Below the pieces are notes generated by a model. It ran no database searches and was not told the origin of the DNA. It worked only from the letters and a program-made list of their open reading frames with translations. From a virus, in the IMG/VR virus record IMGVR_UViG_3300046786_000331, positions 64,001 to 128,000 of that record: a stretch of 64,000 nt of DNA. The stretch is one strand, 5' to 3'. Shown piece after piece: positions 1 through 64,000 of this stretch. Within the stretch, counting starts at the first letter, position 1; each line of letters starts with the position of its first letter. Both the position numbers and the translations under genes were made by a program.

Positions 1-36
1 ACAAAGCTAGGGCAAGCGCCAGTTAACGGTGGAGCT

Positions 37-161
37 CATATAAAAACACACTAGTGCATTATAGTGAATCAGGTCGCTCCTGTGGAAGCTATCCATGTAT
101 CAATTGCCCTGGTGGGAAAGGTCGACGAGTGCGGTTCGATTCCGTAGTGTGTTTTTATATG
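37..161 (+). ncRNA. Helix-closed structured RNA element E1 (17-bp terminal inverted repeat, internal T-arm)
   Basis: CATATAAAAACACACTA (37-53) is the perfect reverse complement of 145-161; GCGG-TTCGATT-CCGT T-arm lies just before the 3' strand. Confidence 0.6.
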
Positions 162-235
162 GTGATGTAGTTCAGTGGTAGAACACCTCCTTCATACGGA
201 GACTGTCGGCGGTTCAAGTCCGTCCATCACTACCA
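161..235 (+). tRNA. tRNA-Met/Ile2 (CAT)
   Basis: Cloverleaf, loop TTCATAC, GGTTCAAGTCC T-arm, ACCA end. Confidence 0.9.
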
Positions 236-242
236 GATTTGT

Positions 243-316
243 TGGTCTATGGTGTAATGGTAACACAACAGACTTTGACTCTGTCGTTCCAGGTTCGAGC
301 CCTGGTAGGCCTGCCA
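243..316 (+). tRNA. tRNA-Gln (TTG)
   Basis: ACAGA-CTTTGAC-TCTGT arm, GCCA end. Confidence 0.95.
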
Positions 317-325
317 ACAAACAAT

Positions 326-417
326 GCCAGCGAGACTTGGTAGTCAGAGAGTCCTTATAAGACTTTTAGCGCCAGATTAGCGTTCTTGAGTGGGTTCGAT
401 TCCCACCGCTGGTACCA
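326..417 (+). tRNA. Non-canonical tRNA, anticodon TAT (nominal Ile), long variable arm
   Basis: GCCAGCG/CGCTGGT acceptor, 4-nt D-loop, loop CTTATAA, ~22-nt variable region, T-arm, ACCA. Confidence 0.8.
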
Positions 418-421
418 ATAT

Positions 422-496
422 CGGTCCTTAGTTCAATGGATAGAATGCCATGCTTCGAACTTGGAGATGTGGGTTCGATTCCTGCAGGACCGGCCA
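422..496 (+). tRNA. tRNA-Arg (TCG)
   Basis: Cloverleaf, loop CTTCGAA, GCCA. Confidence 0.93.
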
Positions 497-503
497 AAGA
501 TAT

Positions 504-578
504 GCGCCCGTCGTATAGTGGAGAATACACGATCCTACGAAGTTCGGAACGGTGGTTCGATTCCATCCGGGCGCACCA
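504..578 (+). tRNA. tRNA-Arg (ACG)
   Basis: Cloverleaf, loop CTACGAA, ACCA. Confidence 0.93.
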
Positions 579-583
579 ACAAT

Positions 584-657
584 GTTGTTCCTAGTGTAGT
601 GGCTGCACACCTGTCTGTGAAACAGGTAGAGAGGGTTCGATTCCCCGGTTCAACCCA
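584..657 (+). tRNA. tRNA-His (GTG)
   Basis: CCTGT-CTGTGAA-ACAGG arm, G-1/C73, CCA. Confidence 0.88.
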
Positions 658-667
658 AGGAAATATT

Positions 668-1087
668 ATGGAACAAATGAAAACATACAATACACTAAAA
701 GGTTCCGTGAAAACATTCGAAGAACTCTTAGGCCGTACATTGTACAAAGTAACAGCAGATGGCGAAGAATTAACTTTGTATCTATCCGAAACAAACTATG
801 TAAGATTTTATCACAGCCAAGACTGTTGCGAACATGTGTATATCGAAGATATCTGCGGTGACTTACAAGACTTAGTCGGAGCACCCCTGTTAATAGCAGA
901 AGAAGTATCAGACGAGTTATACGAAGCAGAACATACACCAGATTATTCCGAATCATACACATGGACATTCTATAAGTTTGCTACCCGAAAAGGATATGTA
1001 GACGTTCGGTGGTTTGGTAGTTCAAATGGTTATTATTCTGAAAGTGTAAGTGTTGATTTTGTTGACACCACCTTAGAAGAAGATTAG
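668..1087 (+). CDS. Conserved phage hypothetical protein (HxQDCCE...WTFYK...GxSNGYYSE)
   Basis: ATG at 668 after AAGGA; the longer track ORF (386) runs through tRNA genes. Confidence 0.8.
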   Translation: MEQMKTYNTLKGSVKTFEELLGRTLYKVTADGEELTLYLSETNYVRFYHSQDCCEHVYIEDICGDLQDLVGAPLLIAEEVSDELYEAEHTPDYSESYTWTFYKFATRKGYVDVRWFGSSNGYYSESVSVDFVDTTLEED

Positions 1088-1161
1088 GATGATTATTTCA
1101 GTGGTAGAATAACTCCTCGACACGGAGTAGGTCGCAAGTTCGAACCTTGCATCATCCACCA
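1087..1161 (+). tRNA. tRNA-Val (GAC)
   Basis: ACTCC-TCGACAC-GGAGT arm, ACCA. Confidence 0.9.
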
Positions 1162-1257
1162 TATATGTAAACACACTAGTAAAAGAACGAACATAGTATC
1201 TTAGGGCCTAGCCTGCGGCATTGTCGGATGACGGTGGCTAGTGTGTTTTCATATGTG
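1160..1257 (+). ncRNA. Helix-closed element E2
   Basis: 1160-1179 pairs with 1238-1257 (AAACACACTAG/CTAGTGTGTTT core); fills the tRNA-Val to tRNA-Phe spacer exactly. Confidence 0.55.
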
Positions 1258-1332
1258 CCGCGGTAGCTCATCAGGTAGAGCAGCAGACTGAAAATCTGTG
1301 TGTGGCTGGTTCGAGTCCAGCTCGTGGCACCA
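1257..1332 (+). tRNA. tRNA-Phe (GAA)
   Basis: Cloverleaf, loop CTGAAAA, ACCA. Confidence 0.95.
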
Positions 1333-1335
1333 TAT

Positions 1336-1419
1336 GCGACTGTGGTGTAATTGGTAGCCACAGCAGACTTAAAATCTGCCGCCTTGTGCGTACCGGTTCG
1401 AGTCCGGTCAGTCGCACCA
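1336..1419 (+). tRNA. tRNA-Leu (TAA)
   Basis: Class II cloverleaf, loop CTTAAAA, ACCA. Confidence 0.95.
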
Positions 1420-1450
1420 AATATATTTTCACATTGTTAACCAAAATATG

Positions 1451-1479
1451 TTGACAGGTGATAAATTAGAACATATACT
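1451..1479 (+). promoter_or_regulatory. Sigma70-type promoter
   Basis: TTGACA-17 bp-TATACT. Confidence 0.8.
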
Positions 1480-1509
1480 ATATAGATGCTGTTAACAAAA
1501 CAGTGTAAA

Positions 1510-1522
1510 TGTTCTTTAAAAA
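1510..1522 (+). promoter_or_regulatory. boxA-like antitermination site
   Basis: TGTTCTTTAAAAA vs rrn boxA TGCTCTTTAACAA, ~25 nt after the predicted transcription start. Confidence 0.5.
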
Positions 1523-1539
1523 TTCGTAAAGGTATTTTT

Positions 1540-1623
1540 GCCCCGGTGGTGTAATGGTAGCCACGCTGGTCTTAGAAGCCAGTGGAGAGATCCGTGTCGG
1601 TTCGAGTCCGACCTGGGGCACCA
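1540..1623 (+). tRNA. tRNA-Leu (TAG)
   Basis: Class II cloverleaf, loop CTTAGAA, ACCA. Confidence 0.95.
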
Positions 1624-1726
1624 TATCAAAGTACATAAATGCGTAGGCCACGCAGATGTAGCGGATTACAGCTTTGCCCTGTGCAGAGTAGACAGGTTCA
1701 ATTCCTGTGAATGTACTTTGATATGG
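1621..1726 (+). ncRNA. Helix-closed element E3 (16-bp perfect IR, four internal hairpins including a T-arm)
   Basis: CCATATCAAAGTACAT/ATGTACTTTGATATGG; internal ACAGG-TTCAATT-CCTGT. Confidence 0.6.
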
Positions 1727-1740
1727 TTTAAAAAATTAAA

Positions 1741-2626
1741 GGGTAGTTTATTATCCTGTAGTGTATGGTTCGCCCAGCATTACGAAGAATAAGTGAGGTG
1801 ACTCACCCAAAGCTAGAATGCCTACATACTAGCGCCAGCAATGGTTCATGTAAACAAGCCTGCTCACTGTCGCGAGGCAGCGTTCACTGATAAGACCGGT
1901 GGATGTAACAGCAAAGCTGATGTATGGGGAAGAATGTGTATCGACTGGCCCGCAAGGGAACCAGGGTGCATGAAAAGTAACAGGTGGTGCTGACTTCCAT
2001 ACAAAACCAATCAGTCAGTTGGTATGAGAAAGGGTAGTGTATTGGTTCGAAGGGTCGCACCTAAGAGCTCGTATGCAATGTAAATGGTTAGTGGGTTGTA
2101 GCAATACAGCACATCGATCGTGAAACATCACTGAGTAGCTCGCGAGGCAAAAGGTATGTGGTGAGTTGTATTTCGTATTCCAAAAGATTATGAAGCAACT
2201 GAGGCAGCTCATCGCGGTAGGTTCAATGTAGATCAATGGTAGATCGTCTGTCTTTTAAACAGAATGCTGTGGGTTCAAATCCCATCATTAACAAAAATGC
2301 AAAGACTGCCTCGGTTATGTGTGAAAAGTATCTAATACTTGACACGCAAGTGAATCAAGTCTAATGAAGCTCGCAAGGTAACATTAGTTTATACTGGAAG
2401 TTTCGTAAGTGGTTAGCGCCGCTGAATAGCTCGCAAGGTTAACGGGATAGATGGTGTAGAATAGCACATAACGACAAGCCTACTGCCTGGCTTTAAAAAC
2501 GGCGATGCTGTAAGCAGACTAGGATACCGCAAGGGTCTTAGTGGATGTCTAGAGAACGTATGCTCGCAAGGTGTACGGTAATGCTAGAGGTGCTTATGGC
2601 TTAAGGTGTAATCTCAACCTTAGGCA
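1741..2626 (+). ncRNA. Large ornate ncRNA, probably GOLLD
   Basis: ~890 nt without a credible ORF inside a phage tRNA array; many GCAA/GCGA-capped hairpins; 3' hairpin GCTTAAGGT-GTAATCTCA-ACCTTAGGC; embedded tRNA. Family assignment from recall, not searched. Confidence 0.7.
2221..2292 (+). tRNA. tRNA-Lys (TTT)-like domain embedded in the large ncRNA, no CCA
   Basis: D-arm GATC-AATGGTA-GATC, TCTGT-CTTTTAA-ACAGA, GTGGG-TTCAAAT-CCCAT; bulged acceptor stem. Confidence 0.75.
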
Positions 2627-2728
2627 CTATTATAAAACACATTGGGTTGTTGGTCTTACTTCGATAGTAAGGACAGCGGTGACTGAAGTACAAGGTCGAT
2701 ACGTTGCTACAGTGTGTTTCATAATAGT
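2626..2728 (+). ncRNA. Helix-closed element E4
   Basis: ACTATTATAAAACACATTG (2626-2644) pairs with CAGTGTGTTTCATAATAGT (2710-2728). Confidence 0.55.
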
Positions 2729-2732
2729 TTGT

Positions 2733-2807
2733 GCCTGGATAGCTCAGGGGGAGAGCGTCTGCTTTACACGCAGAGGGTCCGCGGTTCGAAACCGTGTCCA
2801 GGTACCA
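2733..2807 (+). tRNA. tRNA-Val (TAC)
   Basis: Loop TTTACAC, ACCA. Confidence 0.95.
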
Positions 2808-2813
2808 AATATT

Positions 2814-2901
2814 GGAGCATTGGCCGACCGGTTAAGGCAACAGATTGCTAATCTGTCATTCAGCAATGGGTGAGTAGGTTCGATTCCTACATGCTCCGCC
2901 A
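2814..2901 (+). tRNA. tRNA-Ser (GCT)
   Basis: Class II, loop TTGCTAA, GCCA. Confidence 0.95.
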
Positions 2902-2923
2902 GATACAAAAAGGAAAACTAAAA

Positions 2924-3109
2924 ATGATGAAACCAGGCAAAACATTTAAACTCAGCAAGCCTACTAAAACTATGCTTGCATTAGGCGGCTTCCGCAATCA
3001 GGAAGATCGTAATCGTTGGAAACGTGCAATGATTGATGCAGAACTTTGCAGTGCTGTACAGCCAAAGCGTGAAAAGCGTCCAAGCGGTCCACAAGGAAAT
3101 ACCCAGTAA
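2924..3109 (+). CDS. Small basic hypothetical protein
   Basis: AAGGA SD then ATG at 2924. Confidence 0.7.
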   Translation: MMKPGKTFKLSKPTKTMLALGGFRNQEDRNRWKRAMIDAELCSAVQPKREKRPSGPQGNTQ

Positions 3110-3369
3110 TGGTAGCCCGTAACGATATTACCGGCGATGTTATCCAAACAAAGGGTGCATCTTCTTCTTATCGTGATAACTACGATAACATTTTTAGGAA
3201 AGATAAAATGCAAGTTAGAGTACAAGAAAACGAGTCAGAAATTGGCAAGTGTGGTTGTGGTCGCAGTCCAACTGGAAAATGTATCGGGTGGCATGGTCTA
3301 ACCGAAGCCGACTTTCAATCTAAGTTAGCCAACTTTATGGCTGAAGAACAATTGAAAGAAGATAAGTAA
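3109..3369 (+). CDS. Hypothetical protein with CDGSH-like Cys/His (Fe-S/Zn) motif
   Basis: CGCGRSPTGKCIGWH; TAATG coupling. Confidence 0.65.
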   Translation: MVARNDITGDVIQTKGASSSYRDNYDNIFRKDKMQVRVQENESEIGKCGCGRSPTGKCIGWHGLTEADFQSKLANFMAEEQLKEDK

Positions 3370-3375
3370 AACACT

Positions 3376-3451
3376 GGGGGTATAGCTCATCTGGTAGAGC
3401 AGGTGCTTTGCAAGCATCAGGTGGCAGGTTCGAGTCCTGTTGCCTCCACCA
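3376..3451 (+). tRNA. tRNA-Ala (TGC)
   Basis: G3:U70, loop TTTGCAA, ACCA. Confidence 0.95.
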
Positions 3452-3503
3452 AGCACTCTCCATGACACACGGAGTATAATGTGATAAGTTGTGTGTTAAC
3501 TTT

Positions 3504-3577
3504 GCCCTTATAGTTAAATGGTATAACGACGGTTTTGTAATCCGTAATTTGCAGTTCGATTCTGTGTAGGGGCACCA
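3504..3577 (+). tRNA. tRNA-Thr (TGT)
   Basis: Loop TTTGTAA, ACCA. Confidence 0.92.
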
Positions 3578-3586
3578 AAGAATTAT

Positions 3587-3662
3587 TCCCTAGTAGCTCA
3601 GCGGTAGAAGCACCTGACTGTTAATCAGGGTGTCGGTGGTTCGATCCCACCCTGGGGAGCCA
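3587..3662 (+). tRNA. tRNA-Asn (GTT)
   Basis: Loop CTGTTAA, GCCA. Confidence 0.95.
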
Positions 3663-3694
3663 GTTTTGCTAGTTTCTTAAAACTAGCCAGTGAA

Positions 3695-3898
3695 GTGAAA
3701 GGTAGATGAGGATAGACAAAACCATTTGGCTTCATGCTAAATGAACAATACTCCAGACACCCTTGAAAAGTGTTCGTGTTGTTGTGCTCCGGCCCTAAAG
3801 ATTTTGTTATTTGATTTCCGGAAATATAATGGCCTCTGTGGATTGCTTTTTGAACATTGTAATTTGCACATTGTCCGGTCTATTACTTGACCTTTCAT
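3695..3898 (+). ncRNA. Candidate structured RNA with 7-nt periodic UUG tract
   Basis: Closing helices GTGAAAGGT/ACCTTTCAT and GATAGAC/GTCTATT; TTG at 3843, 3850, 3857, 3864, 3871 and at 3804, 3811. Confidence 0.55.
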
Positions 3899-3915
3899 GG
3901 ATCTGTTGTTATAAT
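3887..3915 (+). promoter_or_regulatory. Sigma70-type promoter for rpoZ
   Basis: TTGACC-17 bp-TATAAT. Confidence 0.7.
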
Positions 3916-3942
3916 AGTTTATACAAACACAAAGGACATAAC

Positions 3943-4188
3943 GTGGCTAGATATACATCAGAAGCAGCAGTAGAAGCAATTGGAAACAGATTTAACCTAG
4001 TGCTAGCCGCTAGTCAACGAACCCGTGAACTTAAACGAGGTCATGCACAACTTGTAGACGGTAAAGACGCAAGTTTTAACGTTACAGCTTTGCGTGAAAT
4101 CGAAGCAGGCAAATATACAATGAAAGACTACTTGGATTCGATTCCAAGAAAACAAAAAGGACGTAGAAATGAATTTGACATTACGTAA
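3943..4188 (+). CDS. rpoZ: RNA polymerase omega subunit homolog
   Basis: GTG after AAGGA; MAR...NRFNLVLAASQRTREL...TALREIEAG. Confidence 0.9.
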   Translation: MARYTSEAAVEAIGNRFNLVLAASQRTRELKRGHAQLVDGKDASFNVTALREIEAGKYTMKDYLDSIPRKQKGRRNEFDIT

Positions 4189-4744
4189 GGCAAACGCTAT
4201 CCAGAATAGCATCAACGAGGCAATCAAAGGCATCGAGATTAAGACAACTGTAGAACTAAACGAGTTCCAAGCAGTTGAGGCAGAGTTGCAAAAAGCAAAC
4301 ACAACATTGTTTGCAAATGACGCTCGCCGTCAAAAGCTGTTGTTGGCTTTGTATAACATTCGCGGGCTAGTTGGCACTGCGAACGCTAGTGCAGGTATTG
4401 ACCTGAGCCTAGCAAAGGCAGCGTTTATTGATAAACGCATTGCACAGCTCGACGAGCTAGCAAAGGCAGAAGTTATCACTGATCTTGCAGTGATTACGGG
4501 TAAGCTAGACAAGATTAAAAATGACAAGAGTGAAACTGCTCGTAGTCGTATCTACGGATACAATGACACAGTTTCAACTAGTGTTGTAAGTGCTGAGCAA
4601 TCAGCATCGATTAAGAATGAGATTAAAAATCTCAAGAAGCAAAAACAAAAACTCAATGACGAAGTTCTTGAGTTAAACATCAAGACAGAGATTCCTTTGT
4701 CAGATGATGTAGTGGCAACACTAACAGCTGAAGGCTTAATCTAA
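4169..4744 (+). CDS. Long coiled-coil protein (resembles DIP1984-like family)
   Basis: All-helical heptad pattern; C-terminal KKQKQKLNDEVLELNIKTEI; family resemblance by eye only. Confidence 0.75.
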   Translation: MNLTLRKANAIQNSINEAIKGIEIKTTVELNEFQAVEAELQKANTTLFANDARRQKLLLALYNIRGLVGTANASAGIDLSLAKAAFIDKRIAQLDELAKAEVITDLAVITGKLDKIKNDKSETARSRIYGYNDTVSTSVVSAEQSASIKNEIKNLKKQKQKLNDEVLELNIKTEIPLSDDVVATLTAEGLI

Positions 4745-4940
4745 CAGACCCCGGGTTCCGAGCAACCGTTATTGCTCGGGGTTATTGAATAGACCAAACT
4801 ATTCACTGTGCGTAGGATCTACAGCAAGGCCTGTTCGGCGACTTGAGAATATCCTAGGTAGACGAATAGTCCAACCAAAAGGGACAACGTGGACGGAGTA
4901 AACGCCCAGTTTAGGGCTCCTGTGGTGGGAGTGGCTAAAC
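4745..4940 (+). ncRNA. Candidate structured RNA
   Basis: GC-richer intergenic stretch with hairpins CCGAGCAA/TTGCTCGG, TGAATAG/CTATTCA, TAGGAT/ATCCTA, GTTTAG/CTAAAC. Confidence 0.45.
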
Positions 4941-5058
4941 ACTTTATTAGAATACATTAGGAGTTTGTCTGGAATCCAGTATCAAGCAATTGATATCCAG
5001 AACGGAGTAACGTGGGCAAGATGGATTTTGCTACGCCGACAGTGTATTCTAATAAAGT
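4941..5058 (+). ncRNA. Helix-closed element E5
   Basis: ACTTTATTAGAATACATT pairs with AGTGTATTCTAATAAAGT; internal TATCAA-GCAA-TTGATA hairpin. Confidence 0.55.
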
Positions 5059-5069
5059 TAAATAGTTGT

Positions 5070-5633
5070 ATGTCGACAGATAGATTTTACAAACAAACTA
5101 CAATTCCTGCTCCTAGTGTAGATTACAAAACAATATGGAATGTAGATCCTAAAGATCCTGCTGACACAAATCCAAGATGGTTAACTTATCCTAAGGATAG
5201 TAAAATCTGGAATGACGACATATTAAATAGATTAAAAACTGTTGGACTAAAACCGAGACTTATAAGAGTCTTTAGATGGAAACCCAACAGTGTGTTTCCT
5301 TGGCATATCGACGGTTCAGTAAATGAAATTACTGAATTTGCAATTAATTGGGTATATGAAGGCAGTGGAATTATTCAGTGGAATTCAAGTTTAGAATTAC
5401 CTAAACCTGCTGAAAAAAATTACCATCTTGCTTACGGGTCTTTTAATGGTAAAGCCGAAGATAAATTTGAAGCAGAAGCATTAGGACATGGATGTGTAGT
5501 TAACACTACTATTCCACACAGAGTTTTGAATTTAAGTGACGTTCATAGAATTACTGTTTCAATACAGTTTGGAAATGAATTCACTTATAGTGAAACTGTA
5601 GAGAAATTAAAATCCTGCGGTTTCATAGAATAA
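5070..5633 (+). CDS. Fe(II)/2OG oxygenase-like (cupin) protein
   Basis: WHID...PHRV...RITVS; TAAATA 5 nt before ATG. Confidence 0.7.
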   Translation: MSTDRFYKQTTIPAPSVDYKTIWNVDPKDPADTNPRWLTYPKDSKIWNDDILNRLKTVGLKPRLIRVFRWKPNSVFPWHIDGSVNEITEFAINWVYEGSGIIQWNSSLELPKPAEKNYHLAYGSFNGKAEDKFEAEALGHGCVVNTTIPHRVLNLSDVHRITVSIQFGNEFTYSETVEKLKSCGFIE

Positions 5634-5638
5634 GTTAT

Positions 5639-5712
5639 AGCGGGTAGGGCGGCCACCACTCCAGTCTCATAAGCTCGGAGCATCCCAGGTTCAAATCCTG
5701 GACCCGCATCCA
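5639..5712 (+). tRNA. Atypical tRNA-Met (CAT), initiator-like 1:72 mismatch
   Basis: Loop CTCATAA, T-arm CCAGG-TTCAAAT-CCTGG, TCCA; degenerate D-arm. Confidence 0.7.
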
Positions 5713-5717
5713 TATAT

Positions 5718-5794
<77 letters not shown>

Positions 5795-5810
5795 TCAACA
5801 TAAAGGCAAT

Positions 5811-5993
5811 ATGACTAAAGAAGAAGAAAAAGCAGCAACAGATTTAGCACTTGAAGAATTCTTTGCAAAAGGCGGCGTGGTTCAAAAATTAAAACCTAAT
5901 CAAAGTGGAAGAGTAGAAGGTGCAGGTTATTCACCTTGGTCTAAGAAACCCTCTACTAGTCCGTTAGCAAATCCTCCTGAAGACGAAGAATAA
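5811..5993 (+). CDS. Small hypothetical protein
   Basis: AAAGG SD; EFFAKGGVVQKL motif. Confidence 0.7.
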   Translation: MTKEEEKAATDLALEEFFAKGGVVQKLKPNQSGRVEGAGYSPWSKKPSTSPLANPPEDEE

Positions 5994-6068
5994 CTTGCTG
6001 TAGTTCAATGGATAGAACGGCTCTCTCCTAAAGAGTAGATCCAGGTTCGATTCCTGGTGGCAGGACCA
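5994..6068 (+). tRNA. tRNA-Arg (CCT)
   Basis: Loop CTCCTAA, ACCA. Confidence 0.93.
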
Positions 6069-6082
6069 GCTATAAATATGTT

Positions 6083-6916
6083 ATGGAATTTTCTTCTCTA
6101 GCATACGCAAAAATAAATCTTGAATTTGATCGAGAAATATTCATTCAAGAATATGATGCACATATCCTTCCGCACACTCGTCAACTGATGAACGGCGAAG
6201 GCGGTATGTTAGCAACTAAAGAATTAAATAAAATTTGGAACATGGTTCCTGAAGAAGAATACAGCACTGCTGATTCTTGGGAACAGCCAGGAGATGTTAC
6301 AACATTCAAAGCTATCATTAAAGGTCGTCAAATGTGGGATTTTGTACAAATCCTAACACTAAAAACTACCGATGGTGATCATCCTTTAATTAAACGTATG
6401 GCTGAAAAGGGTAGCGTAGGTTTACGCAATGAAACACTTGGCCGTGAATACTTTATTAAAGAACAATTTAAAGATTTAAAAATAGTTAAATGGATTTACG
6501 ATAGTTTACCATTAACTATGATTAACAGTATACAATGTGTATCTTTGCCACCGAACTCTTTCTCTACAATTCATAGAGATGGCAAAGGATTGATATCTGA
6601 AAATTTCAGTGGCGGAGTAAACAAAGTTTACAAGTCTGGTTTTGTTGTTATTAACATAAACATAACAGACGGTGGTGTTCCGTTATATTGGGCACCGGAT
6701 CATGCTCCTAGAGCTTGCGAAAAAGCAAACGATCCTGTATACTTAACTAACGATTATTTGTTACATGGTGTTCCAATTTGTACATCAAGACGTAGACAAA
6801 TAAGAGTTACTGGAATTCCAACACAGGAATTAGAGAGTTTGATAGATAAAGATACAATTTTTGATCTAGGCGAAAATTATAAATTTGCCGAGTTAAAGGA
6901 TCATTATAAATATTAA
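6083..6916 (+). CDS. Fe(II)/2OG oxygenase-like protein, paralog of 7663-8487
   Basis: IHRD...LHGV...RRQIR; TATAAATA at 6071-6078. Confidence 0.75.
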   Translation: MEFSSLAYAKINLEFDREIFIQEYDAHILPHTRQLMNGEGGMLATKELNKIWNMVPEEEYSTADSWEQPGDVTTFKAIIKGRQMWDFVQILTLKTTDGDHPLIKRMAEKGSVGLRNETLGREYFIKEQFKDLKIVKWIYDSLPLTMINSIQCVSLPPNSFSTIHRDGKGLISENFSGGVNKVYKSGFVVININITDGGVPLYWAPDHAPRACEKANDPVYLTNDYLLHGVPICTSRRRQIRVTGIPTQELESLIDKDTIFDLGENYKFAELKDHYKY

Positions 6917-6919
6917 CAT

Positions 6920-6993
6920 GCGGGGTTCGTATAGTGGTAATACCTTAGCCTTCCAAGCTAATGCTGAGAGTTCGATTCTCTTACCCCGCTCCA
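6920..6993 (+). tRNA. tRNA-Gly (TCC)
   Basis: Loop CTTCCAA, TCCA. Confidence 0.95.
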
Positions 6994-6997
6994 TTTT

Positions 6998-7573
6998 ATG
7001 CACACAGTAATAGACCAAAACGATATTTTTCGAAAGTTTAATTTTAGTTCCGTGATTACACCGGAAGATAATCAAGAAGCCATAGGCATTATAAAAAGTA
7101 TTATTGCCGACGGAAACTATTTTACTAATTCTCCAAAATATCAAACAAAAGAAAATATTTTTGCTAGACAGGAATCTGTATGGTTAAAGTATAGAATGAG
7201 TTTTTTGTTTAGTGTGTTTATGTACTTGGGTCGTGAAGTTAAGGTATCAAATATGATGGCCTGGAGTTTCATGACAAATCTCGAAGGTGCAGAAGATAGA
7301 GAAAAATTGTGGCATAATCATTGGCATCCACAAAATCCAAATAACAAAATGTTAAGCGGAATCTTTTATCTTCACATTCCAGAGAATGTACAAGACAGAG
7401 ATTATTGCGGAACAGAAATGGCTCCCAATGGTCCTACCGGTGACGGTAAATACTTCGTTAAACCAACTGATGGAAATTGGTTAGTTTATCCAAGTAATCA
7501 ATGGCATAGACCCGGCATTGTGCAAAGCAATGATTATAGGTTTATTTTAGCTGTTGATGTAGAATATCAATAA
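6998..7573 (+). CDS. Putative 2OG-Fe(II) oxygenase
   Basis: HNH...LSGIFYL...YPS..WH...RFILA. Confidence 0.7.
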   Translation: MHTVIDQNDIFRKFNFSSVITPEDNQEAIGIIKSIIADGNYFTNSPKYQTKENIFARQESVWLKYRMSFLFSVFMYLGREVKVSNMMAWSFMTNLEGAEDREKLWHNHWHPQNPNNKMLSGIFYLHIPENVQDRDYCGTEMAPNGPTGDGKYFVKPTDGNWLVYPSNQWHRPGIVQSNDYRFILAVDVEYQ

Positions 7574-7574
7574 T

Positions 7575-7650
7575 GCGGGCGTAGCTCAGTTGGTAGAGCA
7601 TTACCTTGCCAAGGTAAATGTCGAGAGTTCGAACCTCTTCGCCCGCTCCA
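7575..7650 (+). tRNA. tRNA-Gly (GCC)
   Basis: Loop TTGCCAA, TCCA. Confidence 0.95.
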
Positions 7651-7662
7651 ATAAATACCTTT

Positions 7663-8487
7663 ATGAATTTTTCAACACTTGCTCATGCAAAACTAAATCT
7701 AAGTTTTGATCAAGAGCTTTTCATAAAGGAATATGACAAGCGCATATATCCTAAATCATTCCCCATTTCTGCGGGAGTTGAATCTATCAATCGTACCATC
7801 AAATTGAATCAAACATGGAACATGGTTGATCCTAATATCTACGAACAAATCAATACAAACAGAGTTGACGAAAAGGGTGTGTATACTCCTATCGATAGAG
7901 GTCGCAAATCTTGGGTCATGCGACAACTGCTAGAACTAGATACTACAGAGATAACAAATCCTGTACTATTAAAATTTGCATCTATCGGAGGTGTTGGGTT
8001 GCGCAATGCTGCATACCAACATAATTTTAAAGTTAAAGAAGATTGTAAAGATTTACAGATTGTTGATTGGATTTATAAAAATTTACCTTTTGAAAAAATA
8101 GTAAGTATACATTGTGTTGCTATTGACCCAGATGGGTTTGCTCCGATACATAGAGATGACAAGAGTTTATTTGACAATAAGTCTAGTGTAGGCACTAATT
8201 TGTTCTACAAAAATAACTTTGTAATCATTAACATAAACGTCAGCAGTGGCGGTGTTCCTTTGTGTTGGGGACTTGACATGCCTAATGCAGATAACTGCCA
8301 TAAAGCTGACGATGCTGTTTATCTAACTAATGATTATTTCTTACACGGTGTTCCGCAGGTTACATCTCGAAGAAGACAAATACGTGTATCCGGAATTCCA
8401 AAACCAGAAATGTACGAACTATTTGATAAACAATCTATAGTTGACGTAGGCAACGATTATATTTTTAATCCTTTGTATCCAGGTTAA
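7663..8487 (+). CDS. Fe(II)/2OG oxygenase-like protein, paralog of 6083-6916
   Basis: IHRD...LHGV...RRQIR; N- and C-terminal blocks shared with the paralog. Confidence 0.75.
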   Translation: MNFSTLAHAKLNLSFDQELFIKEYDKRIYPKSFPISAGVESINRTIKLNQTWNMVDPNIYEQINTNRVDEKGVYTPIDRGRKSWVMRQLLELDTTEITNPVLLKFASIGGVGLRNAAYQHNFKVKEDCKDLQIVDWIYKNLPFEKIVSIHCVAIDPDGFAPIHRDDKSLFDNKSSVGTNLFYKNNFVIININVSSGGVPLCWGLDMPNADNCHKADDAVYLTNDYFLHGVPQVTSRRRQIRVSGIPKPEMYELFDKQSIVDVGNDYIFNPLYPG

Positions 8488-8515
8488 ATAGTAGCACTTA
8501 AAGGAAACATATTAA

Positions 8516-9976
8516 ATGGATGTTGTATTATGGAATGCGGGACCGGATTATACCCCCTATACAATTTTTAGAACATTAGGCCCATATAAAATTTCTCATG
8601 CAACAAGAAATGCAGGTTACACTTCGCAGGTTATCGATCATGTTAATTGGATGACTGAAGAGGAGTTGTATAACTGTACAATTAAGTTTGTTGACAACGA
8701 AACAACGCTTCTTGGTATTTCCACAACATTCTTAATGGCTGGTACTCATGAACTGCCTGCACACGCATTAAATGTCTTACATCGAATCACAGAAGAGTTT
8801 CCTAAAATACATGTTGTGTTTGGCGGCTATCAGGCAAGAGATCCGACCTTAAGAAACATCATTAGGGCCAAGTACTCTGTTATATTAGAGTACGGTGAAG
8901 ATACCTTTGTTGAGTTATTAGAATATCACAAAGGTAAAGGCAAGTTGCCTCCTTTCACATTGATTACAAGACCCTGGGGCAACGTAAAAGTTTTCAAAAC
9001 TCCCAAGGTACAAAAATTCGATATCGAAAAAGACAATCATTTGTTCACTGATCAAGATTGTATTCTTCCCAACGAAACACTGCCTATTGAAATCAGTAGA
9101 GGCTGTATTTTCAAATGTAAGTTTTGTAATCACTTAATGCTAGGGCGAGGTAAATTAGATTACCTTCGAAGCATGGAATGTGTAAAACAAGAGTTGATTC
9201 ACAATTACGAGAAGTGGAACATTACAAACTATTACATCATTTGTGATACGTTTAATGACACTGAGTATAAGATGCAAGAGTGGCATAAGATGGTAACGTC
9301 ATTGCCTTTCAAGATACAATATACTGCATACCTAAGAGCAGACTTATTAGACAGATATCCAGATGTTCCTTATCTTTTAAAAGAGTCAGGACTGATATCT
9401 GGATTCCACGGAATTGAAACTCTAAGTCAACACGGATCAACAGTCATCGGAAAAGGATGGAGTGGCAAGAAAGCCAAGGACTATATTCCTAAACTCTATC
9501 ACGATATCTGGGGTGGTGAAGTTTTTCAAACCTTGAGTTTTATTGTTGGCTTGCCCGGGGATACTAGAGAAACATTTGTTGATACATTAGATTGGTTTGA
9601 GCAGAATGATTTACATCACATGGCTATTCACAATCTAGGAATCAACAACAATAAGTTTAACAAGCATCTAAGTGAGTTTGACTTAAATGCTGAAAGCTAT
9701 GGTTATACGTTTCCTTGGCCCGAGCGTCCGTGGGCATGGAAAAATGATCAATGGGATCATGATCAAGTAGAAGCGTTTGTTAAAGAACAACAACCTAGAA
9801 TCGGAAAAATATCTGCATGGTATGGTTCGTGGGTTACACTAATGTTGATGCAATACGGGTTTGATAAGAGCTTGTTTAAAAAGGAAGCATCTAGAACAGC
9901 ATTTACAGTACCTCAGTTAAATAGTTTAGCGAAAGAACAAATTCAGCGTTATATTAAAAAAATATTAGAACTATGA
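8516..9976 (+). CDS. B12-binding-type radical SAM protein
   Basis: SRGCIFKCKFC (CxxxCxxC), N-terminal GISTTF...VFGG, GIET, FIVGLPGDT. Confidence 0.85.
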   Translation: MDVVLWNAGPDYTPYTIFRTLGPYKISHATRNAGYTSQVIDHVNWMTEEELYNCTIKFVDNETTLLGISTTFLMAGTHELPAHALNVLHRITEEFPKIHVVFGGYQARDPTLRNIIRAKYSVILEYGEDTFVELLEYHKGKGKLPPFTLITRPWGNVKVFKTPKVQKFDIEKDNHLFTDQDCILPNETLPIEISRGCIFKCKFCNHLMLGRGKLDYLRSMECVKQELIHNYEKWNITNYYIICDTFNDTEYKMQEWHKMVTSLPFKIQYTAYLRADLLDRYPDVPYLLKESGLISGFHGIETLSQHGSTVIGKGWSGKKAKDYIPKLYHDIWGGEVFQTLSFIVGLPGDTRETFVDTLDWFEQNDLHHMAIHNLGINNNKFNKHLSEFDLNAESYGYTFPWPERPWAWKNDQWDHDQVEAFVKEQQPRIGKISAWYGSWVTLMLMQYGFDKSLFKKEASRTAFTVPQLNSLAKEQIQRYIKKILEL

Positions 9977-11109
9977 TACCCGAGATAAGTTACCCAAATG
10001 TGTTAGTACCCGTTGCGTTTCCAGAGGATCCTCTGTTAGACAAGGCATCGGTATTGTCTCAATTTGACAATAACACAGGGTTACAGGTATTGCATCTTAA
10101 AGAAGATATCCTTAAACCAGATGTAGTAAAGATGCTTGCTGACAGAAATCTGTCAATAGATAAGATAGATGTTTGGCGCTGGAACCTATCAATGACTAGA
10201 GGACAACCACCGCACACTGATGGCGGCTACGGAGATACAAAAGGTAGAAAGGTTGGACTGAATTGGTCATTGGCTCCTGATAATAGCAGTATCGACTTTT
10301 ACGATACTGCGTATGGTACTCCACAATTCGAAGCCATTGAAGATAGAAGCCATACTTTTTGGAAGATGGCTGAAGGCACTAAGCCGTTAGTTTCGTGGCG
10401 CAATAGATATCCCTCAGTTATTAATACTCAAACACCACATGCTATCACTGGACCCGAGGGTGAGTTTCGTTATAGCATGACAATAAAGTTCGTAGGAAAT
10501 CCTAGCTTCGACGAAGTAATTTCTAATTTGTGGGATTTACGATTAGATACTGATTGCTGGCCATTAAAAATGTCAGATGAAGAAGTTGAGATTGTTAAAC
10601 AAGAAGTAATCAAATTAGAAAAACTTCCAAACGTTGTTCAGAATGTAGGAGAGAAAATTGCTTCTTATAAGCTGCCTATTGTTCCTGATAGTTTGCTGGT
10701 AAAAACAATAGAAAAATACTGTAAGAGAAAATTTAAATCTTTTCGAATTTTTCATATGCAACCAGGTGTAAGAGCCGAGATGCATGTTGACTATGATCAA
10801 TGGCTTAAAGTTATTCCTGGATATGCTTTAAACTTTCCATTGTTTGGCTGCGAAGATAGCAGCGTAGAATTTTTTAGAAATCTTGGTGATCAAGAAGCTA
10901 GATCGCACGAAAAGTCCGGAGTGGGCGGATATCTATATCCCACAGATCCTAATAAGGTGTTTTTAAATCATACATTGTATATGTTAGAGCCACATCTTAT
11001 TAGAGTTAACGTTCCACACTTAGTTGATAATTTTTCTAATCATGAAAGAAAGATTTTAAGTGTGCGATTCTTTGAAGAAGAAAACGACCTCCCTTCAAAC
11101 ATAATTTAG
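9973..11109 (+). CDS. Tandem two-domain cupin/2OG oxygenase-like protein
   Basis: PHTD...PHAI...RYS and MHVD...PHLV...RKILS. Confidence 0.7.
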   Translation: MIPEISYPNVLVPVAFPEDPLLDKASVLSQFDNNTGLQVLHLKEDILKPDVVKMLADRNLSIDKIDVWRWNLSMTRGQPPHTDGGYGDTKGRKVGLNWSLAPDNSSIDFYDTAYGTPQFEAIEDRSHTFWKMAEGTKPLVSWRNRYPSVINTQTPHAITGPEGEFRYSMTIKFVGNPSFDEVISNLWDLRLDTDCWPLKMSDEEVEIVKQEVIKLEKLPNVVQNVGEKIASYKLPIVPDSLLVKTIEKYCKRKFKSFRIFHMQPGVRAEMHVDYDQWLKVIPGYALNFPLFGCEDSSVEFFRNLGDQEARSHEKSGVGGYLYPTDPNKVFLNHTLYMLEPHLIRVNVPHLVDNFSNHERKILSVRFFEEENDLPSNII

Positions 11110-11184
11110 CTGGCCATCGTATAATGGATAATACAACTCTCTTCTAAAGAGTGAATGTGGGTTCAATTCCTGCTGGCCGGACCA
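11110..11184 (+). tRNA. tRNA-Arg (TCT)
   Basis: Loop CTTCTAA, ACCA. Confidence 0.93.
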
Positions 11185-11189
11185 GACAT

Positions 11190-11263
11190 GCTCTCATAGT
11201 TAAATGGTAGAACGCCTCTTTGGTATGGAGGTGATGAAAGTTCGATTCTTTCTGAGAGCACCA
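11190..11263 (+). tRNA. tRNA-Thr (GGT)
   Basis: Loop TTGGTAT, ACCA. Confidence 0.92.
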
Positions 11264-11292
11264 TTGACAAAGTAAATAAGAGAAAGTATAAT
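11264..11292 (+). promoter_or_regulatory. Consensus sigma70 promoter (leaderless to ATG 11299)
   Basis: TTGACA-17 bp-TATAAT. Confidence 0.85.
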
Positions 11293-11298
11293 AACAGA

Positions 11299-11529
11299 AT
11301 GTATAAAGTAAACGGAAAAAACGTAATGTATGAAGTGCATACATTAGATGAAGCAATGAAGTGGGCAAAGCAAATGAATGAGTTTGTTACTATTGTAGGT
11401 GACGACTTTGAAGTATGTGGAATGTTCGGAGTAGACAGCATCAAGGACGGAAAGTGTCCAGACGGTGTTGCATACGATTGGAACAAGGCATCACGTATCG
11501 GAAGAGTAAAGAAAGAACGAGTAGTATAA
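11299..11529 (+). CDS. Hypothetical protein
   Basis: ORF directly after promoter, coupled to pth2. Confidence 0.75.
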   Translation: MYKVNGKNVMYEVHTLDEAMKWAKQMNEFVTIVGDDFEVCGMFGVDSIKDGKCPDGVAYDWNKASRIGRVKKERVV

Positions 11530-11909
11530 TGGAACACAAGCAAGTCATTGTAATGCGTAAGGATTTAAACATGCGAAAGGGCAAGTTAGTTGCTCAAGGA
11601 GCTCATGCTTCTCTTGGCGCAATTTTAAGTCTTTGTAAGCAGGACGGAGACAAGCTAATTCTTGAAATGGACGAACGTACTAGGCCTTGGCTTACAGGAC
11701 GTTTCAAGAAAATTTGTGTTTATGTAAACACTGAGCAAGAGTTATTAGATATTCATCAGGAAGCAAAACTGCATGGACTAGTAACCAGCCTTATACAAGA
11801 TGCAGGACTAACAGAATTTGGTGGTGTTAAAACATATACCGCTGTTGCAGTAGGTCCGGATCGAGAAGATAGAATCGATGCAGTTTGTAAACATTTACCG
11901 TTATATTAA
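11529..11909 (+). CDS. pth2: Peptidyl-tRNA hydrolase type 2
   Basis: KQVIVMRKDLNMRKGKLVAQGAHAS...IQDAGLTE...TAVAVGP...HLPLY. Confidence 0.92.
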   Translation: MEHKQVIVMRKDLNMRKGKLVAQGAHASLGAILSLCKQDGDKLILEMDERTRPWLTGRFKKICVYVNTEQELLDIHQEAKLHGLVTSLIQDAGLTEFGGVKTYTAVAVGPDREDRIDAVCKHLPLY

Positions 11910-11919
11910 GGAGAACCAT

Positions 11920-12597
11920 ATGAAACGTGTAATCGAAATTCGTGCCGCAGAAGGTGGCGAAGATAGTAAGTTATTTGTAAGTGATCTCGCGACTGCTTAC
12001 AGCAAATTAGGAATGAAGCTGGGCTGAACTACCCGCCTGATAGATGTGCGTCAAGGTGAATGTAGTTTAGAAGTTCAGGGCGCAGATTTATCCGGCTTAG
12101 ATAACGAGCCAGGTGGACATAGGATACAGCGAGTTCCACCAACCGAAAGGAAGGGGCGTGTCCATACAAGCACAGTAACGGTTGCAGTCATAGACTCCGA
12201 CACAGAAATTGGATCTGTTTCTATACTAGAAAAAGATTTAAAAATCGAATGGTATAGCGGTACTGGTGCTGGAGGTCAATACAGGAACAAACATCAAAAC
12301 TCATGCCGGATAACTCACATACCTACAGGTACTGTAGCTAAAGCAGAGTGCAGAAGTAGGACAAATAGTCTTGAAGAAGCTATGGCTGCTATACAACAAC
12401 GAGTTGACACAGCAGCTAATAGGCAGTACACTAATAGTATCGCTAGCAATAGAAAGCAACAAGTTGGCTCCGGAATGCGAGGAGACAAAATTCGCACTTA
12501 TCGCTTTCAAGACGATACTGTGCAGGATCACGTAACCGGTAAAAAAGCAAACGCTAAAAAAGTGTTATCTGGTAACTTTGACTTACTTTGGAACTAA
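11920..12597 (+). CDS. N-truncated RF1-like class I release factor with in-frame TGA at 12025-12027
   Basis: AAGGAG SD, ATG 11920; IEIRAAEGG, G-stop at the usual GW position, HRIQRVPPTE..GRVHTS (PxT), GAGGQ, RIRTY-like KIRTY. Confidence 0.85.
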
Positions 12598-12816
12598 ATG
12601 GCAAAAGACGATATCATTGAATTGACAGGCACAGTTGAAGAAGTATTGCCGGGCAATATGTTTAAAGTGAAGGTAGACAACCTTCCTAATCTATTGCTCT
12701 GCTATACTAGCGGAAAACTTAAACAACACAAGATTAGAATTATTCTCGGTGACAAAATTAAGTTAGAAGTTAGTCCATACGACCTCACTAAAGGTCGTGT
12801 AACATACAGATTATAA
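12598..12816 (+). CDS. infA: Translation initiation factor IF-1
   Basis: MAKDDIIE..G.V.EVLP...SGKLK...IRII.GD...EVSPYDLTKGRVTYR. Confidence 0.95.
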   Translation: MAKDDIIELTGTVEEVLPGNMFKVKVDNLPNLLLCYTSGKLKQHKIRIILGDKIKLEVSPYDLTKGRVTYRL

Positions 12817-12817
12817 T

Positions 12818-13069
12818 ATGACAAAAGAAATTCCAGTTCACAGAGATCAATTAGGTCGAGTACTTAATATGGGAGACTGTGTTGCTTATCCTCAGAGCAA
12901 CAGTCTTGTGATTGGTGTTGTTCGTAAGATTAATCCTAAGATGATTGGTGTTCGAAGAATCGGTAAAAATGGTTGGGGTTCAGAGAAAAACAAATATCCT
13001 GTAGATTGTGTTAAACTCGACGGCCCTGAAGTTACAATGTTTATTATCAAGAACGCAGGTACAGAATGA
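12818..13069 (+). CDS. Hypothetical protein
   Basis: Tightly packed ORF. Confidence 0.7.
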   Translation: MTKEIPVHRDQLGRVLNMGDCVAYPQSNSLVIGVVRKINPKMIGVRRIGKNGWGSEKNKYPVDCVKLDGPEVTMFIIKNAGTE

Positions 13070-13260
13070 TTTACATTTTAATGATTTGGACAGTAGTAGG
13101 TGTAGGTGCTGCTGATAGGACTCCTAACATTATCAAAATGGATTGGCGTCCACTCGGCGAGTTTTATTCGGGTATAGATAACGGTAAAGAAATGTGTGAA
13201 AAAGCTGCTCGTGAGCTTGGTTTGAAAACTGAAAACTATCGTTGCATTAGGAGCAAGTAA
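13066..13260 (+). CDS. Small hypothetical protein with hydrophobic N-terminus
   Basis: ATGA overlap. Confidence 0.65.
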   Translation: MIYILMIWTVVGVGAADRTPNIIKMDWRPLGEFYSGIDNGKEMCEKAARELGLKTENYRCIRSK

Positions 13261-13520
13261 TGAAATTCATCCGTCAAGTAATCAGAGGTGCAGGATATCT
13301 TGAAGGCTACGGTGATCACCCGGGCAAAGACGCAGTAGTGATAACGCTTCTTGTTTGCGGTCTTGCAGGAATTGAGAAGGGCGGACTTACTGGATTCCTG
13401 GGAGGCATGGCCATTGGAGCAATCTTTGTTCTTCCGTTATTTGTCGTCGGTTGTATTGATCGTGCAAATGCCTGTGATAAACAACAGGCTCTGTTATTAG
13501 AGAAGATTAAGAATAGTTAA
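13260..13520 (+). CDS. Hypothetical membrane protein
   Basis: Two hydrophobic segments. Confidence 0.65.
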   Translation: MKFIRQVIRGAGYLEGYGDHPGKDAVVITLLVCGLAGIEKGGLTGFLGGMAIGAIFVLPLFVVGCIDRANACDKQQALLLEKIKNS

Positions 13521-13535
13521 CCGTGAGGAGTTATC

Positions 13536-13907
13536 ATGAGTATGTATAATATGATTTTTGGAATGAACCCAGACACTGATAAGATCCTATCATTGTTGGG
13601 TAAGACACAGGGCGATTTCGGTCGCTTCCGCAGTGTATTTCTCGAGGACGGTTATATTGTTGTTCACACACGCAACGGTGGTGGCAATCGTGAAGACTAT
13701 GAAGATGTCTTTGAAGAAATGTCTGATCATCCTTGGTACAGTCACGACGAAGATGACAGCTTCGACTGCACTTATGCAAACATCTACTTCAAGGTGCCTG
13801 AAGGTAAAGAAGAAACATTAGTAGCATTGCACAACTTTGATAAAGGTGCTAATCCTGCTAATCAGTGGGCAGAACTCTTTGCCATGATGGAAGCATTGAA
13901 GAAGTAA
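13536..13907 (+). CDS. Conserved phage hypothetical protein
   Basis: GAGGAG SD; RFR...TRNGGGNR...DDSFDCTYA. Confidence 0.8.
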   Translation: MSMYNMIFGMNPDTDKILSLLGKTQGDFGRFRSVFLEDGYIVVHTRNGGGNREDYEDVFEEMSDHPWYSHDEDDSFDCTYANIYFKVPEGKEETLVALHNFDKGANPANQWAELFAMMEALKK

Positions 13908-14141
13908 ATGACTGTATACGCAGACGGAATAAAGTATCAAACAATGTATCTTCCTTGTGGAGGTGTTGCAGATTTTGACGAGTCAAGCGGTATTAGCTAT
14001 CGCTGTGAGTGCGGCGCAGTTGTGGGTAGTATTGGTCAACCACGTGAGTGTGTTGAAGAAGCAAAGAAATATGATGTCCTTAAAGCCTTAGGCGGCAAAG
14101 GTTGGGATTATAATAAAGGAGAACCTTATGCCTTGGATTGA
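13908..14141 (+). CDS. Small Cys-containing hypothetical protein
   Basis: LPCGG...YRCECGAVVGS. Confidence 0.7.
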   Translation: MTVYADGIKYQTMYLPCGGVADFDESSGISYRCECGAVVGSIGQPRECVEEAKKYDVLKALGGKGWDYNKGEPYALD

Positions 14142-14619
14142 AAATGTATCACTAGGAGATATTCCTAAAGGTCGGCACCACAATGCTGGCGAGAATTCCA
14201 TGCTGATACAGATTGTAGATCCGGACATGGAGTTTCCTGTGCCTATGCACACATTCAAAGAGACACATCAGTTTAAGTTTCTCGACTTAGAGAAAGACGA
14301 CGATGCAGACGAAGCACTAAAGATCACAGATACGCAAGCAGAACAACTTGTAGCACTTCTACAACACGCATTAGACAAGCGTATGAATGTTGTGGTACAT
14401 TGTGTAGCAGGTGTATGTCGTAGCGGTGCTGTATGTGAAGTAGGCACTATCTTAGGTTTCAACGATACTGAAGCATTCCGTAGTCCTAATCTTCTTGTCA
14501 AACACAAGATGATGAAAGTTTTAGGCATGACTTACAATGAAAACGAGCCGCATACTATCAACGGAGTGACTACTGATTGGGGATTTGTAATACCCAAGCA
14601 GCGTGAAGGGGATATCTGA
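14128..14619 (+). CDS. Tyrosine/dual-specificity phosphatase-like protein
   Basis: VHCVAGVCRS (HCxxGxxRS). Confidence 0.8.
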   Translation: MPWIENVSLGDIPKGRHHNAGENSMLIQIVDPDMEFPVPMHTFKETHQFKFLDLEKDDDADEALKITDTQAEQLVALLQHALDKRMNVVVHCVAGVCRSGAVCEVGTILGFNDTEAFRSPNLLVKHKMMKVLGMTYNENEPHTINGVTTDWGFVIPKQREGDI

Positions 14620-14648
14620 TTGACGCTCTCCTAGAATGGTGCTATAAT
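14620..14648 (+). promoter_or_regulatory. Sigma70-type promoter
   Basis: TTGACG-17 bp-TATAAT. Confidence 0.75.
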
Positions 14649-14681
14649 GTTTATACACAGACACATTTTTAGGAGTAGATT

Positions 14682-14894
14682 ATGGCACAGATCAAGAAGC
14701 CTAATGTTACAGCGTTCAAAGTTGAACTAACAGAGTACGAACGCGGTTGGGGACAAAAGCCCTGGGATACTATCTACTTTGACAACGAAGCCGAAGCTCG
14801 TCAATACGCTATTGACTACAATACTAAACACAATAATCTAGACTCTGCACCTGACTGGTATGTTCGTGCAGACTATGCAGGAAAGGTTGCATAA
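14682..14894 (+). CDS. Hypothetical protein
   Basis: AGGAG SD; EYERGWGQK motif. Confidence 0.75.
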   Translation: MAQIKKPNVTAFKVELTEYERGWGQKPWDTIYFDNEAEARQYAIDYNTKHNNLDSAPDWYVRADYAGKVA

Positions 14895-15271
14895 TGAATT
14901 ATCAAGCAATGGACGAAGTTGTCTTTGACGGCATTCGTTTTCTTGAAAGCCTTACTCGATGCTACGGTCCTGAAAAGGGCATGGAAGTGTGGGAAGCAAT
15001 GGGTCATGCAGTAGGCGACGATATTAAAGGCAAAGTGTTCTTTAGTATGCTTACTGGTGAGTCTAGCAATCGAGTCCGTGTGCAAAAAGGTACCTGTAAT
15101 CAAGCAGTTGCCGCTATCAAAGCTATACGTATAGGTACTGGACTCGGTCTTAAAGACGCTAAAGATGCTTGGGACTTGAGTGCTATAAAAGTAGTAACTC
15201 TAGATGTAGCACACGAAGAAAAGCGTGAAATGGTTAACACATTGAGAAGCCTGGGGATGATTATATCATGA
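14894..15271 (+). CDS. Protein with C-terminal ribosomal bL12 CTD-like domain
   Basis: VAAIKAIRIGTGLGLKDAKD resembles the bL12 IKxVRxxTGLGLKEAK motif. Confidence 0.7.
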   Translation: MNYQAMDEVVFDGIRFLESLTRCYGPEKGMEVWEAMGHAVGDDIKGKVFFSMLTGESSNRVRVQKGTCNQAVAAIKAIRIGTGLGLKDAKDAWDLSAIKVVTLDVAHEEKREMVNTLRSLGMIIS

Positions 15272-15576
15272 GCGTTGAATACACATTCATTGGTTGGTGT
15301 CGTGACGAAGAAGCCAACGCTGACAAAGTCTGGGGCATTATGAAACTTAATGGCGACAACTGGAACGGTAGCTATGTTAGCTTCTGGGGACGTCGTGGTA
15401 AGAAGTTACAGACTAAGTTGCACAAGGACGAAGTCTTGTGGGGCATGGAACGTATGGCAGATAAGAAGATGGACAAGGGTTACAAAAAGATCGACAAAGA
15501 CAAGCTCGATACTGTGTATCCCGAGTTTCAATCAGACTTAGAAAAGACTGCATTCTGGAATATGTTTAAGGTATAA
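15268..15576 (+). CDS. WGR-domain-like protein
   Basis: DKVW...FWGRRG...KKMDKGY. Confidence 0.7.
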   Translation: MSVEYTFIGWCRDEEANADKVWGIMKLNGDNWNGSYVSFWGRRGKKLQTKLHKDEVLWGMERMADKKMDKGYKKIDKDKLDTVYPEFQSDLEKTAFWNMFKV

Positions 15577-15577
15577 T

Positions 15578-15877
15578 ATGAGTTACTATAACGACATTCC
15601 AGAACACACAAAAGAAGCATTGATGAACTATTTCAATCACTGCTGGGAACCTGGCAGCTTTTTGATGTCGGTATTAACTAACGATCTATATGGTGCTGCT
15701 AGTAGAGCAGATCATATTAATCGTCAAGAGCTTGCTAAAATTGCTATGTGGGTGATTAATGAAGCACCCTACGGTAGTTATGGTGATCACGAAACAGTTA
15801 AGGATTGGCTTAACAAAGGTTACTTTCAACAATTGTATGAAAAGAAACTTGTAATGAAAATTCTTAGCACAGAATAA
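15578..15877 (+). CDS. Hypothetical protein
   Basis: PGSFLMSVLTNDL...RAD motif. Confidence 0.75.
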   Translation: MSYYNDIPEHTKEALMNYFNHCWEPGSFLMSVLTNDLYGAASRADHINRQELAKIAMWVINEAPYGSYGDHETVKDWLNKGYFQQLYEKKLVMKILSTE

Positions 15878-15889
15878 CAGGGAGTTATT

Positions 15890-16234
15890 ATGGGCGAAAC
15901 AGATGAGTACAGTGATATGAAACGATATGTAACATTCGACATAGAATCCTGCGATATAAAAGAAATAGACATGACTGCGTGGGAAGAGGATACATCGTAC
16001 AGTAAAAAAGAAAAACCTTTTTCATACGAATCTATGCTTACCGGGGTAATGGATCATCTGGAAGCTACAGGTGGAGTAGAATTTGCAATACTAAAAGATC
16101 CTGAACTGGGTCGGTGGTGGAGCAAGAAAGTAAAAAAGCGTGAAGAAAATCGCAAGCTAAAAGAAGCTAAAGAGAAACTTTATGCTACAATGACAGCTGA
16201 AGAATTAAAAATTCTCGGAATTAGAAAACAATGA
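15890..16234 (+). CDS. Hypothetical protein
   Basis: GGGAG SD. Confidence 0.7.
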   Translation: MGETDEYSDMKRYVTFDIESCDIKEIDMTAWEEDTSYSKKEKPFSYESMLTGVMDHLEATGGVEFAILKDPELGRWWSKKVKKREENRKLKEAKEKLYATMTAEELKILGIRKQ

Positions 16235-16701
16235 CAACACCAAAATTGTATATGTTGATAGGCGTACCAGGTAGCGGTAAAAGCACATGGATCGCCGATC
16301 AAGAATGGGCTACTGATATTCCTGTTGTTAGTAGCGATAAGTTCATCGACGAATATGCTGCCAAAGAAGGTAAGACTTATAACGAAGTCTTTGAGGAATA
16401 TGCACCTATTGCAGTACGTCTGATGGAAAATCAGGTATTGATTTGTAAGGCAAATAATTCAGATATTATTTGGGATCAAACTAACACTAGTGTAAAGACT
16501 CGAAAGAAGAAATTAGCTATGTTAGAAGGCTATGAAAAAATTGCTGTTGTGTTCCGCACTCCTAACAAGGTAGAACACGATCGCAGGCTAGCTAATCGCC
16601 CAGGTAAGGCTATACCTGCAAATGTTATGACAGTAATGATTAACAGCCTTGCAGAGCCAACTGAAGAAGAAGGCTTTAAAGAAATCTGGTACGCATCTTG
16701 A
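16231..16701 (+). CDS. P-loop kinase (Pnk/AAA_33-like)
   Basis: IGVPGSGKST, SSD, DQTN...R. Confidence 0.85.
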   Translation: MTTPKLYMLIGVPGSGKSTWIADQEWATDIPVVSSDKFIDEYAAKEGKTYNEVFEEYAPIAVRLMENQVLICKANNSDIIWDQTNTSVKTRKKKLAMLEGYEKIAVVFRTPNKVEHDRRLANRPGKAIPANVMTVMINSLAEPTEEEGFKEIWYAS

Positions 16702-16726
16702 CATAGATACAATTTGGTGTTATACT
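16698..16726 (+). promoter_or_regulatory. Sigma70-type promoter
   Basis: TTGACA-17 bp-TATACT. Confidence 0.75.
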
Positions 16727-16736
16727 AGGAATTAAC

Positions 16737-17282
16737 ATGAAAACATATATAACATCAGATTTACACTTTGGGCATAAGAACATTATGAAGTTCTGCCCAG
16801 TTACACGAGCACGGTTTCGTGATGACGTTGCCTACATGAACAGTATGATGATTAAGGAATGGAACGATTTAATCGAACCAGACGACTTAGTCTATATCTT
16901 AGGTGACGTTGCGTTTATGTCAGGCAGTGATGCCGGACGTATTATGCACGGATTGAACGGTACAAAGATCTTAATCGAGGGTAACCACGATCGTAAGACT
17001 TTAATGGATGCTACCTTCCGTAGTGCGTTTAAGGAAGTTCACTCTTACTTAAACATTACCTACGACGGACACAAGATTGCTATGTTCCACTATCCTATTG
17101 CAGAATGGGATCAGATGCACAGAGGTGCTTTACACTTCTACGGTCACTTACACGGTGGCGACAGTGGATTAGAAAAGTATCGATGCCGAGACGTAGGCAT
17201 GGATGCTACAGGAATGATTGCTGTTACATTAGACTGGGCAATCGCTAACGTTAAGAACAATGAAATTAAAGGACATCACTAA
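16737..17282 (+). CDS. Calcineurin-like metallophosphoesterase
   Basis: SDLHFGH, LGD, GNHD, HYP, GHLH. Confidence 0.9.
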   Translation: MKTYITSDLHFGHKNIMKFCPVTRARFRDDVAYMNSMMIKEWNDLIEPDDLVYILGDVAFMSGSDAGRIMHGLNGTKILIEGNHDRKTLMDATFRSAFKEVHSYLNITYDGHKIAMFHYPIAEWDQMHRGALHFYGHLHGGDSGLEKYRCRDVGMDATGMIAVTLDWAIANVKNNEIKGHH

Positions 17283-17791
17283 TGGATATCGTTGAAAAAG
17301 CTCGTATCTTTGCAACTGCCGCTCATGCTGCAATTGATCATCGTCGTAAGTATACCAATGAACCCTACATTGTTCATCCTCGACAAGTTGCACAATTTGT
17401 AGAGACTGCTGGTGGTACACCTGAGATGATTGCTGCTGCCTGGATGCACGATGTATTGGAAGATACGGCTGTGACTCCAGAAGCCATGAGAGAAGAGTTT
17501 GGCGATTCTGTTACAGATTTAGTCTTATGGGTTACAGATGTAAGCAAGAAGGAAGATGGCAATCGTGCTACACGAAAAGCCATCGACCGTCAACACATTG
17601 CATCTGCTCCTGGAGAAGCTCATACTATTAAGTTGGCTGATATTATCAGTAACTGTTCTAGCATTATGATGCACGATGAAGACTTTGCTAAGGTTTACTT
17701 TGAAGAAAAGCGTTTGCTTCTAGAAGTATTAATAAAAGGCAATGAAGGATTGTACAACTACGCCACAAGGTTGGTGCTAAATGAAGACTGA
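17282..17791 (+). CDS. HD-domain hydrolase, SpoT/Mesh1-like (small alarmone hydrolase candidate)
   Basis: AH...RKYTNEPYIVHP...HDVLEDT...IKLADIISN. Confidence 0.85.
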   Translation: MDIVEKARIFATAAHAAIDHRRKYTNEPYIVHPRQVAQFVETAGGTPEMIAAAWMHDVLEDTAVTPEAMREEFGDSVTDLVLWVTDVSKKEDGNRATRKAIDRQHIASAPGEAHTIKLADIISNCSSIMMHDEDFAKVYFEEKRLLLEVLIKGNEGLYNYATRLVLNED

Positions 17792-18047
17792 TCCTTGCTT
17801 CAAAGGATGGAACGACCCGGAGTTAAACACTGCGGGTCGTTGCTGTTGTAACTGTAGATATCAAAAACCTATAGTTGGACATCCTTGGAATACTCACGAG
17901 TTGACAAAAGGCAGTATTACTCGTACAATAGGTTACGGTTGTAATGCGCCGGAACTAGGATCAATTGTATTTTTTGAATTTGAGCATAGCATGTGCGAAA
18001 TGCACGAATTTAAAAACAATGTCTATCAACTAGAAAGCGTCAAGTAA
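17781..18047 (+). CDS. Cys-rich hypothetical protein
   Basis: CCCNC...C...HSMCE. Confidence 0.7.
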   Translation: MKTDPCFKGWNDPELNTAGRCCCNCRYQKPIVGHPWNTHELTKGSITRTIGYGCNAPELGSIVFFEFEHSMCEMHEFKNNVYQLESVK

Positions 18048-18253
18048 TGTTTAGTTTCTTTAAATGCAATCACCCTGCTGACTATCTTGTAGTCGAAAAG
18101 GATCAAACTGTTGTCAATCATGACGAAGACTTTGATTATATTGACTATCATTTTATTTGTATGAAGTGCGATAAGCCTGTTACAATAGGCTATGCTAAAA
18201 TGGTTGGCGGAGTAGAAGCATATATTGAAAGAGGCCGAAAGAAATATGTTTAA
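18047..18253 (+). CDS. Small Zn-ribbon-like hypothetical protein
   Basis: CNH...CMKC. Confidence 0.65.
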   Translation: MFSFFKCNHPADYLVVEKDQTVVNHDEDFDYIDYHFICMKCDKPVTIGYAKMVGGVEAYIERGRKKYV

Positions 18254-19151
18254 AGACAAGTTAAAAGAGTATGTAGAAACCAGTAACTTAGTTAACATGA
18301 AAGAGTGTGGCGATGGTATCTACGTGCTAAAGTACAAGAAAAAAGTCTTCTACGATAATCTGTGGAATGAGTATATTGCTGAATGTCGTGGAAGCATTGT
18401 GGACAAGGATTTCAATTTAGTTGCTTATCCATTTACAAAGATCTACAACTATGGTATTGAAAAAGAAGCACCAGTACTTGCTCTAGATACCAAGGTAACT
18501 GCCCACCGCAAAGTAAACGGCTTTATGGTTGCTATGACTTGGTATAACCACGACATCCTTGTATCTACTACAGGATCTACAGATAGTCCATATGTTGATA
18601 TGGCCAAGGAAATGATGTTGACTCACAGTTCTTTAGCTGATTGGCATATAGCATTTTGTGACGATGAACTAGAAGGCATGACTGTGATGTTCGAGTGTGT
18701 TCATCCAGATGATCCACACATCGTTCCAGAGAAGCCTGGGTTGTATGTACTAGGTTATCGTGAAAATGAATTTGGTAGCAAGGTAGGTCACGACCCATTT
18801 GTGTTGCAAGATCTTGGACGTATGTTCAACTGCTTTGTGCCAGAAAGCATAACTACTAACATGGCTCAATTGCAGGTGTTGGCAAAGGAATGCAAGCACG
18901 AAGGTTATGTATTCTACACAGACGATGGCGTAAGTGCTAAGATCAAGTCACCATACTACTTGACATCGAAGTGGGTTGCTCGCAATCCACGTACAGACAA
19001 GTTAGTAGACTTGAATAAAGACATCAAGCAGAATCTAGATGAGGAATATTATCCTCTCGTAGACGCTATCCGTGCTAACATTGTTGAGTATACTGCCATG
19101 GACGAGCAAGCTCGACTAGAATGGGTCCGCAACTATCTGGAGGTTGCCTAA
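18246..19151 (+). CDS. ATP-dependent RNA ligase (T4 Rnl1-like)
   Basis: ECRG, PFTKIYN, KVNG (motif I), FEC, EGYV, KIKSPYY. Confidence 0.85.
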   Translation: MFKDKLKEYVETSNLVNMKECGDGIYVLKYKKKVFYDNLWNEYIAECRGSIVDKDFNLVAYPFTKIYNYGIEKEAPVLALDTKVTAHRKVNGFMVAMTWYNHDILVSTTGSTDSPYVDMAKEMMLTHSSLADWHIAFCDDELEGMTVMFECVHPDDPHIVPEKPGLYVLGYRENEFGSKVGHDPFVLQDLGRMFNCFVPESITTNMAQLQVLAKECKHEGYVFYTDDGVSAKIKSPYYLTSKWVARNPRTDKLVDLNKDIKQNLDEEYYPLVDAIRANIVEYTAMDEQARLEWVRNYLEVA

Positions 19152-19374
19152 GGATGAAATGTTTGACTATCCAACAGCATACGAAACCGTTGCTAGAAAA
19201 ATAGAAAAAGGTCCTTGGGAACCTTGGTTCGCTTGGTATCCGATTAAGATCCGTGGCGGCAAAGTTTGGTTGCGTAAAGTTTACCGACGTTGTATCAATA
19301 CCTATGTTGATCACGACGACTGGAAGCATTACGAATACGGTACAATATTTGATATTATTAAGGACGACGAATGA
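19144..19374 (+). CDS. Hypothetical protein
   Basis: WFAWYP...VWL motif; start uncertain. Confidence 0.65.
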   Translation: MPKDEMFDYPTAYETVARKIEKGPWEPWFAWYPIKIRGGKVWLRKVYRRCINTYVDHDDWKHYEYGTIFDIIKDDE

Positions 19375-19523
19375 ATTGGACCGCTGGTATATTAGCAATA
19401 ATCTTGCTTTGGATTCCTTGTATCGCTATACTATTATGGATGCATCGATCAAATAAAAAGATCGATCAAGAATACAAAGAGAAATTAGCAGACATTGAAA
19501 AGAGATTCGGAGTTAAGCTGTGA
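19371..19523 (+). CDS. 50-aa membrane protein (below ORF-track cutoff)
   Basis: MNWTAGILAIILLWIPCIAILLW...; ATGA overlap. Confidence 0.6.
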   Translation: MNWTAGILAIILLWIPCIAILLWMHRSNKKIDQEYKEKLADIEKRFGVKL

Positions 19524-19636
19524 GTTATATTTCAAACAAAGCTGGAACAATTCAGTTTCCCTACGAACCTGGACTGTTAGAATGGTTGGTTGAACATTAT
19601 CCGTTTAGTAAGTATTACCTAGTAGAGGCGGAATAA
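19520..19636 (+). CDS. 38-aa hypothetical protein
   Basis: GTGA overlap; MSYISNKAGTIQFPYEPGLLEWL... Confidence 0.55.
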   Translation: MSYISNKAGTIQFPYEPGLLEWLVEHYPFSKYYLVEAE

Positions 19637-19639
19637 AAT

Positions 19640-19870
19640 ATGAAAGACATGAAAGGCTATGCTTTTAATGTAGGATGTACCGTTGCTCGAGCAGTTATGT
19701 ACGGAAAGAGTCCTATGATCGACCTATGTACAGTGACTAGAATCGAAAATGGAAAACTATATCTTGACGAAAGTAAGCAGGCCATGCGATTTCCTGAGAG
19801 ATTACTAATTGTCGAACAAGACAAATTATATCGAATGTTAAAAAATCACGAAGAATTAACCGATGACTAG
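19640..19870 (+). CDS. Hypothetical protein
   Basis: Packed ORF. Confidence 0.7.
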   Translation: MKDMKGYAFNVGCTVARAVMYGKSPMIDLCTVTRIENGKLYLDESKQAMRFPERLLIVEQDKLYRMLKNHEELTDD

Positions 19871-20057
19871 AATACAAGAACTATTAGATAAAGAAGCCGA
19901 GCTATCTAATCGAGGACAGAATAACGACTTTCGTTGGATTATTCATGCTGAGATTAAACAGCTTCGTGGAACAGATGCTCCTGTATGTTGGGGTGAAGAT
20001 GATTGCTCAACAAATATATTGATGAGATGTCCTTGGAGGATTGATTGTGGTAATTAA
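19863..20057 (+). CDS. Hypothetical protein
   Basis: Packed ORF. Confidence 0.65.
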   Translation: MTRIQELLDKEAELSNRGQNNDFRWIIHAEIKQLRGTDAPVCWGEDDCSTNILMRCPWRIDCGN

Positions 20058-20238
20058 TGAACAAGATATCATTTATCGTTTAAGAAAACGTGCTGAGATT
20101 CGCAGACAGATTCCCGGACGTAAGTCTGTAGTAGAGGGAACTCCAGATCGTATTGCTGACTTGTTAGAAGAAGCAGCAGACGAAATGGAACGATTGCGAC
20201 AAATTATCGAGGATCACGATATTAGACTCGATTGTTAA
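20041..20238 (+). CDS. Hypothetical protein
   Basis: RLRKRAEIRRQI...DRIADLLEEAADE; start uncertain. Confidence 0.7.
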   Translation: MIVVINEQDIIYRLRKRAEIRRQIPGRKSVVEGTPDRIADLLEEAADEMERLRQIIEDHDIRLDC

Positions 20239-20265
20239 AATAGGACCTTCGGGTCCTATTTTTTT
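20237..20265. terminator. Bidirectional intrinsic terminator
   Basis: AAAATAGGACC-TTCG-GGTCCTATTTT between convergent genes. Confidence 0.9.
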
Positions 20266-20267
20266 GA

Positions 20268-20807
20268 CTATACTAATTCCCAAGGATCTCTGACAAATCT
20301 AAGACTAACGGATATCCGCATTTCATTAGTTGGATTCCATACTTGATGAAGTTGTTTAGTATTAATTAGTGTAGCTGTAGTTAGATGAAACTTATCAACT
20401 TCGTCGATAATAGCATCTTCCGAAAATGTTGTGTATGTTAATCCGTTTGGAAGAACCTGTTCTTGCTTAGTTCCTCTTGACAGTTTATAGAACGAAGTCC
20501 AGCAATCAGTGCAATTTCTCATAGGAAAATTCAAAGCAAGGTCATTACGTTGTGTATCAGTGTGCGGATCTACTTTTTTATTCTGGGGCGGTGTTCTGAT
20601 TAATGCACATACTCGAAGATCCAGATTACTGTTAGCTAACCATGCTTTCAATTGAGGACTATTTGCTAACAATCCGTCTTTGTTAATGTGACTAAATTGC
20701 GAACCGTCGTTGGGCATATTGTGTAAACAATAAGATTGAAGTTCTGCGAGTATGGAATCGTATTCGGGAACCTCGATTGTTTTAAAAAAGAAATTATTTT
20801 TATCCAT
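20268..20807 (-). CDS. Cupin/2OG oxygenase-like protein
   Basis: PHTD...ALNFP...LHQV...RISVSLRF. Confidence 0.75.
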   Translation of the reverse strand: MDKNNFFFKTIEVPEYDSILAELQSYCLHNMPNDGSQFSHINKDGLLANSPQLKAWLANSNLDLRVCALIRTPPQNKKVDPHTDTQRNDLALNFPMRNCTDCWTSFYKLSRGTKQEQVLPNGLTYTTFSEDAIIDEVDKFHLTTATLINTKQLHQVWNPTNEMRISVSLRFVRDPWELV

Positions 20808-20869
20808 TAAATTTGCTATAAATATCGAAGTACACGTATTTATTGCGTCATTATAACCTGGTATTGAAA

Positions 20870-21631
20870 ATGAATGTTATTGGATTAGGAAGCAACAAGA
20901 AACCTTTTGTCTATTTAGACGAACATATGCCTAAGCAGATAGATTGGGCAGGATTACATAATGAAGCAGCCTATGGCATTGCTAAATCAGAGTGGAGTAA
21001 AAGATACGTTTCTAGCGGAGTTCATCCTGATTGGGCTCATTTAGAAATTACTCCTGCTATGAGAAGCGCAGAACAAACATTGACATTAGAACAAAAGTTA
21101 ATACTTCGAGATTTACAGACTACTGACGAAAAGCTAAAGTTCATGGCAGCATTAAAATACATTGCTCATCCATTTTGGTTACTGTATCTAAGAAATAATA
21201 GACGTGTAGAATATTCCGGCATTGCAAATAAGGCAGTAGGAAGAGATTGTGCTTGGACAGAGAATGCCAAATACTTTCCTAAGCTAGTTAAGTTTATAGA
21301 ATCAATGCCCTTTACAGAAATAGGTCGTGTTGTATTCTTTATGACAGAACCAAATAATCAATTAGTTCCACATTATGATGCAGCAGACGAAAATCAAAGA
21401 ATGAATAAACCACCAGATGATTTTATTTGGTTCACTACAAAGCCGGGAACTAAGAAAATGTTTGTAATGGACGGCGAGACTCACGAAAAAGCCTACGCCG
21501 AAGATGCCAAGAAGTTTGTATGGTGGAATGAAATGGACTTTCACGGAACTGAGCCCATTGACCATTTTGCTTTTTCTATCAGAGTAGACGGCAAATTTAA
21601 GCCAGAAGTCTACGAAGCAGTTTTAAAATAA
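20870..21631 (+). CDS. 2OG oxygenase-like protein
   Basis: IGRV...PHYD...DFHG...FSIRVDG. Confidence 0.7.
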   Translation: MNVIGLGSNKKPFVYLDEHMPKQIDWAGLHNEAAYGIAKSEWSKRYVSSGVHPDWAHLEITPAMRSAEQTLTLEQKLILRDLQTTDEKLKFMAALKYIAHPFWLLYLRNNRRVEYSGIANKAVGRDCAWTENAKYFPKLVKFIESMPFTEIGRVVFFMTEPNNQLVPHYDAADENQRMNKPPDDFIWFTTKPGTKKMFVMDGETHEKAYAEDAKKFVWWNEMDFHGTEPIDHFAFSIRVDGKFKPEVYEAVLK

Positions 21632-22210
21632 AGCGTAACTAGAATCAGTTGAGTCAATATCAACAATCAAGTGTATTCTTTCTACATTTGAATTGTTTTC
21701 GGCAGCATGTAAATCTCTATTAGCAAGCTGGCACAGCATGCCTTCCGGCATGTGGGTAGGGTTAGATAGTCCAGGACCGAAAAACACCATGTCTTGATGT
21801 GTTATAAACGGTACATGAAACCTATAATGAGCTTGGAAGTACGGACCTGGATCAATATGTTCTCCAATTTTACCCCCTGGTAATAATTTTACAAGCATAA
21901 TTCGTCCTAGTCTAGATCCATTTACTCTATCGTAGATCCAATCGATTAGATCACCAACAGCAGGATACATTGCTCTAGCCCTTGTGTCCATGCAATCAAC
22001 ATAAACAGATAACGCTTCGACAGTATGCGGAGTACCCCAAGGAGCTTTATGCACTCTTAAGTGATTAGTAATGCTGGTTGCAAAGACAGCAGCTTCGCCG
22101 CGTCTATCTGGAATCGGTAAATCATTCCAATCAATATTTAGAACTTCGTTTTTAGCGTTAATAAATAGTTGAGCAGGAACTGTATCTATAATTTTTACAT
22201 GAGGTTTCAT
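21623..22210 (-). CDS. Aspartyl/asparaginyl beta-hydroxylase-like protein
   Basis: LLPGGKIGEHID...RFHVP...HAAEN...RIHLIVD. Confidence 0.85.
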   Translation of the reverse strand: MKPHVKIIDTVPAQLFINAKNEVLNIDWNDLPIPDRRGEAAVFATSITNHLRVHKAPWGTPHTVEALSVYVDCMDTRARAMYPAVGDLIDWIYDRVNGSRLGRIMLVKLLPGGKIGEHIDPGPYFQAHYRFHVPFITHQDMVFFGPGLSNPTHMPEGMLCQLANRDLHAAENNSNVERIHLIVDIDSTDSSYALF

Positions 22211-22247
22211 GCAAATATTTATTAGGATGTAGTGAGGTTGAAAAATA

Positions 22248-22835
22248 ATGTTAGGCAAAACTGAGTATTACAGAAGTGTACCAATGTCTTCCTTTGAAGA
22301 AGGACACAAGTTAGTCTACGAAGCAAACAAACATCGTTTCGATGTAACAAAGCTAGGAGCTACCGGCATTATTCCTTGGACAAAAGAAAACTTTCCAGGA
22401 ATATTTGATGAAGTAAATGCAATAGGTTCTGCCAGAGGTCAACGTGTCGCACGTTGTAGGTTCTTTGTAACTCCTAAAAACTTTAAATTGAATGTTCATA
22501 CCGATGGACATTTGATGGATATTGATGCCTATGCCTTAAACATTCCGATTGTGTTTGCAGAAGACAATCACTTTATGAATTGGTTTACATATGACGGTGA
22601 ACTAAAAACAGAAACCTCCGATACCTATGCTAATTCAATATCCCCAGCTAAGCCAGAAGAGCTTGTTTTAGCTGCAAAATTAACATTAACAACTCCACAC
22701 TATGTAAAGATAGGAATCTTTCATTCTGTGGACAATCCAGTAGACAAAGAAAGAATAATTTTAAGTATTAGATTTACTGATTCGTTCCCTTTAACTAAAT
22801 TAGAATATGAGCAAAATAACAAACGTACACAGTAA
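22248..22835 (+). CDS. Cupin/2OG oxygenase-like protein
   Basis: VHTDG...ALNIP...FHSV...RIILSIRF. Confidence 0.75.
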   Translation: MLGKTEYYRSVPMSSFEEGHKLVYEANKHRFDVTKLGATGIIPWTKENFPGIFDEVNAIGSARGQRVARCRFFVTPKNFKLNVHTDGHLMDIDAYALNIPIVFAEDNHFMNWFTYDGELKTETSDTYANSISPAKPEELVLAAKLTLTTPHYVKIGIFHSVDNPVDKERIILSIRFTDSFPLTKLEYEQNNKRTQ

Positions 22836-23685
22836 TTGGGCAACTCGAATCGAGTTTGATAATCCTAAAGATTTTTTTAATTCTCCTGCAGGCTATTGGA
22901 GAGATATGCTCTATGAAAGAAAGCTACTAATCTTTAAAAAGATGACTTTTTCTAAAGAGGATTATGCAAAGTTTTCGTTAGAATTTGGAAAGCCTTGGGC
23001 TAATCAAGATTATAACTATAGTCAAGAATCAAAAGAAGATGTATTAACCGACAAAGGTGTTATTACATTAAGTCCATTTAGTAATAAAACAAGTCATAGA
23101 ATTAAATTACAGTCTATGCCTTACCATGCTGATATTCCAAATAGAATACACAAGCCATTCCCTCACAGAAGTCTATGGATTACTAAAAATCCTAACCCTC
23201 TTAATTCTGGAATCACCGGTTTCTTAAATATCAGCGAAGAAGCATTTAACTTTTTAACAGACGAGTTGAAAGAACTTCTGCCAAGAGTTACTGTTATTCA
23301 ACAAAGTTGGTACAAAGCAGGAACAGATATTCAAGAATATTCTCTAGTAAAGGTACATCCTATTACAGGAGAAAAATCATTACGCCTTAATTATTACAAC
23401 AAAGGTGAAAATAAAGGTGCATGGATCTGTGGAGTAAAGATTGACGGTGTTCTACAACCTGATTGTTTGCTTATAGAAAAATACATGTGGCATTTATTAA
23501 AGTTTCAAGAACTGCAATACAAGCACACCTGGGACGATTTTGATATTCTAATATACGACAACTATCCGTTCATACATAACAGAAGCGAACTGATTTTAGA
23601 AGGTGGTGATGAAAGACACTTTTATAGAATCAACATCGACCACACAACTAAAGAAGAGTTTTTAGATATTTCCGCCAATCGCTAA
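22807..23685 (+). CDS. TauD/TfdA-family dioxygenase
   Basis: YHAD, HPITGEKSL, HTW...ILIYDN...HNR...R. Confidence 0.85.
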   Translation: MSKITNVHSNWATRIEFDNPKDFFNSPAGYWRDMLYERKLLIFKKMTFSKEDYAKFSLEFGKPWANQDYNYSQESKEDVLTDKGVITLSPFSNKTSHRIKLQSMPYHADIPNRIHKPFPHRSLWITKNPNPLNSGITGFLNISEEAFNFLTDELKELLPRVTVIQQSWYKAGTDIQEYSLVKVHPITGEKSLRLNYYNKGENKGAWICGVKIDGVLQPDCLLIEKYMWHLLKFQELQYKHTWDDFDILIYDNYPFIHNRSELILEGGDERHFYRINIDHTTKEEFLDISANR

Positions 23686-24255
23686 CGGATTTCGATACTG
23701 TTGTTTTAAGAAAGTACATCTAACAATAGTATCGTGAGGCAATAAAATTCTGTTAAAAAGAATTTGCCAATGATGTGTATATAGACATTTAGTTTTTGCA
23801 GGAACTAAACACTCGTCAAAATAATCATAGCGTTCGTTTGCCCAGTCGCTAAAGTTAAATCTTCTTAAAAGTTTAGCGTGTTTAGCGTTCCATAGTGTGT
23901 AGAATTTAAACCTACCTGCTTCTTCATTGAACTTAATCATGTGATCCAATAAAGCTCTAGCAATCTCTCTATTTTGCTTTGATCTAATCTGCGTACCATA
24001 CCAAGCAGGTTCGTCTGTACTTTGATAGCAAGAAATTGCTCCAATGATATTGTCGTCTTCATCAAATGCTCCAAACGCATGATAGCTTTTTAAGTCAGAT
24101 AGATATGTAGTACAAAATCCTTTGTGATAAATGCGGGCCATATTTGCTTTGGCAAAGAAGTCCACATCGTCTACGTTTGCTCCCATGTACTTTTGTACAT
24201 CGAATAATGGCTTTAATGCTTCTTCGTGTCCGCTGTTTAGTTTCTTAATAATCAT
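23662..24255 (-). CDS. Hypothetical protein, possible GNAT fold
   Basis: AFGAFD..NIIGAI...IARALLDHMI pattern. Confidence 0.6.
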   Translation of the reverse strand: MIIKKLNSGHEEALKPLFDVQKYMGANVDDVDFFAKANMARIYHKGFCTTYLSDLKSYHAFGAFDEDDNIIGAISCYQSTDEPAWYGTQIRSKQNREIARALLDHMIKFNEEAGRFKFYTLWNAKHAKLLRRFNFSDWANERYDYFDECLVPAKTKCLYTHHWQILFNRILLPHDTIVRCTFLKQQYRNPLAIGGNI

Positions 24256-25172
24256 AAGTTTGCTCTAAGTTGTCTTAATGTTTCTTCTAACGGAATTCCG
24301 TCTATATTAGATTCTAATCGTTTGATTTGATTCATACCGATTTCTTTGTAAGCACTATGATTAAATGCTAACAAACTTTCAAACCCGTGTGTCTTACGCT
24401 TAGGTGTTATATAAGGACACAGGCTTTTTAAAATTCTATTTTTACTTGAAACAGATGTTAATTTATAATTAAATCTATCAGTTACAAGTGATTCAATACT
24501 TGGATTCTCTAAGTAGTACAACAATAGTTCCGGAGTATAACTGAACCATTCGTTTACTAGTGGAACATTAAACTTATTTGTAAAACGCATTGCACTAGCA
24601 TCTTCATTTTCACGGAAAGTATAGTACCAAAAGCTGCCATCTCGATTAACACTTCTTGTTAGTAACGCTTCTCCGCCCATTACCGCAGGGGCACCTATCT
24701 TAAGAATGTTATAGTAGACCATAATATAGGTAATTTGTGTACATTGAAGTTGTTCACCGAAGTCAGTTGCAGCACCTGATTCGAAGAAATCGATAACATC
24801 AAAGTCAATGATTTCTAAATCTAAACCCTTTTCTTCTGCAATTCTTTCTGCTTCCATAACATCGGCAGCATTGTAACCATCTTCAAATTTAATAGTTACG
24901 CATTTAGGTTTAACACCAATTGAAAGAAAGTTGTTTACAACAATTTCACTATCTGTACCGCCACTTAGAAATACAACCAAGTCCTTGCCAAACTCTTGAT
25001 AAACACTATCTGCTGTACGTCTTAATTCGTTTTCGTAATTGCTTGTTCGATATTGATCGGGATCAACAGCTCCCACTGATACTTTAAATTTTTCAAAAGA
25101 CTCTTCACGGTATCCCCATTCTCTTCCACCGATAGAATATTTTAAATGATTATTGAGCGTGAAGTTTGTCAT
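24252..25172 (-). CDS. PP-loop (adenine nucleotide alpha-hydrolase/Asn-synthetase-like) protein
   Basis: VFLSGGTDSE, MGGE, KTHGFE. Confidence 0.75.
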   Translation of the reverse strand: MTNFTLNNHLKYSIGGREWGYREESFEKFKVSVGAVDPDQYRTSNYENELRRTADSVYQEFGKDLVVFLSGGTDSEIVVNNFLSIGVKPKCVTIKFEDGYNAADVMEAERIAEEKGLDLEIIDFDVIDFFESGAATDFGEQLQCTQITYIMVYYNILKIGAPAVMGGEALLTRSVNRDGSFWYYTFRENEDASAMRFTNKFNVPLVNEWFSYTPELLLYYLENPSIESLVTDRFNYKLTSVSSKNRILKSLCPYITPKRKTHGFESLLAFNHSAYKEIGMNQIKRLESNIDGIPLEETLRQLRANL

Positions 25173-25986
25173 GTCTATCTTGGTAAATTTTTTCTCTGCT
25201 TTCTTTAGTTGCAATCAATGGGAGCATAATCAACGACATATCAAATTCTTTCGAATTTCCACTTACTGTTGTTCCGAAATCATATGACGATGCCCTAGCA
25301 TGATGATTATTGTGCCAACCTTGCCCCCAAGTGATCCATGCTAAGAATGGAACGTTGCGACTGTTATCCTTGGTATCAAAGTTTCTGTAACCGTATCCGT
25401 TAGTATGGCAGAATACATTGATGTTACTTTCCATATAAAGACTCACCGCCGCCGGCAACATGAATCCAAATAGCAGCACTTGCCAACCGAATAAAATTAA
25501 TACAGTGATATAGGTTACAAGAATAATCTTAATATAGTTTTTAGCAAACCACATTTGCATAGGATCTCTAATTAAGTCAATTGCATACTTGGGATTGAAG
25601 TATTGATCCCAATCGTGTAACCACATGTGCCAAGCATAGAGCCAACCTTTCGTTGGGCTGTGTGCATCTTTGTCAGTATCGCTATATCTATGATGACTGC
25701 CTCTGTGTATAGCGGCCCAACCCAACGGACTGCCTTGTAGACTTAAACAACCTAGCCATAGCAGAATTGGTTTTAGACCCGGGCGAGCTTCGAACGCTTT
25801 ATGGCTCACGTATCTATGTAGAGTAATAGCAACTCCAACACCTTCGATTAAAATCCACCCTAGTGCAAAATATAAAACATTCGCCCATTCAAATCCAAAA
25901 AACAAATGGAAGAAAATTAGTCCTAGCCAAGCTAGGGCATGGACTGGGTACAAAACGTAGTTAAGGAAGGTGTTTATCTTGTTCAT
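25150..25986 (-). CDS. Membrane fatty-acid (delta-9-type) desaturase
   Basis: His boxes HRYVSH, HRGSHH, WHNNHH; TM segments. Confidence 0.92.
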   Translation of the reverse strand: MNKINTFLNYVLYPVHALAWLGLIFFHLFFGFEWANVLYFALGWILIEGVGVAITLHRYVSHKAFEARPGLKPILLWLGCLSLQGSPLGWAAIHRGSHHRYSDTDKDAHSPTKGWLYAWHMWLHDWDQYFNPKYAIDLIRDPMQMWFAKNYIKIILVTYITVLILFGWQVLLFGFMLPAAVSLYMESNINVFCHTNGYGYRNFDTKDNSRNVPFLAWITWGQGWHNNHHARASSYDFGTTVSGNSKEFDMSLIMLPLIATKESREKIYQDRHDKLHAQ

Positions 25987-26040
25987 AGTGTATTTAACGC
26001 CTCAGAGTGCGGCTAAGAGAGTTTTGTGAGTAGTAAATAC

Positions 26041-26616
26041 ATGATGTTAGTTACTGATCTTTCCAAAGACGATACACATATAAATCTGTGGTATGAATAT
26101 CAATCACAGATAATGGAATCAGACGACCCGTTAATTGAAAATTATCTATACCTAAATCCAAAATCTTTTGCTTGTTTTCCAACAGTAATCGAAGAGGATA
26201 GGATTGTTTGTTTTAGTGCTTTGCAAATTAACAAATGGGGTAATGGTATTGCTCGATGCAGCACTAGAATGTGGGTTCACCCGGATCACAGATTACCAGG
26301 AATGTCAAAATTTTCAGGTGGGGATCGATTTTTAAATACAACGCATTGCTTGCCTATACAATTTGAAGAAGCTAAAAGACTAGGAATAGAATGTTTGTTT
26401 ATTAGCAGAGAAAAGAATAAAGTAGGATTTCAAGAATACATCAATCTAATAAAAATAAATTGCGGATATAGCTTTGTACTAGAAGAACAAAAATATAACG
26501 TATGCGGATCGGAAGAGCCTGTGCCCGAATCATGCAAACAATTCGTAGCCATTTGTCCATTAACAGAGAATGGACACAATGTTTGGAAAGAAAATATGGA
26601 TAAATTTAAATTATGA
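26041..26616 (+). CDS. Hypothetical protein, GNAT-like
   Basis: RMWVHPDHR...LFISRE. Confidence 0.6.
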   Translation: MMLVTDLSKDDTHINLWYEYQSQIMESDDPLIENYLYLNPKSFACFPTVIEEDRIVCFSALQINKWGNGIARCSTRMWVHPDHRLPGMSKFSGGDRFLNTTHCLPIQFEEAKRLGIECLFISREKNKVGFQEYINLIKINCGYSFVLEEQKYNVCGSEEPVPESCKQFVAICPLTENGHNVWKENMDKFKL

Positions 26617-27194
26617 ACACTGAACTTTACTCTAAATATGCCTGGACCCCCGAGTTCCAAAAGCTCAGCGAATGGGGTACACATCTAATAGATGAGGAAA
26701 GAGCCCTGGGTATAGCTCAATTTACAAAAGAAGGACATAATATTGTAAATCGAGTCCTTGATAGAGATTTGCCTAAATGGGTAGTTGATCTGTTTAATGT
26801 TCCTATTAGTCATGTGCAGTTATTTTCTGCACAACCGCATGCTATAGGATCAGTACACAAAGACGGATCAGATAGATTGTGTGCATTTAACATTCCTGTT
26901 AAAAATGCGGATCAAGGAATAATGGAATGGTTAGATGGACCAGTAGAAGGGCGCCTATTAGAGCTTGCCCACACGTCTATTAGATTGCTAAAAGATCGAA
27001 ATGATCGATTAAAAATGGATACTTCTGCCCAAATTCTTCTAGATTTTCCAACATTGATTAATACAAATGAATGGCACAGAGTTGATAATTCTGCAAATAG
27101 TCGCTGGAGACATGTTCTAAGTATTAGATTTTTAAATAATCCCGGCTATCAAGAAGTCAAAGATTCACTATCTGGCTTTTTAAAAAGTGCATAG
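26613..27194 (+). CDS. Cupin/2OG oxygenase-like protein
   Basis: VHKDG...AFNIP...WHRV...RHVLSIRF. Confidence 0.75.
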   Translation: MNTELYSKYAWTPEFQKLSEWGTHLIDEERALGIAQFTKEGHNIVNRVLDRDLPKWVVDLFNVPISHVQLFSAQPHAIGSVHKDGSDRLCAFNIPVKNADQGIMEWLDGPVEGRLLELAHTSIRLLKDRNDRLKMDTSAQILLDFPTLINTNEWHRVDNSANSRWRHVLSIRFLNNPGYQEVKDSLSGFLKSA

Positions 27195-27262
27195 TTAATG
27201 ATTCTGAAATTAATTCTATTTTGAATAAATATTAGAACTAACATAAACCCTGGAGTTTTATT

Positions 27263-28219
27263 ATGCCCTTACAGATTCGCAGAGGCAACACCGCTGAAAT
27301 CAACGCTATCACGCCACTAGTAGGCGAGATTATTTACAATACACAAACCGGAAGCCTCCACGTTGGTAACGGTACAGATCCTGGTGGAGTAATTGCCACA
27401 GCATACAGCAATGACATGGCCAAAGATGCTGCTGCTGAATCTATCGCAGACGGCACACATTCCAATATTTCCTTTACATACAATCCTACAACTAAAGCAT
27501 TAAGTGCAGCGTTGGATGCAAAGATTTCAACAGATTTAAAAGGATCTGTTTATGATGCTACAGATACATTATTGCTAGATGCTACCACAAATACATACTA
27601 CGGAAATGTTGATTCTGTTACCGGTTTGAGTTATTTTAGTGCTGTTAATATTCGTAGCAATGTTTATAGTTCTGTATCTAGTGCATTTTCAGTAACACAG
27701 TCTCATAACATTGCTGATGCCAGAAACGTTTCTTTTTTAAGATCTAGAGGTACTTACAGTTTCCCAACTGATGTACAAACAGGCGACGATCTAGCAGAGT
27801 TTGCATGCCTAGGTTATGCAGGTGGACAATATGTAGTGGGCGGTCAGATTACAGTAAAGGCAGACGACACTGCTATTTCTAGTACATCACTAAGAACCAA
27901 GTTCCAATTCTTTGCTAACGGTGGCGCTGGAGTTCTAAGAGAACAAATTTCTATCGAAGCAAACGGTTTGTTAAAAGCTAACTATGGTATTACAAACAAT
28001 ACACTAACATTAGATGGTAATAAGATTTCAACTATTGTATCTAATGCAGATATCGAATTAGATCCTAGTGGTACAGGTACTGTAGATTTTATGGTTGCTG
28101 AACAAACAACTGTTGGCTCAGCAGGTGGTGCAACTGCATTACCAGCAACTCCTACAAAATACTTTAAGATTAAAGTTAATGGTGTTGCATATGTTGTTCC
28201 AGCATACGCAGTTTCTTAA
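27263..28219 (+). CDS. Virion fibre/structural protein with Mtd-like N-terminus
   Basis: MPLQIRRG...GEIIYNT..LHVGNG; Gly/Thr/Ser-rich; GGAG SD. Confidence 0.7.
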   Translation: MPLQIRRGNTAEINAITPLVGEIIYNTQTGSLHVGNGTDPGGVIATAYSNDMAKDAAAESIADGTHSNISFTYNPTTKALSAALDAKISTDLKGSVYDATDTLLLDATTNTYYGNVDSVTGLSYFSAVNIRSNVYSSVSSAFSVTQSHNIADARNVSFLRSRGTYSFPTDVQTGDDLAEFACLGYAGGQYVVGGQITVKADDTAISSTSLRTKFQFFANGGAGVLREQISIEANGLLKANYGITNNTLTLDGNKISTIVSNADIELDPSGTGTVDFMVAEQTTVGSAGGATALPATPTKYFKIKVNGVAYVVPAYAVS

Positions 28220-28232
28220 TTTAATTGATAAT

Positions 28233-28261
28233 AAAATAGGACCTTCGGGTCCTATTTTTTT
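28233..28261. terminator. Bidirectional intrinsic terminator, identical to 20237
   Basis: AAAATAGGACCTTCGGGTCCTATTTT. Confidence 0.9.
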
Positions 28262-28749
28262 GAATATTCTTTATACCAATTTACTACATCGTGATAGTTT
28301 GTGCCCTTGGGCATGATAAGTGTAAACAGTATTCGATCTCTATCGTCTAAATTTATTACAGTATGTCTTTCTTGAGAATTAAAAATATACCATGTTTCTG
28401 GTTTATATTTTAATTCTACGATAGGTTCAACGTACATATTATCTCGTTCTGGATGAGTAAACAATGAATGAGAATTGTATTCTTCTAATACCATGTTTAA
28501 GGAACATCCAATGTTTGCATCTTTGTGCCAGTGATATACCTGCTTAGATGGAAACTTATACAGTTTAAGTCTACCATTGAACTTGGTAGCAATATCTTTT
28601 ATAAATGGATCTGAATGTATAGTTTCATAAAAGTTTGAAGCAACAGTCATATAAGGAATCCATTGCCACTCTGCCGTAGGGATATACTTTTTAACCGCTT
28701 CTATATTTTGATAGGGCTTGTCCAATTCATAAAAGTAATTACTATTCAT
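28252..28749 (-). CDS. Cupin/2OG oxygenase-like protein
   Basis: WHKD...SLN...RHTV...RILFTL. Confidence 0.75.
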   Translation of the reverse strand: MNSNYFYELDKPYQNIEAVKKYIPTAEWQWIPYMTVASNFYETIHSDPFIKDIATKFNGRLKLYKFPSKQVYHWHKDANIGCSLNMVLEEYNSHSLFTHPERDNMYVEPIVELKYKPETWYIFNSQERHTVINLDDRDRILFTLIMPKGTNYHDVVNWYKEYSKK

Positions 28750-29191
28750 CTAAACGTCTTTCCATAATTACCATCACACCTTTGTAGCCAACAGACTTAC
28801 CAATCTGAAACATTTTTTGATTGTTCAAATTGAACCAGGTTACAACTTTATTGCGACCCAACTCTTTTGTTAAGGCAGATACATTATTGTGCAATTCTTT
28901 ATAGATGCCTTGTTGACGATATGCAGGATCTACATAAGCAAGTACTACCCAAACTCCGCCACTTTCCTTAGATCTTTCTAAATCGTAAAACAATGCTCCG
29001 GCAATGTTATCATTTACTCTTGCCCAAATAACTCCATGTACATCTGGCAAAGAGTTTTTAATATCTCTACCATGCTTACCTGAATTAAGTTCTTGCAACT
29101 TTTCTAAAAAATATTCATTATGTTCGTTACATGATTCGTGAGTTAAAATAACTTCAAATCCCTTTGATGTAATAAATGACGATTGTTCCAT
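28742..29191 (-). CDS. GNAT acetyltransferase
   Basis: AYVDPAYRQQGIY (motif A), N...KSVGY. Confidence 0.85.
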   Translation of the reverse strand: MEQSSFITSKGFEVILTHESCNEHNEYFLEKLQELNSGKHGRDIKNSLPDVHGVIWARVNDNIAGALFYDLERSKESGGVWVVLAYVDPAYRQQGIYKELHNNVSALTKELGRNKVVTWFNLNNQKMFQIGKSVGYKGVMVIMERRLDE

Positions 29192-29235
29192 AGCCTGATA
29201 TTTATTGTGTAAAATAACAGACAATAAATATTGCT

Positions 29236-30129
29236 ATGAATCACACAGACTTGTTTGGATGTAAGTATCCTATAATATCGGCACCTATGAATAAAGTGTC
29301 GGATTTAAAATTAGCAATAGCTTGCCACAACGCAGGTGTGTTCCCTAGTCTATCCTTGTATACTTTTTATGTTATCGATACACTGAGGTTAGATTTATTT
29401 GACACAGCATTAAAAGAGTTTAAATCTCAAACAGGATCCAATAAAATCTTAGTAAGTTTGCTAACATCTGATCTACTCGATAAACAAATTCAAAATATAC
29501 TAATCGAAAATCAAGTAAGTCATTTAGAAGTTATCGATGATAAAACTGTTGTTGACAGCGATGTTTGGAATACAGTAGTTAACGAAACAAAGTTTTTGCA
29601 GAGTAAAAATATTAAGATATTTCTCAAAGCATTAACATCTAGAAACACTTCTCTTGAAGTTGACGGAATAATTTTGAAAGGTAGTAAGGGTGCAGGACGT
29701 GGAGCAGAGTATGTTGACATTGACGAAGAACTAATCCATATCAAGAAAAAGTTTCCTAACATGCCCGTGGTAATGTCTGGTGGGATTACTTGTTCTGCAG
29801 ATATACAAAAGTATTTAGATTTAGGTTGTAGTGCAGTTGCTATAGGAACATTGTTTGCTGCGGCTGAAGAAAGTCCTATCAGTGTCGAAAGCAAACAAAA
29901 GATGATAGATTCAACGTATTCGGATGTAGTAAGATTTGGAAAGGTAAATCAAAATGCTTTAGTTTTTAGACCTTTACCGAATGACGATTATAATAATACA
30001 GTATCATTATTGCACGGGATTAGAAACCCCAAGCAGGGTATTATTTTTGCAGGCAAAGGAATTAATAATATTGAGAAGATACTGCCAATGAAAGATATTG
30101 TAAATGAATTAGTAAAGGATTTGAAATAA
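29236..30129 (+). CDS. Nitronate monooxygenase/FabK-like flavoenzyme
   Basis: YPIISAPM, GAG, SGGI, AVAIGTLF..EES, FAGKG. Confidence 0.85.
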   Translation: MNHTDLFGCKYPIISAPMNKVSDLKLAIACHNAGVFPSLSLYTFYVIDTLRLDLFDTALKEFKSQTGSNKILVSLLTSDLLDKQIQNILIENQVSHLEVIDDKTVVDSDVWNTVVNETKFLQSKNIKIFLKALTSRNTSLEVDGIILKGSKGAGRGAEYVDIDEELIHIKKKFPNMPVVMSGGITCSADIQKYLDLGCSAVAIGTLFAAAEESPISVESKQKMIDSTYSDVVRFGKVNQNALVFRPLPNDDYNNTVSLLHGIRNPKQGIIFAGKGINNIEKILPMKDIVNELVKDLK

Positions 30130-30130
30130 G

Positions 30131-30952
30131 ATGTTTATAGGACATATAAATGATATTCGAGAAAACGAGTATCTGCCATTAAAGCAATTTAATAATAAAA
30201 AAGTTATTTCTAACTCAGATAGCCTACAGCTTATCTCAAATGTGTGCCCACATCAAAAAAGTTTATTAAGCGTAGAGAAAGGATCCGGCGCCAGAGTATG
30301 TCCGTACCACGGATGGAGTTTTGACATAAAGGGAAAGCCGTTAGGTTCAGGATTAACCGCCTGTAAGAATACTAAGGGACTTGAAACACAACCTGTATAT
30401 CAGTGGAACAATTTATTGTTTACAAAGCCTGTGGCGGCTCCTGCTGCGGATTTTATTGATACAAAGAACATGAAACTAGTTGAGACTAGAGTAGATCATG
30501 TTAAGGCATCTGCAAATAATATCATGGATCTATTCTTGGATGTGGATCATATTGAATTAGTTCATGCTGGAGTCTATGACGAACTAGGTATGCCCGATAT
30601 CAGAGAAGTCGATTGGCACTATTATGAGTGGGGCAGTCTGCAACTAGTACCTGGGCCTGACGGTTACGGTGCTGCATGGTTGGCAGTGTATCCTAATACT
30701 ATGATAGAGTGGCAACAAGGAGCAATGTTCATTACTGTTGCTAATGATCTAGGAAACGGTTCTAGCGATGTTGTTGTTTACAAATACAGAGACGTTGCTT
30801 ATACTTCAGAACTATGGGAAACGAATAGTAGAATATGGGAAACCGCTTGGCACCAGGATAAGTCCCAAGCGGAATTGTTAACAGAGTTTAATCAGGATAA
30901 TTTAGAACCTGCCAAACAACATTTTAGAAATTACTTATTTGGTTCTGTATAA
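30131..30952 (+). CDS. Rieske oxygenase alpha-subunit-like protein
   Basis: NVCPH...CPYHGW; DVDHIELVH; QD. Confidence 0.88.
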   Translation: MFIGHINDIRENEYLPLKQFNNKKVISNSDSLQLISNVCPHQKSLLSVEKGSGARVCPYHGWSFDIKGKPLGSGLTACKNTKGLETQPVYQWNNLLFTKPVAAPAADFIDTKNMKLVETRVDHVKASANNIMDLFLDVDHIELVHAGVYDELGMPDIREVDWHYYEWGSLQLVPGPDGYGAAWLAVYPNTMIEWQQGAMFITVANDLGNGSSDVVVYKYRDVAYTSELWETNSRIWETAWHQDKSQAELLTEFNQDNLEPAKQHFRNYLFGSV

Positions 30953-31845
30953 GGAATGTTTTCGTAAAATCTACGAGTTTCACCTGTACCGGATTTTAGA
31001 AACTTAATAAAATCTCTAAACGGTGTACGCATTGCGTGTTTCTCATAAAGCAATGGAGCTTTCAAAAACGGGACTTTTTCAAATCCTGCATACTTAGGAA
31101 AGTAAATCAACTCGTCCTTCCAATATTTTCCGTAGATCAAAGGCTTGATATAATAGTCCCATCGGTCAACAGTTCTTAAATTAACACCTTCCTTGGCTAA
31201 TCCGTTAAAGGCAAAGTATGACCAAGAGTACATACAAGCATGAAGAATTTCTTCGTCTAAAATACTTGCTAGGAACTCACTAGTGTCTCCGTAAAAATGA
31301 AACTTTCCTTTTCTAGGAAGAGATTCAAAGGCACGTTGTCTTGCAATTTCCGGAGTGTTGTATCCCATAAACCAGAAGCTTGCACGTTCTTGCATTGAGA
31401 TAATAACATAGGGATCATGTGTAATAGAAATAAAATCGTAATCGTCTGGCAGTAGGCTTAGGAATTTTTTCTGTAGGATAGAATTAACTTGTATGCCAGT
31501 TGCTTCAGCTTCGGCTTCCATTTCTTCTTTATAGTCGTAAGGATCAAAATCAATAATGTGTGTTTTGATTCCGTACTTCTTATCAACAATTTTTAAATTG
31601 TTGTATTCGTTATCGTTATACCCAGGCAAATACAAAAATGCTGTTTCGACAGGAATGTCTTGTGTTACAAAACTATGCAATACACTTTGGCTGTCAATGC
31701 CCGAACTCAAACTAATCATTAGTTTTGAATTTGATTGTGCAATGTCGAGTGCTCGCTTGTCCGATTCTTGGCGCATATTTCCTACAGGGCGAGTGCAGGC
31801 AGTGTAATCAATATACCATTTGCCATCTTCGAAACCGTGATTCAT
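30931..31845 (-). CDS. PP-loop protein
   Basis: ISLSSGIDSQ...KYAGFE. Confidence 0.7.
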   Translation of the reverse strand: MNHGFEDGKWYIDYTACTRPVGNMRQESDKRALDIAQSNSKLMISLSSGIDSQSVLHSFVTQDIPVETAFLYLPGYNDNEYNNLKIVDKKYGIKTHIIDFDPYDYKEEMEAEAEATGIQVNSILQKKFLSLLPDDYDFISITHDPYVIISMQERASFWFMGYNTPEIARQRAFESLPRKGKFHFYGDTSEFLASILDEEILHACMYSWSYFAFNGLAKEGVNLRTVDRWDYYIKPLIYGKYWKDELIYFPKYAGFEKVPFLKAPLLYEKHAMRTPFRDFIKFLKSGTGETRRFYENIPYTEPNK

Positions 31846-31906
31846 AAACTGTCCTTATAATTAATACCACGTATTTAATGCCTATAAATACGATACGGAA
31901 ATAATT

Positions 31907-33067
31907 ATGCTAGATAAAAAATTAGGTTACTACATCTGCAACGGGCAACACTTTGATTCCAAAATCAAAGCATTTATGTATTCACTAGAAGTAAAACAAC
32001 CAGTTGCCTGGAATTTTAACAATCGTGCATTCAAAGAAAATAATTGGGCCTTGGAACCTGTAGAAACTTTGGATCAATTGTATGATGCTCGAGCTAGAGA
32101 GCTACGAGAGAAATACGATTATATCATGTTAAGTTACAGTGGTGGGGCAGATAGTCATAACATCTTAATGGCATTTGTGCGACAGAATCTACATATAGAT
32201 GAAATAGTCGTTAACACTATGACTAAGGCTACTGAAAAATTTACAGTCTTAGATCCCAATAACAAAGAAAATAAAAATGCCGCGGCAGAGTATGCTTTAC
32301 AAACATTACCTCGCCTCAAGGAAGTAGAACATAAAATTCCTAAAACTAAAATTACAGTTCTAGACTTAACGGATCATTTATTCAATATGCTTGAGGGAGT
32401 AGGTGATGCAAGTTGGATTATGGACAAGCGAGAACAGGTAAACATTGCCGGTGCTACTCGATTCAACTACACACACTTTGATACTATTCGTAAGCAGTTT
32501 GATAAAGATAAAAAAATTGCGTTAGTATTAGGTTTAGAAAAACCAAGGACATATATTGATAATGGAAACCTTTACATTGTATTTCACGATCGTGCTGCTA
32601 ATATGGTTACTGTGGCAGAACATATTAGAGATTACACAAACAGCGCAGTTGAATATTTCTACTGGAGTCCAGACGCCCTTAGGATTCTAACCAAGCAGGC
32701 ACATGTTATCAAACATTGGTTAGAAGCGTTTCCAGAAAATCAAACACTGTGGGCAAAAGAAAACTTTAGTCCAGAGAGTTATAGGTTTGTACACGAACGT
32801 ATTCTCAGAGGATTGTTATATACAACCTGGGATAACAATTGGTATCAGGCAGACAAAGCAGTTAAAGATTGGTACAGTGAATTCGATGCTTGGTTCTATA
32901 ACGGATACGCAGATACAAAAGCCTTCCGTGTTTGGCAGGAAGGCTTGCAGTATTTAGAAAACAACCTTGGCCCTTATGTTAAGAAAGCCAAGGATGGAAC
33001 AGCCGATGCTCTTATTTCGCTGTCTCAGACGTATCTGGTTGGTCCAGTGCGGACTTACCCCAGGTAA
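31907..33067 (+). CDS. PP-loop protein, paralog of 34284-35465
   Basis: LREKYDYIMLSYSGGADSHNIL...GLEKP...EYFYWSPD. Confidence 0.75.
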   Translation: MLDKKLGYYICNGQHFDSKIKAFMYSLEVKQPVAWNFNNRAFKENNWALEPVETLDQLYDARARELREKYDYIMLSYSGGADSHNILMAFVRQNLHIDEIVVNTMTKATEKFTVLDPNNKENKNAAAEYALQTLPRLKEVEHKIPKTKITVLDLTDHLFNMLEGVGDASWIMDKREQVNIAGATRFNYTHFDTIRKQFDKDKKIALVLGLEKPRTYIDNGNLYIVFHDRAANMVTVAEHIRDYTNSAVEYFYWSPDALRILTKQAHVIKHWLEAFPENQTLWAKENFSPESYRFVHERILRGLLYTTWDNNWYQADKAVKDWYSEFDAWFYNGYADTKAFRVWQEGLQYLENNLGPYVKKAKDGTADALISLSQTYLVGPVRTYPR

Positions 33068-33476
33068 TTCTGTTCCACACACGTTCGTGTGTGTAGTAGA
33101 TAATGATGTTGATAATTGTGGCAATTGTTAAAAATGCCGCTGCTGCTTTCCACGAACCTGTCATAATGTAAGGAATCATGAAGTTATTGATTGTAATCAA
33201 TATACGCCATGTAATCGACTTGCTGATAGTTCTAGGCTGTCCATCAACAAACATATTAGTATCACCTGGCTTGCGATTCCATTGTGCATAGTTCCATGCT
33301 CGCTCATGCAACCAATGTAAACACATATTGATAACTGCGGCAACTCCGAGAATCTGTGCGCCAATGATCCAAGAACCCGATACAATGAATCCGTTCAATA
33401 AATGACTTAGTGAAAACAAAACTCGAATAGTTAATGTTTTCGCAATGCTCCGAGATTGTGTCTCTGTATATTGCAT
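33012..33476 (-). CDS. DUF2061-like duplicated membrane protein
   Basis: Two repeats RSIAKT/RTISKSITWR...HERxWN. Confidence 0.8.
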   Translation of the reverse strand: MQYTETQSRSIAKTLTIRVLFSLSHLLNGFIVSGSWIIGAQILGVAAVINMCLHWLHERAWNYAQWNRKPGDTNMFVDGQPRTISKSITWRILITINNFMIPYIMTGSWKAAAAFLTIATIINIIIYYTHERVWNRITWGKSALDQPDTSETAK

Positions 33477-33528
33477 ATTACACCTTAAAGAAAATACTTA
33501 TCAATAATATTACACCATAAATATCGTT

Positions 33529-34287
33529 ATGACTAAGCCAGCGTTATTAATTTTTGGAGATAGCTTTACTTCGGACTATCGTGATCCAAAAAGAGAACAT
33601 TATGAGTTGCGAAAAAACATGTTTACATTTCATGATGAACTAGCTGCATCAGGAATGTTTTCATCTATTAAAAATTTTTCAGCTCCTGGATCTAATTTCT
33701 GGTGGTCCTATGAAGAATTCAAAAAAGTCTACAATCCAAAAACTACAATTGTATTATGGGCAATAACCTATCCCGGTCGTGTGAGTGATTCTAAGTTTGG
33801 ACATGTTCCTAGTTATATTGACGCAGTAGCTAAAATAAAAAATTTTAAAGAAACTAATGTCCTTAAATGGGAGAATTTAGAGTTCTATAAAGCTGCAAGA
33901 GATTATTTCTTTTATATAAGCAATCAAGAGTACAACATCAGGGCTCAACATCTTATTGTAGAATCTATTTTAAAAGATGAATTGCTTGATAATTTTTTAT
34001 TGATGCCGTGTTATCACGAAAGTCTTCCTTTTGCTATTCAGCCCAAACATGCTTTAATTGATATTTTCAATCTAGAAAATCAAGCATTGAATATTAAGAA
34101 CTATGCTGACTGGCTAGACAATTTTACTGATTCGCGATGCAATCATATTACTGAAAAGAATCATAAAATTCTAGGACAGACAATAATCGAACACATTAAT
34201 AATAATAAAAAAATACTAGATATTGATCTACAAAATTTTGTTAAGCCAAGCAAAGAAGAACTTTCAACATATCTTTTTAAAAAGTGA
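33529..34287 (+). CDS. SGNH-hydrolase-like protein
   Basis: IFGDSF, PGS, CNH...NH. Confidence 0.65.
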   Translation: MTKPALLIFGDSFTSDYRDPKREHYELRKNMFTFHDELAASGMFSSIKNFSAPGSNFWWSYEEFKKVYNPKTTIVLWAITYPGRVSDSKFGHVPSYIDAVAKIKNFKETNVLKWENLEFYKAARDYFFYISNQEYNIRAQHLIVESILKDELLDNFLLMPCYHESLPFAIQPKHALIDIFNLENQALNIKNYADWLDNFTDSRCNHITEKNHKILGQTIIEHINNNKKILDIDLQNFVKPSKEELSTYLFKK

Positions 34288-35465
34288 ATACTGTACATCC
34301 AATACTAAACAGCAAATACGGTTGCTGGCTTGTTAATAAAATACCATTTACTTCTAAAGTAGAAGCGTTACGGTATGCAAGCCAGCACGGCAACCCAAGA
34401 GTATATTATTACTTTCACAATCATGTTTGGGAAGGAGTTGATAAAAATACGCTAGGTAAAATTCCTCTAACAACTCTATACAAAGAACGTGCTCTGCAAC
34501 TTAGAGACAAATATGATTATCTAGTTTTACATTATTCTGGAGGCTCTGATAGCCATAACATATTACATACGTTTTTATCTAACAACATAAAATTAGACGA
34601 AGTTACAGTAAGATGGCCAAAGCCATTAGTGGACGGAAAGTTCTATACTCCAAACACTCAAGACAAGAGTGCCAGGAATAGTCCTAGCGAATGGAACTTT
34701 GCTATTAAGCCTACATTAGAATATTTGAAACAATATCACCCGGATATTAAAATAAACATTGTCGACTACGGATCAAACCTATCTGAAAGATTTTTAAAAA
34801 TAGATCATATCGAATCTAGAATTAAATTTAATGGAATTGCTAGAGGCGGACTTGCTAACACTGTTTGGCACGTGGATCCTAAAGTAGAAGGTGCAATGGC
34901 ACAATTAAAAATAGATAGCGTAGGACACTTATTCGGAATCGAAAAACCTATTTTGTATTTTAAAGATAATGCCATTTGGTTTCAATTTATGGATGGTGTG
35001 TGGGACACAGCAATAATGCCCAGGAATAAAATAGAAGAAAAGGTAGAAGCATTTTACTGGAGTCCGGAAATTCCTTTGCTGCCTGTTGAACAAGCATATC
35101 AATCAGCATTGTGGTTCAAGGTAAACAAAGAAAAGCAAAAAGTTATTACCGAACGCACTGGTATGACTGATGCCGATTATCTAAAACAATTTGCAGATCA
35201 AGGCGAAATACACAAAGCAGTCTTGTACAAAGAATCTTGGGATATGAATAAGTTTCAAGCAGGCAAACCTAATATATCTAGAAGCGATTGGTTTTTCTGG
35301 CTATTCGAAAATCCAGAAATGCTATCGATGAGACAGAATTGGGAACGTGCAATGATTCACATTGCTGACGGAATACACGATTCTTATCTAACTAAAGTAA
35401 CAGAGAATCTTAAATTTCTCAGACCCATTCATACAAAATTATTCCATTTGTTGGATCTAGATTAA
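34284..35465 (+). CDS. PP-loop protein, paralog of 31907-33067
   Basis: LRDKYDYLVLHYSGGSDSHNIL...GIEKP...EAFYWSPE. Confidence 0.75.
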   Translation: MNTVHPILNSKYGCWLVNKIPFTSKVEALRYASQHGNPRVYYYFHNHVWEGVDKNTLGKIPLTTLYKERALQLRDKYDYLVLHYSGGSDSHNILHTFLSNNIKLDEVTVRWPKPLVDGKFYTPNTQDKSARNSPSEWNFAIKPTLEYLKQYHPDIKINIVDYGSNLSERFLKIDHIESRIKFNGIARGGLANTVWHVDPKVEGAMAQLKIDSVGHLFGIEKPILYFKDNAIWFQFMDGVWDTAIMPRNKIEEKVEAFYWSPEIPLLPVEQAYQSALWFKVNKEKQKVITERTGMTDADYLKQFADQGEIHKAVLYKESWDMNKFQAGKPNISRSDWFFWLFENPEMLSMRQNWERAMIHIADGIHDSYLTKVTENLKFLRPIHTKLFHLLDLD

Positions 35466-35491
35466 ATAGCTCTACACTATCAAGGAAAACC

Positions 35492-36421
35492 ATGAGTATA
35501 TTAAAAACCATTTTGTTGGCGTTAATGTTCACGTCGATTAACGCTGTTGCGAATCCCTATAAAGATGTACCAAAAAATGTACAATTCTATATACCCTACG
35601 GTCCAGGAGGTGTTGCAGATGTACAATATAGACATCTAGAACAATACCTAGCTGGTAAAGGTATCACATTAACTGCAATTTATAAAGCAGGTGGAAACAG
35701 TACCATTGCCGCAGCGGAGTTTGTAAATGCTCCGAAAGACGGATCTGTTCTTATGTTAAACTCAACAAGTAACTCTTGGTTAGCTGAACAGAGATTAAAT
35801 AAAAAAGTTATCGATCCTATAGTTACTACCGGTGGAAATGCTAATGCAATTATTACATATCCCGGCAGTAAGTATGAAAACTTCGATGACTTTATCAAGT
35901 ACCTACGTGCAGGCGATACTGATATTAAAATAGGTTGGCATGCAGTTGCTAATTTGTTAAATATTCGACAACTTGCAGACAGGGTAGGAGCTCCTACTCC
36001 GTTAACTGTACCTTACAAAACTTCAACTGATTCTAGTAGAGATGTTGCAGGCAAGCATCTTTCAGTGGCAATTGTTCCTATGACAACAGCAATACCTTTA
36101 TTAGAAGCAGGGCGAGTTAAGATGATTTTTGGATTTGCAGCAGGCTCGTCTGGATTGCCTCCTGGTACATTTAATATCAAGAGTCGATATCCGAACTGGA
36201 GACATGATGAATTATTCTTTATTGGATTGCCACCAGGATCAGACGATAGTGCATTTAAAGCATGGACTCTGATACTTAGAGAATATTTGAATCTTAAAGA
36301 AACAGAGGAAGCATATCATAAAGCATACTTTGGTAGAGATGTAGGTGGGCCAAATTATGTAAATGAAGTTGTTACACGTCAAGGTGAAGCTCTTAAAAAG
36401 TACAATGTTGAGATAAAGTAA
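35492..36421 (+). CDS. Bug/TctC-family periplasmic substrate-binding protein
   Basis: Signal peptide; PYGPGGVAD, AGG, PKDG, VPYK. Confidence 0.8.
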   Translation: MSILKTILLALMFTSINAVANPYKDVPKNVQFYIPYGPGGVADVQYRHLEQYLAGKGITLTAIYKAGGNSTIAAAEFVNAPKDGSVLMLNSTSNSWLAEQRLNKKVIDPIVTTGGNANAIITYPGSKYENFDDFIKYLRAGDTDIKIGWHAVANLLNIRQLADRVGAPTPLTVPYKTSTDSSRDVAGKHLSVAIVPMTTAIPLLEAGRVKMIFGFAAGSSGLPPGTFNIKSRYPNWRHDELFFIGLPPGSDDSAFKAWTLILREYLNLKETEEAYHKAYFGRDVGGPNYVNEVVTRQGEALKKYNVEIK

Positions 36422-36422
36422 T

Positions 36423-36608
36423 ATGGATTTTGATACCAGCAACTTTAAAGAAAGAAAATGGAAGACTGGAGTTCTTCCTCCCGAGGATGCGATGCGCCCA
36501 AGATGCAAGGTGCTGTATTGTTACGACGGAGTAAAGGGAGTACCAGATGAAGATGAGACTGATTTAGTCGATTGGCTCATAGTTATAGCATACGAAACTA
36601 AGGAATAA
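36423..36608 (+). CDS. Small hypothetical protein
   Basis: Packed ORF. Confidence 0.55.
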   Translation: MDFDTSNFKERKWKTGVLPPEDAMRPRCKVLYCYDGVKGVPDEDETDLVDWLIVIAYETKE

Positions 36609-36609
36609 T

Positions 36610-37386
36610 ATGGAACCAAAAGACTACGAAGCTAGGGCAAAATACAAATCGCTTCCTCTTGATTTTCAATATCAAGGTGCCGAGAAGTACAAGAGTAACT
36701 TTGACTATGTTAGAGAAAACTTTAGTAGCTACCATTTTGATAAATGGAAGAAAGAAGACGAAGGCGAATGGTATCATCAACTTGGAAGATTTGAACTAGA
36801 TCCATCTATTGACGAAATGCTTCCATGGCTAATTGAAAAGTCTAAAGATGTAGGATGGAATGACTTATCTAAGATCGGTGCCCATCCTGGGTTCCCTGGA
36901 GGAGTTAGTCCGTTACACGCACAAGAAGAACATGATAGAATTGCCAGTGGCGTGGAGACAGACTTCGTGCAAATGGTTCCAGAACCAGACATGGTGAATA
37001 TCCCTGCGCTACAAAAGATGGGAGAGTACTGGAAATTTAAACGCCTACGTACTCGAGTTCATGTTCAGTTTCCTGGACAACTATTTTCAACACACGTTGA
37101 TAAACTATGGCATCGTAATCCGTTGGCACCTCACAAGATGTGTAGGATGGTTATTTTCTTACAAGACTACGAGCCAGGTCAGGTAATGATTTACGGAAAT
37201 GCAGTATTAACACAGTGGCGTAAGGGAGATGTACACATTTTCGATACTCTCAATGTTCCTCATTCTACTGCTAATATGAGTTACAGTCCGAGAGCTGTTA
37301 TGATTATTACTGCGGCAAGGACTGACGAGAGTGATGAAATACTAAGGGCATGTAACAAAGATAGTATTCATAGAATTACTTTGTAA
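36610..37386 (+). CDS. 2OG oxygenase-like protein
   Basis: QFPGQ...HVD...FLQDYEPGQ...PHSTAN...PR. Confidence 0.75.
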   Translation: MEPKDYEARAKYKSLPLDFQYQGAEKYKSNFDYVRENFSSYHFDKWKKEDEGEWYHQLGRFELDPSIDEMLPWLIEKSKDVGWNDLSKIGAHPGFPGGVSPLHAQEEHDRIASGVETDFVQMVPEPDMVNIPALQKMGEYWKFKRLRTRVHVQFPGQLFSTHVDKLWHRNPLAPHKMCRMVIFLQDYEPGQVMIYGNAVLTQWRKGDVHIFDTLNVPHSTANMSYSPRAVMIITAARTDESDEILRACNKDSIHRITL

Positions 37387-38447
37387 GTCTTTAGAAAATA
37401 TTCATCAACATCAATACCTAATCCTATCCCATTAGGTAACAAGGACCCAACAGGGTCCTTTGTTATATCTGCTTCGAGATAATTGTTAGTAACACTAACG
37501 CCCCAATCAACGTTTGGAACTACCGCAGCACAATGCAATAACGCTGCTGTGGCTATTCCTGTTTCTGAAACTTTTCCTGATATATTAATTGCCAAGCCTA
37601 ATTGGCTGCAAAGGTCGGAACACTCAACAACACTTAACGGTCCACCTAATTTAATATTTTTAAGATTAATTCCACGAGCAGCATCGAGTCTTTTTATTTC
37701 GTATAGATCGTTTATATCAAATACAAATTCATCCATACATAGGTTAGTTGATAATCGTTGAATCAATACCATGTCGTCAACACTAGACACAGGTTGCTCT
37801 AAGAATTTTAAATTACAATCTGTTGTTCCTTCTATATAACAGATTGTTTGATCCAATGTTAACCCTGCATTAGCATCTGCACAGATGATTGCAGAATCCC
37901 CGAGTTGCTTACGAAGTTCTACGGTACCTTGAATGTCTTCATCGATGTCCTTGCTGGCAACTTTAATTTTAAACCAAGATGCTGTAGAAGACATTGCTTC
38001 GACAATATTTTCTTCCCAGCTTTTATTTCCTAGAATATGAATGCTGTTAAAAGTATCACGCTTTACAGTTCCCAAAATATTTGCCACAGATGTGTTTTGA
38101 GATTTTGAATACGCATCTAACAACGCTATTTCTATCGCACTCTTGGCTCCTGGATTGGCATATATCGATTTGTTTATTTTTAACAACAGGGTTTTGTAAT
38201 CGGATATATTTTGTCCCACCAAAATTTTAACAAATACAGATTCAATCACTAGTTTAATTGTGCTTTGAAGCTCTCCAGTCATTCTCGGAGCTGATGCTGT
38301 TTCTCCCCACCCTACAATTCCCGAAGATAATTCTAACCGTACAATTACGTTTTCTGCTGTCTTTAAACAGCGATCATTCATGTACATTGGTTTTTTTAAA
38401 GGTATTGTTACTGGAAAAATTTCTATTTTTGCAATTGTATCTATCAT
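37368..38447 (-). CDS. Enolase superfamily (muconate cycloisomerase/dipeptide epimerase-like)
   Basis: GWGE, KIK, DAN, EQP, DE, NLK, GLGIDVD. Confidence 0.9.
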   Translation of the reverse strand: MIDTIAKIEIFPVTIPLKKPMYMNDRCLKTAENVIVRLELSSGIVGWGETASAPRMTGELQSTIKLVIESVFVKILVGQNISDYKTLLLKINKSIYANPGAKSAIEIALLDAYSKSQNTSVANILGTVKRDTFNSIHILGNKSWEENIVEAMSSTASWFKIKVASKDIDEDIQGTVELRKQLGDSAIICADANAGLTLDQTICYIEGTTDCNLKFLEQPVSSVDDMVLIQRLSTNLCMDEFVFDINDLYEIKRLDAARGINLKNIKLGGPLSVVECSDLCSQLGLAINISGKVSETGIATAALLHCAAVVPNVDWGVSVTNNYLEADITKDPVGSLLPNGIGLGIDVDEYFLKTYKVIL

Positions 38448-38498
38448 AACTATAATTATCTGCTAAATAAACGCAGTAATATCTTTACGGGAACTATT

Positions 38499-38804
38499 AT
38501 GGCATTTAAAGTAACCACAATTTATAAGCGTCCATCGTTGGACATACCATGGCACATCCAATGGTTTTTTGGAAAATATTCTCAGCAATATATCGATTGC
38601 CAGGTTTTATATATGATGGACTTACGTAGAGTTGTTAAGGGCGGCGACACGCTAACCCTAACTATCGAAAATACTTGGGATAGTGAAGAACAATTCATAG
38701 AATACACAAATAATACCGGAGTTGTTAATCACATGGCCAAGGTTGATGAATATCACCAATCATGCGGAATCATTGCCGAGCCTAAAATATACGAAGAAAT
38801 TTAA
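38499..38804 (+). CDS. Small hypothetical protein
   Basis: ORF after TAAATA, ends before terminator. Confidence 0.65.
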   Translation: MAFKVTTIYKRPSLDIPWHIQWFFGKYSQQYIDCQVLYMMDLRRVVKGGDTLTLTIENTWDSEEQFIEYTNNTGVVNHMAKVDEYHQSCGIIAEPKIYEEI

Positions 38805-38817
38805 ATAATTTGGACAT

Positions 38818-38845
38818 AAAAAAAGGACCCCGGAGGGTCCTTTTT
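38818..38845. terminator. Bidirectional intrinsic terminator
   Basis: AAAAAGGACCC-CGGA-GGGTCCTTTTT. Confidence 0.9.
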
Positions 38846-38858
38846 GCATTTATGCAGA

Positions 38859-39422
38859 TTAAAATGTTCTGGTGTAATTAAATGCTACGTTGTTTTGATT
38901 AGTATCTCCACGAACTTGGTCGTATCTAACTCCAACTGTGTCTTGCTTTGTTACAGCATAGCTCATACCAACTCTCCATGTGTTAGTTGTATCAGCATAT
39001 GCAGTTGAATCAAATGCAGTTCTATATCTGTAACCGAGACGTGCAGTTAGTCCAGTATTTCCTAACGGAGCAGTTACACCTGGTTCGACAGAGTAATAGC
39101 TGTAGTTAGTAACAGTTGTAAACTTTTGTCCAACGGCTACTCTCATATACGGACTAACCAATCCGACTGTTGTTCTGCCAGTTAGACTTCCTTCTATTCG
39201 ACTATTGCTTACTGCACCAGTTGAATCCTTTGCACCAAAGTTTGTGGTGACTCCGCCGGAGAAATTCTTATTAATATTCTCCGAAACAGAAACTAGATAG
39301 AGTGAACTGTCAGTAGTACCTTTTACTCCTGTCTGATCCTGATACTCAACGGTTGCCGATGCTGCATACACAGCACTGTTTGATAAAATTGCTAAAGTTA
39401 AAATAGCCAATAGTTTTTTCAT
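38859..39422 (-). CDS. Outer-membrane beta-barrel (porin-like) protein
   Basis: Signal peptide, alternating beta strands, C-terminal YTRTF. Confidence 0.8.
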   Translation of the reverse strand: MKKLLAILTLAILSNSAVYAASATVEYQDQTGVKGTTDSSLYLVSVSENINKNFSGGVTTNFGAKDSTGAVSNSRIEGSLTGRTTVGLVSPYMRVAVGQKFTTVTNYSYYSVEPGVTAPLGNTGLTARLGYRYRTAFDSTAYADTTNTWRVGMSYAVTKQDTVGVRYDQVRGDTNQNNVAFNYTRTF

Positions 39423-39510
39423 GTAAACTCCTTAAAAAAGTAAAGTATATATACAATGTAATTTAGCTACATGAAAAATCTGAGAGATTGCCAAATAATA
39501 ATAATTTCTG

Positions 39511-39539
39511 TTGTATATTTGCAATAAAGGTTATATACT
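39511..39539 (+). promoter_or_regulatory. Sigma70-type promoter for the tRNA-like RNA
   Basis: TTGTAT-17 bp-TATACT; predicted +1 near 39546. Confidence 0.6.
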
Positions 39540-39545
39540 AACAAT

Positions 39546-39658
39546 GTGGTCGTGAGCGGAATTGGCATACCTCCCGATTCTTCCTTTTTGGAAAATTGGG
39601 GCCGGGGCGCTGAGTATAACTCGCAGCCTTTGTAGGTTCGAAACCTACCGACCACACC
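39546..39658 (+). ncRNA. tRNA-like RNA with extended anticodon and variable arms
   Basis: GTGGTCG/CGACCAC acceptor, Leu-like D-loop GGAATTGGCATAC, T-arm GTAGG-TTCGAAA-CCTAC, no 7-nt anticodon loop. Confidence 0.75.
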
Positions 39659-39702
39659 GATTACTTTTATAAGTAAAGACACATAACAATAAGGAATTTA
39701 TT

Positions 39703-39894
39703 ATGTCAAACACAGTAGAACAACTCAAGGCAGACTTCGAAGCATTCTTAGCTGAAGATGCAAAATTTACAGCAGGTAACGGTGCAGCAGGTACAAGAGC
39801 ACGTAAGGCACTACAAGAAGTAGCTAAAGGCGTTAAAGCTCGTCGTAACGAAATCACAGCAGAGAAGAACGCTCGCAAAGAAGCCAAGGTCTAA
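39703..39894 (+). CDS. Histone H1-like (Hc1-family) small protein
   Basis: GNGAAGTRARKALQE. Confidence 0.75.
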   Translation: MSNTVEQLKADFEAFLAEDAKFTAGNGAAGTRARKALQEVAKGVKARRNEITAEKNARKEAKV

Positions 39895-39896
39895 TC

Positions 39897-40388
39897 ATGG
39901 ACGACAAGGACAGTATCACTTTTGATGATATTGAAATTGATCTAAGCAGTTATGGTGCTCAAGGTAGCACCATGACTAGTACCATAGATACAATTACCCT
40001 TGGGTCCGGTGTGTCAACAATTACACTACCTTCGCCTACACTTTCTTACAATTATGGAGCAACTGTAGGCGGTATCACAACTATCAATAACATCAGCAAT
40101 AACAGTCAATGGACGACTGGGACGAACTGTTATACATTTGCTAATACCTCTACCTCGCCCACTGTTAATATTAGTACTGACGGCATCGATATGGCTGCTG
40201 GGACTGATATTAAAATTGATGGCAAAAGTCTAAAAGATTTTATGACTAAAATGGAAAAACGTTTAGCAATACTCGTACCAGACCCAACTAAATTAGAAAA
40301 GTTTGAAGCACTCAAAAAGGCTTATGAACATTACAAAACAATGGAAAGTCTTTGTTTTGACGAACCAACTGAAGAAGAACCAAAATGA
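39897..40388 (+). CDS. Hypothetical protein
   Basis: Thr/Ser-rich N-half; MEKRLAILVPD...LKKAYEHYK. Confidence 0.75.
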   Translation: MDDKDSITFDDIEIDLSSYGAQGSTMTSTIDTITLGSGVSTITLPSPTLSYNYGATVGGITTINNISNNSQWTTGTNCYTFANTSTSPTVNISTDGIDMAAGTDIKIDGKSLKDFMTKMEKRLAILVPDPTKLEKFEALKKAYEHYKTMESLCFDEPTEEEPK

Positions 40389-41056
40389 CCGTTAGACTAT
40401 TATCATATAGCCAGCCAACTGAAGAATTTGCAAACATGGGCATTGACAATGCGCAGGAACTTATTGCATATTGCGCCCGTGTTTCAAATCCTTCAAATCA
40501 ATTTAACACAGAGACATCAGAAAAACTTATCAATTATCTTGTCAAACATCAACATTGGAGTCCATTAGAAATGGTTAGTGCCTGTGTTGAAATTGAAACT
40601 ACACGAGATATTGCTCGACAAATTTTGCGTCATCGCAGTTTTAGCTTTCAAGAGTTTAGTCAACGCTATGCTGATCCTACTAAGGATCTAGATTTTGTTG
40701 TTCGTGAAGCTCGTCTTCAAGATACCAAGAATAGACAAAACAGTATTGAAACTGACGATGTTGAGCTACAGGCTTGGTGGGATGCTAAACAAAAGTTTCT
40801 AATTGAGTATGTCAAAGAAACATATGCTGAAGCAATTTCTAGGGGCATTGCTAAAGAACAAGCCCGTGCTATTCTCCCAGAAGGCAATACAGTAAGTCGC
40901 TTGTACATGAATGGAACTCTACGCAGTTGGGTTCATTTTATTACATTGCGTTCAGCAAATGGAACTCAGAAAGAACATCAGTTAGTTGCACTAGCCTGTG
41001 CTAAAGCAATTGCTGCTATCTTTCCAATGAGCCAATCACTAGTGTCCAATGGATAA
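40385..41056 (+). CDS. thyX: Flavin-dependent thymidylate synthase
   Basis: HWSPLE, RQILRHRSFSFQEFSQRY, EQARAILP, QKEH. Confidence 0.96.
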   Translation: MTVRLLSYSQPTEEFANMGIDNAQELIAYCARVSNPSNQFNTETSEKLINYLVKHQHWSPLEMVSACVEIETTRDIARQILRHRSFSFQEFSQRYADPTKDLDFVVREARLQDTKNRQNSIETDDVELQAWWDAKQKFLIEYVKETYAEAISRGIAKEQARAILPEGNTVSRLYMNGTLRSWVHFITLRSANGTQKEHQLVALACAKAIAAIFPMSQSLVSNG

Positions 41057-41432
41057 GTCTAAGTTAGAAAAGTTTTGCGAGAACTACGAAGTTAAGGTGG
41101 TTAACGATAACGGGCGATATGCTCGCTATCGTCCACCATCTTTTTTCTGTAATCCAGAACGTGCAGATCTTGTACGAAATGATTTAGAAGAATTTAGAAC
41201 TGAAAAGTTATACACTATTCAAATCCCAGAAAGCAGATTGCAAACTTTAGTAGAATTAGAAAATCGTTTTTACAATCATCGAAACTCCGAAGGTATGCGT
41301 AACATGTTTGAAGTCCTAATGGAAAAAGAACGTGAAGAATTGCATCTTCGAAACTCAAACGAGGCTATAAAAAAAGCCTACGAACAATATTCCATTTTGC
41401 TCAACCTTGCCGGTTATCAACGAAAATTCTAA
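41049..41432 (+). CDS. Hypothetical protein
   Basis: Packed ORF. Confidence 0.7.
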   Translation: MDKSKLEKFCENYEVKVVNDNGRYARYRPPSFFCNPERADLVRNDLEEFRTEKLYTIQIPESRLQTLVELENRFYNHRNSEGMRNMFEVLMEKEREELHLRNSNEAIKKAYEQYSILLNLAGYQRKF

Positions 41433-41436
41433 CATA

Positions 41437-41465
41437 TTGACATGTTTTTGTTTTGACTGTATAAT
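41437..41465 (+). promoter_or_regulatory. Consensus sigma70 promoter (leaderless to ATG 41472)
   Basis: TTGACA-17 bp-TATAAT. Confidence 0.85.
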
Positions 41466-41471
41466 TACTGT

Positions 41472-42275
41472 ATGAGATCACATTACTGGACATGTTCTAC
41501 ATTTGCGGACTGGCTTCGTGGCACTCCTAAGCCAGGAGCCGAAACATCTAAAGGCTGGAGAGAATGGACAAAGAAAGCCAAATCTGCACATCCGTTCCGT
41601 TACTGGCTAGCAGACGATGCGTTAAGGACTTTACAAACTATTGTATATTGGCCTGTGGACAAACTAAACGATGTTAGATATTACATCAACAATCGGTTCG
41701 TTAGTCGTAGCCACGCTCTTACTGCTCATCCTCGAGACATTAGACCCGGAAACTGGTGTGATGTTGGTAATCGTTTTTTACCTTGCCTTTTCAATGAACT
41801 TGTTAACTTTGTAGAAATTGAAACAGCATGGAATCATTGTATGTGGAGCGACGAAGCTCGAAACAAATATATGGTACCTTGGTATCGAAAAGGGTGGCTT
41901 CGTCTTAGAACCTGGCGTTGCCCTGCTGCCGGTATGGATCATCTAATCTGGGCAGCGGCTCTACTTGACGACAATAACGAACCTACTCGTCAAGCAATTA
42001 ACGCAAAAGAGGCCATTGACTTATATGTTTGGTGGACTGCAATTCGCCCAAGTCGTCCTGATCCATATGAAGTCAGCGGATGGTCCGCTATCTGTGCAAA
42101 TCGTCGAAAAAATAGCGATGATGACATTTTTGGACTAGACGACGAAACCCCAGAAGAACAACTTTTGAGCAAACAGGCTCTTGACAAATGTCATGAACTT
42201 GAACAACAATACGAACAAGAAGACGAAGAAATGATGATTCGTTTAATTAAAATTAGACAAGGACTTTGGACATAA
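41472..42275 (+). CDS. Trp-rich conserved phage hypothetical protein
   Basis: LYVWW...RPDPY...MMIRLIKIRQGLWT. Confidence 0.8.
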   Translation: MRSHYWTCSTFADWLRGTPKPGAETSKGWREWTKKAKSAHPFRYWLADDALRTLQTIVYWPVDKLNDVRYYINNRFVSRSHALTAHPRDIRPGNWCDVGNRFLPCLFNELVNFVEIETAWNHCMWSDEARNKYMVPWYRKGWLRLRTWRCPAAGMDHLIWAAALLDDNNEPTRQAINAKEAIDLYVWWTAIRPSRPDPYEVSGWSAICANRRKNSDDDIFGLDDETPEEQLLSKQALDKCHELEQQYEQEDEEMMIRLIKIRQGLWT

Positions 42276-42688
42276 TGAAAACAGAAGTGCCAGCAGAAGG
42301 TATTCTAAAACGCGGCGATTTTGGCGATAGTAAATTCTATCAAGTTGTCTGCGGCTGTGGACAAGAGTATCATGATCATAATGTCGAAGTTGAAGCCTCT
42401 GACACTGGCGTAAATGTTAATGTCTATATGTCTGTCAAAACTGATTACTGGTCAGAGCTTATCGAAAAGCGATACGATATCGATAGCACTTGGCAACAAG
42501 AGTTTGATTGGTTCTGGAAAGACGTTGTTAATGGTCTTATTCGACGATTAAAAGTAACTTGGGAACTGTGGACTACCGGTGCTGTTACTGCCCACAGTAC
42601 TATTGCAATGACCGAGCAACAAGCTCTTAACTACGCAGAAACTTTAAAGACTGCAATTGAAGATGTCAAAAATTTCAAAAAGCCCTAA
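42275..42688 (+). CDS. Hypothetical protein
   Basis: TAATG coupling; CGC...H. Confidence 0.7.
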   Translation: MKTEVPAEGILKRGDFGDSKFYQVVCGCGQEYHDHNVEVEASDTGVNVNVYMSVKTDYWSELIEKRYDIDSTWQQEFDWFWKDVVNGLIRRLKVTWELWTTGAVTAHSTIAMTEQQALNYAETLKTAIEDVKNFKKP

Positions 42689-43208
42689 TCGACATACTTT
42701 TCAAAGAGACAGTTATCTTGAAAGAATGGCTGAAGAAGGCAGGACTCCCGAGAATGACGAAACAGTCAAAGCAATGCTAGACTACTATAATAGTTGGAGT
42801 TTTGATTCGGAAGAAAAAGAAACAGATCCAAGTTGGTATGAAAACAACATGGAAGCAGATATGCGTGTCTGCGACTGGATGTTAGAAAAAGTTCGTAACA
42901 GTGACACATATGCTCAAAATTTATATGCAGCTATGTGCAATAGAGAATTCCAAAAATTAGAAGTACTACCTGTATTGAAAGAGCAAACATGGAGTTGCTC
43001 TTGGAGATATGCTGGCGGTGTTATTGCAGACATGCGCCAAGAGGGTGATTATATAGATTGGTATTGTTCAGGTATAGGTGACGGCCTGGGGAATGGGGAT
43101 GCTAGCGGAACATTACGTTACGTTAGCGAAGGAAACGTCACCGACGAAATTAGAGAGGATCTACAGAAGTTGGGCTGGATAGTTCTGCCCGATGAAATGG
43201 ACGAATAA
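42663..43208 (+). CDS. Conserved phage hypothetical protein
   Basis: YAQNLYAAMCN...SWRYAGG...DYIDWYCSG. Confidence 0.8.
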   Translation: MSKISKSPNRHTFQRDSYLERMAEEGRTPENDETVKAMLDYYNSWSFDSEEKETDPSWYENNMEADMRVCDWMLEKVRNSDTYAQNLYAAMCNREFQKLEVLPVLKEQTWSCSWRYAGGVIADMRQEGDYIDWYCSGIGDGLGNGDASGTLRYVSEGNVTDEIREDLQKLGWIVLPDEMDE

Positions 43209-43209
43209 T

Positions 43210-43404
43210 ATGTTCATGCTATTTGAAATTTGGGTTGAAGACGAAGATGGTCGTCAAGAACTTATTGAGACCACGGCTAGTCAAACCGAAGCATTTAAAA
43301 TTGCCGAAAAGGCAGTTGCAGAAGGTGCATTTGCATCTATTGTATTAAAAGAAGATGACGACGGTGATCTTAAAGAAGTACAGCGTTTTGAAGCAGAAGA
43401 GTAA
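43210..43404 (+). CDS. Small acidic hypothetical protein
   Basis: Packed ORF. Confidence 0.65.
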   Translation: MFMLFEIWVEDEDGRQELIETTASQTEAFKIAEKAVAEGAFASIVLKEDDDGDLKEVQRFEAEE

Positions 43405-43472
43405 CTTGTCTGTTGACATTGTTATATTATTAATGTTACATTAAAAGTTGTTAATTAATACAGGAGTAGCAA

Positions 43473-44645
43473 ATGGCTACAAAAACAAAGGCAGAACATC
43501 TAGCAGCCGCTAGAGCTAGTAAAGGCAGAGATTTAAGTCCTAAATGGGATGGATGTGATTCTTGGGATGCTAATCAATTTCTAAGACATTTCCATACCAG
43601 TATGGCTTGGTATCGCTTAGAGTCAAGCGGCAAAGAACTTAAACCCAAAGTTATCAATTGGATGTCTGCTAACGGTTATACTAAAGATCAAATTGCAGAA
43701 TTTAAGAAAACTAAAGATAATCGCTGTGGAACAACCGTAGGTGCTATTGCTGCCTGCTTGATTAAAGGAATGCCAGATGTACGTGCAGACTTTAATGACG
43801 GAAGAAGCACAGCGGCTTGGCTTAAGGCATCTATTTCTAAAATCGTAGCCGAAGGCAAAGACGATAAAGACGATGAAGAAGTTGTTGATGATAAACCCGC
43901 AGTAGTACAACCTAGCATTCAAGAGCGTGTTCGAGAAGCTAGTTATAAAATGACTGAAGAAATTGAAACAGCCATTGAAGCGTTTCAAACAGATCCAGAT
44001 ACTTTTGATCCTAAAGCATTTAAAGTTCTTAATTTGCTCAAGGCAAAAGAAGCCAAGGCAGCACATGCTCGTATCATTAAAGAATTCTACAGCAGAAATC
44101 TTGCAGAATTAATTGAAGCTGCTGGCACAAAAGATGATCAGCTTAAAGAAGCATACAGTCATCTGAGCAAAGCTAATCTAAAGAAAATTACACTTTTCTA
44201 TCAAGAAATTGTCAGTGCCTGCGATATGCTTGCACAAGAAGCCAAAGTTAATCGTGCTCCACGTAAGACTAAGGCTGTGTCTAAAGATAAACTTGTTGCT
44301 AAACTCAAGTATAAGAAAGCAGACGAACCTCTTAAGTTAGTAAGCGTTAACCCTGTTGACGTTATCGGTTCTAAAGAACTTTGGGTTTACAATACTAAAA
44401 CTCGTAAATTAGGCAAATATGTGTCTACAGAGTTTGCAGAATTAGGAATCAAGGGCACAAGCATTACTAACTTTGATGAGTTCAAGAGTGTGCAAAAGAC
44501 ACTACGCAAGCCCGCAGAGCAGTTAAAAGCGTTTAAAGACGCCGGAAAAGTAGCACTACGCAAGTTCTTAGATGATATCAATGCTGTTGATACTAAAATG
44601 AACGGGCGAATTAGCGAAGAAATTATCCTACTAAAAGTGGCATAA
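43473..44645 (+). CDS. Conserved large-phage hypothetical protein
   Basis: AGGAG SD; LWVYNTKTRKLGKY...KTLRKP...NGRI. Confidence 0.85.
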   Translation: MATKTKAEHLAAARASKGRDLSPKWDGCDSWDANQFLRHFHTSMAWYRLESSGKELKPKVINWMSANGYTKDQIAEFKKTKDNRCGTTVGAIAACLIKGMPDVRADFNDGRSTAAWLKASISKIVAEGKDDKDDEEVVDDKPAVVQPSIQERVREASYKMTEEIETAIEAFQTDPDTFDPKAFKVLNLLKAKEAKAAHARIIKEFYSRNLAELIEAAGTKDDQLKEAYSHLSKANLKKITLFYQEIVSACDMLAQEAKVNRAPRKTKAVSKDKLVAKLKYKKADEPLKLVSVNPVDVIGSKELWVYNTKTRKLGKYVSTEFAELGIKGTSITNFDEFKSVQKTLRKPAEQLKAFKDAGKVALRKFLDDINAVDTKMNGRISEEIILLKVA

Positions 44646-44674
44646 TGTTTGTTTAGAGTTTGATAAATATTGGT

Positions 44675-45544
44675 ATGGACAATACTAATATGGATCAAAC
44701 TCTTCTCAACCTAAACGATGCGCTAAAAGCTGTCATCGCAGCAAACTTCTCTTCTCAAGAAGTTACCAAATTCTTAGAATTCAACGCTAAAAAAGGCGGC
44801 GATAATTCTGGCAAGGGCATAATTTGGAGTGGGCAAGGCCACACCAAACAATTTGTTTATAACTCAAACCCCGATAGATTTTTTAGCTCTGAGTCAATTG
44901 ATTTAGACAAAGACAAAAATATTTCTTTCGGTGGCACTAAAGTTCTTGACAGTAAGGAATTAGGATCAACTGTTACAAAAAGTAATCTACAACAAGTAGG
45001 TCGCTTAAAAGGTTTAATTGTTGATGGTTCTGTAAACATCAATCAGTATTTGATTTACAACGGTACGTCCGATCGTTTAGGTCTAGGAACAGATGCTCCC
45101 AACGCAGCATTTAGTGTTGCAGAGAATGCCATTGAAGTAATGCTAGGCACTAGTGAAGATTTACACGGAATGGTTGGAACATTTGCTAGTACCGACTTTG
45201 ACATTGTTACCGATAACACTCCTCGTATTTCTGTTAAAGCAAATGGTAATATTGATTTAGGAAATCCAAATCGTAATCCTGTTCAAGTTAAGGTTAACGG
45301 TAAACTAAGTGTTGGCGTTACAAATCCTGATCCAGCTGTTGATTTGCATGTCGCCGGTGGTGTTCGTTTCAGCGGACGTCTACAAGTTTATGCAGAGTCA
45401 ACTCCGACAGAAGGCAATTATATTGTCGGCGATATTATTTGGAATGCCAATCCAAGAGTCGGTAGCACAATCGGTTGGGTATGCCTACGAGCAGGAAGCC
45501 CAGGCGCTTGGTATCCTTTCGGCGAAATCAAAGAAAGAGGTTAA
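44675..45544 (+). CDS. Putative virion structural protein
   Basis: LGLGTDAP, VGVTNPD..LHV fibre-like repeats; GWVC..G.PG.W..FG end; TAAATA upstream. Confidence 0.65.
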   Translation: MDNTNMDQTLLNLNDALKAVIAANFSSQEVTKFLEFNAKKGGDNSGKGIIWSGQGHTKQFVYNSNPDRFFSSESIDLDKDKNISFGGTKVLDSKELGSTVTKSNLQQVGRLKGLIVDGSVNINQYLIYNGTSDRLGLGTDAPNAAFSVAENAIEVMLGTSEDLHGMVGTFASTDFDIVTDNTPRISVKANGNIDLGNPNRNPVQVKVNGKLSVGVTNPDPAVDLHVAGGVRFSGRLQVYAESTPTEGNYIVGDIIWNANPRVGSTIGWVCLRAGSPGAWYPFGEIKERG

Positions 45545-45547
45545 ACT

Positions 45548-46165
45548 ATGGGCAGCATTGCCCTAGCTATAGGTAACGGTGAAAGCCGTAGGAGCCTAGA
45601 TCTTAATTCTATCAATAAAGAATTTATAACTGTAGGGTGTAATGCCCTGCATCGTGATTTCATCCCTAATCATTTAGTGTGCTGTGATGCAAGGATGGTT
45701 AGAGAAGCTCTCGAGAATCCACTAACAGACAACTGTGAAATTCACGTAAGAGAAAACTGGCATCAGTACTTTAGAAAAATTCTTAAGAATAAGCACGTTA
45801 AACTTCTTCCGGAACTTCCGTATAAAGGAACACTTCGTCCCGACAATCACATACATTGGGGATCAGGACCATATGCTGTATTGATAGCCGCAATGCAAGA
45901 AGTTGATACTGTATATCTTGTGGGCTTTGATTTATATGGACGAAATAATCTTGTAAACAATGTCTACAAAGACACAGACAATTATCAAGGATCGCATACA
46001 GCCGCGGTGGATTACAGCTATTGGGTCTATCAAATTTCAAAAATATTTGATTGCTTTCCAAATAAAAAATTTATCGTTGTCAACCAAGAACTATGGAATT
46101 TGCCTGCAGAATGGCAAAAATCTAATACAAGTGTTGTATTTTCGTTAAATACCCTGTATAATTAA
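45548..46165 (+). CDS. Rossmann-like sugar-transfer-associated protein
   Basis: IGNGESR, GCNAL, SGP, LVGFDL. Confidence 0.65.
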   Translation: MGSIALAIGNGESRRSLDLNSINKEFITVGCNALHRDFIPNHLVCCDARMVREALENPLTDNCEIHVRENWHQYFRKILKNKHVKLLPELPYKGTLRPDNHIHWGSGPYAVLIAAMQEVDTVYLVGFDLYGRNNLVNNVYKDTDNYQGSHTAAVDYSYWVYQISKIFDCFPNKKFIVVNQELWNLPAEWQKSNTSVVFSLNTLYN

Positions 46166-46170
46166 AAGCT

Positions 46171-46213
46171 AGAGGACTTAGACGCTCATCCCTCTTAAAA
46201 AATTCTGCGTGTC
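46171..46213 (+). promoter_or_regulatory. preQ1-I-like riboswitch candidate in the queD leader
   Basis: P1 AGAGG/CCTCT, 15-nt loop ending CATC, A-rich tail, loop ACGC can pair with GCGT. Confidence 0.5.
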
Positions 46214-46236
46214 ATTGCTAATCTTAGGAGATAACA

Positions 46237-46743
46237 ATGGCAAATCTACAACCAGTACTTTACAAGTACACATCAACAAAAGAATATCACGACGCCTTTC
46301 CTTGCGCTTATCGTCAATGGCGAGCTGATAGTCACTGTAACTTAATTCACGGATACAGTTTTTCAATGAAGTTCTACTTTGGAACTAACGATCTAGATGT
46401 TCGTAACTGGGCTGCTGACTACGGCGGACTCAAAGAACTCAAGAAAACATTAGAAGATCAATTTGATCATACCCTAATCGTTGCCGCAGACGATCCAGAA
46501 ATGGAAACGTATAATCTTTTAGTAGAAAAGAAAATGGCAAAGGTCGTTGTATTACCTAAACTAGGATGTGAAGGTCTTAGCGATATGCTCTACAAGTATG
46601 TCAACGGAGTTTACATTCCTGAAATGTGGGGTCCAGGTGAAGCGGAAAGACTTTGGTGCTATCGCGTCGAAGTCCGTGAAACACAAAGCAATATGGCTTT
46701 CCGTGAAGGTCATCGTGAATGGAATGAAGACTTATTTGCATAA
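46237..46743 (+). CDS. queD: 6-carboxytetrahydropterin synthase (QueD/PTPS family)
   Basis: SHCNLIHGY, DYGGLK, FDHT, VRET. Confidence 0.88.
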   Translation: MANLQPVLYKYTSTKEYHDAFPCAYRQWRADSHCNLIHGYSFSMKFYFGTNDLDVRNWAADYGGLKELKKTLEDQFDHTLIVAADDPEMETYNLLVEKKMAKVVVLPKLGCEGLSDMLYKYVNGVYIPEMWGPGEAERLWCYRVEVRETQSNMAFREGHREWNEDLFA

Positions 46744-47436
46744 ATGGTAACAGTTCTTTGTGTAAGGTTTGGTACCAAGTACGGGCCCGAATATGTAGAA
46801 AAATTAAGGAACATGGTGTCCCGGCACCTAACTGCTCCTTATGAATTTGTTTGTCTTACAGACGATCAACGTCCTATAGAAGGTGTACGAAGTATCATCT
46901 TACCTAATGCAGGATATGCTAAAGGCTGGTGGCACAAGGTTCACATGTTCGATCCAGGATTGGGGTTATCTGGTAGAATACTATATTTTGATCTAGATGT
47001 TATCATACACGACAATATCGATAAACTAGTTTCAAAAGAAGACAGTAACTTCTACGGTATTCGAGATTTCAACAGAAAGTTCAATCCAGGTTGGAATATC
47101 TTGAACAGTTCTGTAATGAGCTGGCCTGCGGGACTTCATACTGATATCTTTACAGTTTTTAAAACTAATCCAGCTAAAGCACAGAAGCTGCATGGTGATC
47201 AAGATTGGATATGGCAGGTTGCTAAAAATAGAATAACATTTTGGCCAGATGCATGGATACAAAGCTATAAATGGGAAATCAGAGATCGTAGTGAACTTAT
47301 CTATGCAAATGGTAAACGTGTTTTTAAATTAGCAAAGAATCCTGTTATTCCTGCAAATTGTAGCATTGCAGTATTTCATGGAGATCCTAATCCTCATGAA
47401 ATACAAGATCAATATGTGCTTGACAATTGGAAGTAA
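46744..47436 (+). CDS. Glycosyltransferase (GT-A)
   Basis: GTKY...CLTD...WWHK...YFDLD...NSSVM...GDQDW...FHGDPNP. Confidence 0.85.
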   Translation: MVTVLCVRFGTKYGPEYVEKLRNMVSRHLTAPYEFVCLTDDQRPIEGVRSIILPNAGYAKGWWHKVHMFDPGLGLSGRILYFDLDVIIHDNIDKLVSKEDSNFYGIRDFNRKFNPGWNILNSSVMSWPAGLHTDIFTVFKTNPAKAQKLHGDQDWIWQVAKNRITFWPDAWIQSYKWEIRDRSELIYANGKRVFKLAKNPVIPANCSIAVFHGDPNPHEIQDQYVLDNWK

Positions 47437-47448
47437 TGGTGCTATACT
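47420..47448 (+). promoter_or_regulatory. Sigma70 promoter (leaderless to ATG 47455)
   Basis: TTGACA-17 bp-TATACT. Confidence 0.8.
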
Positions 47449-47454
47449 AGCATC

Positions 47455-47646
47455 ATGACTAAGACATATACAATTGTTGTTGAAGAAGATCCGGTAACTG
47501 GAGATCTTGTACTTCCTTTTACTCCTGACATGCTTGCACAAGTAGGTTGGGATTTTGGTGATACAATTGTCTGGACCGAATCTGATCACGGTTCTTTCAT
47601 TCTTTCTAAGAAAGAAACTAATGACTCCGAAACAAAAGAGAGTTGA
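47455..47646 (+). CDS. AbrB/MazE-like small DNA-binding protein
   Basis: DLVLPF..DML..VGW..GDTIVW. Confidence 0.7.
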   Translation: MTKTYTIVVEEDPVTGDLVLPFTPDMLAQVGWDFGDTIVWTESDHGSFILSKKETNDSETKES

Positions 47647-47836
47647 GATTAAACGACTGTTGCATCTTCTAAACGAAGACAATCGTTACACGTTTAATCG
47701 CATGTATGCTCCAAATAATTTAGATCAAGATGTTGATTTAACGGTTGACAAGATGCCGGCAAAACAGTTATCATGGGCATTGCAACAATGTCAAAACTCC
47801 TACTACAGACTTTTTAAGGTTATTCAAAGTGCTTAA
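47621..47836 (+). CDS. Hypothetical protein
   Basis: ATG at 47621. Confidence 0.6.
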   Translation: MTPKQKRVEIKRLLHLLNEDNRYTFNRMYAPNNLDQDVDLTVDKMPAKQLSWALQQCQNSYYRLFKVIQSA

Positions 47837-48854
47837 ACGAATCGGCTTCGCCTGCAAACTTATCGACGGTCCTAGCCAAATTGATGGCATTAAGCAGACT
47901 GATAACTGCAAACAATATAATACCAACACCACAACTGTTGCCTGGTTAAATAGACAATCGCGGGCCGTTGCTGAAGAAAAGTTGTGGGACTTAATGAAAC
48001 ACAACATCGAAGCATGTCGCCTGCTTGTTAAAAAGGTAGGCACTTTTGATGAAAATCTTAGAATGGTACGACTCAGTAGCGATATACTTCCTGTTTTCAC
48101 TCACAGTGATTGGGGGTTCTTTTATGGGCTACCCGATGTTAGAAGTTATTGCGAAAGAGAATTTAGAAAAGTGGGAGATTTGGCTCGCCAGAATAACGTT
48201 CGCCTCAGTTTTCATCCCGGTCAGTTTACTGTGCTTGCATCTGCTAATCCAGGTATTGTAGATCGTAGCATTGAAGAATTTGAATATCATGCACTAATGG
48301 CTGCATGGATGGGCTACGGACAAACTTTCCAGGACCTTAAAATTAACGTGCATATTTCGGGCCAGCAAGGTCCTGACGGTATTCGTAAGGCATATCAACG
48401 CCTTAGCCCCGAAGCACGTAACACACTCACAATTGAAAATGAAGAAATTACACACAACCTTGAAACCTGTTTGGAACTTGCTGATCTCGTTCCAATTGTA
48501 TTGGACATACACCATCACTGGATTAACTCGGGGGAATATATTGACCCTACTGACGAACGTGTTCAACGGGTTATTGACAGTTGGCGCGGTGTGCGCCCTA
48601 CTATTCATTACAGTGTATCTCGCGAAGATGTACTCGTTAATCATGCCACTGGACTCCGTCCCGATCTTCCGACCCTCCTAACAGAAGGTCACAAGAAAGC
48701 AAAGCTCAGGGCACATTCAAACTTCTATTGGAATACAGAAGTTAACAAATGGGCACTGAGCTTTAGGGAAGTTGCAGATATCATGTGCGAAAGCAAGGCT
48801 AAGAATCTAGCCAGTTTCGCACTCTACGAAGAAGCTAAACTATTAGGCCTGTGA
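47829..48854 (+). CDS. uvsE: UV damage endonuclease
   Basis: RIGFACK, RLSS, RLSFHPGQF, NVH, IEN, LDIHHH, RAHS, ESKAK. Confidence 0.93.
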   Translation: MLKRIGFACKLIDGPSQIDGIKQTDNCKQYNTNTTTVAWLNRQSRAVAEEKLWDLMKHNIEACRLLVKKVGTFDENLRMVRLSSDILPVFTHSDWGFFYGLPDVRSYCEREFRKVGDLARQNNVRLSFHPGQFTVLASANPGIVDRSIEEFEYHALMAAWMGYGQTFQDLKINVHISGQQGPDGIRKAYQRLSPEARNTLTIENEEITHNLETCLELADLVPIVLDIHHHWINSGEYIDPTDERVQRVIDSWRGVRPTIHYSVSREDVLVNHATGLRPDLPTLLTEGHKKAKLRAHSNFYWNTEVNKWALSFREVADIMCESKAKNLASFALYEEAKLLGL

Positions 48855-49127
48855 CTTAGGAGCTTTTGGCTTCTTAGGTGCAGCAGGCTTTTTCTGTGCT
48901 GGCTTCTTTTCACCGGCAGGCTTCTTAGCAAATTGTTGCTTTTTAGGTGCTGGTTTTTTCTTCTCTGGTGCTGTAGCAACAACAGGTGCAGGCGCAGCTT
49001 CTACAACTGGCGCTGGTTCTGCAACTGGAGCAGCTTCTACAACTGGTGCTACTTCAACTTTATATGGGGCTTCCGCAGTTTGTTCTGCTGGCTTACCGCC
49101 AAATAGTTTCTTTAAAAATCCGATCAT
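48843..49127 (-). CDS. Ala/Pro/Lys-rich low-complexity protein
   Basis: AAGGAG SD; MIGFLKKLFG then APVVE and KKPA repeats. Confidence 0.75.
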   Translation of the reverse strand: MIGFLKKLFGGKPAEQTAEAPYKVEVAPVVEAAPVAEPAPVVEAAPAPVVATAPEKKKPAPKKQQFAKKPAGEKKPAQKKPAAPKKPKAPKSQA

Positions 49128-49169
49128 ATCGAAATCTCCTTGTGGTTTTATTTATTAATAAATATCATC

Positions 49170-49790
49170 ATGATAATATCTTGCGGTCCTGAATCTGATA
49201 AAAGAACATTAACATTAGAACTTCCAACAGAACCTAGCAAAATTGGTATATTTGTTAGTGGCGGCTTAGATAGTGCAATTTTGTATTATCTTTTAATGGA
49301 AGAAAATAAACGTCAAAATAACATTCACGAAATTGTTCCGTTAACAGTATTGAGAAAAGAAGGATCCAAAAACTTCTCACAATTAGTTGTAGCACACGTT
49401 CAGAGTGCTTTTCATTATTCATACACAGAATCATTAAAAGTTGGGGACAATACATTACCCGAGCCTGAGCAAGTTAAATCAGGCGTACAGGAAGCATTTA
49501 AACTAGGTTTTAAGCGTGTTTATACAGGACTAATAGAACAACTATCAGAGCATATGATCGGCTGGGATAAGATACCCTACAACGAAAACGACTTCTTCAA
49601 AGCACCTATGAAGGATTTAAACAAAAGTCATGTAGTAGATCTTTGCTATTTGTTCAATCAAGAAACCTTATTCTACATTACGCATAGTTGTGCGGCTTGG
49701 GAAGTCAGTAGATGTTATAGCTGCAATGGCTGTAACGAAAGACGTTGGGGTTTTGAGCAACTACTCAAAATAGATCCGGGTACTATTTAA
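49170..49790 (+). CDS. QueC-like PP-loop ATPase
   Basis: VSGGLDS, P...LNK, THSC...C..C..C.ER. Confidence 0.75.
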   Translation: MIISCGPESDKRTLTLELPTEPSKIGIFVSGGLDSAILYYLLMEENKRQNNIHEIVPLTVLRKEGSKNFSQLVVAHVQSAFHYSYTESLKVGDNTLPEPEQVKSGVQEAFKLGFKRVYTGLIEQLSEHMIGWDKIPYNENDFFKAPMKDLNKSHVVDLCYLFNQETLFYITHSCAAWEVSRCYSCNGCNERRWGFEQLLKIDPGTI

Positions 49791-50074
49791 AACTTACCAA
49801 CAGGTAGTTCTGTACTAGCGGGCATATCCCAAATTTTCTTGCGCTCGACGCCTTTTCGTTGGGCAAATCTTTTAGCATCACAGTTTGAACAAACATGAAA
49901 ATAGTTGTTGTTCAACCTTTTAGTTTGAATTTTTTTAAGTTCTCTTTCGAACAATTCATCGCAGTTATCACAACGAAACACAGCAATCGTTTTATTTCTA
50001 GTATAAGGATGCTCAACTCCAAGTTTACTGATCCTAACGTGTTGAGTTTGCAGAGTTTTTGTTTTTAAGAACAT
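49787..50074 (-). CDS. Zn-ribbon hypothetical protein
   Basis: CDNC...CSNC. Confidence 0.7.
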   Translation of the reverse strand: MFLKTKTLQTQHVRISKLGVEHPYTRNKTIAVFRCDNCDELFERELKKIQTKRLNNNYFHVCSNCDAKRFAQRKGVERKKIWDMPASTELPVGKF

Positions 50075-50144
50075 ATGTTATTTACATTAGGCTTATAAAA
50101 TTTTTAGCTAAATACCATAGATATCCAAAAACATAGGATGAACT

Positions 50145-53100
50145 ATGGCAAGAAAAATAATTGACATCGGCGTTGTAGGTAACGACGGCACAGGCGACAG
50201 TATTCGCGATTCGTTTAGAAAAGTAAACGACAACTTTAGAGAATTATATAGCTCTCTCGGCTTAGGTGAAAGACTAACATTCATCGGATTAGATGACGTT
50301 AAAGCCGATTCCGGCAGTCAGCCTTACAGAGAGCTCGGCGGTTACTTAGGACAAGAAAATGCTATCTTGTCAGTTAACCCAGACGAAAGCGGTATTAAGT
50401 TTAAACAACTAATTCCAGGTTCTGGTATTAACTTAGATTTTACTACTAACAACAACGAAATTAGAATTAGCTCAGAATTTTCTGAAGTTGTTGCAGACCC
50501 AAGCCCACAGCTAGGCGGCGATCTAAGTGTAAAGTCCGGTGGTGTTACACACCGAATTAAGGACATGGAAGAGTTTGGTATTCCTATCAAACCTATATTT
50601 GAACACGAAGCAGTTAATAAAAATTACGCAGATACTAAGATTTCTCGTGCTGGCGTTGATGCTATTGATCCTAGAACAGGTGTGTCAAATCCTGCGTTCG
50701 GAACAATGTCTGGACCGTTGGTTCTATCTAGAGATCCACAACCAGATGATGATGAAAAATATGATGGCTTAGTTGCTGCAACTAAACGATATGTTGACAA
50801 CTCTGCGTTTGGTAGTAGCGTTAACTTGTATGTTGCTACATCAGGTGCTGATGATAGAGTTGGGGTTAGTTCTGCTTTACAAGGTCGTGCATTAGCTTAT
50901 GCTTATCGCACAATTGAAGCCGCATGTAAACGAGCAGAAGAAATTATGCTTGAATCTCGTTTGGAGATCGGGCCATACAAGAAAGTATTAACTTACAATC
51001 AAGGTCAAGGCGAGTGTTCGTTAGACTTCATCGATATTGCTCCTGGTTCAGGTGGCGGATTCAGTGGAACTGTATTGATGAGTGTTGACACCATCACAGT
51101 TAGCAACGTAGGTGTTAACTACAGACCCGGAGACATTATTACTGTAGCCGGTGGCACTTATACACAACCTGCCACATACGAAGTTTTATCCATTACAGCA
51201 GCAGGCGGTGTTCTAACATTTAGACAATTGAGTTCTGGTGTGTATACCGCACTACCTGGAAATACTGATGTATTAACAACTACCGACAGCGACTTTGGTG
51301 GATTAGGCGGCGGTGATGCTGTTGTAAAATTCAACATTACTTACAAAGTTAATAATGTTCAAATCAATTCCGGCGGTTCAGGTTACGGACTTGTATCTGT
51401 ACGTATCGTCGGAGGTGGTGGTCAAGGAGCCTTTGGTACTGCTGATATCGTCGGCGGTAGCGTTATGGGAATTACAATCACTGACCAAGGTACAGGATTT
51501 ACTAGTTTACCAAACGTTGTTGTAAATCTTCCTCGCTTCTTAATTAAGACAGAAGGATATAAAACAGACTTTACAGGTGATTACTCTACATCAACTCCTT
51601 CGGCAATTAGAGGAAGAGACATTAGAGAAGGTTTGTATCTAAGAGGAGAAAGCTCAGGCGCTCTAGCACAAATCTTAGCGCACCAAGGAGCATTAGATAG
51701 CGACGGTAATGAAATATTTGATGTTGATATCAAATACGGTTCTTTTATTATAGGCGAAGCAATTTCCTACGGTGATGTTACTAAGAACACACAAATTACA
51801 ATTTTAGTTGAAAGCGGTATCTACGAAGAAAACTTACCATTACGTGTTCCTCAAAACGTATCTATCGTAGGTGATGAATTTAGACGTTGTATTATTCGTC
51901 CAAAGAACGGAGTTAGTTCAAGCCCATGGGCATTCTTAAACTTCCGTAGAGATCTAACAATTGGACAAGAGAACTTAGATCAACTAGTTATTGCTGATAG
52001 ATTGTTTGGATATCACTATCTAACAGATAGCAGCACTCCTGTATATCCTATTGTAAACAACAAAGGCTATTATCGTGCTGCTGCTGAACTTCTTTCACTA
52101 AACAGACAGTTCATTCAGAAAGAAGTCATTGGTTGGATCAACAGTGAAATTATAAATCAAAATTCACCGTTCACAAGTTCATTCTTATATAATCAAGAAT
52201 TATGTGAAAGAGACGTTGGTTTAATTATTGACGCTATGGTCTTTGACTTAAAGTGGGGCGGTTCAAACAGAACTATTTCTGCTGCATTAAAATACTATGG
52301 CAGTGCTAGTGGTTTAATTGCTATTGGAACTGGACAGCTAAGTCAAACAATTGCAGGAATTAACCGTATTGGAACACTAGCACAATTAGTGATTAGAAAC
52401 GTTCCTATTACTGAAACCTACAATACTACAATTACTCAAATTGTTGATAATGCTTATGTTGCAGAAACCGGATCCGGTGGAGTTTCATTCAGTATTGGAA
52501 GTGCTACTAATGCCAATCCAGTTGTTGTTACAACAACATCTGCACACGGACTAACAAACGGTAGTCAAGTTTTAATTAGTGATGTTAGTGGCATGGAAGA
52601 AATTAACGGTAATGATTTCTACGTAAGCCTTATTGATTCAACATCATTCTATCTCTATAACGATCCTGCACTAAGTGATTCCGTTGATGGTACCGATTAC
52701 GGAATTTACACTTCTGGTGGTAATGCTACAAACACCGGCGGAGTGATCGGTGCATTAATTAATGTTATTGTTGATGTTATTGATAACTCAGGAAGTGTAA
52801 ACTATCCTAAAGACAACGACAGAATGGACGTTCTTTTATGTAACGATTCTGTTCGTGTACAATCTATTACATTCCAAGGGCATGGCGGATTTGCTATGGT
52901 ACTTGATCCAGAAGGACAAATCCTTGCAAAATCTCCTTATGCACAAGAATGTGCCAGCTTTACAAAGAGTAACGGAGAACAAAGATTTGCTGGTGGACAA
53001 TATGTTGACGGATTTACAGGAAACTTAAAATTTAAGATTCTCAGCAAAGACAGCAATACATTCTTGCGTGTTGGTGAATTAAATCGTATGCCGCAATTGC

Positions 53101-56100
53101 CGGCTTCGTTTATTGTTGAAGATACAGTTTATAGAATTAACTATGTTAGAGATTATACTTTCAACACAGCAGGTTCTACTGCGTCTTTTGTTTTAGATGA
53201 ATCAACACCTTGGCCCTTTGGAGTATTCACTTATGACAGTGATATTTGCTCTAGAGACGTTGGATTGATCCTTGATGGTCTAGGGTACGACATTGTATTA
53301 GGAACTAACTATCACGCAAGAAAAGCAGGTCTAAGTTATAGACAAGCCAATGCTGCTGTAGTTATTAGCGATCAATTAGATCTAACTATACGAGCTATCG
53401 AATATGCACACGATCTTGCTTATGCAGCAATTTCGTCATATCCAGCTGCACAGCCTACAGTATTAACAAGTAAAAATGCAATAGCATCAATTGTGCAGAA
53501 CGGTTCAACATTTGCACCGAATCTGTTGTTTACATTGCCTAGTGGATTATCGGCAAACGTAACCAATGCTAAAATTCTTTTAGAATCTAACATTGATTTT
53601 ATCAAAGACGAAACAGTTGGATACATTACTTCAACTTACCCGTCGTTAACATATACTGTTGATACATGTGCTAGAGATGTTCAATACATTATTGAAGCAT
53701 TAATTTATGATTTAATCTATGGCGGTAATAGTGAAACACGAAAGGCAGGTATCAAGTATTATGATGCTGTAGGTTCTGTTGAATCTCTACAGATACCTGT
53801 AGGACAATTAACCGAAACAGTAGATGGTATTAATTATGCCAACTATCTAGCCAAGAGAGTTATTCAAAACCTAGCACCTGCAACAACATATTCTTCAACA
53901 GTAAGAACTAGCGGAACTCCAGCTAGTGGTGCTGAAGTAACTATTGTTGATACTTTATTAACCAATGTTGCTGCTATTATTTCTGGCGGAACTGGTGCTG
54001 CTGCCGCAGAAACACTTCCTAGCTTAACTGGATATCTAACAACATTAACTAATGCTAGAGATGAATTAGTATCGAGTACAGCATCTATACAGTCTGGTAC
54101 TATAAACTTTGTAGACGAAAATGCAAACGTTTTTGAAGTATTAATGCCTGGTAATAGATCTATGTTGAGCAATGACTACACACAGATCAACGACTTAGGT
54201 TATGGTATCGTTGTTAATAACGGTGGTTTGGCAGAATGTGTAAGTATGTTCACGTACTATTGCCATATTTCATATTACTCAATCGGTGGTGGACAAATTC
54301 GTTCAGTTGGCGGTTCTAGCTCGCATGGTAACTATGCTTTAGTTGCTGAAGGCGCTGACCCATTAGAAGTTCCAACTCCAGTTACACTCTACTACGATCT
54401 AGCTCAGGGCGCAGAATGTTATTACCCATCGGGTGCATTTGCTAACGCTGTTGCTGGTTTGGAAATTTACATTACAAATTACGATTATGTTCCACTAGAG
54501 AGCAGTGAGCTTGAAGTTGATCATGGACTTGGATCAATCTATAGATATCCAATCACTTCTGTATCAACTGCTGGATTACCAGCAGGTGTTGCTAGATTAG
54601 GACTAGGCAGCAGTGAAGGAACAGGAGTTGATGGTTTGGCGGCTGTAGTCGCAGACGGAACAGTTTTAACCATTAGACAAAACGCACAGGTTGTATTAAC
54701 AGGTAACGTTGTTGAAGTAGCTGTTCGTCCAAGTACTGGTTTGGTATTAAGAGAAAGTTCAGACGTTTATCGTATCTTACAATTTGAAGCATTTGAAGAC
54801 CCAGCGGGTGCAAATGTATTCACAGTGTCTATTGCTAACCCCGGAGTCATTACAAATGTTGGTCATGGATTACAACCTGGTTATCAGATTAAATTATCAA
54901 CTACAGGTTCATTGCCAACAGGATTAGATACGCTAGCAACTTACTACGTATTGTCAGATGGCTGGACTGCTAATTCTTTCAGGATTGGTGTTAACAAACG
55001 AGGTCCTGCGATTGTAACAACCGGTTCACAATCAGGTGTTCATAGCTATACTGTTGAAGGGCTTGCTCGTACTACAATGCGAGAAAACTACAACTATGTA
55101 GACATGTCAATCTATCCGCAGCAGCCTTTCGATGCTACAGAACGTGTTTGCACAGTTAGTATTGCAAGTCCGGGAGTTGTAAATTTATCAAGTCATGGAT
55201 TTATTGCAGGGGATGTTATTAGATTTACATCTACTGGTTCTTTACCTGTTGGATTAAGTACTACTAGACATTATTTTGTTAAGAATGTTTTAAGTCCTAG
55301 CACATTCACTGTAACCGATACTGCAACATCAACTTCTACAGAAGTTGCAACTTCTGGAACACAATCCGGTATACACAAGGTTGGAAAGGTTCTTGGAGCA
55401 GCAGGTAGCACAACATTTGCTATTACAGGTTTAGGTACATCAGAAGCTGACAGAGTTTTAAATTCTAAATTTGTTTGGAAGGGCCAAGAATACATTGTTC
55501 AAAGTTATAGCAGTGAATTAGTGACTGGAGAGCCATATGCTACAGTAACAGTAAGTCCTGCACTTAACGACAGCGTAGTATATTGGACATCATTACCAAC
55601 ACTGAAATCAGCTGTAGCTAAAGATGAACCAGGTACACTAACAATTCGTATTTCGTTAACTCGTGTTACATCACATGACTTGTTAGAGATTGGTACCGGA
55701 TCATATGCTGACACCAACTATCCTAACGAAATTTATGGACAGTCTGTAAACCCATTAAATGATGCTAACGAAACAGAAGAACGTGGAGTAGGTCGTGTAT
55801 TCTATGTTACCACAGACCAATTTGGTAACTTTAGCGTTGGACCATATTTCCGAGTAGACCAAGGTACAGGTACTGTTACATTTGCTGCTGCGATTGCTCT
55901 AAGTAACTTAGACGGTATTGGTTTCAAACGTGGTGTTCCAGTTAGTGAGTTTTCCACAGACTCTGCAATGTCAGATAACGCAACTGACACAGTTCCTACA
56001 GAAAACGCAACTAGAGGTTATATAGAACGTAGATTAGGTATTACACATAATGGTTCTGTTGTTAGTGCAGGAACATTAATTCCTCCAATTTCAGGAGGAT

Positions 56101-57533
56101 TCTTAGCCCTAGACGGACAGTTGGCTATGAAAGCCGACATGGACTTGGATCAACATAGAATCATTAATGTTGCTGATCCTGTAGGAGCTCAAGATGCTGT
56201 AAACTTACAAAGTCTACAAATAGGTAATATTGCAGACGTTGGAATAACAAATCCAAGATCCGGTGACTTGTTTACATTTACCGGTGTAGGAAATTATGTA
56301 CAAAACTCTGCAATGGTTGGAGACATTAGTCTTAACATTGACAGCACTGCTAACACCGTAGATGCTCAAATTAATCCAGGGGTAATTGTTAACGCAGACA
56401 TTAATGCCAGTGCAGCAATTGCACAAAGCAAGTTAAACATGACTGCGGCAACGACTCGTGCAAATGCTACAGGTATTACTCAAGCTGATCGTGGTCTAGC
56501 AAGTTTTGACGATAGTCAATTTACTGCAACCAACGGTTGGATCAGTATTAAAGATAACAGTATTGTGTTATCTAGAATTGAACAGATTGCTTCTAAGACC
56601 GTTTTAGGTAACAATACACTAATAGCCGGCAACGTGGCGGCAGTATCATACAGTACTATTGTAAACGAAGGCGGAGCAATTAAGAAGAGCCAGTACAACA
56701 CCGGAACTGGTTATCTACGAAGAATTGGTTTCACAGCAACTAACGATGCTGATTATGCTATCGTTGATGAATCAACTACTGCTACCGCAAGCACTTTAGT
56801 TAAGCGTGATAGTAACGGCGACTTTGCTGCTAGAAATATTTCCATAGAAAAACTAATTGTTGATACTAAGACTGTATTAGATACTACAACTAGTGCAACA
56901 GGTGGTTACACACAAGTTTATGGTTATCTAGGACAAGTTGGTATTTTAGTTGGTGACGGAAGTGTAGGTACCGATAAGAGAACGTACTACGATAATGACG
57001 GACACGTCTTTAGAACACAAAACGGTCTTTCTAATGCGCCTATTACAGCTTCTAGTGTACAGACTATTGCACTAACTACTGGTGCTACTGGAACACAAGG
57101 AAATATCACAGGCGACTGGAGATTAAACTCTGGTAGCAAACTACAGGCAACCTATGCCGACTTAGCTGAATATTACGAAGGTGATAAAGACTATCCTGTG
57201 GGAACTGTTTTAATATTCGGAGGTGATAAAGAAGTTACGTTATCTAACACTAAAGAAGATCATAGAGTAGCAGGAGTTGTTAGTGATAACGCTGCTTATG
57301 TTATGAATTCCGAGTGCGGTGGTACTAAAGTACTAATAGCTCTACAAGGTCGTGTACCAGTTAGGGTAGTGGGTAAAATCCGCAAAGGAGACTTGATAGT
57401 AACTTCAAACATCCCAGGTGTTGCTGTGTCAGTCGGTGGTGTTGCTAGACCAGGAACAATCATCGGCAAGTCACTGGAAGACTTTGATTCAGATCACATT
57501 GGCACCATTGAGGTAGCCGTAGGAAGAACATAA
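50145..57533 (+). CDS. Very large tail/baseplate structural protein (2462 aa)
   Basis: N-terminal IDIG..NDGTGDSIR.F.KVN.NF.ELY; repeated C.RDV domains; C-terminal ADLAEYY...GRVPVRV chaperone-like domain. Confidence 0.85.
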   Translation: MARKIIDIGVVGNDGTGDSIRDSFRKVNDNFRELYSSLGLGERLTFIGLDDVKADSGSQPYRELGGYLGQENAILSVNPDESGIKFKQLIPGSGINLDFTTNNNEIRISSEFSEVVADPSPQLGGDLSVKSGGVTHRIKDMEEFGIPIKPIFEHEAVNKNYADTKISRAGVDAIDPRTGVSNPAFGTMSGPLVLSRDPQPDDDEKYDGLVAATKRYVDNSAFGSSVNLYVATSGADDRVGVSSALQGRALAYAYRTIEAACKRAEEIMLESRLEIGPYKKVLTYNQGQGECSLDFIDIAPGSGGGFSGTVLMSVDTITVSNVGVNYRPGDIITVAGGTYTQPATYEVLSITAAGGVLTFRQLSSGVYTALPGNTDVLTTTDSDFGGLGGGDAVVKFNITYKVNNVQINSGGSGYGLVSVRIVGGGGQGAFGTADIVGGSVMGITITDQGTGFTSLPNVVVNLPRFLIKTEGYKTDFTGDYSTSTPSAIRGRDIREGLYLRGESSGALAQILAHQGALDSDGNEIFDVDIKYGSFIIGEAISYGDVTKNTQITILVESGIYEENLPLRVPQNVSIVGDEFRRCIIRPKNGVSSSPWAFLNFRRDLTIGQENLDQLVIADRLFGYHYLTDSSTPVYPIVNNKGYYRAAAELLSLNRQFIQKEVIGWINSEIINQNSPFTSSFLYNQELCERDVGLIIDAMVFDLKWGGSNRTISAALKYYGSASGLIAIGTGQLSQTIAGINRIGTLAQLVIRNVPITETYNTTITQIVDNAYVAETGSGGVSFSIGSATNANPVVVTTTSAHGLTNGSQVLISDVSGMEEINGNDFYVSLIDSTSFYLYNDPALSDSVDGTDYGIYTSGGNATNTGGVIGALINVIVDVIDNSGSVNYPKDNDRMDVLLCNDSVRVQSITFQGHGGFAMVLDPEGQILAKSPYAQECASFTKSNGEQRFAGGQYVDGFTGNLKFKILSKDSNTFLRVGELNRMPQLPASFIVEDTVYRINYVRDYTFNTAGSTASFVLDESTPWPFGVFTYDSDICSRDVGLILDGLGYDIVLGTNYHARKAGLSYRQANAAVVISDQLDLTIRAIEYAHDLAYAAISSYPAAQPTVLTSKNAIASIVQNGSTFAPNLLFTLPSGLSANVTNAKILLESNIDFIKDETVGYITSTYPSLTYTVDTCARDVQYIIEALIYDLIYGGNSETRKAGIKYYDAVGSVESLQIPVGQLTETVDGINYANYLAKRVIQNLAPATTYSSTVRTSGTPASGAEVTIVDTLLTNVAAIISGGTGAAAAETLPSLTGYLTTLTNARDELVSSTASIQSGTINFVDENANVFEVLMPGNRSMLSNDYTQINDLGYGIVVNNGGLAECVSMFTYYCHISYYSIGGGQIRSVGGSSSHGNYALVAEGADPLEVPTPVTLYYDLAQGAECYYPSGAFANAVAGLEIYITNYDYVPLESSELEVDHGLGSIYRYPITSVSTAGLPAGVARLGLGSSEGTGVDGLAAVVADGTVLTIRQNAQVVLTGNVVEVAVRPSTGLVLRESSDVYRILQFEAFEDPAGANVFTVSIANPGVITNVGHGLQPGYQIKLSTTGSLPTGLDTLATYYVLSDGWTANSFRIGVNKRGPAIVTTGSQSGVHSYTVEGLARTTMRENYNYVDMSIYPQQPFDATERVCTVSIASPGVVNLSSHGFIAGDVIRFTSTGSLPVGLSTTRHYFVKNVLSPSTFTVTDTATSTSTEVATSGTQSGIHKVGKVLGAAGSTTFAITGLGTSEADRVLNSKFVWKGQEYIVQSYSSELVTGEPYATVTVSPALNDSVVYWTSLPTLKSAVAKDEPGTLTIRISLTRVTSHDLLEIGTGSYADTNYPNEIYGQSVNPLNDANETEERGVGRVFYVTTDQFGNFSVGPYFRVDQGTGTVTFAAAIALSNLDGIGFKRGVPVSEFSTDSAMSDNATDTVPTENATRGYIERRLGITHNGSVVSAGTLIPPISGGFLALDGQLAMKADMDLDQHRIINVADPVGAQDAVNLQSLQIGNIADVGITNPRSGDLFTFTGVGNYVQNSAMVGDISLNIDSTANTVDAQINPGVIVNADINASAAIAQSKLNMTAATTRANATGITQADRGLASFDDSQFTATNGWISIKDNSIVLSRIEQIASKTVLGNNTLIAGNVAAVSYSTIVNEGGAIKKSQYNTGTGYLRRIGFTATNDADYAIVDESTTATASTLVKRDSNGDFAARNISIEKLIVDTKTVLDTTTSATGGYTQVYGYLGQVGILVGDGSVGTDKRTYYDNDGHVFRTQNGLSNAPITASSVQTIALTTGATGTQGNITGDWRLNSGSKLQATYADLAEYYEGDKDYPVGTVLIFGGDKEVTLSNTKEDHRVAGVVSDNAAYVMNSECGGTKVLIALQGRVPVRVVGKIRKGDLIVTSNIPGVAVSVGGVARPGTIIGKSLEDFDSDHIGTIEVAVGRT

Positions 57534-58858
57534 TGGCAATAGAACAAATTAATTCAGGAGCGGCTCCGATAGTTTGGAGTACGGTAGACGAAGCTTTTAG
57601 AATCGTCAACCAAAACTTTACTACTCTAGTAGCTACTATCGGAGATTACGGAGTTACTCCGATTGACTTCAATACATTAAGTACTAACGTATCTCCGGGT
57701 ACTTCCGGTGCTTACGATCTAGGAGCAAGTTCGTTTAAGTGGAGAGATTTGTATCTTTCTTCAACTCTACATATTGGCAGTGCTTCGATAACTTCCTCTG
57801 GGAGCATTGTTCAATTACCAGCAGGTTCGACTATTGGTGGATTGCTACTAGACGAAAGTTACTTCAAGACTATTGCAGTTTCCGGACAAGATAGCATTGT
57901 AGCCGATACTGGAACTGATACATTAACTGTAGCAGGCGGAGCAGGAATTACTGTATCAACTACTGCTACAACTGACACTCTTACAATTACAAACACAGGT
58001 GTTACACAATTAATCGGAACTGTTGGACAAATCGGCGTAAGCGGAAGTACTGGTAGTATTACATTATCAAACTTAGGTGTTACTAAGGCAACCGCAGGCG
58101 CAGGAATTTCAATAAGCAGTAGCACTGGTGATATTACAATTTCTAATGCAGGTATTATTTCTATTGTCACTGATCCAGGATCAGGCATTAGTTTAGATAC
58201 AAGTGTTCCAAATACTGTTCGTATTACTAATAGTGCTCCAAACATTACACAAAATACTTTTAGAAACATTAACGTAGCCGGACAAGATCCGGTTATCGCT
58301 GAAACTGGAACAGATACATTAACATTAGTTGCAGGCACTGGCATAACATTGACTACAAATGCTGCGGCTGATTCAGTTACTATTTCAAATAATAGTAGTA
58401 GTGCATATCAATTAGTGAATGGTGACTATACCCTATTATTAGCAGCAGATGGTAGTTTAGAATTAGGCAACGGATTTACTGTTAATCATTCAACTAGTAC
58501 AGGAGTAAATTGTCCTGTATCTGTGGACACTGTTGTTTATACTTCAGTTGATGCCGATGCAAGAACTATTAAATTATTAGCACAATTTGAAGGTCCAGAA
58601 GACGGCGGTGATGGTAATTATCACACACAGTCATGTGACATAATTGTTGTAAAAAGAACAGGACCGCTAGGAACTGTTTTAGTAGATGCAACAGTCTACG
58701 GCGGCATTTATACCAGCACCGGATCGCTTGTTACGTTTGATGCACAGTGGAATGCTATTTCAGAAAGAATTGAAGTAACTGCTCGACCAGTAAGTTTAAC
58801 TAATGATGGATGGGTTAAGGTATATGCTACAGAAGTAAACTTCGGAGGACCGGCATAA
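57533..58858 (+). CDS. Tail fibre/baseplate-associated protein
   Basis: Repeated F..I.V.GQD.I.A.TGTDTLT..AG.GI units. Confidence 0.8.
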   Translation: MAIEQINSGAAPIVWSTVDEAFRIVNQNFTTLVATIGDYGVTPIDFNTLSTNVSPGTSGAYDLGASSFKWRDLYLSSTLHIGSASITSSGSIVQLPAGSTIGGLLLDESYFKTIAVSGQDSIVADTGTDTLTVAGGAGITVSTTATTDTLTITNTGVTQLIGTVGQIGVSGSTGSITLSNLGVTKATAGAGISISSSTGDITISNAGIISIVTDPGSGISLDTSVPNTVRITNSAPNITQNTFRNINVAGQDPVIAETGTDTLTLVAGTGITLTTNAAADSVTISNNSSSAYQLVNGDYTLLLAADGSLELGNGFTVNHSTSTGVNCPVSVDTVVYTSVDADARTIKLLAQFEGPEDGGDGNYHTQSCDIIVVKRTGPLGTVLVDATVYGGIYTSTGSLVTFDAQWNAISERIEVTARPVSLTNDGWVKVYATEVNFGGPA

Positions 58859-60184
58859 ATGACAAAACAAACGATAAACGTAGGCACCTCGGCCAATGAC
58901 CGTAAAGGTGATAGTCTCCGAACTGCTTTTCAAAAGGTAAATGCAAATTTTACAGAGTTATACTCTAGTAGTGGATTTACAGGAACAACCGATAGATTAG
59001 TTAACAATACTTCAGAAGTAGTATTAAGTTCTTCTGGAATACTAACCCTTCCGTATAGCAATTATTTAGAAACAATTGATATTAATTTACAAATTGGTTC
59101 TCAAGGTGTTGTTACTATTCGCAGTGATGCTGCTAGCAATCTTACTACAAAATCTTGGACATTTGATACAGACGGTAGTTTAACTGTACCGAGTCCTGTG
59201 TCACCTACAATAACATTAACATTTGACGCTGCACATTATGTTGCTACAGATCCTAAACCAACGCTTACATTAACTGGTGCTCCATGGGAACTAATGGGCG
59301 AATATGTTTACGCTCCAGACGGCCAGTCAATGCTAGCACTCAACAATATTTGGCCCACACTAGACAACCCAGGATATGATTCAGGTGATCAATTTACATT
59401 CGATGAATCAGTACACGGCAGAGCAGGCTATACTTTAACTATAACATTAAATGATGTTGTACAAGCAGGTCCTGCAGGATGGACTGCTAATGTAGCAGCA
59501 AGTCCAGCACCGGCGTATACTCCTACTATTCAATCAAATGGTGCTATCAAGTTAGTTGCTGATGAGGCTAGTTGGTCATTTGGCACAGATGGTACGTTAA
59601 CAGTTCCCGGACCAATCTTTAGAGATGGTGGTTTATACATGAATAGTAGCGGGTCTACAACTGCTGCATCGGTTTTTGTAAGCGGTAATTCAGGTGGTGT
59701 AATTTTAAGAACCGCAGACAATGCACAACAAGTTAGTCACGATTTGATATTTGATGTTACCGGTGGCTTAACTTTGCCATCTGCAGGATTCGTTAGACAA
59801 AGACATAGTTTTACTAGAACAACTGTTGAATCGGCTCCGGCGGCAACGGCAACAGTAATATGGTCAGCAAGTCAAGATTGGATCTCGTCGATTAAGCTAA
59901 CTATACAAGTAGAAGGAAATGTCACTGGAGATGCTACAGGATGGCACGTACAGACCTGCGAAGCTACTATTGCTTCGAGAGGCTATGCCGACGGAACCTA
60001 CGGATACGGAGATCCGGAGATGACAGTCTATGGAGTAATTCATACTAGCGTATCTCCACTAGCAACTTTTGAAGTACAAAGAAACCCAACGACAAGATTA
60101 GTCGAAGTAGTGGCAACAGGTACAGACATTAGTAACAATATTATAGTATCGATTCATTCTGTAGAAATCGGTACAACAGATTAA
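58859..60184 (+). CDS. Tail fibre/baseplate-associated protein
   Basis: INVGTSANDRKGDSLRTAF.KVNANF.ELY; W.F..DG.LT.P repeats. Confidence 0.8.
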   Translation: MTKQTINVGTSANDRKGDSLRTAFQKVNANFTELYSSSGFTGTTDRLVNNTSEVVLSSSGILTLPYSNYLETIDINLQIGSQGVVTIRSDAASNLTTKSWTFDTDGSLTVPSPVSPTITLTFDAAHYVATDPKPTLTLTGAPWELMGEYVYAPDGQSMLALNNIWPTLDNPGYDSGDQFTFDESVHGRAGYTLTITLNDVVQAGPAGWTANVAASPAPAYTPTIQSNGAIKLVADEASWSFGTDGTLTVPGPIFRDGGLYMNSSGSTTAASVFVSGNSGGVILRTADNAQQVSHDLIFDVTGGLTLPSAGFVRQRHSFTRTTVESAPAATATVIWSASQDWISSIKLTIQVEGNVTGDATGWHVQTCEATIASRGYADGTYGYGDPEMTVYGVIHTSVSPLATFEVQRNPTTRLVEVVATGTDISNNIIVSIHSVEIGTTD

Positions 60185-60195
60185 GGAGCAATAAT

Positions 60196-63100
60196 ATGGC
60201 AATTAAACCATTCGCAATTCAAGGCGCTGACCTAACACTAGGCGGTGTTAATTTACAAGCAGGTACAACTGGTGTTGTTATTCCTGGCGTTACACAAGCG
60301 ACTAACTATCTAGCAGAAGAAGTTAATGATACTAATATTGATCAAAGTGTACAATTTGTACAACTTTCTATAGTAATAGACGCTGTAACTTATAATGCGT
60401 TATCGACTAGCGCAAGTATAGAAGCCTATGCGAGTTATACTGTAGAGGTAGACGATGATTTTTATATTGACAATATCGAAGTAAGTAGCCCAGGTTCGTA
60501 TACACAACAAGAAAAGACCACCAATGAAACAACAGATATGTGGGCTTATACTGGTTTAGTTGATCCATTCACAACACCCTTTGACGAGGCTGATTGGCTG
60601 CAAGTTCCATTCCGTCCTAAGATGAGAGCAGGCGAAATTGAAAACGTTGGCGGTGGCGGAAGCGGCATTAATAAAGTTTATTCATACGGCGGTTTATATA
60701 AAATTGTAGCAGTCATCCCTGGAGAAAACGTTGTTTTCATAGCGGGCGACCAAACAGGCACCCTAAACAACTGCGAGTACATTAACGTTAGTGTTGCTCC
60801 TCCACAGGTAGCATTTGCGACACTTGACATATCTTATAACAATATTACTGATCAAACTGCTATAACTTTTGATGGAGACCTCACTGTTCAATCGTGGTTT
60901 GCCACTCAAGATACTCAAGTTGCTGCCATTAATCTAACAAACAATCTAACTGGTTTGTTTGTTTCTGGTGGATACTCAGAGGATGGTACATTTGCCATTA
61001 ACGCTACAGATAGAATTTACTCTCCTAATAATCCGAGTTCGTTTATAGTAAATGACGATTTCACAGTTACATTCCCAGATGGTACTGTACAAACTACAGC
61101 CTACACTGGTTATGCCAGACGTTCATTCTTGTTACATGAGTATGCCGATCCAGCTGGATTTACAATCCCATCTACAATCACAATTGATGGTATGGACTAT
61201 GCGGGCGGCGAGGTTCAACAGGATAACGTATTTGGCACAAGCAGTAGCCGTGTTACCCTATACGCAGACAGTATGTTTGCTATAATTGCTCTAAACACTG
61301 ACATCAACGCAGTCTATTACAATGGTGAATTTGGTTCAGATGGTGATGGACAAAAATCAGTTAGTTCAGGTTTAGAAAACTATCGTGATGGTTATTATTC
61401 TTGGTACAATAAACTTTCAGGGGATGATCCTGCTGTAACACAGATTGTTATTGCCAAGAACCCTACTAACCCCGGTGGTGTTAATTACTATAATAGAAGC
61501 ACAGATACTAACAACGATGACTTTACAGTAACAGGCTTAGACGGTGCTACAACTGTTATTGTGTTCAATGTCTACTGGGACGCTGTCAACGGACCAGGTT
61601 ATGAAAGTTCTATTGAAATAGCCACTAAGGCCATTATTGATGGAGCAATTTACGACGACAGTCCAACAGAACTAACTGATCTGGCTGCTATAAAGGCAGC
61701 GTTCTATGCTAGATCCACCGATAGAAAAAATGCTATCGAAGGTTGGGAAGGCGACTTATTATTCGCCAATGGATTTGATTTCTTTGGCGACACCTATCAA
61801 GCAGTTAAGCCAACAGGTGGAAGCGGCACAGGTGCTGTGCTAGAATTACAGGTATATCCAGACGGTAGTGATTTTGTATATGATGAGCAGGATGTGATTT
61901 TACCTGGCTCGGGATATCAAATAGGAGATACACTAACTGTTCCAGGATCGGAGTTTGGCGGTACAAGTCCTGCTAATGATGTAACTATCACTGTAGATAC
62001 TGTCAGTTTTCCAAGCGGCGGCATTGTAGATTATACTGTTAATGGAACAGCACCTAGTCAAGTATGGCCGCAGTCATACATTCGTGACGGTGACAACGAT
62101 CAATACGACATTGGCAACTTCATTGGTACAGACCGTACTCGTGTAACTGCTGTCGGTACTTTAACATATACTCCAGAAGGCGGCAGCGAGAGTGGCAACG
62201 ATGTATTCCAAGTATTGAATATTATCAGTGCTGACAAGGCTATTCGCCCAGGACAGTGGGCATGGTTTGAAAACGCAGGCCGTGGGGCATTTATCAACTG
62301 GGCATTGAGCTACGGTGATAATAACGAAGCCAGTTACCTAGATGAATACACTGGTTATACCAGCACAGCGGCACTAAACTACGACTATCAAGTAGACGTA
62401 GACAACGCACACTTAAACATAAACGGAGCAGGCGATTGGTTTATTGGCAGTGAGAACTTTAACACTAGCATACAAGGTATTGACGAGATAGCCCCAGAGC
62501 CTCGAGATATAGAAGTCAGAGCCGATGGTAAAACTTGGTTATTTGGACGTGATGGTAGCATATACTTGCCGCAGAATGGTGATATCAAAGACAGCTATGG
62601 CAATTCAGTGCTAGGTATTGGTAACAGCGGTATTCCACTACCAGATTGGTTAAATGTAGTAGCAGGCACAGAGCACTTGCCAACACTTAATGTTGACTAC
62701 GGTTGGGACAAAGACGGCGTATGGACTCGTAACTTTACTATTACTGGTAACGACGAGGGAATATCATATCCATTCCGTACTACTGATTCTGCTCTAGCGA
62801 ATCAGACAACCATAGTCACAGTTGAATTTGATGTATCCGCAGATTTCCAAACAGACTTTGGTATCGGTGTATTTGCCGCTTCTACTACAAATCCAGTATG
62901 GGGTTGGGACTTGACTGAGGGTAACCCAACTGCCAATAGAATTGGAGCACAGTACAACGGACCTGTTCCCGAACTACATGGTATCAGCAGTGGTGCTACT
63001 GCCGACGTTCCTAATCCAAGTAACTGGAGTATTCCAAGTGCTGGCACATACGTGGCAAGACTAACAGTACAACCTACTGAACCAGGTATAGCGACTATTA

Positions 63101-64000
63101 CACTGGAAACACTAGACACTGATGGTAATGTATTAAACACTATCACTTACACCGAAGAATCGTTCTTTACTACTCCTTATAAGATTGGATTTGCCAGCGA
63201 CAACGACGGTGGTATTGTCAAAGGATACTTTAGAAATCTATCAGTTGACATTGACGGCGGAACATTCCATCAAGACGCACTGGTTAACTACACTTCAGTA
63301 CCAACTACTAATGCTGACATAATTGGCGACAGCGGAGTAAGCACTAATGGTTCTAAAGTTACAATTTACACTGATGTCTACGGATATCAAGGTGGCGAAG
63401 AAACTAGAGTACGTGTCAAAGATCCTGCCAGTGAAATATTAAACACTTACTATGACGATGAAGGCCCATTTGGTACAGGCACTATCACATTCCGTAACGG
63501 TGAAGTAAGAATTATTACTAATGCCTACAATGACGGGCAACAAGATGGCGTTGATATGACAGTAATTGATTGGTCTGGTAGTGTACCCGGCGGCTCTGAC
63601 AATCCACGCTTCCCTGTTACATTCAAGACTGCTAACTATGTTGAAGAAGTTAGAGATTCAGTACGCATCAAACCAAGTGAAGGTGCGGCACAGTATCAAG
63701 ATCAGTACATGAAAGTCTACGCAGGCGGCGGTGTTGCTCCTGCTATAGATAGCCTACACATCCACATGGCCGGTGCTCAAGAAAATGTAGAACTGTTCCT
63801 AGGCACAGACAACAACTATGTGTCTGCTAAAGAAGCAGGTACTACACCAGCAGGTGTACGTCTACACAGTGATAACGATGTTGAAGTAGTCAACAGCAAT
63901 CTACGTATTAATCGCAAGGGCAGTAACTGGGTTCACATTTATGGTGATGGCGATAACCGCAACATACACGGTCAAACCTACGATGTAAGTTGGTCCACAA
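60196..64000 (+). CDS. Large acidic structural protein, 3'-partial (absent from ORF track)
   Basis: AAGGAG SD, ATG 60196 (MAIKPFAIQGADLTLGG...); appears to run off the window end, which would explain its absence from the track. Confidence 0.8.
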   Translation, partial: MAIKPFAIQGADLTLGGVNLQAGTTGVVIPGVTQATNYLAEEVNDTNIDQSVQFVQLSIVIDAVTYNALSTSASIEAYASYTVEVDDDFYIDNIEVSSPGSYTQQEKTTNETTDMWAYTGLVDPFTTPFDEADWLQVPFRPKMRAGEIENVGGGGSGINKVYSYGGLYKIVAVIPGENVVFIAGDQTGTLNNCEYINVSVAPPQVAFATLDISYNNITDQTAITFDGDLTVQSWFATQDTQVAAINLTNNLTGLFVSGGYSEDGTFAINATDRIYSPNNPSSFIVNDDFTVTFPDGTVQTTAYTGYARRSFLLHEYADPAGFTIPSTITIDGMDYAGGEVQQDNVFGTSSSRVTLYADSMFAIIALNTDINAVYYNGEFGSDGDGQKSVSSGLENYRDGYYSWYNKLSGDDPAVTQIVIAKNPTNPGGVNYYNRSTDTNNDDFTVTGLDGATTVIVFNVYWDAVNGPGYESSIEIATKAIIDGAIYDDSPTELTDLAAIKAAFYARSTDRKNAIEGWEGDLLFANGFDFFGDTYQAVKPTGGSGTGAVLELQVYPDGSDFVYDEQDVILPGSGYQIGDTLTVPGSEFGGTSPANDVTITVDTVSFPSGGIVDYTVNGTAPSQVWPQSYIRDGDNDQYDIGNFIGTDRTRVTAVGTLTYTPEGGSESGNDVFQVLNIISADKAIRPGQWAWFENAGRGAFINWALSYGDNNEASYLDEYTGYTSTAALNYDYQVDVDNAHLNINGAGDWFIGSENFNTSIQGIDEIAPEPRDIEVRADGKTWLFGRDGSIYLPQNGDIKDSYGNSVLGIGNSGIPLPDWLNVVAGTEHLPTLNVDYGWDKDGVWTRNFTITGNDEGISYPFRTTDSALANQTTIVTVEFDVSADFQTDFGIGVFAASTTNPVWGWDLTEGNPTANRIGAQYNGPVPELHGISSGATADVPNPSNWSIPSAGTYVARLTVQPTEPGIATITLETLDTDGNVLNTITYTEESFFTTPYKIGFASDNDGGIVKGYFRNLSVDIDGGTFHQDALVNYTSVPTTNADIIGDSGVSTNGSKVTIYTDVYGYQGGEETRVRVKDPASEILNTYYDDEGPFGTGTITFRNGEVRIITNAYNDGQQDGVDMTVIDWSGSVPGGSDNPRFPVTFKTANYVEEVRDSVRIKPSEGAAQYQDQYMKVYAGGGVAPAIDSLHIHMAGAQENVELFLGTDNNYVSAKEAGTTPAGVRLHSDNDVEVVNSNLRINRKGSNWVHIYGDGDNRNIHGQTYDVSWST

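What the first reader, a model, noticed from the sequence alone, without database searches (positions are those of the whole stretch)
37..5058. Family of five ~100-120-nt RNAs closed by a related long helix, slotted into the tRNA array
Seen: E1 37-161, E2 1160-1257, E3 1621-1726, E4 2626-2728 and E5 4941-5058. Each has a 16-20-bp near-perfect terminal inverted repeat with a shared core, roughly TAT.AAAYACAY...RTGTRTTT.ATA. Several mismatches are G-U compatible, which favours RNA structure on the + strand. The interiors (58-91 nt) differ in sequence but are hairpin-rich. In E1 and E3 a tRNA T-arm sits just before the 3' strand, as if the helix were an over-long acceptor stem. Several ends abut tRNA 5' ends or CCA ends, so tRNA processing would release them. 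Inference: a conserved handle (RNase III or protein-binding helix) carrying variable payloads. Possible roles are tRNA-mimic decoys for anticodon nucleases or toxins, Y-RNA-like adaptors, or guide RNAs. I do not recognise a described family.
Basis: partly seen in the sequence, partly recalled or inferred. Interest (0 to 1): 0.78.

Follow-up and report, generated by a model that had tools for sequence, protein, structure and literature searches.

The report
Stem-clamped small RNAs in phage tRNA array
A giant lake phage carries, between its tRNA genes and on either side of its GOLLD RNA, a set of small RNA genes that are each closed by the same kind of long conserved stem around very different inserts. 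This wrapper-plus-insert system recurs in many related uncultured phages, matches no catalogued RNA family, and has no known function.

Summary
All five elements are at the stated coordinates. They are the best long-range inverted repeats in the 145.7-kb phage record, which holds at least three more upstream of the window.

Related freshwater jumbo-phage contigs hold over 150 further copies. All lie in tRNA arrays on the tRNA strand. The 5' arm usually starts inside the CCA of the upstream tRNA, and the 3' arm ends -3 to +7 nt from the next tRNA.

The helix is selected as RNA:
- 14 of 18 pairs show compensatory changes.
- G·U outnumbers A·C by 38 to 7, apart from one fixed A·C mismatch at bp 9.
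- A U·G is common at bp 17.

Inserts are very diverse (110 distinct, 89 clusters). The E2 and E3 inserts are conserved structured RNAs; E3 is shaped like a class-II tRNA and sits directly upstream of GOLLD. The E1, E4 and E5 inserts have no homologs in the fetched loci.

Rfam gives no match, YrlA included. No Ro60, RNase III, dsRBD, RtcB or reverse transcriptase gene was found.

Best reading: co-transcribed small RNAs with a shared processing, protection or recognition helix. Insert function is unknown. Earlier notes of this scan (e1-5367204 and others) describe the same kind of system on other DNA.

The parts
37..161 (+). E1. The closing helix is 37-53 / 145-161 (17 bp, perfect). The 91-nt insert has a T-arm-like hairpin at 130-146. 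The 3' end abuts tRNA-Met (161-235).
   Evidence: z -4.1; R1 45.2 bits. The insert has no homolog in about 200 related loci. A metatranscriptome contig lacks exactly 37-159.
1160..1257 (+). E2. The closing helix is 1160-1179 / 1238-1257, with one U·G and a U·U at the family's mismatch position. The 58-nt insert folds into three hairpins. E2 fills the spacer between the CCA of tRNA-Val(GAC) and tRNA-Phe.
   Evidence: z -5.5; 51.5 bits. There are six homologs in relatives, some in a different tRNA slot (Lys|Met), with covarying hairpins and an invariant UUAGGGCYUAGCCUGCGGC stretch.
1620..1727 (+). E3. The closing helix is 1620-1636 / 1711-1727 (17 bp) and starts in the CCA of tRNA-Leu(UAG). The insert has four hairpins laid out like a class-II tRNA (D-like, anticodon-like with a 6-nt loop, variable-arm-like, T-arm at 1692-1708). 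It lies directly upstream of GOLLD.
   Evidence: z -6.5; 52.1 bits. Four-sequence family: 15 of 37 pairs keep pairing through double changes, and the outer helix is fully re-written in two members. ARAGORN and RF00005 do not call it a tRNA.
1728..2625 (+). GOLLD RNA, a neighbour rather than a member. The variable 5' domain runs from about 1741. The conserved 3' domain is 2158-2620, with tRNA-Lys(UUU) embedded at 2222-2293. E3 and E4 bracket it.
   Evidence: RF02032, 214.9 bits against a gathering score of 150. K-mer depth in four metatranscriptomes is 160-16,000 within about 1741-2610 and about 1-20 in the flanks. The same bracketing by helix elements is seen in L010, L017 and L040.
2626..2728 (+). 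E4. The closing helix is 2626-2644 / 2710-2728, with A·C at bp 9 and U·G at bp 17. The 65-nt insert is unique. E4 lies 5 nt after the GOLLD 3' end and 5 nt before tRNA-Val(UAC).
   Evidence: z -4.1; 60.5 bits, best hit. The arm type ACTATTMTAAAACACATT is conserved in this slot in relatives, each with a different insert.
4941..5058 (+). E5. The closing helix is 4941-4958 / 5041-5058 (18 bp, U·G at bp 17). The 82-nt insert is unique. It follows a conserved structured non-coding stretch (4745-4940) that ends ...GGCTAAAC.
   Evidence: z -6.0; 52.6 bits. The ACTTTA... arm type is conserved in this slot downstream of the 191-aa gene in relatives, with many unrelated inserts, and is usually followed by tRNA-Met.
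1451..1479 (+). Sigma-70-like promoter (TTGACA-17-TATACT) that could drive the unit tRNA-Leu(UAG) - E3 - GOLLD - E4 - tRNA-Val - tRNA-Ser.
   Evidence: 11 of 12 matches. This is a consensus match only.

Best explanation
[quoted passage not shown] At least three more members lie just upstream of the window. Each RNA is an insert of 30-130 nt clamped by a 16-22-bp leader-trailer helix.

Shown:
- The helix is conserved and covaries as an RNA helix on the tRNA strand.
- It is confined to tRNA arrays.
- Its 5' strand usually begins inside the encoded CCA of the upstream tRNA. Its 3' strand ends at or a few bases before the next tRNA.
- It carries two recurrent wobble-geometry pairs, A·C at bp 9 and U·G at bp 17.
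- In four phages, two such modules bracket the GOLLD RNA, and they are not part of the abundant GOLLD species.

Inferred:
- The array is made as polycistronic precursors.
- Ordinary tRNA processing (3' maturation at the CCA, RNase P at the next tRNA) frees each module.
- The complementary ends then close into a nearly flush duplex. That duplex insulates the insert's folding from its neighbours and protects it from exonucleases and 5'-end-dependent RNase E.
- The sequence-conserved duplex is a common address for a double-strand-specific factor. Host RNase III, cutting near the central mismatch, is the default candidate, because the phages encode no RNase III or dsRBD.

The inserts are separate cargo. 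E2 and E3 are conserved structured RNAs, and E3 is a non-decoding tRNA look-alike. The E1, E4 and E5 inserts are lineage-specific. What any insert does is unknown.

My odds: the family is a real RNA-level family, about 0.9. The helix acts as a processing/protection/recognition handle, about 0.55. RNase III specifically, about 0.3.
For: - Coordinates and folds.
- Family size and placement: a protein-anchored fetch of 80 related loci gave 112 distinct helix-closed elements near tRNAs. Of 1,205 tRNAs, 1,204 are on the same strand. The 5' arm overlaps the upstream CCA by 3-4 nt in 49 cases. The next tRNA starts -3 to +7 nt from the 3' arm.
- Helix covariation on 38 aligned members: 94.7% of cells paired, 14 of 18 pairs with double changes, 0 of 500 shuffles reaching this, and slid registers at 30-54% paired.
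- Strand: outside bp 9 there are 38 G·U against 7 A·C or C·A. In an independent pattern scan of IMG/VR, 68 of 68 strand-specific matches lie on the tRNA strand.
- Fixed irregularities: bp 9 is non-Watson-Crick in 27 of 59 helices (A·C 21, C·A 3) and in 24 of 38. In the pattern set, which allowed either state, A·C was found 63 times against A-U 26 times, and U·G at bp 17 was found in 52 of 89.
- Restriction to the array: model R1 hits only the tRNA array, both in the 145.7-kb record and in a 98%-complete 353-kb relative.
- Inserts: 110 distinct inserts fall into 89 clusters. Their GC is 49.6% against 40.3% for the loci. The E2 family (7 sequences), the E3 family (15 of 37 pairs covary) and a 130-nt family in relatives (34 of 47 pairs covary) are structured RNAs.
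- A canonical tRNA-Gly in L066 sits inside the same kind of 13-bp leader-trailer extension.
- GOLLD bracketing and abundance steps.
Against: - No discrete E transcripts or mapped ends have been seen. The only expression data are assembled contigs, in which E1-E4 and the tRNAs alike have depth of about 1-12. That could be precursor RNA or DNA carry-over.
- The 5' boundary of GOLLD could be a transcription start, since a weak promoter-like site lies at 1727-1754, rather than a processing site.
- Most tRNA-tRNA junctions in the same array have no such helix, so it is not needed for tRNA release.
- Insert-only folding is barely better than shuffles (mean z -0.36). The E1, E4 and E5 inserts have no homologs, so some inserts may be filler.
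- No RNase III, dsRBD or other known RNA-processing gene is phage-encoded, and the host is unknown.
- Identical inserts in different slots and an E1-less variant show DNA-level cassette turnover, which could by itself keep the arms similar.
Confidence: 0.55

Rival explanations
1. Punctuation only. The helix is the whole function: a double-stranded cleavage or processing signal, as in rRNA leader-trailer stems, that separates tRNAs and GOLLD in the precursor. The inserts are tolerated filler.
For: - Inserts in one slot are unrelated between phages (89 clusters from 110 inserts).
- Insert-only folding z is -0.36.
- The E1, E4 and E5 inserts have no homologs.
- The arms are far better conserved than the inserts.
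- Modules sit at both GOLLD boundaries.
Against: - The E2, E3 and 130-nt inserts are conserved, with compensatory changes.
- Insert GC is about 10 points above the locus mean, and inserts never shrink below about 30 nt.
- C(AUA)G triloop hairpins recur in 36 of 92 inserts (23 with stems of 4 bp or more, against a shuffle mean of 2.5).
- Most tRNA junctions do without such a signal.
Confidence: 0.2
2. DNA-level mobile or recombination cassettes (MITE-like, or like the PeSL cassettes of T4-type phages). The arms would be recombination or transposition ends that shuffle segments within tRNA arrays, and RNA structure would be incidental.
For: - The same 44-nt insert sits in two different slots with different outer arms (L010:1416-1499 and L017:5474-5559).
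- The E2 insert occurs in both Val|Phe and Lys|Met slots, and the 130-nt insert in three slot types.
- A contig lacks E1 exactly.
- Copy number varies from 2-3 to 8 or more per phage.
Against: - No target-site duplications flank any element.
- The E1-less junction is not an empty site with a footprint.
- Sixty-eight of 68 strand-specific copies share one orientation.
- Mismatches are wobble-type and position-specific.
- Compensatory changes keep the pairing.
- No copies lie outside tRNA arrays.
- The interiors are unrelated, unlike a MITE family.
- No transposase or reverse transcriptase was found.
Confidence: 0.1
3. tRNA-mimic decoys or Y-RNA-like adaptors. The modules would imitate tRNAs to soak up host anticodon nucleases or toxins, or to tether a Ro60-type protein.
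For: - T-arm-like hairpins lie next to the 3' strand in E1, E3 and the upstream member at record 62996-63093.
- E3 has a full class-II-tRNA-like layout.
- T4 species 1 RNA (rnaC), also in a tRNA cluster, likewise has a T-arm near its 3' end.
Against: - No element matches RF00005 or YrlA. The only YrlA hit is 20 bits against a gathering score of 69, and it lies over two real tRNAs.
- No TROVE/Ro60 gene is present in this record or in a 98%-complete relative.
- Most inserts have no tRNA feature.
- The anticodon-like loop of E3 has 6 nt and no conserved anticodon.
Confidence: 0.1
4. Guide or antisense RNAs. The clamp would load a common effector, and the hypervariable insert would pair with a host or rival-phage target.
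For: The layout of a conserved handle and a hypervariable 30-80-nt insert resembles guide systems. Insert diversity is extreme.
Against: - Within the record the best complementarity is 11-13 nt, which is the chance level.
- No Cas-, TnpB- or RT-like partner was looked for beyond RT. RT, RtcB and dsRBD are absent.
- Inserts are internally folded rather than open.
Confidence: 0.05

Closest known systems
T4 species 1 and species 2 RNAs (rnaC, rnaD): small stable RNAs processed out of the phage T4 tRNA gene cluster, function unknown
   Same: Both are non-tRNA small RNAs of 100-140 nt, encoded between or after phage tRNA genes on the tRNA strand. rnaC has a T-arm just before its 3' end and short end-to-end pairing, like E1 and E3. 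Function is unknown in both cases.
   Different: The T4 RNAs have no 16-22-bp clamp, no shared handle between the two RNAs, and no family of interchangeable inserts. No sequence similarity was looked for beyond the absence of a shared Rfam family.
Leader-trailer processing helices of bacterial rRNA (and some phage) precursors cut by RNase III
   Same: A helix of about 20 bp, formed by the sequences flanking a structured RNA inside a polycistronic precursor that also holds tRNAs. The length (two helical turns) and a central irregularity are compatible with an RNase III site (from general knowledge; not tested here).
   Different: Here the enclosed RNA is only 30-130 nt. The helix sequence itself is conserved across different inserts. 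Cleavage is unproven, and GOLLD is flanked by two self-contained hairpins rather than enclosed by one stem.
Bacterial Y RNAs (YrlA, Rfam RF02553) with Ro60/Rsr
   Same: A long terminal stem plus a tRNA-like module with a T-arm, found in some phages.
   Different: No covariance-model match and no Ro60 gene. In YrlA the tRNA-like part is distal to the Ro-binding stem, whereas here the T-arm abuts the terminal helix. Most members have no tRNA-like part at all.
PeSL mobile regulatory cassettes of T4-type phages and MITEs
   Same: Short elements bounded by conserved inverted sequence, with presence/absence variation and movement of segments between positions.
   Different: The orientation is fixed, there are no target duplications, selection on pairing is at the RNA level, the elements are confined to tRNA arrays, and the interiors are unrelated.
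GOLLD RNA (RF02032) in phage tRNA islands
   Same: The same genomic niche. GOLLD here is flanked by E3 and E4, and tRNAs can sit in the GOLLD linker, as published (PMC12286853).
   Different: The elements are not part of GOLLD. A cultured GOLLD-bearing phage, Xanthomonas phage BUDD, has no such inverted repeats in its tRNA array.

Membership tests
YrlA / bacterial Y RNA (RF02553) | Covariance-model match at or above the gathering score (69 bits) | tested here: not met
   No hit on E1-E5 at E<=1. The only YrlA hit in the upstream part is 20.4 bits, over two tRNAs.
YrlA / bacterial Y RNA (RF02553) | Ro60/Rsr (TROVE, PF05731) partner encoded nearby or in the genome | tested here: not met
   No match in the own record or in five relatives, including one that is 98% complete. 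A host-encoded Rsr cannot be excluded.
tRNA (RF00005) | Cloverleaf detected by ARAGORN or RF00005, with a 7-nt anticodon loop | tested here: not met
   No call on any of E1-E5. The anticodon-like loop of E3 has 6 nt. No circularly permuted tRNA was found.
tRNA (RF00005) | T-arm (GGTTCRANYCC-type) adjoining the 3' strand of the terminal helix | tested here: met
   E1 130-146 and E3 1692-1708. Absent from E2, E4 and E5.
RNase III leader-trailer processing stem | Double-stranded RNA helix of about two turns formed by flanking sequences in a precursor | tested here: met
   16-22 bp, with covariation on the transcribed strand.
RNase III leader-trailer processing stem | Staggered cleavage of both strands (2-nt 3' overhangs) by RNase III | not testable with these tools
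   Only assembled contigs of RNA runs were available. No phage RNase III or dsRBD is present, and the host is unknown.
MITE / transposon-derived element | Target-site duplication flanking the terminal inverted repeats | tested here: not met
   The flanks of about 90 elements show no direct repeats. The E1-less junction reads ...GGAGCT-T-TGGTG..., with no duplicated site.
MITE / transposon-derived element | Multiple copies with related interiors, dispersed in both orientations | tested here: not met
   Interiors are unrelated. The elements occur only in tRNA arrays. Sixty-eight of 68 share one orientation.
Retron ncRNA (msr-msd with a1/a2 repeats) | Adjacent reverse transcriptase gene | tested here: not met
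   No RVT_1 match in the own record or in four relatives.
Phage tRNA-cluster small stable RNAs (T4 rnaC/rnaD type; no formal model) | Non-tRNA RNA gene inside a phage tRNA cluster, co-oriented, with ends set by neighbouring tRNA processing sites | tested here: met
   The position and orientation are met. Stable accumulation could not be tested.
GOLLD (RF02032), for the neighbouring RNA only | Covariance-model match above the gathering score | tested here: met
   2158-2620, 214.9 bits against 150. E1-E5 themselves do not match.

The most novel reading that the evidence does not exclude
The clamp is an address label for one shared, still unidentified factor, either phage or host. The fast-changing inserts are its interchangeable specificity modules (decoys, aptamers or guides) in a phage-host arms race. 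On this reading it is a modular RNA cassette system built into tRNA arrays, possibly working together with the GOLLD nanocage that two of the modules flank.
Probability: 0.2. Interest if true: 0.9.

Novelty: new variant of a known kind. Interest (0 to 1): 0.72.

Why it matters
Phage tRNA islands are known to hold unexplained RNAs, such as T4 species 1 and 2, GOLLD and ROOL. This finding adds a large family that can be searched for.
- One conserved stem with two fixed wobble pairs wraps about ninety unrelated inserts across many uncultured jumbo-phage contigs.
- The stem marks both borders of the very abundant GOLLD RNA.
- That gives concrete constructs for testing how non-tRNA RNAs are cut out of tRNA precursors and stabilised.
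- It also gives a handle sequence to fish for a binding factor, and a set of new small structured RNAs (E2, the tRNA-shaped E3, and a 130-nt family in relatives) to study.
- If the inserts prove to be specificity modules, it would be a new kind of RNA-based phage-host interaction.

Tried and rejected
- Rfam 15 at permissive thresholds on the window's first 12 kb, on the upstream members and on the 130-nt relative RNA gave only tRNAs and GOLLD.
- Permuted or split tRNA: doubling each insert with 0-12 bp of helix and running ARAGORN gave nothing except real tRNAs.
- Guide idea: the best sense or antisense matches of inserts within the record are 11-13 nt, which is the chance level.
- Partner proteins: TROVE, RNase III, RtcB, RVT_1 and dsrm are absent from the own record (estimated 41% complete) and from relatives up to 98% complete.
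- Cultured relatives: no GenBank phage matches the tRNA-array region beyond single tRNAs, the 486-aa radical-SAM protein or the 130-nt RNA. The only cultured GOLLD arrays found are in Xanthomonas phages, and BUDD has no such repeats.
- The second flanking gene (5070-5633) found no relatives in IMG/VR.
- Literature searches for tRNA-array ncRNAs and T4 species 1 RNA gave nothing on such clamps.
- The conserved 191-aa protein beside the E5 slot gave a confident helical model (pLDDT 83.5), but no PDB match at E<=0.001 and no Pfam or PHROG family.
- The test for faster-than-neutral insert change was inconclusive. Only one suitable pair was found, with flanks 84-89% identical and inserts 55% identical.
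- Metatranscriptome contigs cannot show ends or strand, so the low depth over E1-E4 is not used as evidence either way.
- The IMG/VR pattern scan also hit an unrelated 81-nt palindrome (ATTTCAAAACAC...) in prophage-like contigs without tRNAs. These hits were set aside.

Full report
**Observation**

The window is positions 64001-128000 of a 145,727-bp viral contig (39.7% GC). CheckV estimates it at 41% of a genome of about 350 kb. The contig carries 34 tRNA genes, all on the + strand, between record positions 61.4 and 75.3 kb.

The five elements are at the stated coordinates:
- E1: arms 37-53 / 145-161.
- E2: arms 1160-1179 / 1238-1257.
- E3: arms 1620-1636 / 1711-1727.
- E4: arms 2626-2644 / 2710-2728.
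- E5: arms 4941-4958 / 5041-5058.

In an exact-seed scan of the whole record, E1, E3 and E5 are the only long-range inverted repeats of 16-17 nt; all others are 14 nt or shorter. All five fold into the terminal helix, with z-scores from -4.1 to -6.5.

The elements touch tRNA ends as described. E1 (130-146) and E3 (1692-1708) have a T-arm-like hairpin just before the 3' strand.

Three more members lie just upstream of the window, at record 61254-61327, 62996-63093 (with a T-arm) and 63738-63830.

A covariance model of the helix was built from 38 members (R1). Across the 145.7-kb record it finds only these places, plus one weak hit at record 25933-26015 (E 0.069). That includes 63738-63830, which was not in the training set (49.9 bits).

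**Surroundings**

Rfam places a GOLLD RNA at 2158-2620 (214.9 bits; gathering score 150), with tRNA-Lys embedded at 2222-2293. E3 ends where the GOLLD 5' domain begins, and E4 starts 5 nt after the GOLLD 3' end. A strong sigma-70-like promoter at 1451-1479 could drive tRNA-Leu - E3 - GOLLD - E4 - tRNA-Val. None of E1-E5 matches any Rfam 15 family at E<=1, and neither do the upstream members.

**Relatives**

The 191-aa protein next to E5 (4169-4744) retrieved 80 IMG/VR loci at 65-80% identity. These come from freshwater metagenomes, on contigs up to 353 kb.

An unbiased inverted-repeat scan of these loci found 112 distinct helix-closed elements near tRNAs. Of the 1,205 tRNAs, 1,204 are on the same strand. 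The 5' arm starts 3-4 nt inside the upstream tRNA's CCA in 49 cases, and the next tRNA starts -3 to +7 nt from the 3' arm.

Arm types are specific to their slot and conserved between phages:
- (T)ACCATATAAAAACACAYT between tRNA-Lys and tRNA-Met.
- ACTATTCTAAAACACATT 4-5 nt after GOLLD (the E4 slot).
- ACTTTA... after a conserved ...GCTAGAC hairpin downstream of the 191-aa gene (the E5 slot).
- GTATTAAAGC... at the head of the array.
- ACCATTAAAAAATAGCATT around a 130-nt RNA after tRNA-Leu.

GOLLD is bracketed by such modules in the window and in L010, L017 and L040.

Of these, 87 hold three or more tRNAs. All 68 matches that fit only one strand lie on the tRNA strand.

In a 98%-complete 353-kb relative, R1 hits only the tRNA array. 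No cultured phage in GenBank has the family. The GOLLD-bearing tRNA array of Xanthomonas phage BUDD has no such repeats, so the family is specific to this clade and is not a general GOLLD feature.

**RNA or DNA?**

On 38 aligned members, 94.7% of cells in the 18 helix pairs are standard pairs. Fourteen pairs show changes on both sides. None of 500 shuffles, and no slid register, comes close.

Irregularities are specific to position. Counting from the A of ACCA:
- Base pair 9 is non-Watson-Crick in 27 of 59 helices (A·C 21, C·A 3).
- Base pair 17 is U·G in 16 of 54.
- Everywhere else, G·U (38) outnumbers A·C or C·A (7).

The pattern set allowed either state at both positions. There, bp 9 is A·C in 63 and A-U in 26, and bp 17 is U·G in 52 of 89. 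E4 has both features, E2 has a U·U at bp 9, and E5 has the U·G.

Wobble-type, strand-specific, position-specific irregularities, together with fixed orientation and compensatory change, point to selection on an RNA helix read from the tRNA strand. It missed that the leading irregularity is an A·C, which would be a G·U on the other strand; the rest of the helix decides for the + strand.

**Inserts**

For the canonical core alone there are 110 distinct inserts of 30-83 nt (median 49) in 89 similarity clusters. Their GC is 49.6%, against 40.3% for the loci. Insert-only folding is only slightly better than shuffles (mean z -0.36).

Some inserts are real conserved RNAs:
- E2 has six homologs with covarying hairpins and an invariant UUAGGGCYUAGCCUGCGGC segment.
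- E3 has three homologs. Fifteen of 37 pairs keep pairing through double changes, and the outer helix is entirely re-written in two of them. Its four hairpins are laid out like a class-II tRNA, with a 6-nt anticodon-like loop.
- A 130-nt RNA in relatives has 34 of 47 covarying pairs.

The E1, E4 and E5 inserts have no homolog in about 200 related loci.

Hairpins with a C(AUA)G triloop recur in 36 of 92 inserts. Twenty-three have stems of 4 bp or more, against a shuffle mean of 2.5.

One relative encloses a canonical tRNA-Gly in the same kind of 13-bp leader-trailer helix (L066:5738-5835). This shows that the architecture can hold a bona fide processed RNA.

**Cassette turnover**

- The same 44-nt insert sits in two different slots with different outer arms (L010 and L017).
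- The E2 insert occurs in Val|Phe and Lys|Met slots.
- The 130-nt insert occurs in three slot types.
- One metatranscriptome contig joins 36 to 160 with a single T, so it lacks E1 exactly.
- Copy number ranges from 2-3 (the 353-kb relative) to at least 8 (this record).

So modules are gained, lost and exchanged at the DNA level, probably by recombination within the conserved core. There are no target-site duplications. With fixed orientation and unrelated interiors, the elements do not pass as MITEs.

**Expression**

Six RNA-labelled freshwater runs hold part of the stretch, and four were laid as contigs. Depth over about 1741-2610 (GOLLD) is 160-16,000. Depth over the flanks, including E3, E4 and all the tRNAs, is about 1-20. 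The steps fall between E3's end (1727) and 1741, and between about 2610 and E4's start (2626).

E3 and E4 are therefore not part of the abundant GOLLD species. Because tRNAs are equally low, these libraries under-sample small structured RNAs, and they say nothing about the abundance of the E RNAs. Contigs cannot show ends or strand. The GOLLD 5' step could also be a transcription start, since there is a weak promoter-like site at 1727-1754.

**Mechanism**

Shown: a co-oriented, RNA-selected, sequence-conserved clamp whose two strands are tied to the processing sites of the neighbouring tRNAs, wrapping diverse inserts and bordering GOLLD.

Inferred:
- The array is transcribed as precursors.
- RNase P at the next tRNA and 3' maturation at the upstream CCA free each module.
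- The complementary ends close into a nearly flush duplex. In the Lys|Met slot, the ends after processing would be 5'-UAUAA... and ...CUAUAU-3', leaving a 1-nt overhang.
- That duplex insulates folding and resists exonucleases and 5'-end-dependent RNase E.

The conservation of sequence, and of the two wobble pairs 8 bp apart in a helix two turns long, suggests a shared double-strand-specific factor. Host RNase III cutting near the central mismatch is the default candidate. The outer, A/U-rich half, which includes the tRNA's CCA, would then fall apart and be trimmed.

No phage RNase III, dsRBD, Ro60, RtcB or reverse transcriptase is present, even in the 98%-complete relative.

**Comparison with known systems**

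- Closest in kind are the T4 species 1 and 2 RNAs, which lie in the T4 tRNA cluster. rnaC has a T-arm next to its 3' end but no long clamp.
- The helix works most like an rRNA leader-trailer stem.
- Y RNA membership fails on both tested features.
- tRNA membership fails except for the T-arm in E1 and E3.
- MITE and retron membership fail.
- GOLLD in tRNA islands, and tRNAs inside the GOLLD linker, are published (PMC12286853). The flanking clamps are not mentioned there.

**Earlier notes of this scan**

These describe the same kind of system on other DNA:
- Stem-wrapped RNA cassettes in lake-phage tRNA arrays (e1-5367204).
- Non-decoding tRNA look-alikes beside GOLLD (e1-5779958).
- Clamped cassettes compared with RNase III stems (e1-4041821).
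- An invariant clamp helix where sister phages keep Y RNAs and Ro60 (e1-3444633).

I treat them as leads only. The wrapper claim and the tRNA look-alike claim were re-tested here on this window's own data and they hold.

**Verdict**

This is a real, large, uncatalogued family of clamp-plus-insert small RNA genes in the tRNA arrays of an uncultured freshwater jumbo-phage clade. The handle's role in processing, protection or recognition is the best-supported mechanism (about 0.55). The function of the inserts is open.

Noticed in passing
window 1728-2625: GOLLD RNA (RF02032, 214.9 bits) with tRNA-Lys(UUU) embedded at 2222-2293. In four lake metatranscriptomes its k-mer depth is 100-1000 times that of the flanks. 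One contig (depth 196) joins 2223 to 2290, giving a GOLLD form without the embedded tRNA.
   Followed up: partly
window 4745-4940: A conserved structured non-coding stretch lies between the 191-aa gene and E5. It ends in a covarying hairpin (CAGTCTAGGGC...GTAGCTAGAC in relatives); 15 of 26 predicted pairs covary across 16 phages. In run X6, a contig bounded by adapters on both sides (4760-4886, depth about 800) suggests a discrete abundant RNA of about 127 nt. No Rfam match.
   Followed up: partly
window 3943-4744: An RNA polymerase omega-like gene (Rpb6 domain, E 4e-11) overlaps the start of a highly conserved 191-aa all-helical protein of unknown family. A strong promoter lies at 3887-3915. 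The AlphaFold model (pLDDT 83.5) has no PDB match.
   Followed up: partly
record 62941-63248 (upstream of the window; locus L085:2941-3248): Several tRNA-like sequences with T-arms and CCA ends that ARAGORN does not call. Examples are an Ala(TGC)-like and an Asn(GTT)-like sequence with odd D regions, interleaved with the clamp element at 62996-63093.
   Followed up: no
window 326-417 and L085:2245-2332: Two unusually long (88-92 nt) tRNA-like genes. ARAGORN calls the first tRNA-Ile(TAT). Both score 32-34 bits on the tRNA-Sec model, below its gathering score of 47.
   Followed up: no
L066:5738-5835: A canonical tRNA-Gly(TCC) (RF00005, 68 bits) whose acceptor stem is prolonged by 13 bp of leader-trailer pairing, with no encoded CCA. 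The extension resembles E3's arms (AGAGTACAT).
   Followed up: partly
relatives, e.g. L010:354-522, L028:8726-8894, L045:2224-2392: A conserved 130-nt structured RNA family wrapped in the clamp (34 of 47 pairs covary). It occurs in three different slots, is absent from this window and has no Rfam match.
   Followed up: partly
inserts of many elements, e.g. record 63750-63770, L008:1103-1117, L040:6967-6983: Recurrent hairpins with a C(AUA)G or C(GUA)G triloop occur in 36 of 92 inserts. In a subset they are followed by GUAAGGAC...ACACC. E4 carries AUAGUAAGGACAG. This may be a shared binding or tertiary motif.
   Followed up: partly
window 668-1087, 6998-7573, 8516-9976: Protein genes are embedded among the tRNAs: a DUF7448 protein (phrog_2650), a 2OG-Fe(II) oxygenase-like protein and a radical-SAM protein with no phage relatives in GenBank. 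They may be RNA-modifying enzymes.
   Followed up: no
L096, L110, L113, L119 and others (IMG/VR prophage-like contigs without tRNAs): An unrelated 81-nt near-perfect palindromic element (ATTTCAAAACACA...TGTGTTTTGAAAT) recurs in many isolate-derived viral contigs. It was picked up only because it shares the AAAACACA core.
   Followed up: no

What the first reader, a model, noticed from the sequence alone, without database searches (positions are those of the whole stretch)
3695..4744. ncRNA with exact 7-nt UUG periodicity near a long coiled-coil protein: candidate RNA-oligomer complex
Seen: a ~200-nt element closed by GTGAAAGGT/ACCTTTCAT and GATAGAC/GTCTATT. It contains CTGTGGA-TTGCTTT-TTGAACA-TTGTAAT-TTGCACA-TTGTCCG (YTG at 3836, 3843, 3850, 3857, 3864, 3871) plus TTGTTAT-TTGATTT (3804, 3811). 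Only the triplet is kept and the spacers vary, unlike slippage repeats, and a period of 7 is not codon-driven. Known: TRAP shows that regularly spaced triplets can be read by a ring-shaped oligomer. Inference: the 191-aa coiled-coil protein at 4169-4744 (DIP1984-like by eye), separated from the RNA only by rpoZ, may be the oligomeric partner. Together they would form an undescribed ribonucleoprotein.
Basis: partly seen in the sequence, partly recalled or inferred. Interest (0 to 1): 0.75.

Follow-up and report, generated by a model that had tools for sequence, protein, structure and literature searches.

The report
Phage RNA with heptad UG comb
A folded, expressed RNA gene of about 220 bases, absent from the RNA family catalogue, carries U-G motifs exactly seven bases apart and in every relative examined, from lake jumbo phages to cultured Caulobacter phages, lies next to the same unknown 190-residue helical protein, which suggests an undescribed RNA-protein pair.

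Summary
Window 3688-3905 (+) is a structured noncoding RNA: 51 consensus pairs, 98% of cells paired, and 22 pairs with compensatory changes against 13 in shuffles. It has no conserved ORF and no Rfam 15 match.

Its 3' third is left unpaired in the consensus fold. Across 73 distinct relatives only the U-G dinucleotides stay invariant there, exactly 7 nt apart. The same comb recurs in nine distant lineages and in seven cultured Caulobacter and Brevundimonas jumbo phages, with 3-7 units (combined p about 3e-11).

In every untruncated locus examined the RNA lies next to a homologue of the 191-aa protein. It is upstream in most, downstream in three uncultured lineages and all seven cultured phages, and duplicated together with the protein once. 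rpoZ is only a clade-specific neighbour. Several lineages have consensus promoters before the RNA and between the RNA and the protein gene, so it is a separate gene rather than only a leader. Four lake metatranscriptomes hold it at 5-45 times the depth of the tRNA stretch upstream.

Direct binding and the protein's oligomeric state are untested. HutP (triplets with 4-nt spacers) is a closer precedent than TRAP.

This scan met the same RNA before on other DNA (e1-5765838), with the partner left unknown. New here are the protein linkage, the cultured hosts and the expression evidence.

The parts
3668..3687 (+). P0 hairpin just 5' of the RNA core (GCTAGTTT-CTTA-AAACTAGC), 5 nt after tRNA-Asn
   Evidence: Helix 1: 6 of 8 pairs show changes on both sides. 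A hairpin sits in the same place in distant lineages (read by eye).
3688..3905 (+). Core of the structured noncoding RNA (218 nt)
   Evidence: About 68% identical over about 230 nt in nearly all related loci. RNAalifold gives 51 pairs. 98.4% of cells are paired, with 0 of 500 shuffles reaching the observed measures. No conserved ORF. No Rfam hit. Covered by RNA-library contigs.
3688..3703 (+). P1, 5' strand (CAG and GTGAAAGGT). It pairs with 3890-3905.
   Evidence: pairs 34:284 (UA/CG/UG) and 35:283 (GC/AU) covary. P1 has entirely different sequences in L186, L188, L192, L194 and the Caulobacter and Brevundimonas phages.
3704..3706 (+). Invariant 3-nt bulge AGA between P1 and P2
   Evidence: Columns 42-44 of A1 are invariant or nearly so. 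A 3-nt 5' bulge is also present in distant lineages (AUA in Domovoi, CAG in L194; read by eye).
3707..3717 (+). P2, 5' strand (TGAGGATAGAC). It pairs with 3878-3889, with A3885 bulged.
   Evidence: Helix 4: 98.9% paired, and pair 51:269 switches UA to AU in 6 sequences. Invariant G-U pairs mark the + strand as the folded one.
3723..3743 (+). Variable hairpin P2a
   Evidence: Seen in the window's minimum-free-energy fold. Hairpins of differing sequence occupy the same place in the alignment (by eye). Not scored for covariation.
3757..3773 (+). Hairpin P3 (ACAC / GTGT)
   Evidence: Helix 5: 5 of 7 pairs have changes on both sides.
3778..3833 (+). P4 domain: P4a is 3778-3786 with 3825-3833, and P4b is 3789-3792 with 3818-3821. 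The P4b loop holds comb block A.
   Evidence: Helices 6 and 7: 100% paired, with 5 of 9 and 2 of 4 pairs compensatory. P4b is CCGG/CCGG here, and CCAAAG/CTTTGG, CCAGGA/TCCTGG and CCGAG/CTCGG in distant lineages.
3805..3813 (+). Comb block A: UG at 3805-06 and 3812-13, 7 nt apart
   Evidence: Both are invariant in 73 sequences. The same pair of UG units is present in L183, L189, L192, L193, L194 and CcrPW.
3836..3874 (+). Comb blocks B and C: UG at 3837, 3844, 3851, 3858, 3865 and 3872, left unpaired in the consensus fold and running straight into the 3' strand of P2
   Evidence: UG is invariant and the spacers are variable. RNAalifold leaves the stretch unpaired. Most relatives have a variable hairpin between the fourth and fifth unit. 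The window's subclade lacks it, and the 7-nt register is kept across the deletion.
3887..3915 (+). Sigma-70-like promoter (TTGACC, 17 nt, TATAAT; 11 of 12) overlapping the RNA's 3' strands, 28 nt before rpoZ
   Evidence: The -35 hexamer is part of P1/P2, and it changes to TTAACT with a compensating change in L189. The -10 hexamer is kept in only part of the clade.
3943..4188 (+). Phage rpoZ (RNA polymerase omega, 81 aa)
   Evidence: PF01192 at 4.4e-11 and TIGR00690 at 2.4e-11. Its position varies among relatives.
4169..4744 (+). cc191: 191-aa helical protein of unknown function, the conserved neighbour of the RNA
   Evidence: 870 cluster representatives at E <= 1e-3, all of those listed about 185-191 aa. 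AlphaFold2 pLDDT 96. No Pfam, PHROG, NCBIfam or PDB-sequence family. Adjacent to the RNA in all loci examined.
4758..4779 (+). Hairpin after cc191 (CCGAGCAA-CCGTTA-TTGCTCGG) with a weak U tail
   Evidence: Read. The RNA-library contig of X1 that covers RNA, rpoZ and cc191 ends at 4789. The terminator scan did not call it.

Best explanation
Window 3688-3905 encodes a stand-alone structured RNA.

Shown:
- A long closing helix (P1, a 3-nt bulge, then P2) encloses two or three hairpins and the P4 domain.
- Between P4 and the closing helix lies a stretch of about 45 nt that the consensus fold leaves unpaired. Only U-G dinucleotides are conserved there, exactly 7 nt apart. There are 2 more in the P4 loop.

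Strongly inferred from conserved neighbourhood:
- The RNA works together with the 191-aa helical protein cc191 as one module.

Inferred mechanism:
- The closing helix holds the comb out as a docking rail. Protein protomers bind one per 7-nt unit, each reading a UG while ignoring the spacer, as HutP reads NAG triplets with 4-nt spacers.
- cc191 is the most likely reader, giving a multi-copy ribonucleoprotein.
- In this phage the RNA is made from the tRNA-array transcript and accumulates above the neighbouring mRNA. In other lineages it has its own promoter.
- What the particle does (sequestering or delivering a factor for translation or transcription) is not known.
For: RNA structure:
- 51 pairs, 98.4% of cells paired, 22 pairs with double changes against 13.3 in shuffles (0 of 500) and 2-8 in slid controls.
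- Invariant G-U pairs fix the strand.
- No conserved frame.

Comb under selection:
- UG is invariant and the spacers are variable.
- Every one of 73 sequences has at least 4 UG in register.
- Period 7 stands out in 11 lineages.
- Unit number varies from 3 to 7. One relative differs by exactly one 7-nt unit (L186), and the hairpin deletion in the window's subclade keeps the register.
- Independent GC-rich clade: invariant UG at CcrColossus positions 206/7, 213/4, 220/1, 227/8 and 234/5.

Linkage to cc191:
- A scan with RNA motifs alone found 105 stretches. All untruncated ones have cc191 32-40 nt or about 250-300 nt downstream, while rpoZ moves.
- Distant cc191 clusters (57% down to 37% identity) all have the RNA, upstream in six and downstream in two.
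- All 7 cultured Caulobacter and Brevundimonas phages checked have it downstream.
- L061 carries two diverged RNA+cc191 modules, 83% and 69% identical.

Separate gene:
- 12/12 and 11/12 promoters lie before the RNA (L190, L193) and between the RNA and cc191 (L186, L190).

Expression:
- Contigs of 4 metatranscriptomes cover it at 5-45 times the depth upstream.
- One run has an RNA-only contig at depth 587 against 53 for the genes downstream.

Precedent:
- HutP binds three NAG triplets in 7-nt units with sequence-independent spacers (PMC2425495).
Against:
- The cc191 family is near neutral (median pI 6.2, net charge about -1) and has no recognisable RNA-binding domain.
- Its fold neighbours are uninformative helical proteins.
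- Neighbourhood shows a shared function, not contact.
- All loci come from one broad phage lineage, so part of the synteny could be inherited rather than selected.
- In the window's own minimum-free-energy fold part of the comb pairs with itself, about 3837-3846 with 3859-3868 by my count from the dot-bracket. That pairing is not conserved.
- Contig depths are coarse and cannot give RNA ends, strand or level.
Confidence: 0.45

Rival explanations
1. The comb is a docking rail, but for a different reader: a host or phage oligomer, or a multi-domain RNA-binding protein such as ribosomal protein S1 with its six OB domains. cc191 acts in the same pathway without touching the comb.
For: cc191 is near neutral and has no known RNA-binding domain. 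The comb is conserved from 39% GC lake phages to GC-rich Caulobacter phages, which fits a conserved cellular reader as well as a phage one. The module sits among translation-related genes, namely the tRNA array.
Against: No other gene is consistently adjacent. The neighbours of the pair differ between lineages. No HutP, TRAP or Ro homologue was found in the 146-kb record, which is only 41% complete. Dedicated RNA-protein gene pairs that stay adjacent over such distances, for example Y RNA with Ro or tmRNA with SmpB, usually bind each other (general knowledge).
Confidence: 0.25
2. The RNA acts without a protein reader. The comb makes tertiary or quaternary RNA contacts, like the self-assembling GOLLD and ROOL RNAs of phages, or it base-pairs with repeated CA or CAA motifs in a target RNA.
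For: A GOLLD RNA lies 1 kb upstream and is very abundant in the same RNA libraries. GOLLD and ROOL form RNA-only multimers (bioRxiv 10.1101/2024.12.08.627333, listed). Conservation of just two bases per unit is also compatible with RNA-RNA contacts.
Against: No complementary periodic CA or CAA strand was seen in the RNA (by eye). A period of 7 matches no helical repeat. The tight linkage to one protein family would be left unexplained.
Confidence: 0.13
3. It is a cis-acting 5' leader, either an autoregulatory operator or a riboswitch, that controls the downstream rpoZ and cc191 genes.
For: In the window's clade the RNA ends 32-60 nt before the next start codon. RNA-library contigs join the RNA, rpoZ and cc191. 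No intrinsic terminator follows the RNA here.
Against: The RNA lies downstream of cc191 in L183, L194 and all 7 cultured phages. Consensus promoters lie between the RNA and cc191 in L186 and L190, and overlap the RNA's 3' end in the window. One library has the RNA at about 10 times the depth of the genes.
Confidence: 0.12
4. The element is only a processing stem that separates the tRNA array from the mRNA, and the periodic UG is a relic of a decayed 7-nt tandem repeat with no function.
For: The long closing helix resembles RNase III processing stalks (general knowledge). In the Kikimora phage the comb looks like a 7-nt tandem repeat, CUGUGNN. The window-only statistic is weak.
Against: A decaying repeat would not keep the same two bases invariant in 73 sequences and in clades whose partner protein is only 27-33% identical while the spacers randomise. 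The internal helices covary. The element also occurs away from tRNA arrays and with its own promoter.
Confidence: 0.03

Closest known systems
HutP binding sites in the Bacillus subtilis hut leader (PMC2425495)
   Same: Short conserved motifs repeat in 7-nt units (a triplet plus a 4-nt spacer), the spacers are sequence-independent, and two groups of sites are separated by a linker. The motifs are read by identical subunits of an oligomer.
   Different: The motif is UG (WUUGY), not NAG. There are 7-9 units in blocks of 2, 3-6 and 2 rather than 3+3. The RNA is a stand-alone, helix-clamped RNA rather than a terminator leader. No HutP homologue was found. The candidate partner is all-helical.
TRAP with the trp leader (GAG/UAG repeats read by an 11-mer ring)
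   Same: A regularly spaced short motif with variable spacers is read by a homo-oligomer.
   Different: TRAP sites have 2-3-nt spacers and (G/U)AG triplets. They lie in a leader that switches between terminator and antiterminator. No TrpBP homologue was found.
Adjacent ncRNA and partner-protein gene pairs (Y RNA with Ro/Rsr; tmRNA with SmpB)
   Same: A structured RNA closed by a long terminal helix is encoded beside the gene of a dedicated protein, in either order, in phages and bacteria.
   Different: There is no Rfam match to Y RNA, YrlA or tmRNA. No TROVE protein was found. There is no tRNA-like domain. The comb has no counterpart in those RNAs.
GOLLD and ROOL large phage RNAs
   Same: Conserved, abundant structured RNAs of unknown function encoded next to tRNA genes of large phages. 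A GOLLD copy lies 1 kb upstream.
   Different: This RNA is about 220-260 nt rather than 500-800 nt, has an unrelated sequence and fold, and has a dedicated protein neighbour. There is no evidence of RNA-only assembly.
Phased promoter or assembly signals of helical nucleoproteins (TMV origin of assembly with G every 3 nt; paramyxovirus C every 6 nt). Recalled from memory.
   Same: One conserved base or dinucleotide recurs at the number of nucleotides covered by one protomer.
   Different: Those are genomes coated by capsid or N protein. Here the comb is a short rail inside a folded small RNA of a DNA phage.

Membership tests
Any Rfam 15 family | Covariance-model match at or near the gathering score | tested here: not met
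   cmscan of 1-12000 at E <= 1, of 3660-3945 at E <= 10 with lax filters, and of 7 related or distant loci. Only chance-level hits: bxd_6 at 18 bits against a 50-bit threshold, and mir-310 at 17 bits against 48.
HutP-type operator | 4-nt spacers between conserved motifs (7-nt unit) | tested here: met
   Invariant UG every 7 nt. HutP units are U1-U7, U8-U14 and U15-U21.
HutP-type operator | The motif is NAG (UAG) | tested here: not met
   The motif here is UG, with a preceding U or Y and never AG.
HutP-type operator | HutP family protein (PF09021) encoded by the same genome | tested here: inconclusive
   No match in the 146-kb record. The record is about 41% complete, and the host genome is unknown.
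TRAP operator | 9-11 (G/U)AG triplets with 2-3-nt spacers | tested here: not met
   Different motif, and the spacer is 4-5 nt around UG.
TRAP operator | TrpBP/MtrB protein (PF02081) | tested here: inconclusive
   No match in the incomplete record.
Y RNA with Ro module | Match to Y RNA or YrlA models, and a TROVE-domain protein | tested here: not met
   No Rfam match. No PF05731 match in the record, which is only 41% complete.
CT398 / HP0958 / DIP1984-type coiled-coil proteins (for the 191-aa protein) | Score above the family cut-off (PF24481 CT398_CC; NCBIfam models), and a C-terminal zinc ribbon in CT398-type members | tested here: not met
   CT398_CC scores 16.2 bits against a 27-bit cut-off. 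NCBIfam gives no family at E <= 1. No zinc ribbon was reported by Pfam.
Fold of PDB 3kdq (C. diphtheriae protein of unknown function) | Full-length structural superposition clearly above background | tested here: inconclusive
   Foldseek E 0.046, TM 0.40-0.48. VIA-align Z 10.6, 141 residues aligned, rmsd 7.3 A, the only full-length row. Z below about 13 is common for helical bundles.
RNA polymerase omega (RpoZ), for ORF 3943-4188 | Score above the curated cut-offs | tested here: met
   PF01192 scores 43.1 bits against 26. TIGR00690 scores 43.5 bits against 23.6.

The most novel reading that the evidence does not exclude
cc191 protomers assemble side by side on the UG comb, one per 7 nt, so that the RNA sets the length of a small helical-protein filament. 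This would be a new kind of phage ribonucleoprotein, conserved from lake jumbo phages to Caulobacter phage CcrColossus, that acts on the host translation or transcription machinery during infection.
Probability: 0.3. Interest if true: 0.85.

Novelty: new variant of a known kind. Interest (0 to 1): 0.75.

Why it matters
Structured RNAs with a dedicated protein partner are few, and each one characterised so far (SRP, RNase P, tmRNA, Y RNA, CRISPR guide RNAs) has opened a field. This would add three things:
- a new RNA family in large phages: 105 matching stretches in IMG/VR for one clade alone, and a partner protein family with 870 cluster representatives;
- an unusually legible feature, a comb in which only two bases per 7-nt unit are conserved, which predicts a stoichiometric, phase-reading partner;
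- a named candidate partner.

It is directly testable, because cultured phages of Caulobacter crescentus (CcrColossus, CcrPW) and of Brevundimonas carry the module. If the protein reads the comb, it would be a second, unrelated solution to the problem HutP and TRAP solve, used here on a stand-alone RNA rather than an mRNA leader.

Tried and rejected
- The search for related loci with distant single proteins (P0030, P0144) found no relatives in viral contigs. Distant loci came from the look-up of encoding contigs instead.
- blastn against the phage collection found only the tRNAs.
- PHROGs, Pfam and NCBIfam gave no family for cc191. The PDB sequence-profile search gave nothing significant; the best hit was HP1242 at E 0.018 over 44 residues.
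- The ESM Atlas gave only unnamed viral clusters and a 149-aa cluster in which 19% of members carry DUF6847.
- Y-RNA idea: GGUAGxUGAG and ACUUGAC resemble human Y RNA stems from memory. It was rejected because there is no Rfam match, the motifs pair differently, and no TROVE protein was found.
- K-turn reading of the P1/P2 junction: rejected by eye, because the tandem G-A pairs are lacking.
- TTGACC as a conserved -35 element: rejected as the reason for its conservation. It is part of P1/P2 and covaries (TTAACT with AAAAGT in L189). It probably also serves as a -35 in the window.
- rpoZ as a third universal partner: rejected. The small ORFs after the RNA in the Caulobacter and Brevundimonas phages, and the small ORFs flanking the RNA in L192 and L194, are not omega.
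- A possible third cc191 copy in L061 (6309-6875): no similarity.
- RNAalifold on the 7 cultured-phage sequences pairs part of the comb with the 5' strand, but with many broken pairs. I take this as an alignment artefact between subclades.
- Literature searches for DIP1984 or 3KDQ, and for CcrColossus noncoding RNAs, gave nothing useful. I could not check whether fragments of this RNA are among the unnamed 8,495 IMG/VR candidates of PMC10690425.
- Stretches of the window with little cover in the RNA libraries are not used as evidence of silence.
Full report
**Setting**

The window is bases 64001-128000 of a 146-kb IMG/VR virus record that is about 41% complete. Its first 12 kb hold 23 tRNA genes, a GOLLD RNA at 2158-2620 (215 bits) and small ORFs. 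The finding lies between tRNA-Asn (ends at 3662) and two overlapping genes. One is rpoZ (3943-4188; PF01192 at 4e-11, TIGR00690 at 2e-11). The other is a 191-aa ORF (4169-4744), called cc191 here.

**The observation**

YTG starts at 3836, 3843, 3850, 3857, 3864 and 3871, with two more units at 3804 and 3811. The two closing inverted repeats are also there.

Within this window it is the only run of 5 or more identical triplets at any period from 4 to 12. A run like that appears in 15% of Markov-shuffled windows. The window alone would therefore not carry the claim.

**It is a structured RNA**

- The cc191 protein retrieved 80 related viral loci. The 280-nt spacer is about 68% identical over about 230 nt in nearly all of them.
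- A 42-sequence alignment (A1) gives an RNAalifold consensus of 51 pairs, 22 of them with compensatory changes.
- On the named structure, 98.4% of cells pair. There are 22 pairs with changes on both sides, against 13.3 in shuffles (0 of 500 reach it) and 2-8 when partners are slid by 1-3 columns.
- Several pairs are invariant G-U, so the + strand is the folded one.
- The stretch homologous to the window's 49-codon ORF has lengths spread evenly over the three residues modulo 3 (25/26/22). It stays open in 13 of 73 sequences, so it is not coding.
- Rfam 15 has no match in the window or in distant copies.

**Anatomy in window coordinates**

- P0 hairpin: 3668-3687.
- P1: 3688-3690 with 3903-3905, and 3695-3703 with 3890-3898.
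- Invariant AGA bulge: 3704-3706.
- P2: 3707-3717 with 3878-3889.
- Hairpins P2a (3723-3743) and P3 (3757-3773).
- P4a: 3778-3786 with 3825-3833. P4b: 3789-3792 with 3818-3821.
- From 3834 to 3877 there is a stretch that the consensus fold leaves unpaired. It runs directly into the 3' strand of P2.

**The comb**

In 73 distinct sequences of this clade (59-79% identical), the unpaired stretch keeps only the dinucleotide UG. It is invariant at 3837/38, 3844/45, 3851/52, 3858/59, 3865/66 and 3872/73, and at 3805/06 and 3812/13 in the P4b loop. The four or five bases between carry 0.4-1.4 bits.

Every one of the 73 has at least four UG in register. Most relatives carry a variable, covarying hairpin between the fourth and fifth unit. 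The window's small subclade has lost it, and the deletion leaves the register intact, which is why the window shows an unbroken run of seven.

**How far the RNA and its neighbour reach**

A scan of IMG/VR with RNA motifs only, using no protein information, found 105 stretches. In every locus not cut by a contig end, cc191 follows on the same strand. It lies either 32-40 nt after the RNA, with rpoZ 750-1300 nt further on, upstream or absent, or about 250-300 nt after it, with rpoZ between in nearly all of these.

The cc191 family is large. It has 870 representatives of 50%-identity clusters at E <= 1e-3, and all of those listed are about 185-191 aa. I looked up eight clusters at 57% down to 37% identity. 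All have a noncoding gap of about 280-510 nt next to the gene, and the gap holds a diverged copy of the RNA with the same architecture:

- Upstream of cc191: L186/187, L188, L189, L190, L192, L193.
- Downstream of cc191: L183/184, L194.

P1 and P4b have quite different sequences in these copies yet still pair. P1 is GTATGG/CCATAC in L188, GGAGAGAAG/CTTCTCTCC in L194, and CAGAAAGAAAGAAAG with its complement in L183. The comb is there with 3-5 units.

tblastn then reached cultured phages: Caulobacter phages CcrColossus and CcrPW, and seven Brevundimonas jumbo phages, whose proteins are 27-33% identical to the query used. All seven records I opened have an unannotated gap of 285-315 nt right after the cc191 homologue.

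CcrColossus reads UUUGUGGG UUGCGCG UUGUCCG UUGUAGC UUGCCCU UUGUCCA, which is six UUG at exact 7-nt spacing. Kikimora has six (C/G)UG units. In the 7-sequence alignment the invariant columns of this part are again UG every 7 nt, and P1 covaries.

Over 11 lineages the longest in-register UG run is 3-7 at period 7 and never above 3 at periods 4-6 and 8-12. The combined p value is 3e-11. The lineages are homologous, so this measures retention rather than independent origin.

Contig L061 carries two diverged RNA+cc191 modules 2.5 kb apart (RNAs 83% identical, proteins 69%). rpoZ is not part of the conserved set. It is near the pair only in the window's clade and in L190. The small ORFs that follow the RNA in the cultured phages and in L194, and the one that precedes it in L192, are not omega.

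**Leader or gene?**

In the window's clade the RNA ends just before a start codon, which fits a 5' leader. Four things argue against it being only that:

- It lies after cc191 in three uncultured lineages and in all seven cultured phages.
- Consensus sigma-70 promoters stand before the RNA (L190 12/12, L193 11/12) and between the RNA and cc191 (L186 12/12, L190 11/12).
- In the window itself an 11/12 promoter overlaps the RNA's 3' strands. Its -35 hexamer, TTGACC, is part of P1/P2 and changes together with its pairing partner in L189.
- In one metatranscriptome the RNA-only contig has about ten times the depth of the genes (see below).

**Expression**

Six RNA libraries hold the stretch. I laid four of them, from four samples, as contigs. 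Depth is far from uniform, so this is not simply contaminating DNA: GOLLD is at 2,000-20,000, the tRNA and ORF stretch 2669-3503 is mostly at 9-45, and the RNA-rpoZ-cc191 stretch is mostly at 53-587.

| Run | Contig | Depth | Depth of comparison stretch |
|---|---|---|---|
| X10 | starts at 3683 | 81 | 9 just upstream |
| X1 | 3690-4789 | 169 | 36 just upstream |
| X7 | 3705-3876, adaptor-flanked | 587 | 53 for 4069-5347 |
| X2 | 3396-4881 | 269 | 38 upstream |

Contigs cannot give ends, strand or level. I take this only as evidence that the region is transcribed, and as a weak hint that the RNA accumulates above its neighbours with a 5' boundary near the start of P1.

**The protein**

- AlphaFold2 with 137 relatives gives a confident model (pLDDT 96.2). 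It has helices 5-21, 36-75, 77-98, 106-117, 142-172 and 179-187, and two short strands.
- Foldseek finds nothing in the PDB below E 1e-3. The best match is 3kdq, a C. diphtheriae protein of unknown function (E 0.046). VIA-align ranks 3kdq first and as the only full-length match (Z 10.6, 141 residues, rmsd 7.3 A), but that is within the range helical bundles reach by chance.
- BFVD gives uncharacterised proteins of CcrColossus, a Vibrio phage, an Erwinia jumbo phage and two giant viruses.
- The family has no Pfam, PHROG or NCBIfam membership. CT398_CC is below its cut-off.
- The family is near neutral, with median pI 6.2. Its conserved polar residues include R6, K7, Q12, R65, N72, K89, K115, K156-K159 and N170.
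- Its oligomeric state could not be tested.

**Reading**

What is shown: a new structured RNA family, a comb of UG at 7-nt register kept by selection, and a strict neighbourhood with one protein family in either gene order and across deep divergence.

The spacing and the indifference to spacer sequence match HutP, which binds NAG triplets in 7-nt units (PMC2425495). The motif, the architecture and the protein do not match HutP. The report's other fields weigh the rivals: another reader, RNA-only contacts, a cis leader, and a processing stem with a relic repeat.

**Earlier notes of this scan**

The same RNA was met on other DNA. e1-5765838 has a follow-up that called it a heptad-UUG docking rail with an unknown partner and also named HutP. 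e1-5699479 and e1-5835984 noted a coiled-coil protein after it, and e1-5832634 noted it before rpoZ. I saw these after reaching the same reading. They are not independent evidence.

Noticed in passing
window 2158-2620 (tRNA-Lys at 2222-2293): The GOLLD RNA (Rfam 215 bits) has a tRNA-Lys(UUU) embedded in it. In four lake metatranscriptomes its contigs reach depths of 2,000-20,000, against about 10-40 for the flanks. One RNA-library contig (X7, depth 196) joins 2223 to 2290 and so skips the tRNA. That is either a strain without the insert or excision of the tRNA with rejoining.
   Followed up: no
window 4760-4886: In RNA library X1 a stretch of about 127 nt just after cc191 is flanked by sequencing adaptors on both sides. 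The depth bins over it reach 340-650, against 169 and 16 beside it. It may be a discrete small RNA, possibly one of the stem-clamped RNAs noted by e1-5904918.
   Followed up: no
window 3943-4188; L190:1028-1261: The phage encodes its own RNA polymerase omega subunit. It overlaps the start of cc191 here and directly follows cc191 in L190 (PF01192 at 1e-8). Within the clade it moves to 750-1300 nt downstream or 1.5 kb upstream.
   Followed up: partly
L061 (= L120) 618-1445 and 3147-3974: There are two diverged copies of the whole RNA+cc191 module on one 6.9-kb contig, 2.5 kb apart (RNAs 83% identical, proteins 69%). An assembly chimera of two strains is not excluded.
   Followed up: partly
L061 about 6081-6297: By eye, an ORF that reads like translation initiation factor IF-1 (an S1-like small protein) lies in a relative's contig, which adds to the translation-related gene content of these phages. 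No family search was run.
   Followed up: no
window 326-417: ARAGORN calls a 92-nt tRNA-Ile(UAU). Rfam's best match is tRNA-Sec at 33.8 bits, below the 47-bit threshold, so this is an atypical long tRNA.
   Followed up: no
window 3864 (between comb units 4 and 5): The window's subclade (with L086, L087, L113) has lost the variable hairpin present in the other 69 distinct relatives, and the loss keeps the 7-nt register exactly.
   Followed up: yes

Follow-up and report, generated by a model that had tools for sequence, protein, structure and literature searches.

Introduction

How can a release factor be made from a gene that carries a stop codon in its own reading frame, and why would a phage keep the stop? 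The question is raised by a locus in the window, by which the whole stretch of 64,000 nucleotides analysed here is meant, and which belongs to a viral contig of 145,727 bases from freshwater metagenomes. CheckV rates the completeness of the contig at 41%, so the phage is probably of jumbo size. A frame of 225 codons runs from ATG 11920 to the TAA at 12595-12597 with a single internal TGA (12025-12027). The initial annotation read it as a phage release factor gene that starts at ATG 11920 behind AAGGAG and not at the GTG 12046 of the gene track. This start is borne out by the homologues, nearly all of which have AAGGAG or AAGGA before the ATG, and the GTG is incidental. We propose that the locus encodes an RF1-derived class-I release factor without domain 1, whose synthesis probably depends on programmed readthrough of the UGA at codon 36. 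The features are collected in Table 1.

Table 1. Features of the release factor locus, with positions in the window
Feature	Position	Strand	Description
Pth2-type peptidyl-tRNA hydrolase gene, upstream neighbour	11415-11909	+	Pfam PTH2, E = 1.4e-30
Shine-Dalgarno sequence AAGGAG	11908-11913	+	6 nt 5′ of the ATG; seen in the sequence
Release factor ORF, part 1 (35 codons)	11920-12024	+	Helix-5 tip region (EIRAAEGGEDSKLF) of RF1-like domain 2; from the translation
Hairpin enclosing the UGA, as drawn in the initial annotation	12024-12070	+	12024-12032 with 12062-12070, plus an inner stem; can form here, weakly conserved
In-frame UGA, codon 36	12025-12027	+	Conserved Trp position; context GGC UGA A
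Release factor ORF, part 2	12028-12597	+	Remaining domain 2 (PPT motif), GGQ domain and domain 4; TAA at 12595-12597
Possible three-way junction	12033-12116	+	P1 12033-12038 with 12111-12116; P3 12094-12098 with 12106-12110; core stem between; basal part less certain
Core conserved stem-loop	12039-12092	+	12039-12052 with 12079-12092, 13 bp with single-base bulges; apical 12053-12078 variable
IF-1 gene, downstream neighbour	12598-12816	+	Pfam eIF-1a/IF-1, E = 2.1e-18; its ATG abuts the release factor TAA

Gene neighbourhood

The neighbours of the release factor gene form a translation module of a tRNA array, Pth2 and IF-1. The release factor gene follows closely on the array (23 tRNA genes within the window, 34 in the contig), and the gene directly before it is Pth2, not a separately encoded domain 1. 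At the junction with IF-1, which reads TAAATG (window 12595-12600), the IF-1 gene has only a weak GGA upstream, and its translation may be coupled in this phage to ribosomes that have passed the UGA. Such coupling was rejected as a part of the device, because IF-1 follows the release factor gene in only some homologues.

Two other observations concern the surrounding genes. At 92 nt, the tRNA-Ile(UAU) of window 326-417 is unusually long for a class-I tRNA and may have an insertion or intron; a similar copy of 90 nt occurs in the related contig G002 (24623-24712). Two groups of tRNA genes are separated by window 8516-11109, which encodes a radical SAM protein of 486 aa and a 378-aa protein without a Pfam match, possibly tRNA-modification enzymes.

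Protein family of the factor

If the TGA is translated as Trp, Pfam finds the C-terminal half of PCRF (1.5e-21) and RF-1 (4.1e-19) in the product. The PCRF match begins at residue 4, and the first part of the ORF is strongly conserved at the protein level. Among the NCBIfam models, those for RF1 score 195-197 bits, against 118 for RF2 and 37.6 for PrfH. The alignment is confined to positions 107-334 of the 347 in the prfA model, which agrees with the absence of domain 1 noted in the initial annotation; the score of 196.7 bits lies below the RF1 equivalog cut-off of 400, and the N-terminal domain 1 of a full-length RF1 is lacking. In a comparison with solved structures the product aligns with residues 87-314 of Thermotoga maritima RF1, and HRIQRVPPTERKGRVHTS in the product aligns with HRVQRVPVTESGGRIHTS of that protein. 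The TGA had been placed where RF1 and RF2 normally have the Trp of ‘GW’, and it does fall on the Trp of ‘KGW’ in the T. maritima factor; of 60 full-length RF1-like hits, 54 have Trp in this column.

The elements by which RF1 reads stop codons are intact, namely the PxT motif (Gln-Arg-Val-Pro-Pro-Thr) and His-Thr-Ser, and GGQ is present as GAGGQ. The assignment to the RF1 type, first made from PxT, is thus upheld by the PPT and GGQ motifs together with the higher scores of the RF1 models over RF2, and the predicted specificity is for UAA and UAG.

The likeness to PrfH-type factors that had been suggested goes no further than the loss of domain 1. PrfH (RF-H) is also a class-I release factor homologue without this domain, but its model (TIGR03072, cut-off 166.65) reaches 37.6 bits here, covers residues 101-196 only and thereby just the GGQ domain, whereas the RF1 models match over the full length at up to 197 bits and the stop-reading motifs are kept. 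There is also no pairing with an RtcB-type ligase as is found with PrfH; the neighbours are Pth2 and IF-1, and the downstream gene differs among homologues. Judged by its sequence, the factor is RF1-derived and not a PrfH.

Conservation of the internal UGA

The TGA stands at the same codon in all 32 full-length homologues found in viral contigs (60-85% protein identity). The codons around it vary synonymously, with GGC or GGT before it and ACT, ACA, GCT, AAG, ATT or AGG after it. Among 1.8 billion protein representatives, a search returned many proteins that run uninterrupted for about 225 residues, and many others, about 180 residues long, whose start is just past the site. Four genes at 47-65% identity (L082, L083, L084 and L085) have TGA at the site, upstream of the called start, and so does L087 at 44% identity, in which the other Trp is TGG. 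Plain TGG is found in L081 (50% identity) and L088 (46%). In L089 (45%) the site is also TGG, and a TGA stands four codons further on. One further gene, L086 (P0031), was left out as its upstream region is unreadable in one frame.

The second position of the stop in L089 (551-1222, in the context TVD-TGA-IDE) looks like an independent placement of a stop in the same short region. The protein record P0035, a 91%-identical fragment, has W called at the site, as seen from the protein record alone. At a distance of about 2.4 kb, the uninterrupted gene of L081 has a neighbour in which kinase, phosphatase and RNA-ligase domains are fused (AAA_33, Metallophos, RNA_lig_T4_1; positions 1-1613 and 4001-4699), as in tRNA-repair-type enzymes.

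Rooted with full-length RF1, the tree places the short phage factors in a single clade. The genes that carry the UGA all fall in one subclade of it (SH-aLRT 90), mixed with rows that have TGG, Ala or Leu, and the core of this subclade comprises 12 rows, all with TGA and on long branches. GenBank phages have no close homologue: the best protein matches are below 41% identity, and the only DNA match is to the Pth2 gene of Ralstonia phage RsoM2USA.

The TGA is also unchanged in an independent DNA run (X5) and in two contigs from RNA libraries (X4, X9), with the reservation that contigs cannot show rare variants and that RNA libraries may contain DNA. As the TGA is shared by relatives, by distant genes and by independent runs, sequencing error and recent decay are excluded. 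Two of the checks proposed at the outset, on the TGA in homologues and on the sequence at 12025-12027, hence came out in favour of a real and old stop, the latter at the level of contigs. TadA edits A to I in the motif UACG. Editing of the UGA to UGG in this way was considered and rejected, since the context is not UACG and the RNA-library contigs, which would miss rare variants, keep TGA. On this comparative reading, the stop is a selected recoding signal.

Translation beyond the UGA

The segment after the TGA is open across deep divergence, without stops or frame-breaking indels (only codon-sized ones occur), and it is homologous to strands of RF1. Many homologues have no in-frame ATG, GTG or TTG for 36 to more than 100 codons past the TGA, so reinitiation cannot explain the gene. 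The N-terminal 35 residues carry the conserved helix-5 tip, by which RF1 reads the first base of the stop codon, which argues that the two parts of the ORF have to be joined. The frame is identical before and after the stop, with no +1 shift. Ribosome hopping is unlikely as well: take-off and landing codons do not match, the UGA being preceded by Gly in most genes but by Asp or Asn elsewhere, and the segment that would be skipped is kept as protein. Taken together, the comparisons indicate that the segment after the UGA is translated, and the earlier proposal that the full-length factor needs UGA readthrough stands, as the same frame continues under protein constraint and restart codons are absent in many homologues.

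The context of the stop was compared as well. In E. coli, termination at UGA is strongest when U comes next (UGAU). Among 30 distinct genes the internal UGA precedes A in 24 cases, G in 5 and C in 1, and never U, whereas T follows 89 of the 271 true TGA stops in these genomes. The absence of U lends modest support to readthrough, the genes being related to each other. An internal Shine-Dalgarno-like stimulator of the prfB kind is not found consistently across lineages.

RNA structure downstream of the UGA

The initial annotation held the UGA itself in a hairpin (Table 1). This hairpin can form here, and an RNA structure does accompany the stop; the drawn pairing is weakly conserved, and the conserved stem-loop lies 3′ of the UGA. 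Among 24 distinct homologues, 74% of the cells of the UGA-enclosing hairpin are paired (67% in its outer stem), and RNAalifold retains only CGCC/GGCG from it. In the 24-gene alignment the core stem-loop is paired in 89% of cells, as against 27-45% with slid partners, has 20 compensatory cells, and its covariation is reached in none of 500 shuffles. When four more distant genes are added (28 genes), 82% of the cells of the core helix are still paired and 8 of its 13 pairs carry changes in both partners, as with UA/AU in one pair and GC/AU/UA in a second. The apical part is the least conserved (47% paired). RNAalifold gives no consensus structure on 28 sequences that include the four most distant ones.

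The three-way junction is the minimum free energy fold of the window and of L028, L082 and L024. Its P1 is 74% paired without double changes; for P3 the figure is 81%, and both partners have changed in 3 of its pairs. An Rfam scan of 11850-12250 gave no match beyond a chance hit to a CRISPR repeat (E = 1.5).

Two other measures point to the same region. Within the close clade, synonymous diversity drops to 0.18-0.25 over codons 37-60, where the protein itself is conserved; every other well-conserved stretch examined has 0.32 or more. The lowered stretches extend over codons 34-60. The 96 nt from the UGA onwards are more stable than controls with permuted synonymous codons in 10 of 13 lineages (z from -1.7 to -2.9). 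No excess stability was detected in L027, L032, L085, L087 and L089, so the 3′ structure is not essential for every UGA-bearing gene. The two TGG homologues fold with z = -1.9 and -0.6 and are not a clean negative control. Given its wider distribution, the UGA is the older and more constant feature, and the 3′ structure an accessory of the core clade. The stem starts 5-11 nt downstream of the UGA, a distance at which RNA structures are known to stimulate recoding elsewhere.

Genetic code and tRNA genes

The genome uses the standard code: the contig is tiled by long ORFs, and 51 of its 188 called genes end in TGA, with the same picture in five related contigs, which bears out the earlier statement that the genome is not recoded. 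Among pairs of same-frame ORFs split by a TGA in the contig, no other convincing interrupted gene was found; the best candidates, at genome 13643-15400 and window 47745-49106, were rejected, as they look like neighbouring genes of the usual kind or like a UvdE domain that is already complete when the stop is reached. ARAGORN found no tRNA with a UCA anticodon and no selenocysteine tRNA in the six contigs G000 (the contig studied here) to G005, about 630 kb in total, of which G000-G004 are fragments; the search for a TCA-anticodon tRNA that had been proposed was thus negative in a sequence that covers only 41% of this genome.

Some unusual RNA genes were seen on the way. In G003 (7387-7461, in L067) a tRNA with anticodon CUA is labelled ‘Pyl’ by ARAGORN; it has mismatches in the anticodon stem and may be a false call, but if real it could suppress amber codons in a relative in which TAG otherwise serves as a stop. 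G005 (29414-29488, in L064) has a tRNA-like gene with a six-base anticodon loop (GUUGUA), to which ARAGORN gives no assignment. Permuted, two-piece tmRNA genes are called by ARAGORN in three jumbo contigs (G000 genome 25844-26269, outside the window, in L061; G003 10638-11029; G002 21731-22114), with tags that end in ALAA or LMAA. As tmRNAs of this form are typical of Alphaproteobacteria, some Betaproteobacteria and cyanobacteria, these genes may hint at the host.

Proposed mechanism

From the conserved UGA, the continuous frame, the affinity to RF1 and the conserved 3′ structure we infer the following course, in which Trp insertion, stimulation by the structure and dependence on RF2 are the conditional steps. 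The strong Shine-Dalgarno sequence would give efficient initiation. At the UGA most ribosomes would probably be released by host RF2 with a peptide of 35 residues, and a fraction would decode the UGA, most likely by near-cognate tRNA-Trp, which would restore the ancestral Trp and yield the 225-residue factor. With the UGA in the A site, the RNA element 5-11 nt 3′ of it would stand at the mRNA entry channel and probably raise the readthrough fraction. Since an RF1-type product should not read its own UGA, host RF2 would be the natural antagonist and the competition between tRNA-Trp and RF2 would set the output, which should rise when RF2 is limiting or tRNA-Trp is abundant. The regulatory logic would be indirect, as the RF1-type product is expected to give the UGA no direct feedback.

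What the device serves is a more tentative matter. It could be a sensor of termination capacity: when RF2 becomes limiting in infection, ribosomes would pause at the UGA, readthrough would follow and the RF1-type factor would be made. Such a factor would need no RF3-interacting domain and could take over termination at UAA and UAG (about 73% of the genes of this phage), sparing RF2 for UGA. This reading is possible, though less likely than not. If it is true, it would be a cross-regulatory, frameshift-free counterpart of prfB control in a large phage clade, and some phages may tune readthrough by a UGA-prone phage tRNA-Trp.

Alternative explanations

A fixed attenuator is an unlikely alternative, though the best of those considered: the leaky UGA would set a constant low fraction and so keep a potentially harmful release factor scarce, and nothing would be sensed. 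The conserved UGA and the strong Shine-Dalgarno sequence fit it equally well, overproduced release factors harm bacteria (PMC12421855), and some UGA-bearing lineages have no detectable stimulatory structure. A weak Shine-Dalgarno sequence or promoter would be simpler for this purpose, yet a consensus Shine-Dalgarno sequence, the UGA and a covarying 3′ element are all kept; moreover, UGA readthrough necessarily varies with RF2 and tRNA-Trp, which makes pure constancy unlikely.

It is less probable again that the phage times the factor by its own tRNAs, the UGA being read mainly by a readthrough-prone phage tRNA-Trp(CCA) or by an undetected UCA suppressor, and the factor appearing only after the tRNA array is expressed. 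The position of the gene just downstream of the array suits this idea, and the phage does encode its own tRNA-Trp (genome 61816-61892). The tRNA-Trp(CCA) genes of the jumbo contigs G000, G003 and G002 all have U11-A24, and the one of G002 (26684-26758, in L075) has in addition a U-U mismatch at the top of the anticodon stem, which leaves 27-43 unpaired and a stem of 4 bp. A24 is the change that converts E. coli tRNA-Trp into the Hirsh UGA suppressor, the same A is found in the tRNA-Trp of Mimivirus (PMC3521657), and in a 2026 survey both 4-bp anticodon stems and G24A promote UGA reading (PMC13092985). Against this, U11-A24 is an ordinary tRNA pair and G24A is frequent in natural bacterial tRNA-Trp according to the same survey (PMC13092985); the A24 and the 4-bp stem are therefore taken as a lead and not as evidence. 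No UCA tRNA occurs in the roughly 630 kb of related contigs. The 79-kb G005, which has terminal repeats and is rated complete, carries the UGA gene and five tRNA genes, none of them for Trp and none with UCA, so host decoding must suffice in that phage at least.

Insertion of selenocysteine, with the UGA and the downstream hairpin acting as a bacterial SECIS, is very improbable. The distance of the stem-loop formally fits the loose geometry of bacterial SECIS elements, but Cys is never found in the column among 95 homologues (RF1 has Trp there, and the short homologues have W, L, F, I, A or H). The apex, to which SelB binds in known SECIS elements, shows the weakest conservation of the hairpin (47% paired). 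No tRNA-Sec was found in G000-G005 and no Rfam match in the scanned region, and the UGA of L089 stands at another codon.

A broken or split gene (sequencing error, recent pseudogene, reinitiation at GTG 12046, or hopping), for which the 35-codon and about 183-codon ORFs reported by gene callers might speak, is the least credible and is already contradicted by the comparative data, given the TGA in dozens of independent assemblies, across deep divergence and in independent runs, the restart codons missing in many homologues, a conserved stop-codon-reading element in the N-terminal 35 residues, a post-UGA segment conserved as protein with codon-sized indels only, and a pre-UGA codon that is not always Gly, without matched take-off and landing codons.

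Significance and comparison with known systems

An RF1-derived clade of phage factors keeps an internal UGA down to about 45% identity, and its core clade adds a covarying 3′ RNA structure. If readthrough is true, the gene would be a rare natural case of structure-assisted stop-codon readthrough in a bacterial system, in which phages would meter their own termination factor against that of the host. It would also correct a systematic annotation error, by which gene callers report fragments of 35 and about 180 residues, and would offer a compact natural element for tunable UGA readthrough.

A full-text literature search found no description for phages of a release factor gene controlled by an interrupting UGA. 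Phage genes for RF1 and RF2 are listed in surveys of huge and of recoded phages, with no mention of an internal stop (PMC7162821; bioRxiv 10.1101/2021.08.26.457843), and a 2025 survey reports no recoding signal in prfA (PMC12421855). In the Jade phages, RF1 is part of a code-change module with a TGA suppressor tRNA and TrpRS (bioRxiv 10.1101/2021.08.26.457843). That module likewise ties a phage-encoded RF1 to UGA read as Trp; unlike the present gene, it is written in the standard code and serves a genome-wide recoding of late genes, whereas this genome is not recoded and the only internal UGA found is that of the release factor gene.

Stop-codon readthrough in RNA viruses is exemplified by the pseudoknot of MuLV and by UGA readthrough for Qbeta A1. 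In alphaviruses UGA readthrough occurs with an extended 3′ stem-loop (Firth et al. 2011, PMC3159437). A stop that is probably leaky and, in the core clade, a conserved RNA structure after a short spacer would be shared with these systems, as is the suppressed synonymous variation that marks the element. They differ in that a C-terminally extended second product is made there at a fixed ratio, while the short product here is a fragment of 35 residues that has no evident role, and the host is a bacterium.

The closest published analogue is the class-I release factor gene of the giant viruses, Mimivirus R726 and Megavirus mg280, for which UGA readthrough plus a +1 frameshift was described, with a viral tRNA-Trp carrying the Hirsh-like D-arm A as the proposed decoder (Jeudy et al. 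2012, PMC3521657); selenocysteine was judged unlikely for that gene (PMC3521657). In both cases a virus encodes the release factor and translation must pass an internal UGA. The Mimivirus factor is eRF1-like, of the eukaryotic and archaeal type, belongs to an amoeba virus, needs the +1 frameshift and has C after the UGA; the phage factor is a bacterial RF1-like protein without domain 1, whose gene would be expressed by readthrough only and has A or G after the UGA and a covarying 3′ stem-loop.

Recoding in a release factor gene is textbook translational autoregulation, known in bacteria only for RF2, where it acts by a +1 frameshift. The prfB gene of RF2 also has an early in-frame UGA (at codon 26, against codon 36 here), and its output depends on termination at this UGA. 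It differs by the sequence CUU UGA C, a Shine-Dalgarno-like stimulator 3 nt upstream, the +1 shift and a product that reads UGA and so gives direct feedback. The phage gene has no shift and no such motif, its context is GGC or GGU, UGA, then A or G, and any feedback would pass through host RF2; direct autoregulation as in prfB is not expected from it, since its motifs are of the RF1 type and RF1 does not read UGA. What is new here, if the proposal holds, is that recoding control would act by readthrough and not by frameshifting, in an RF1-derived phage factor.
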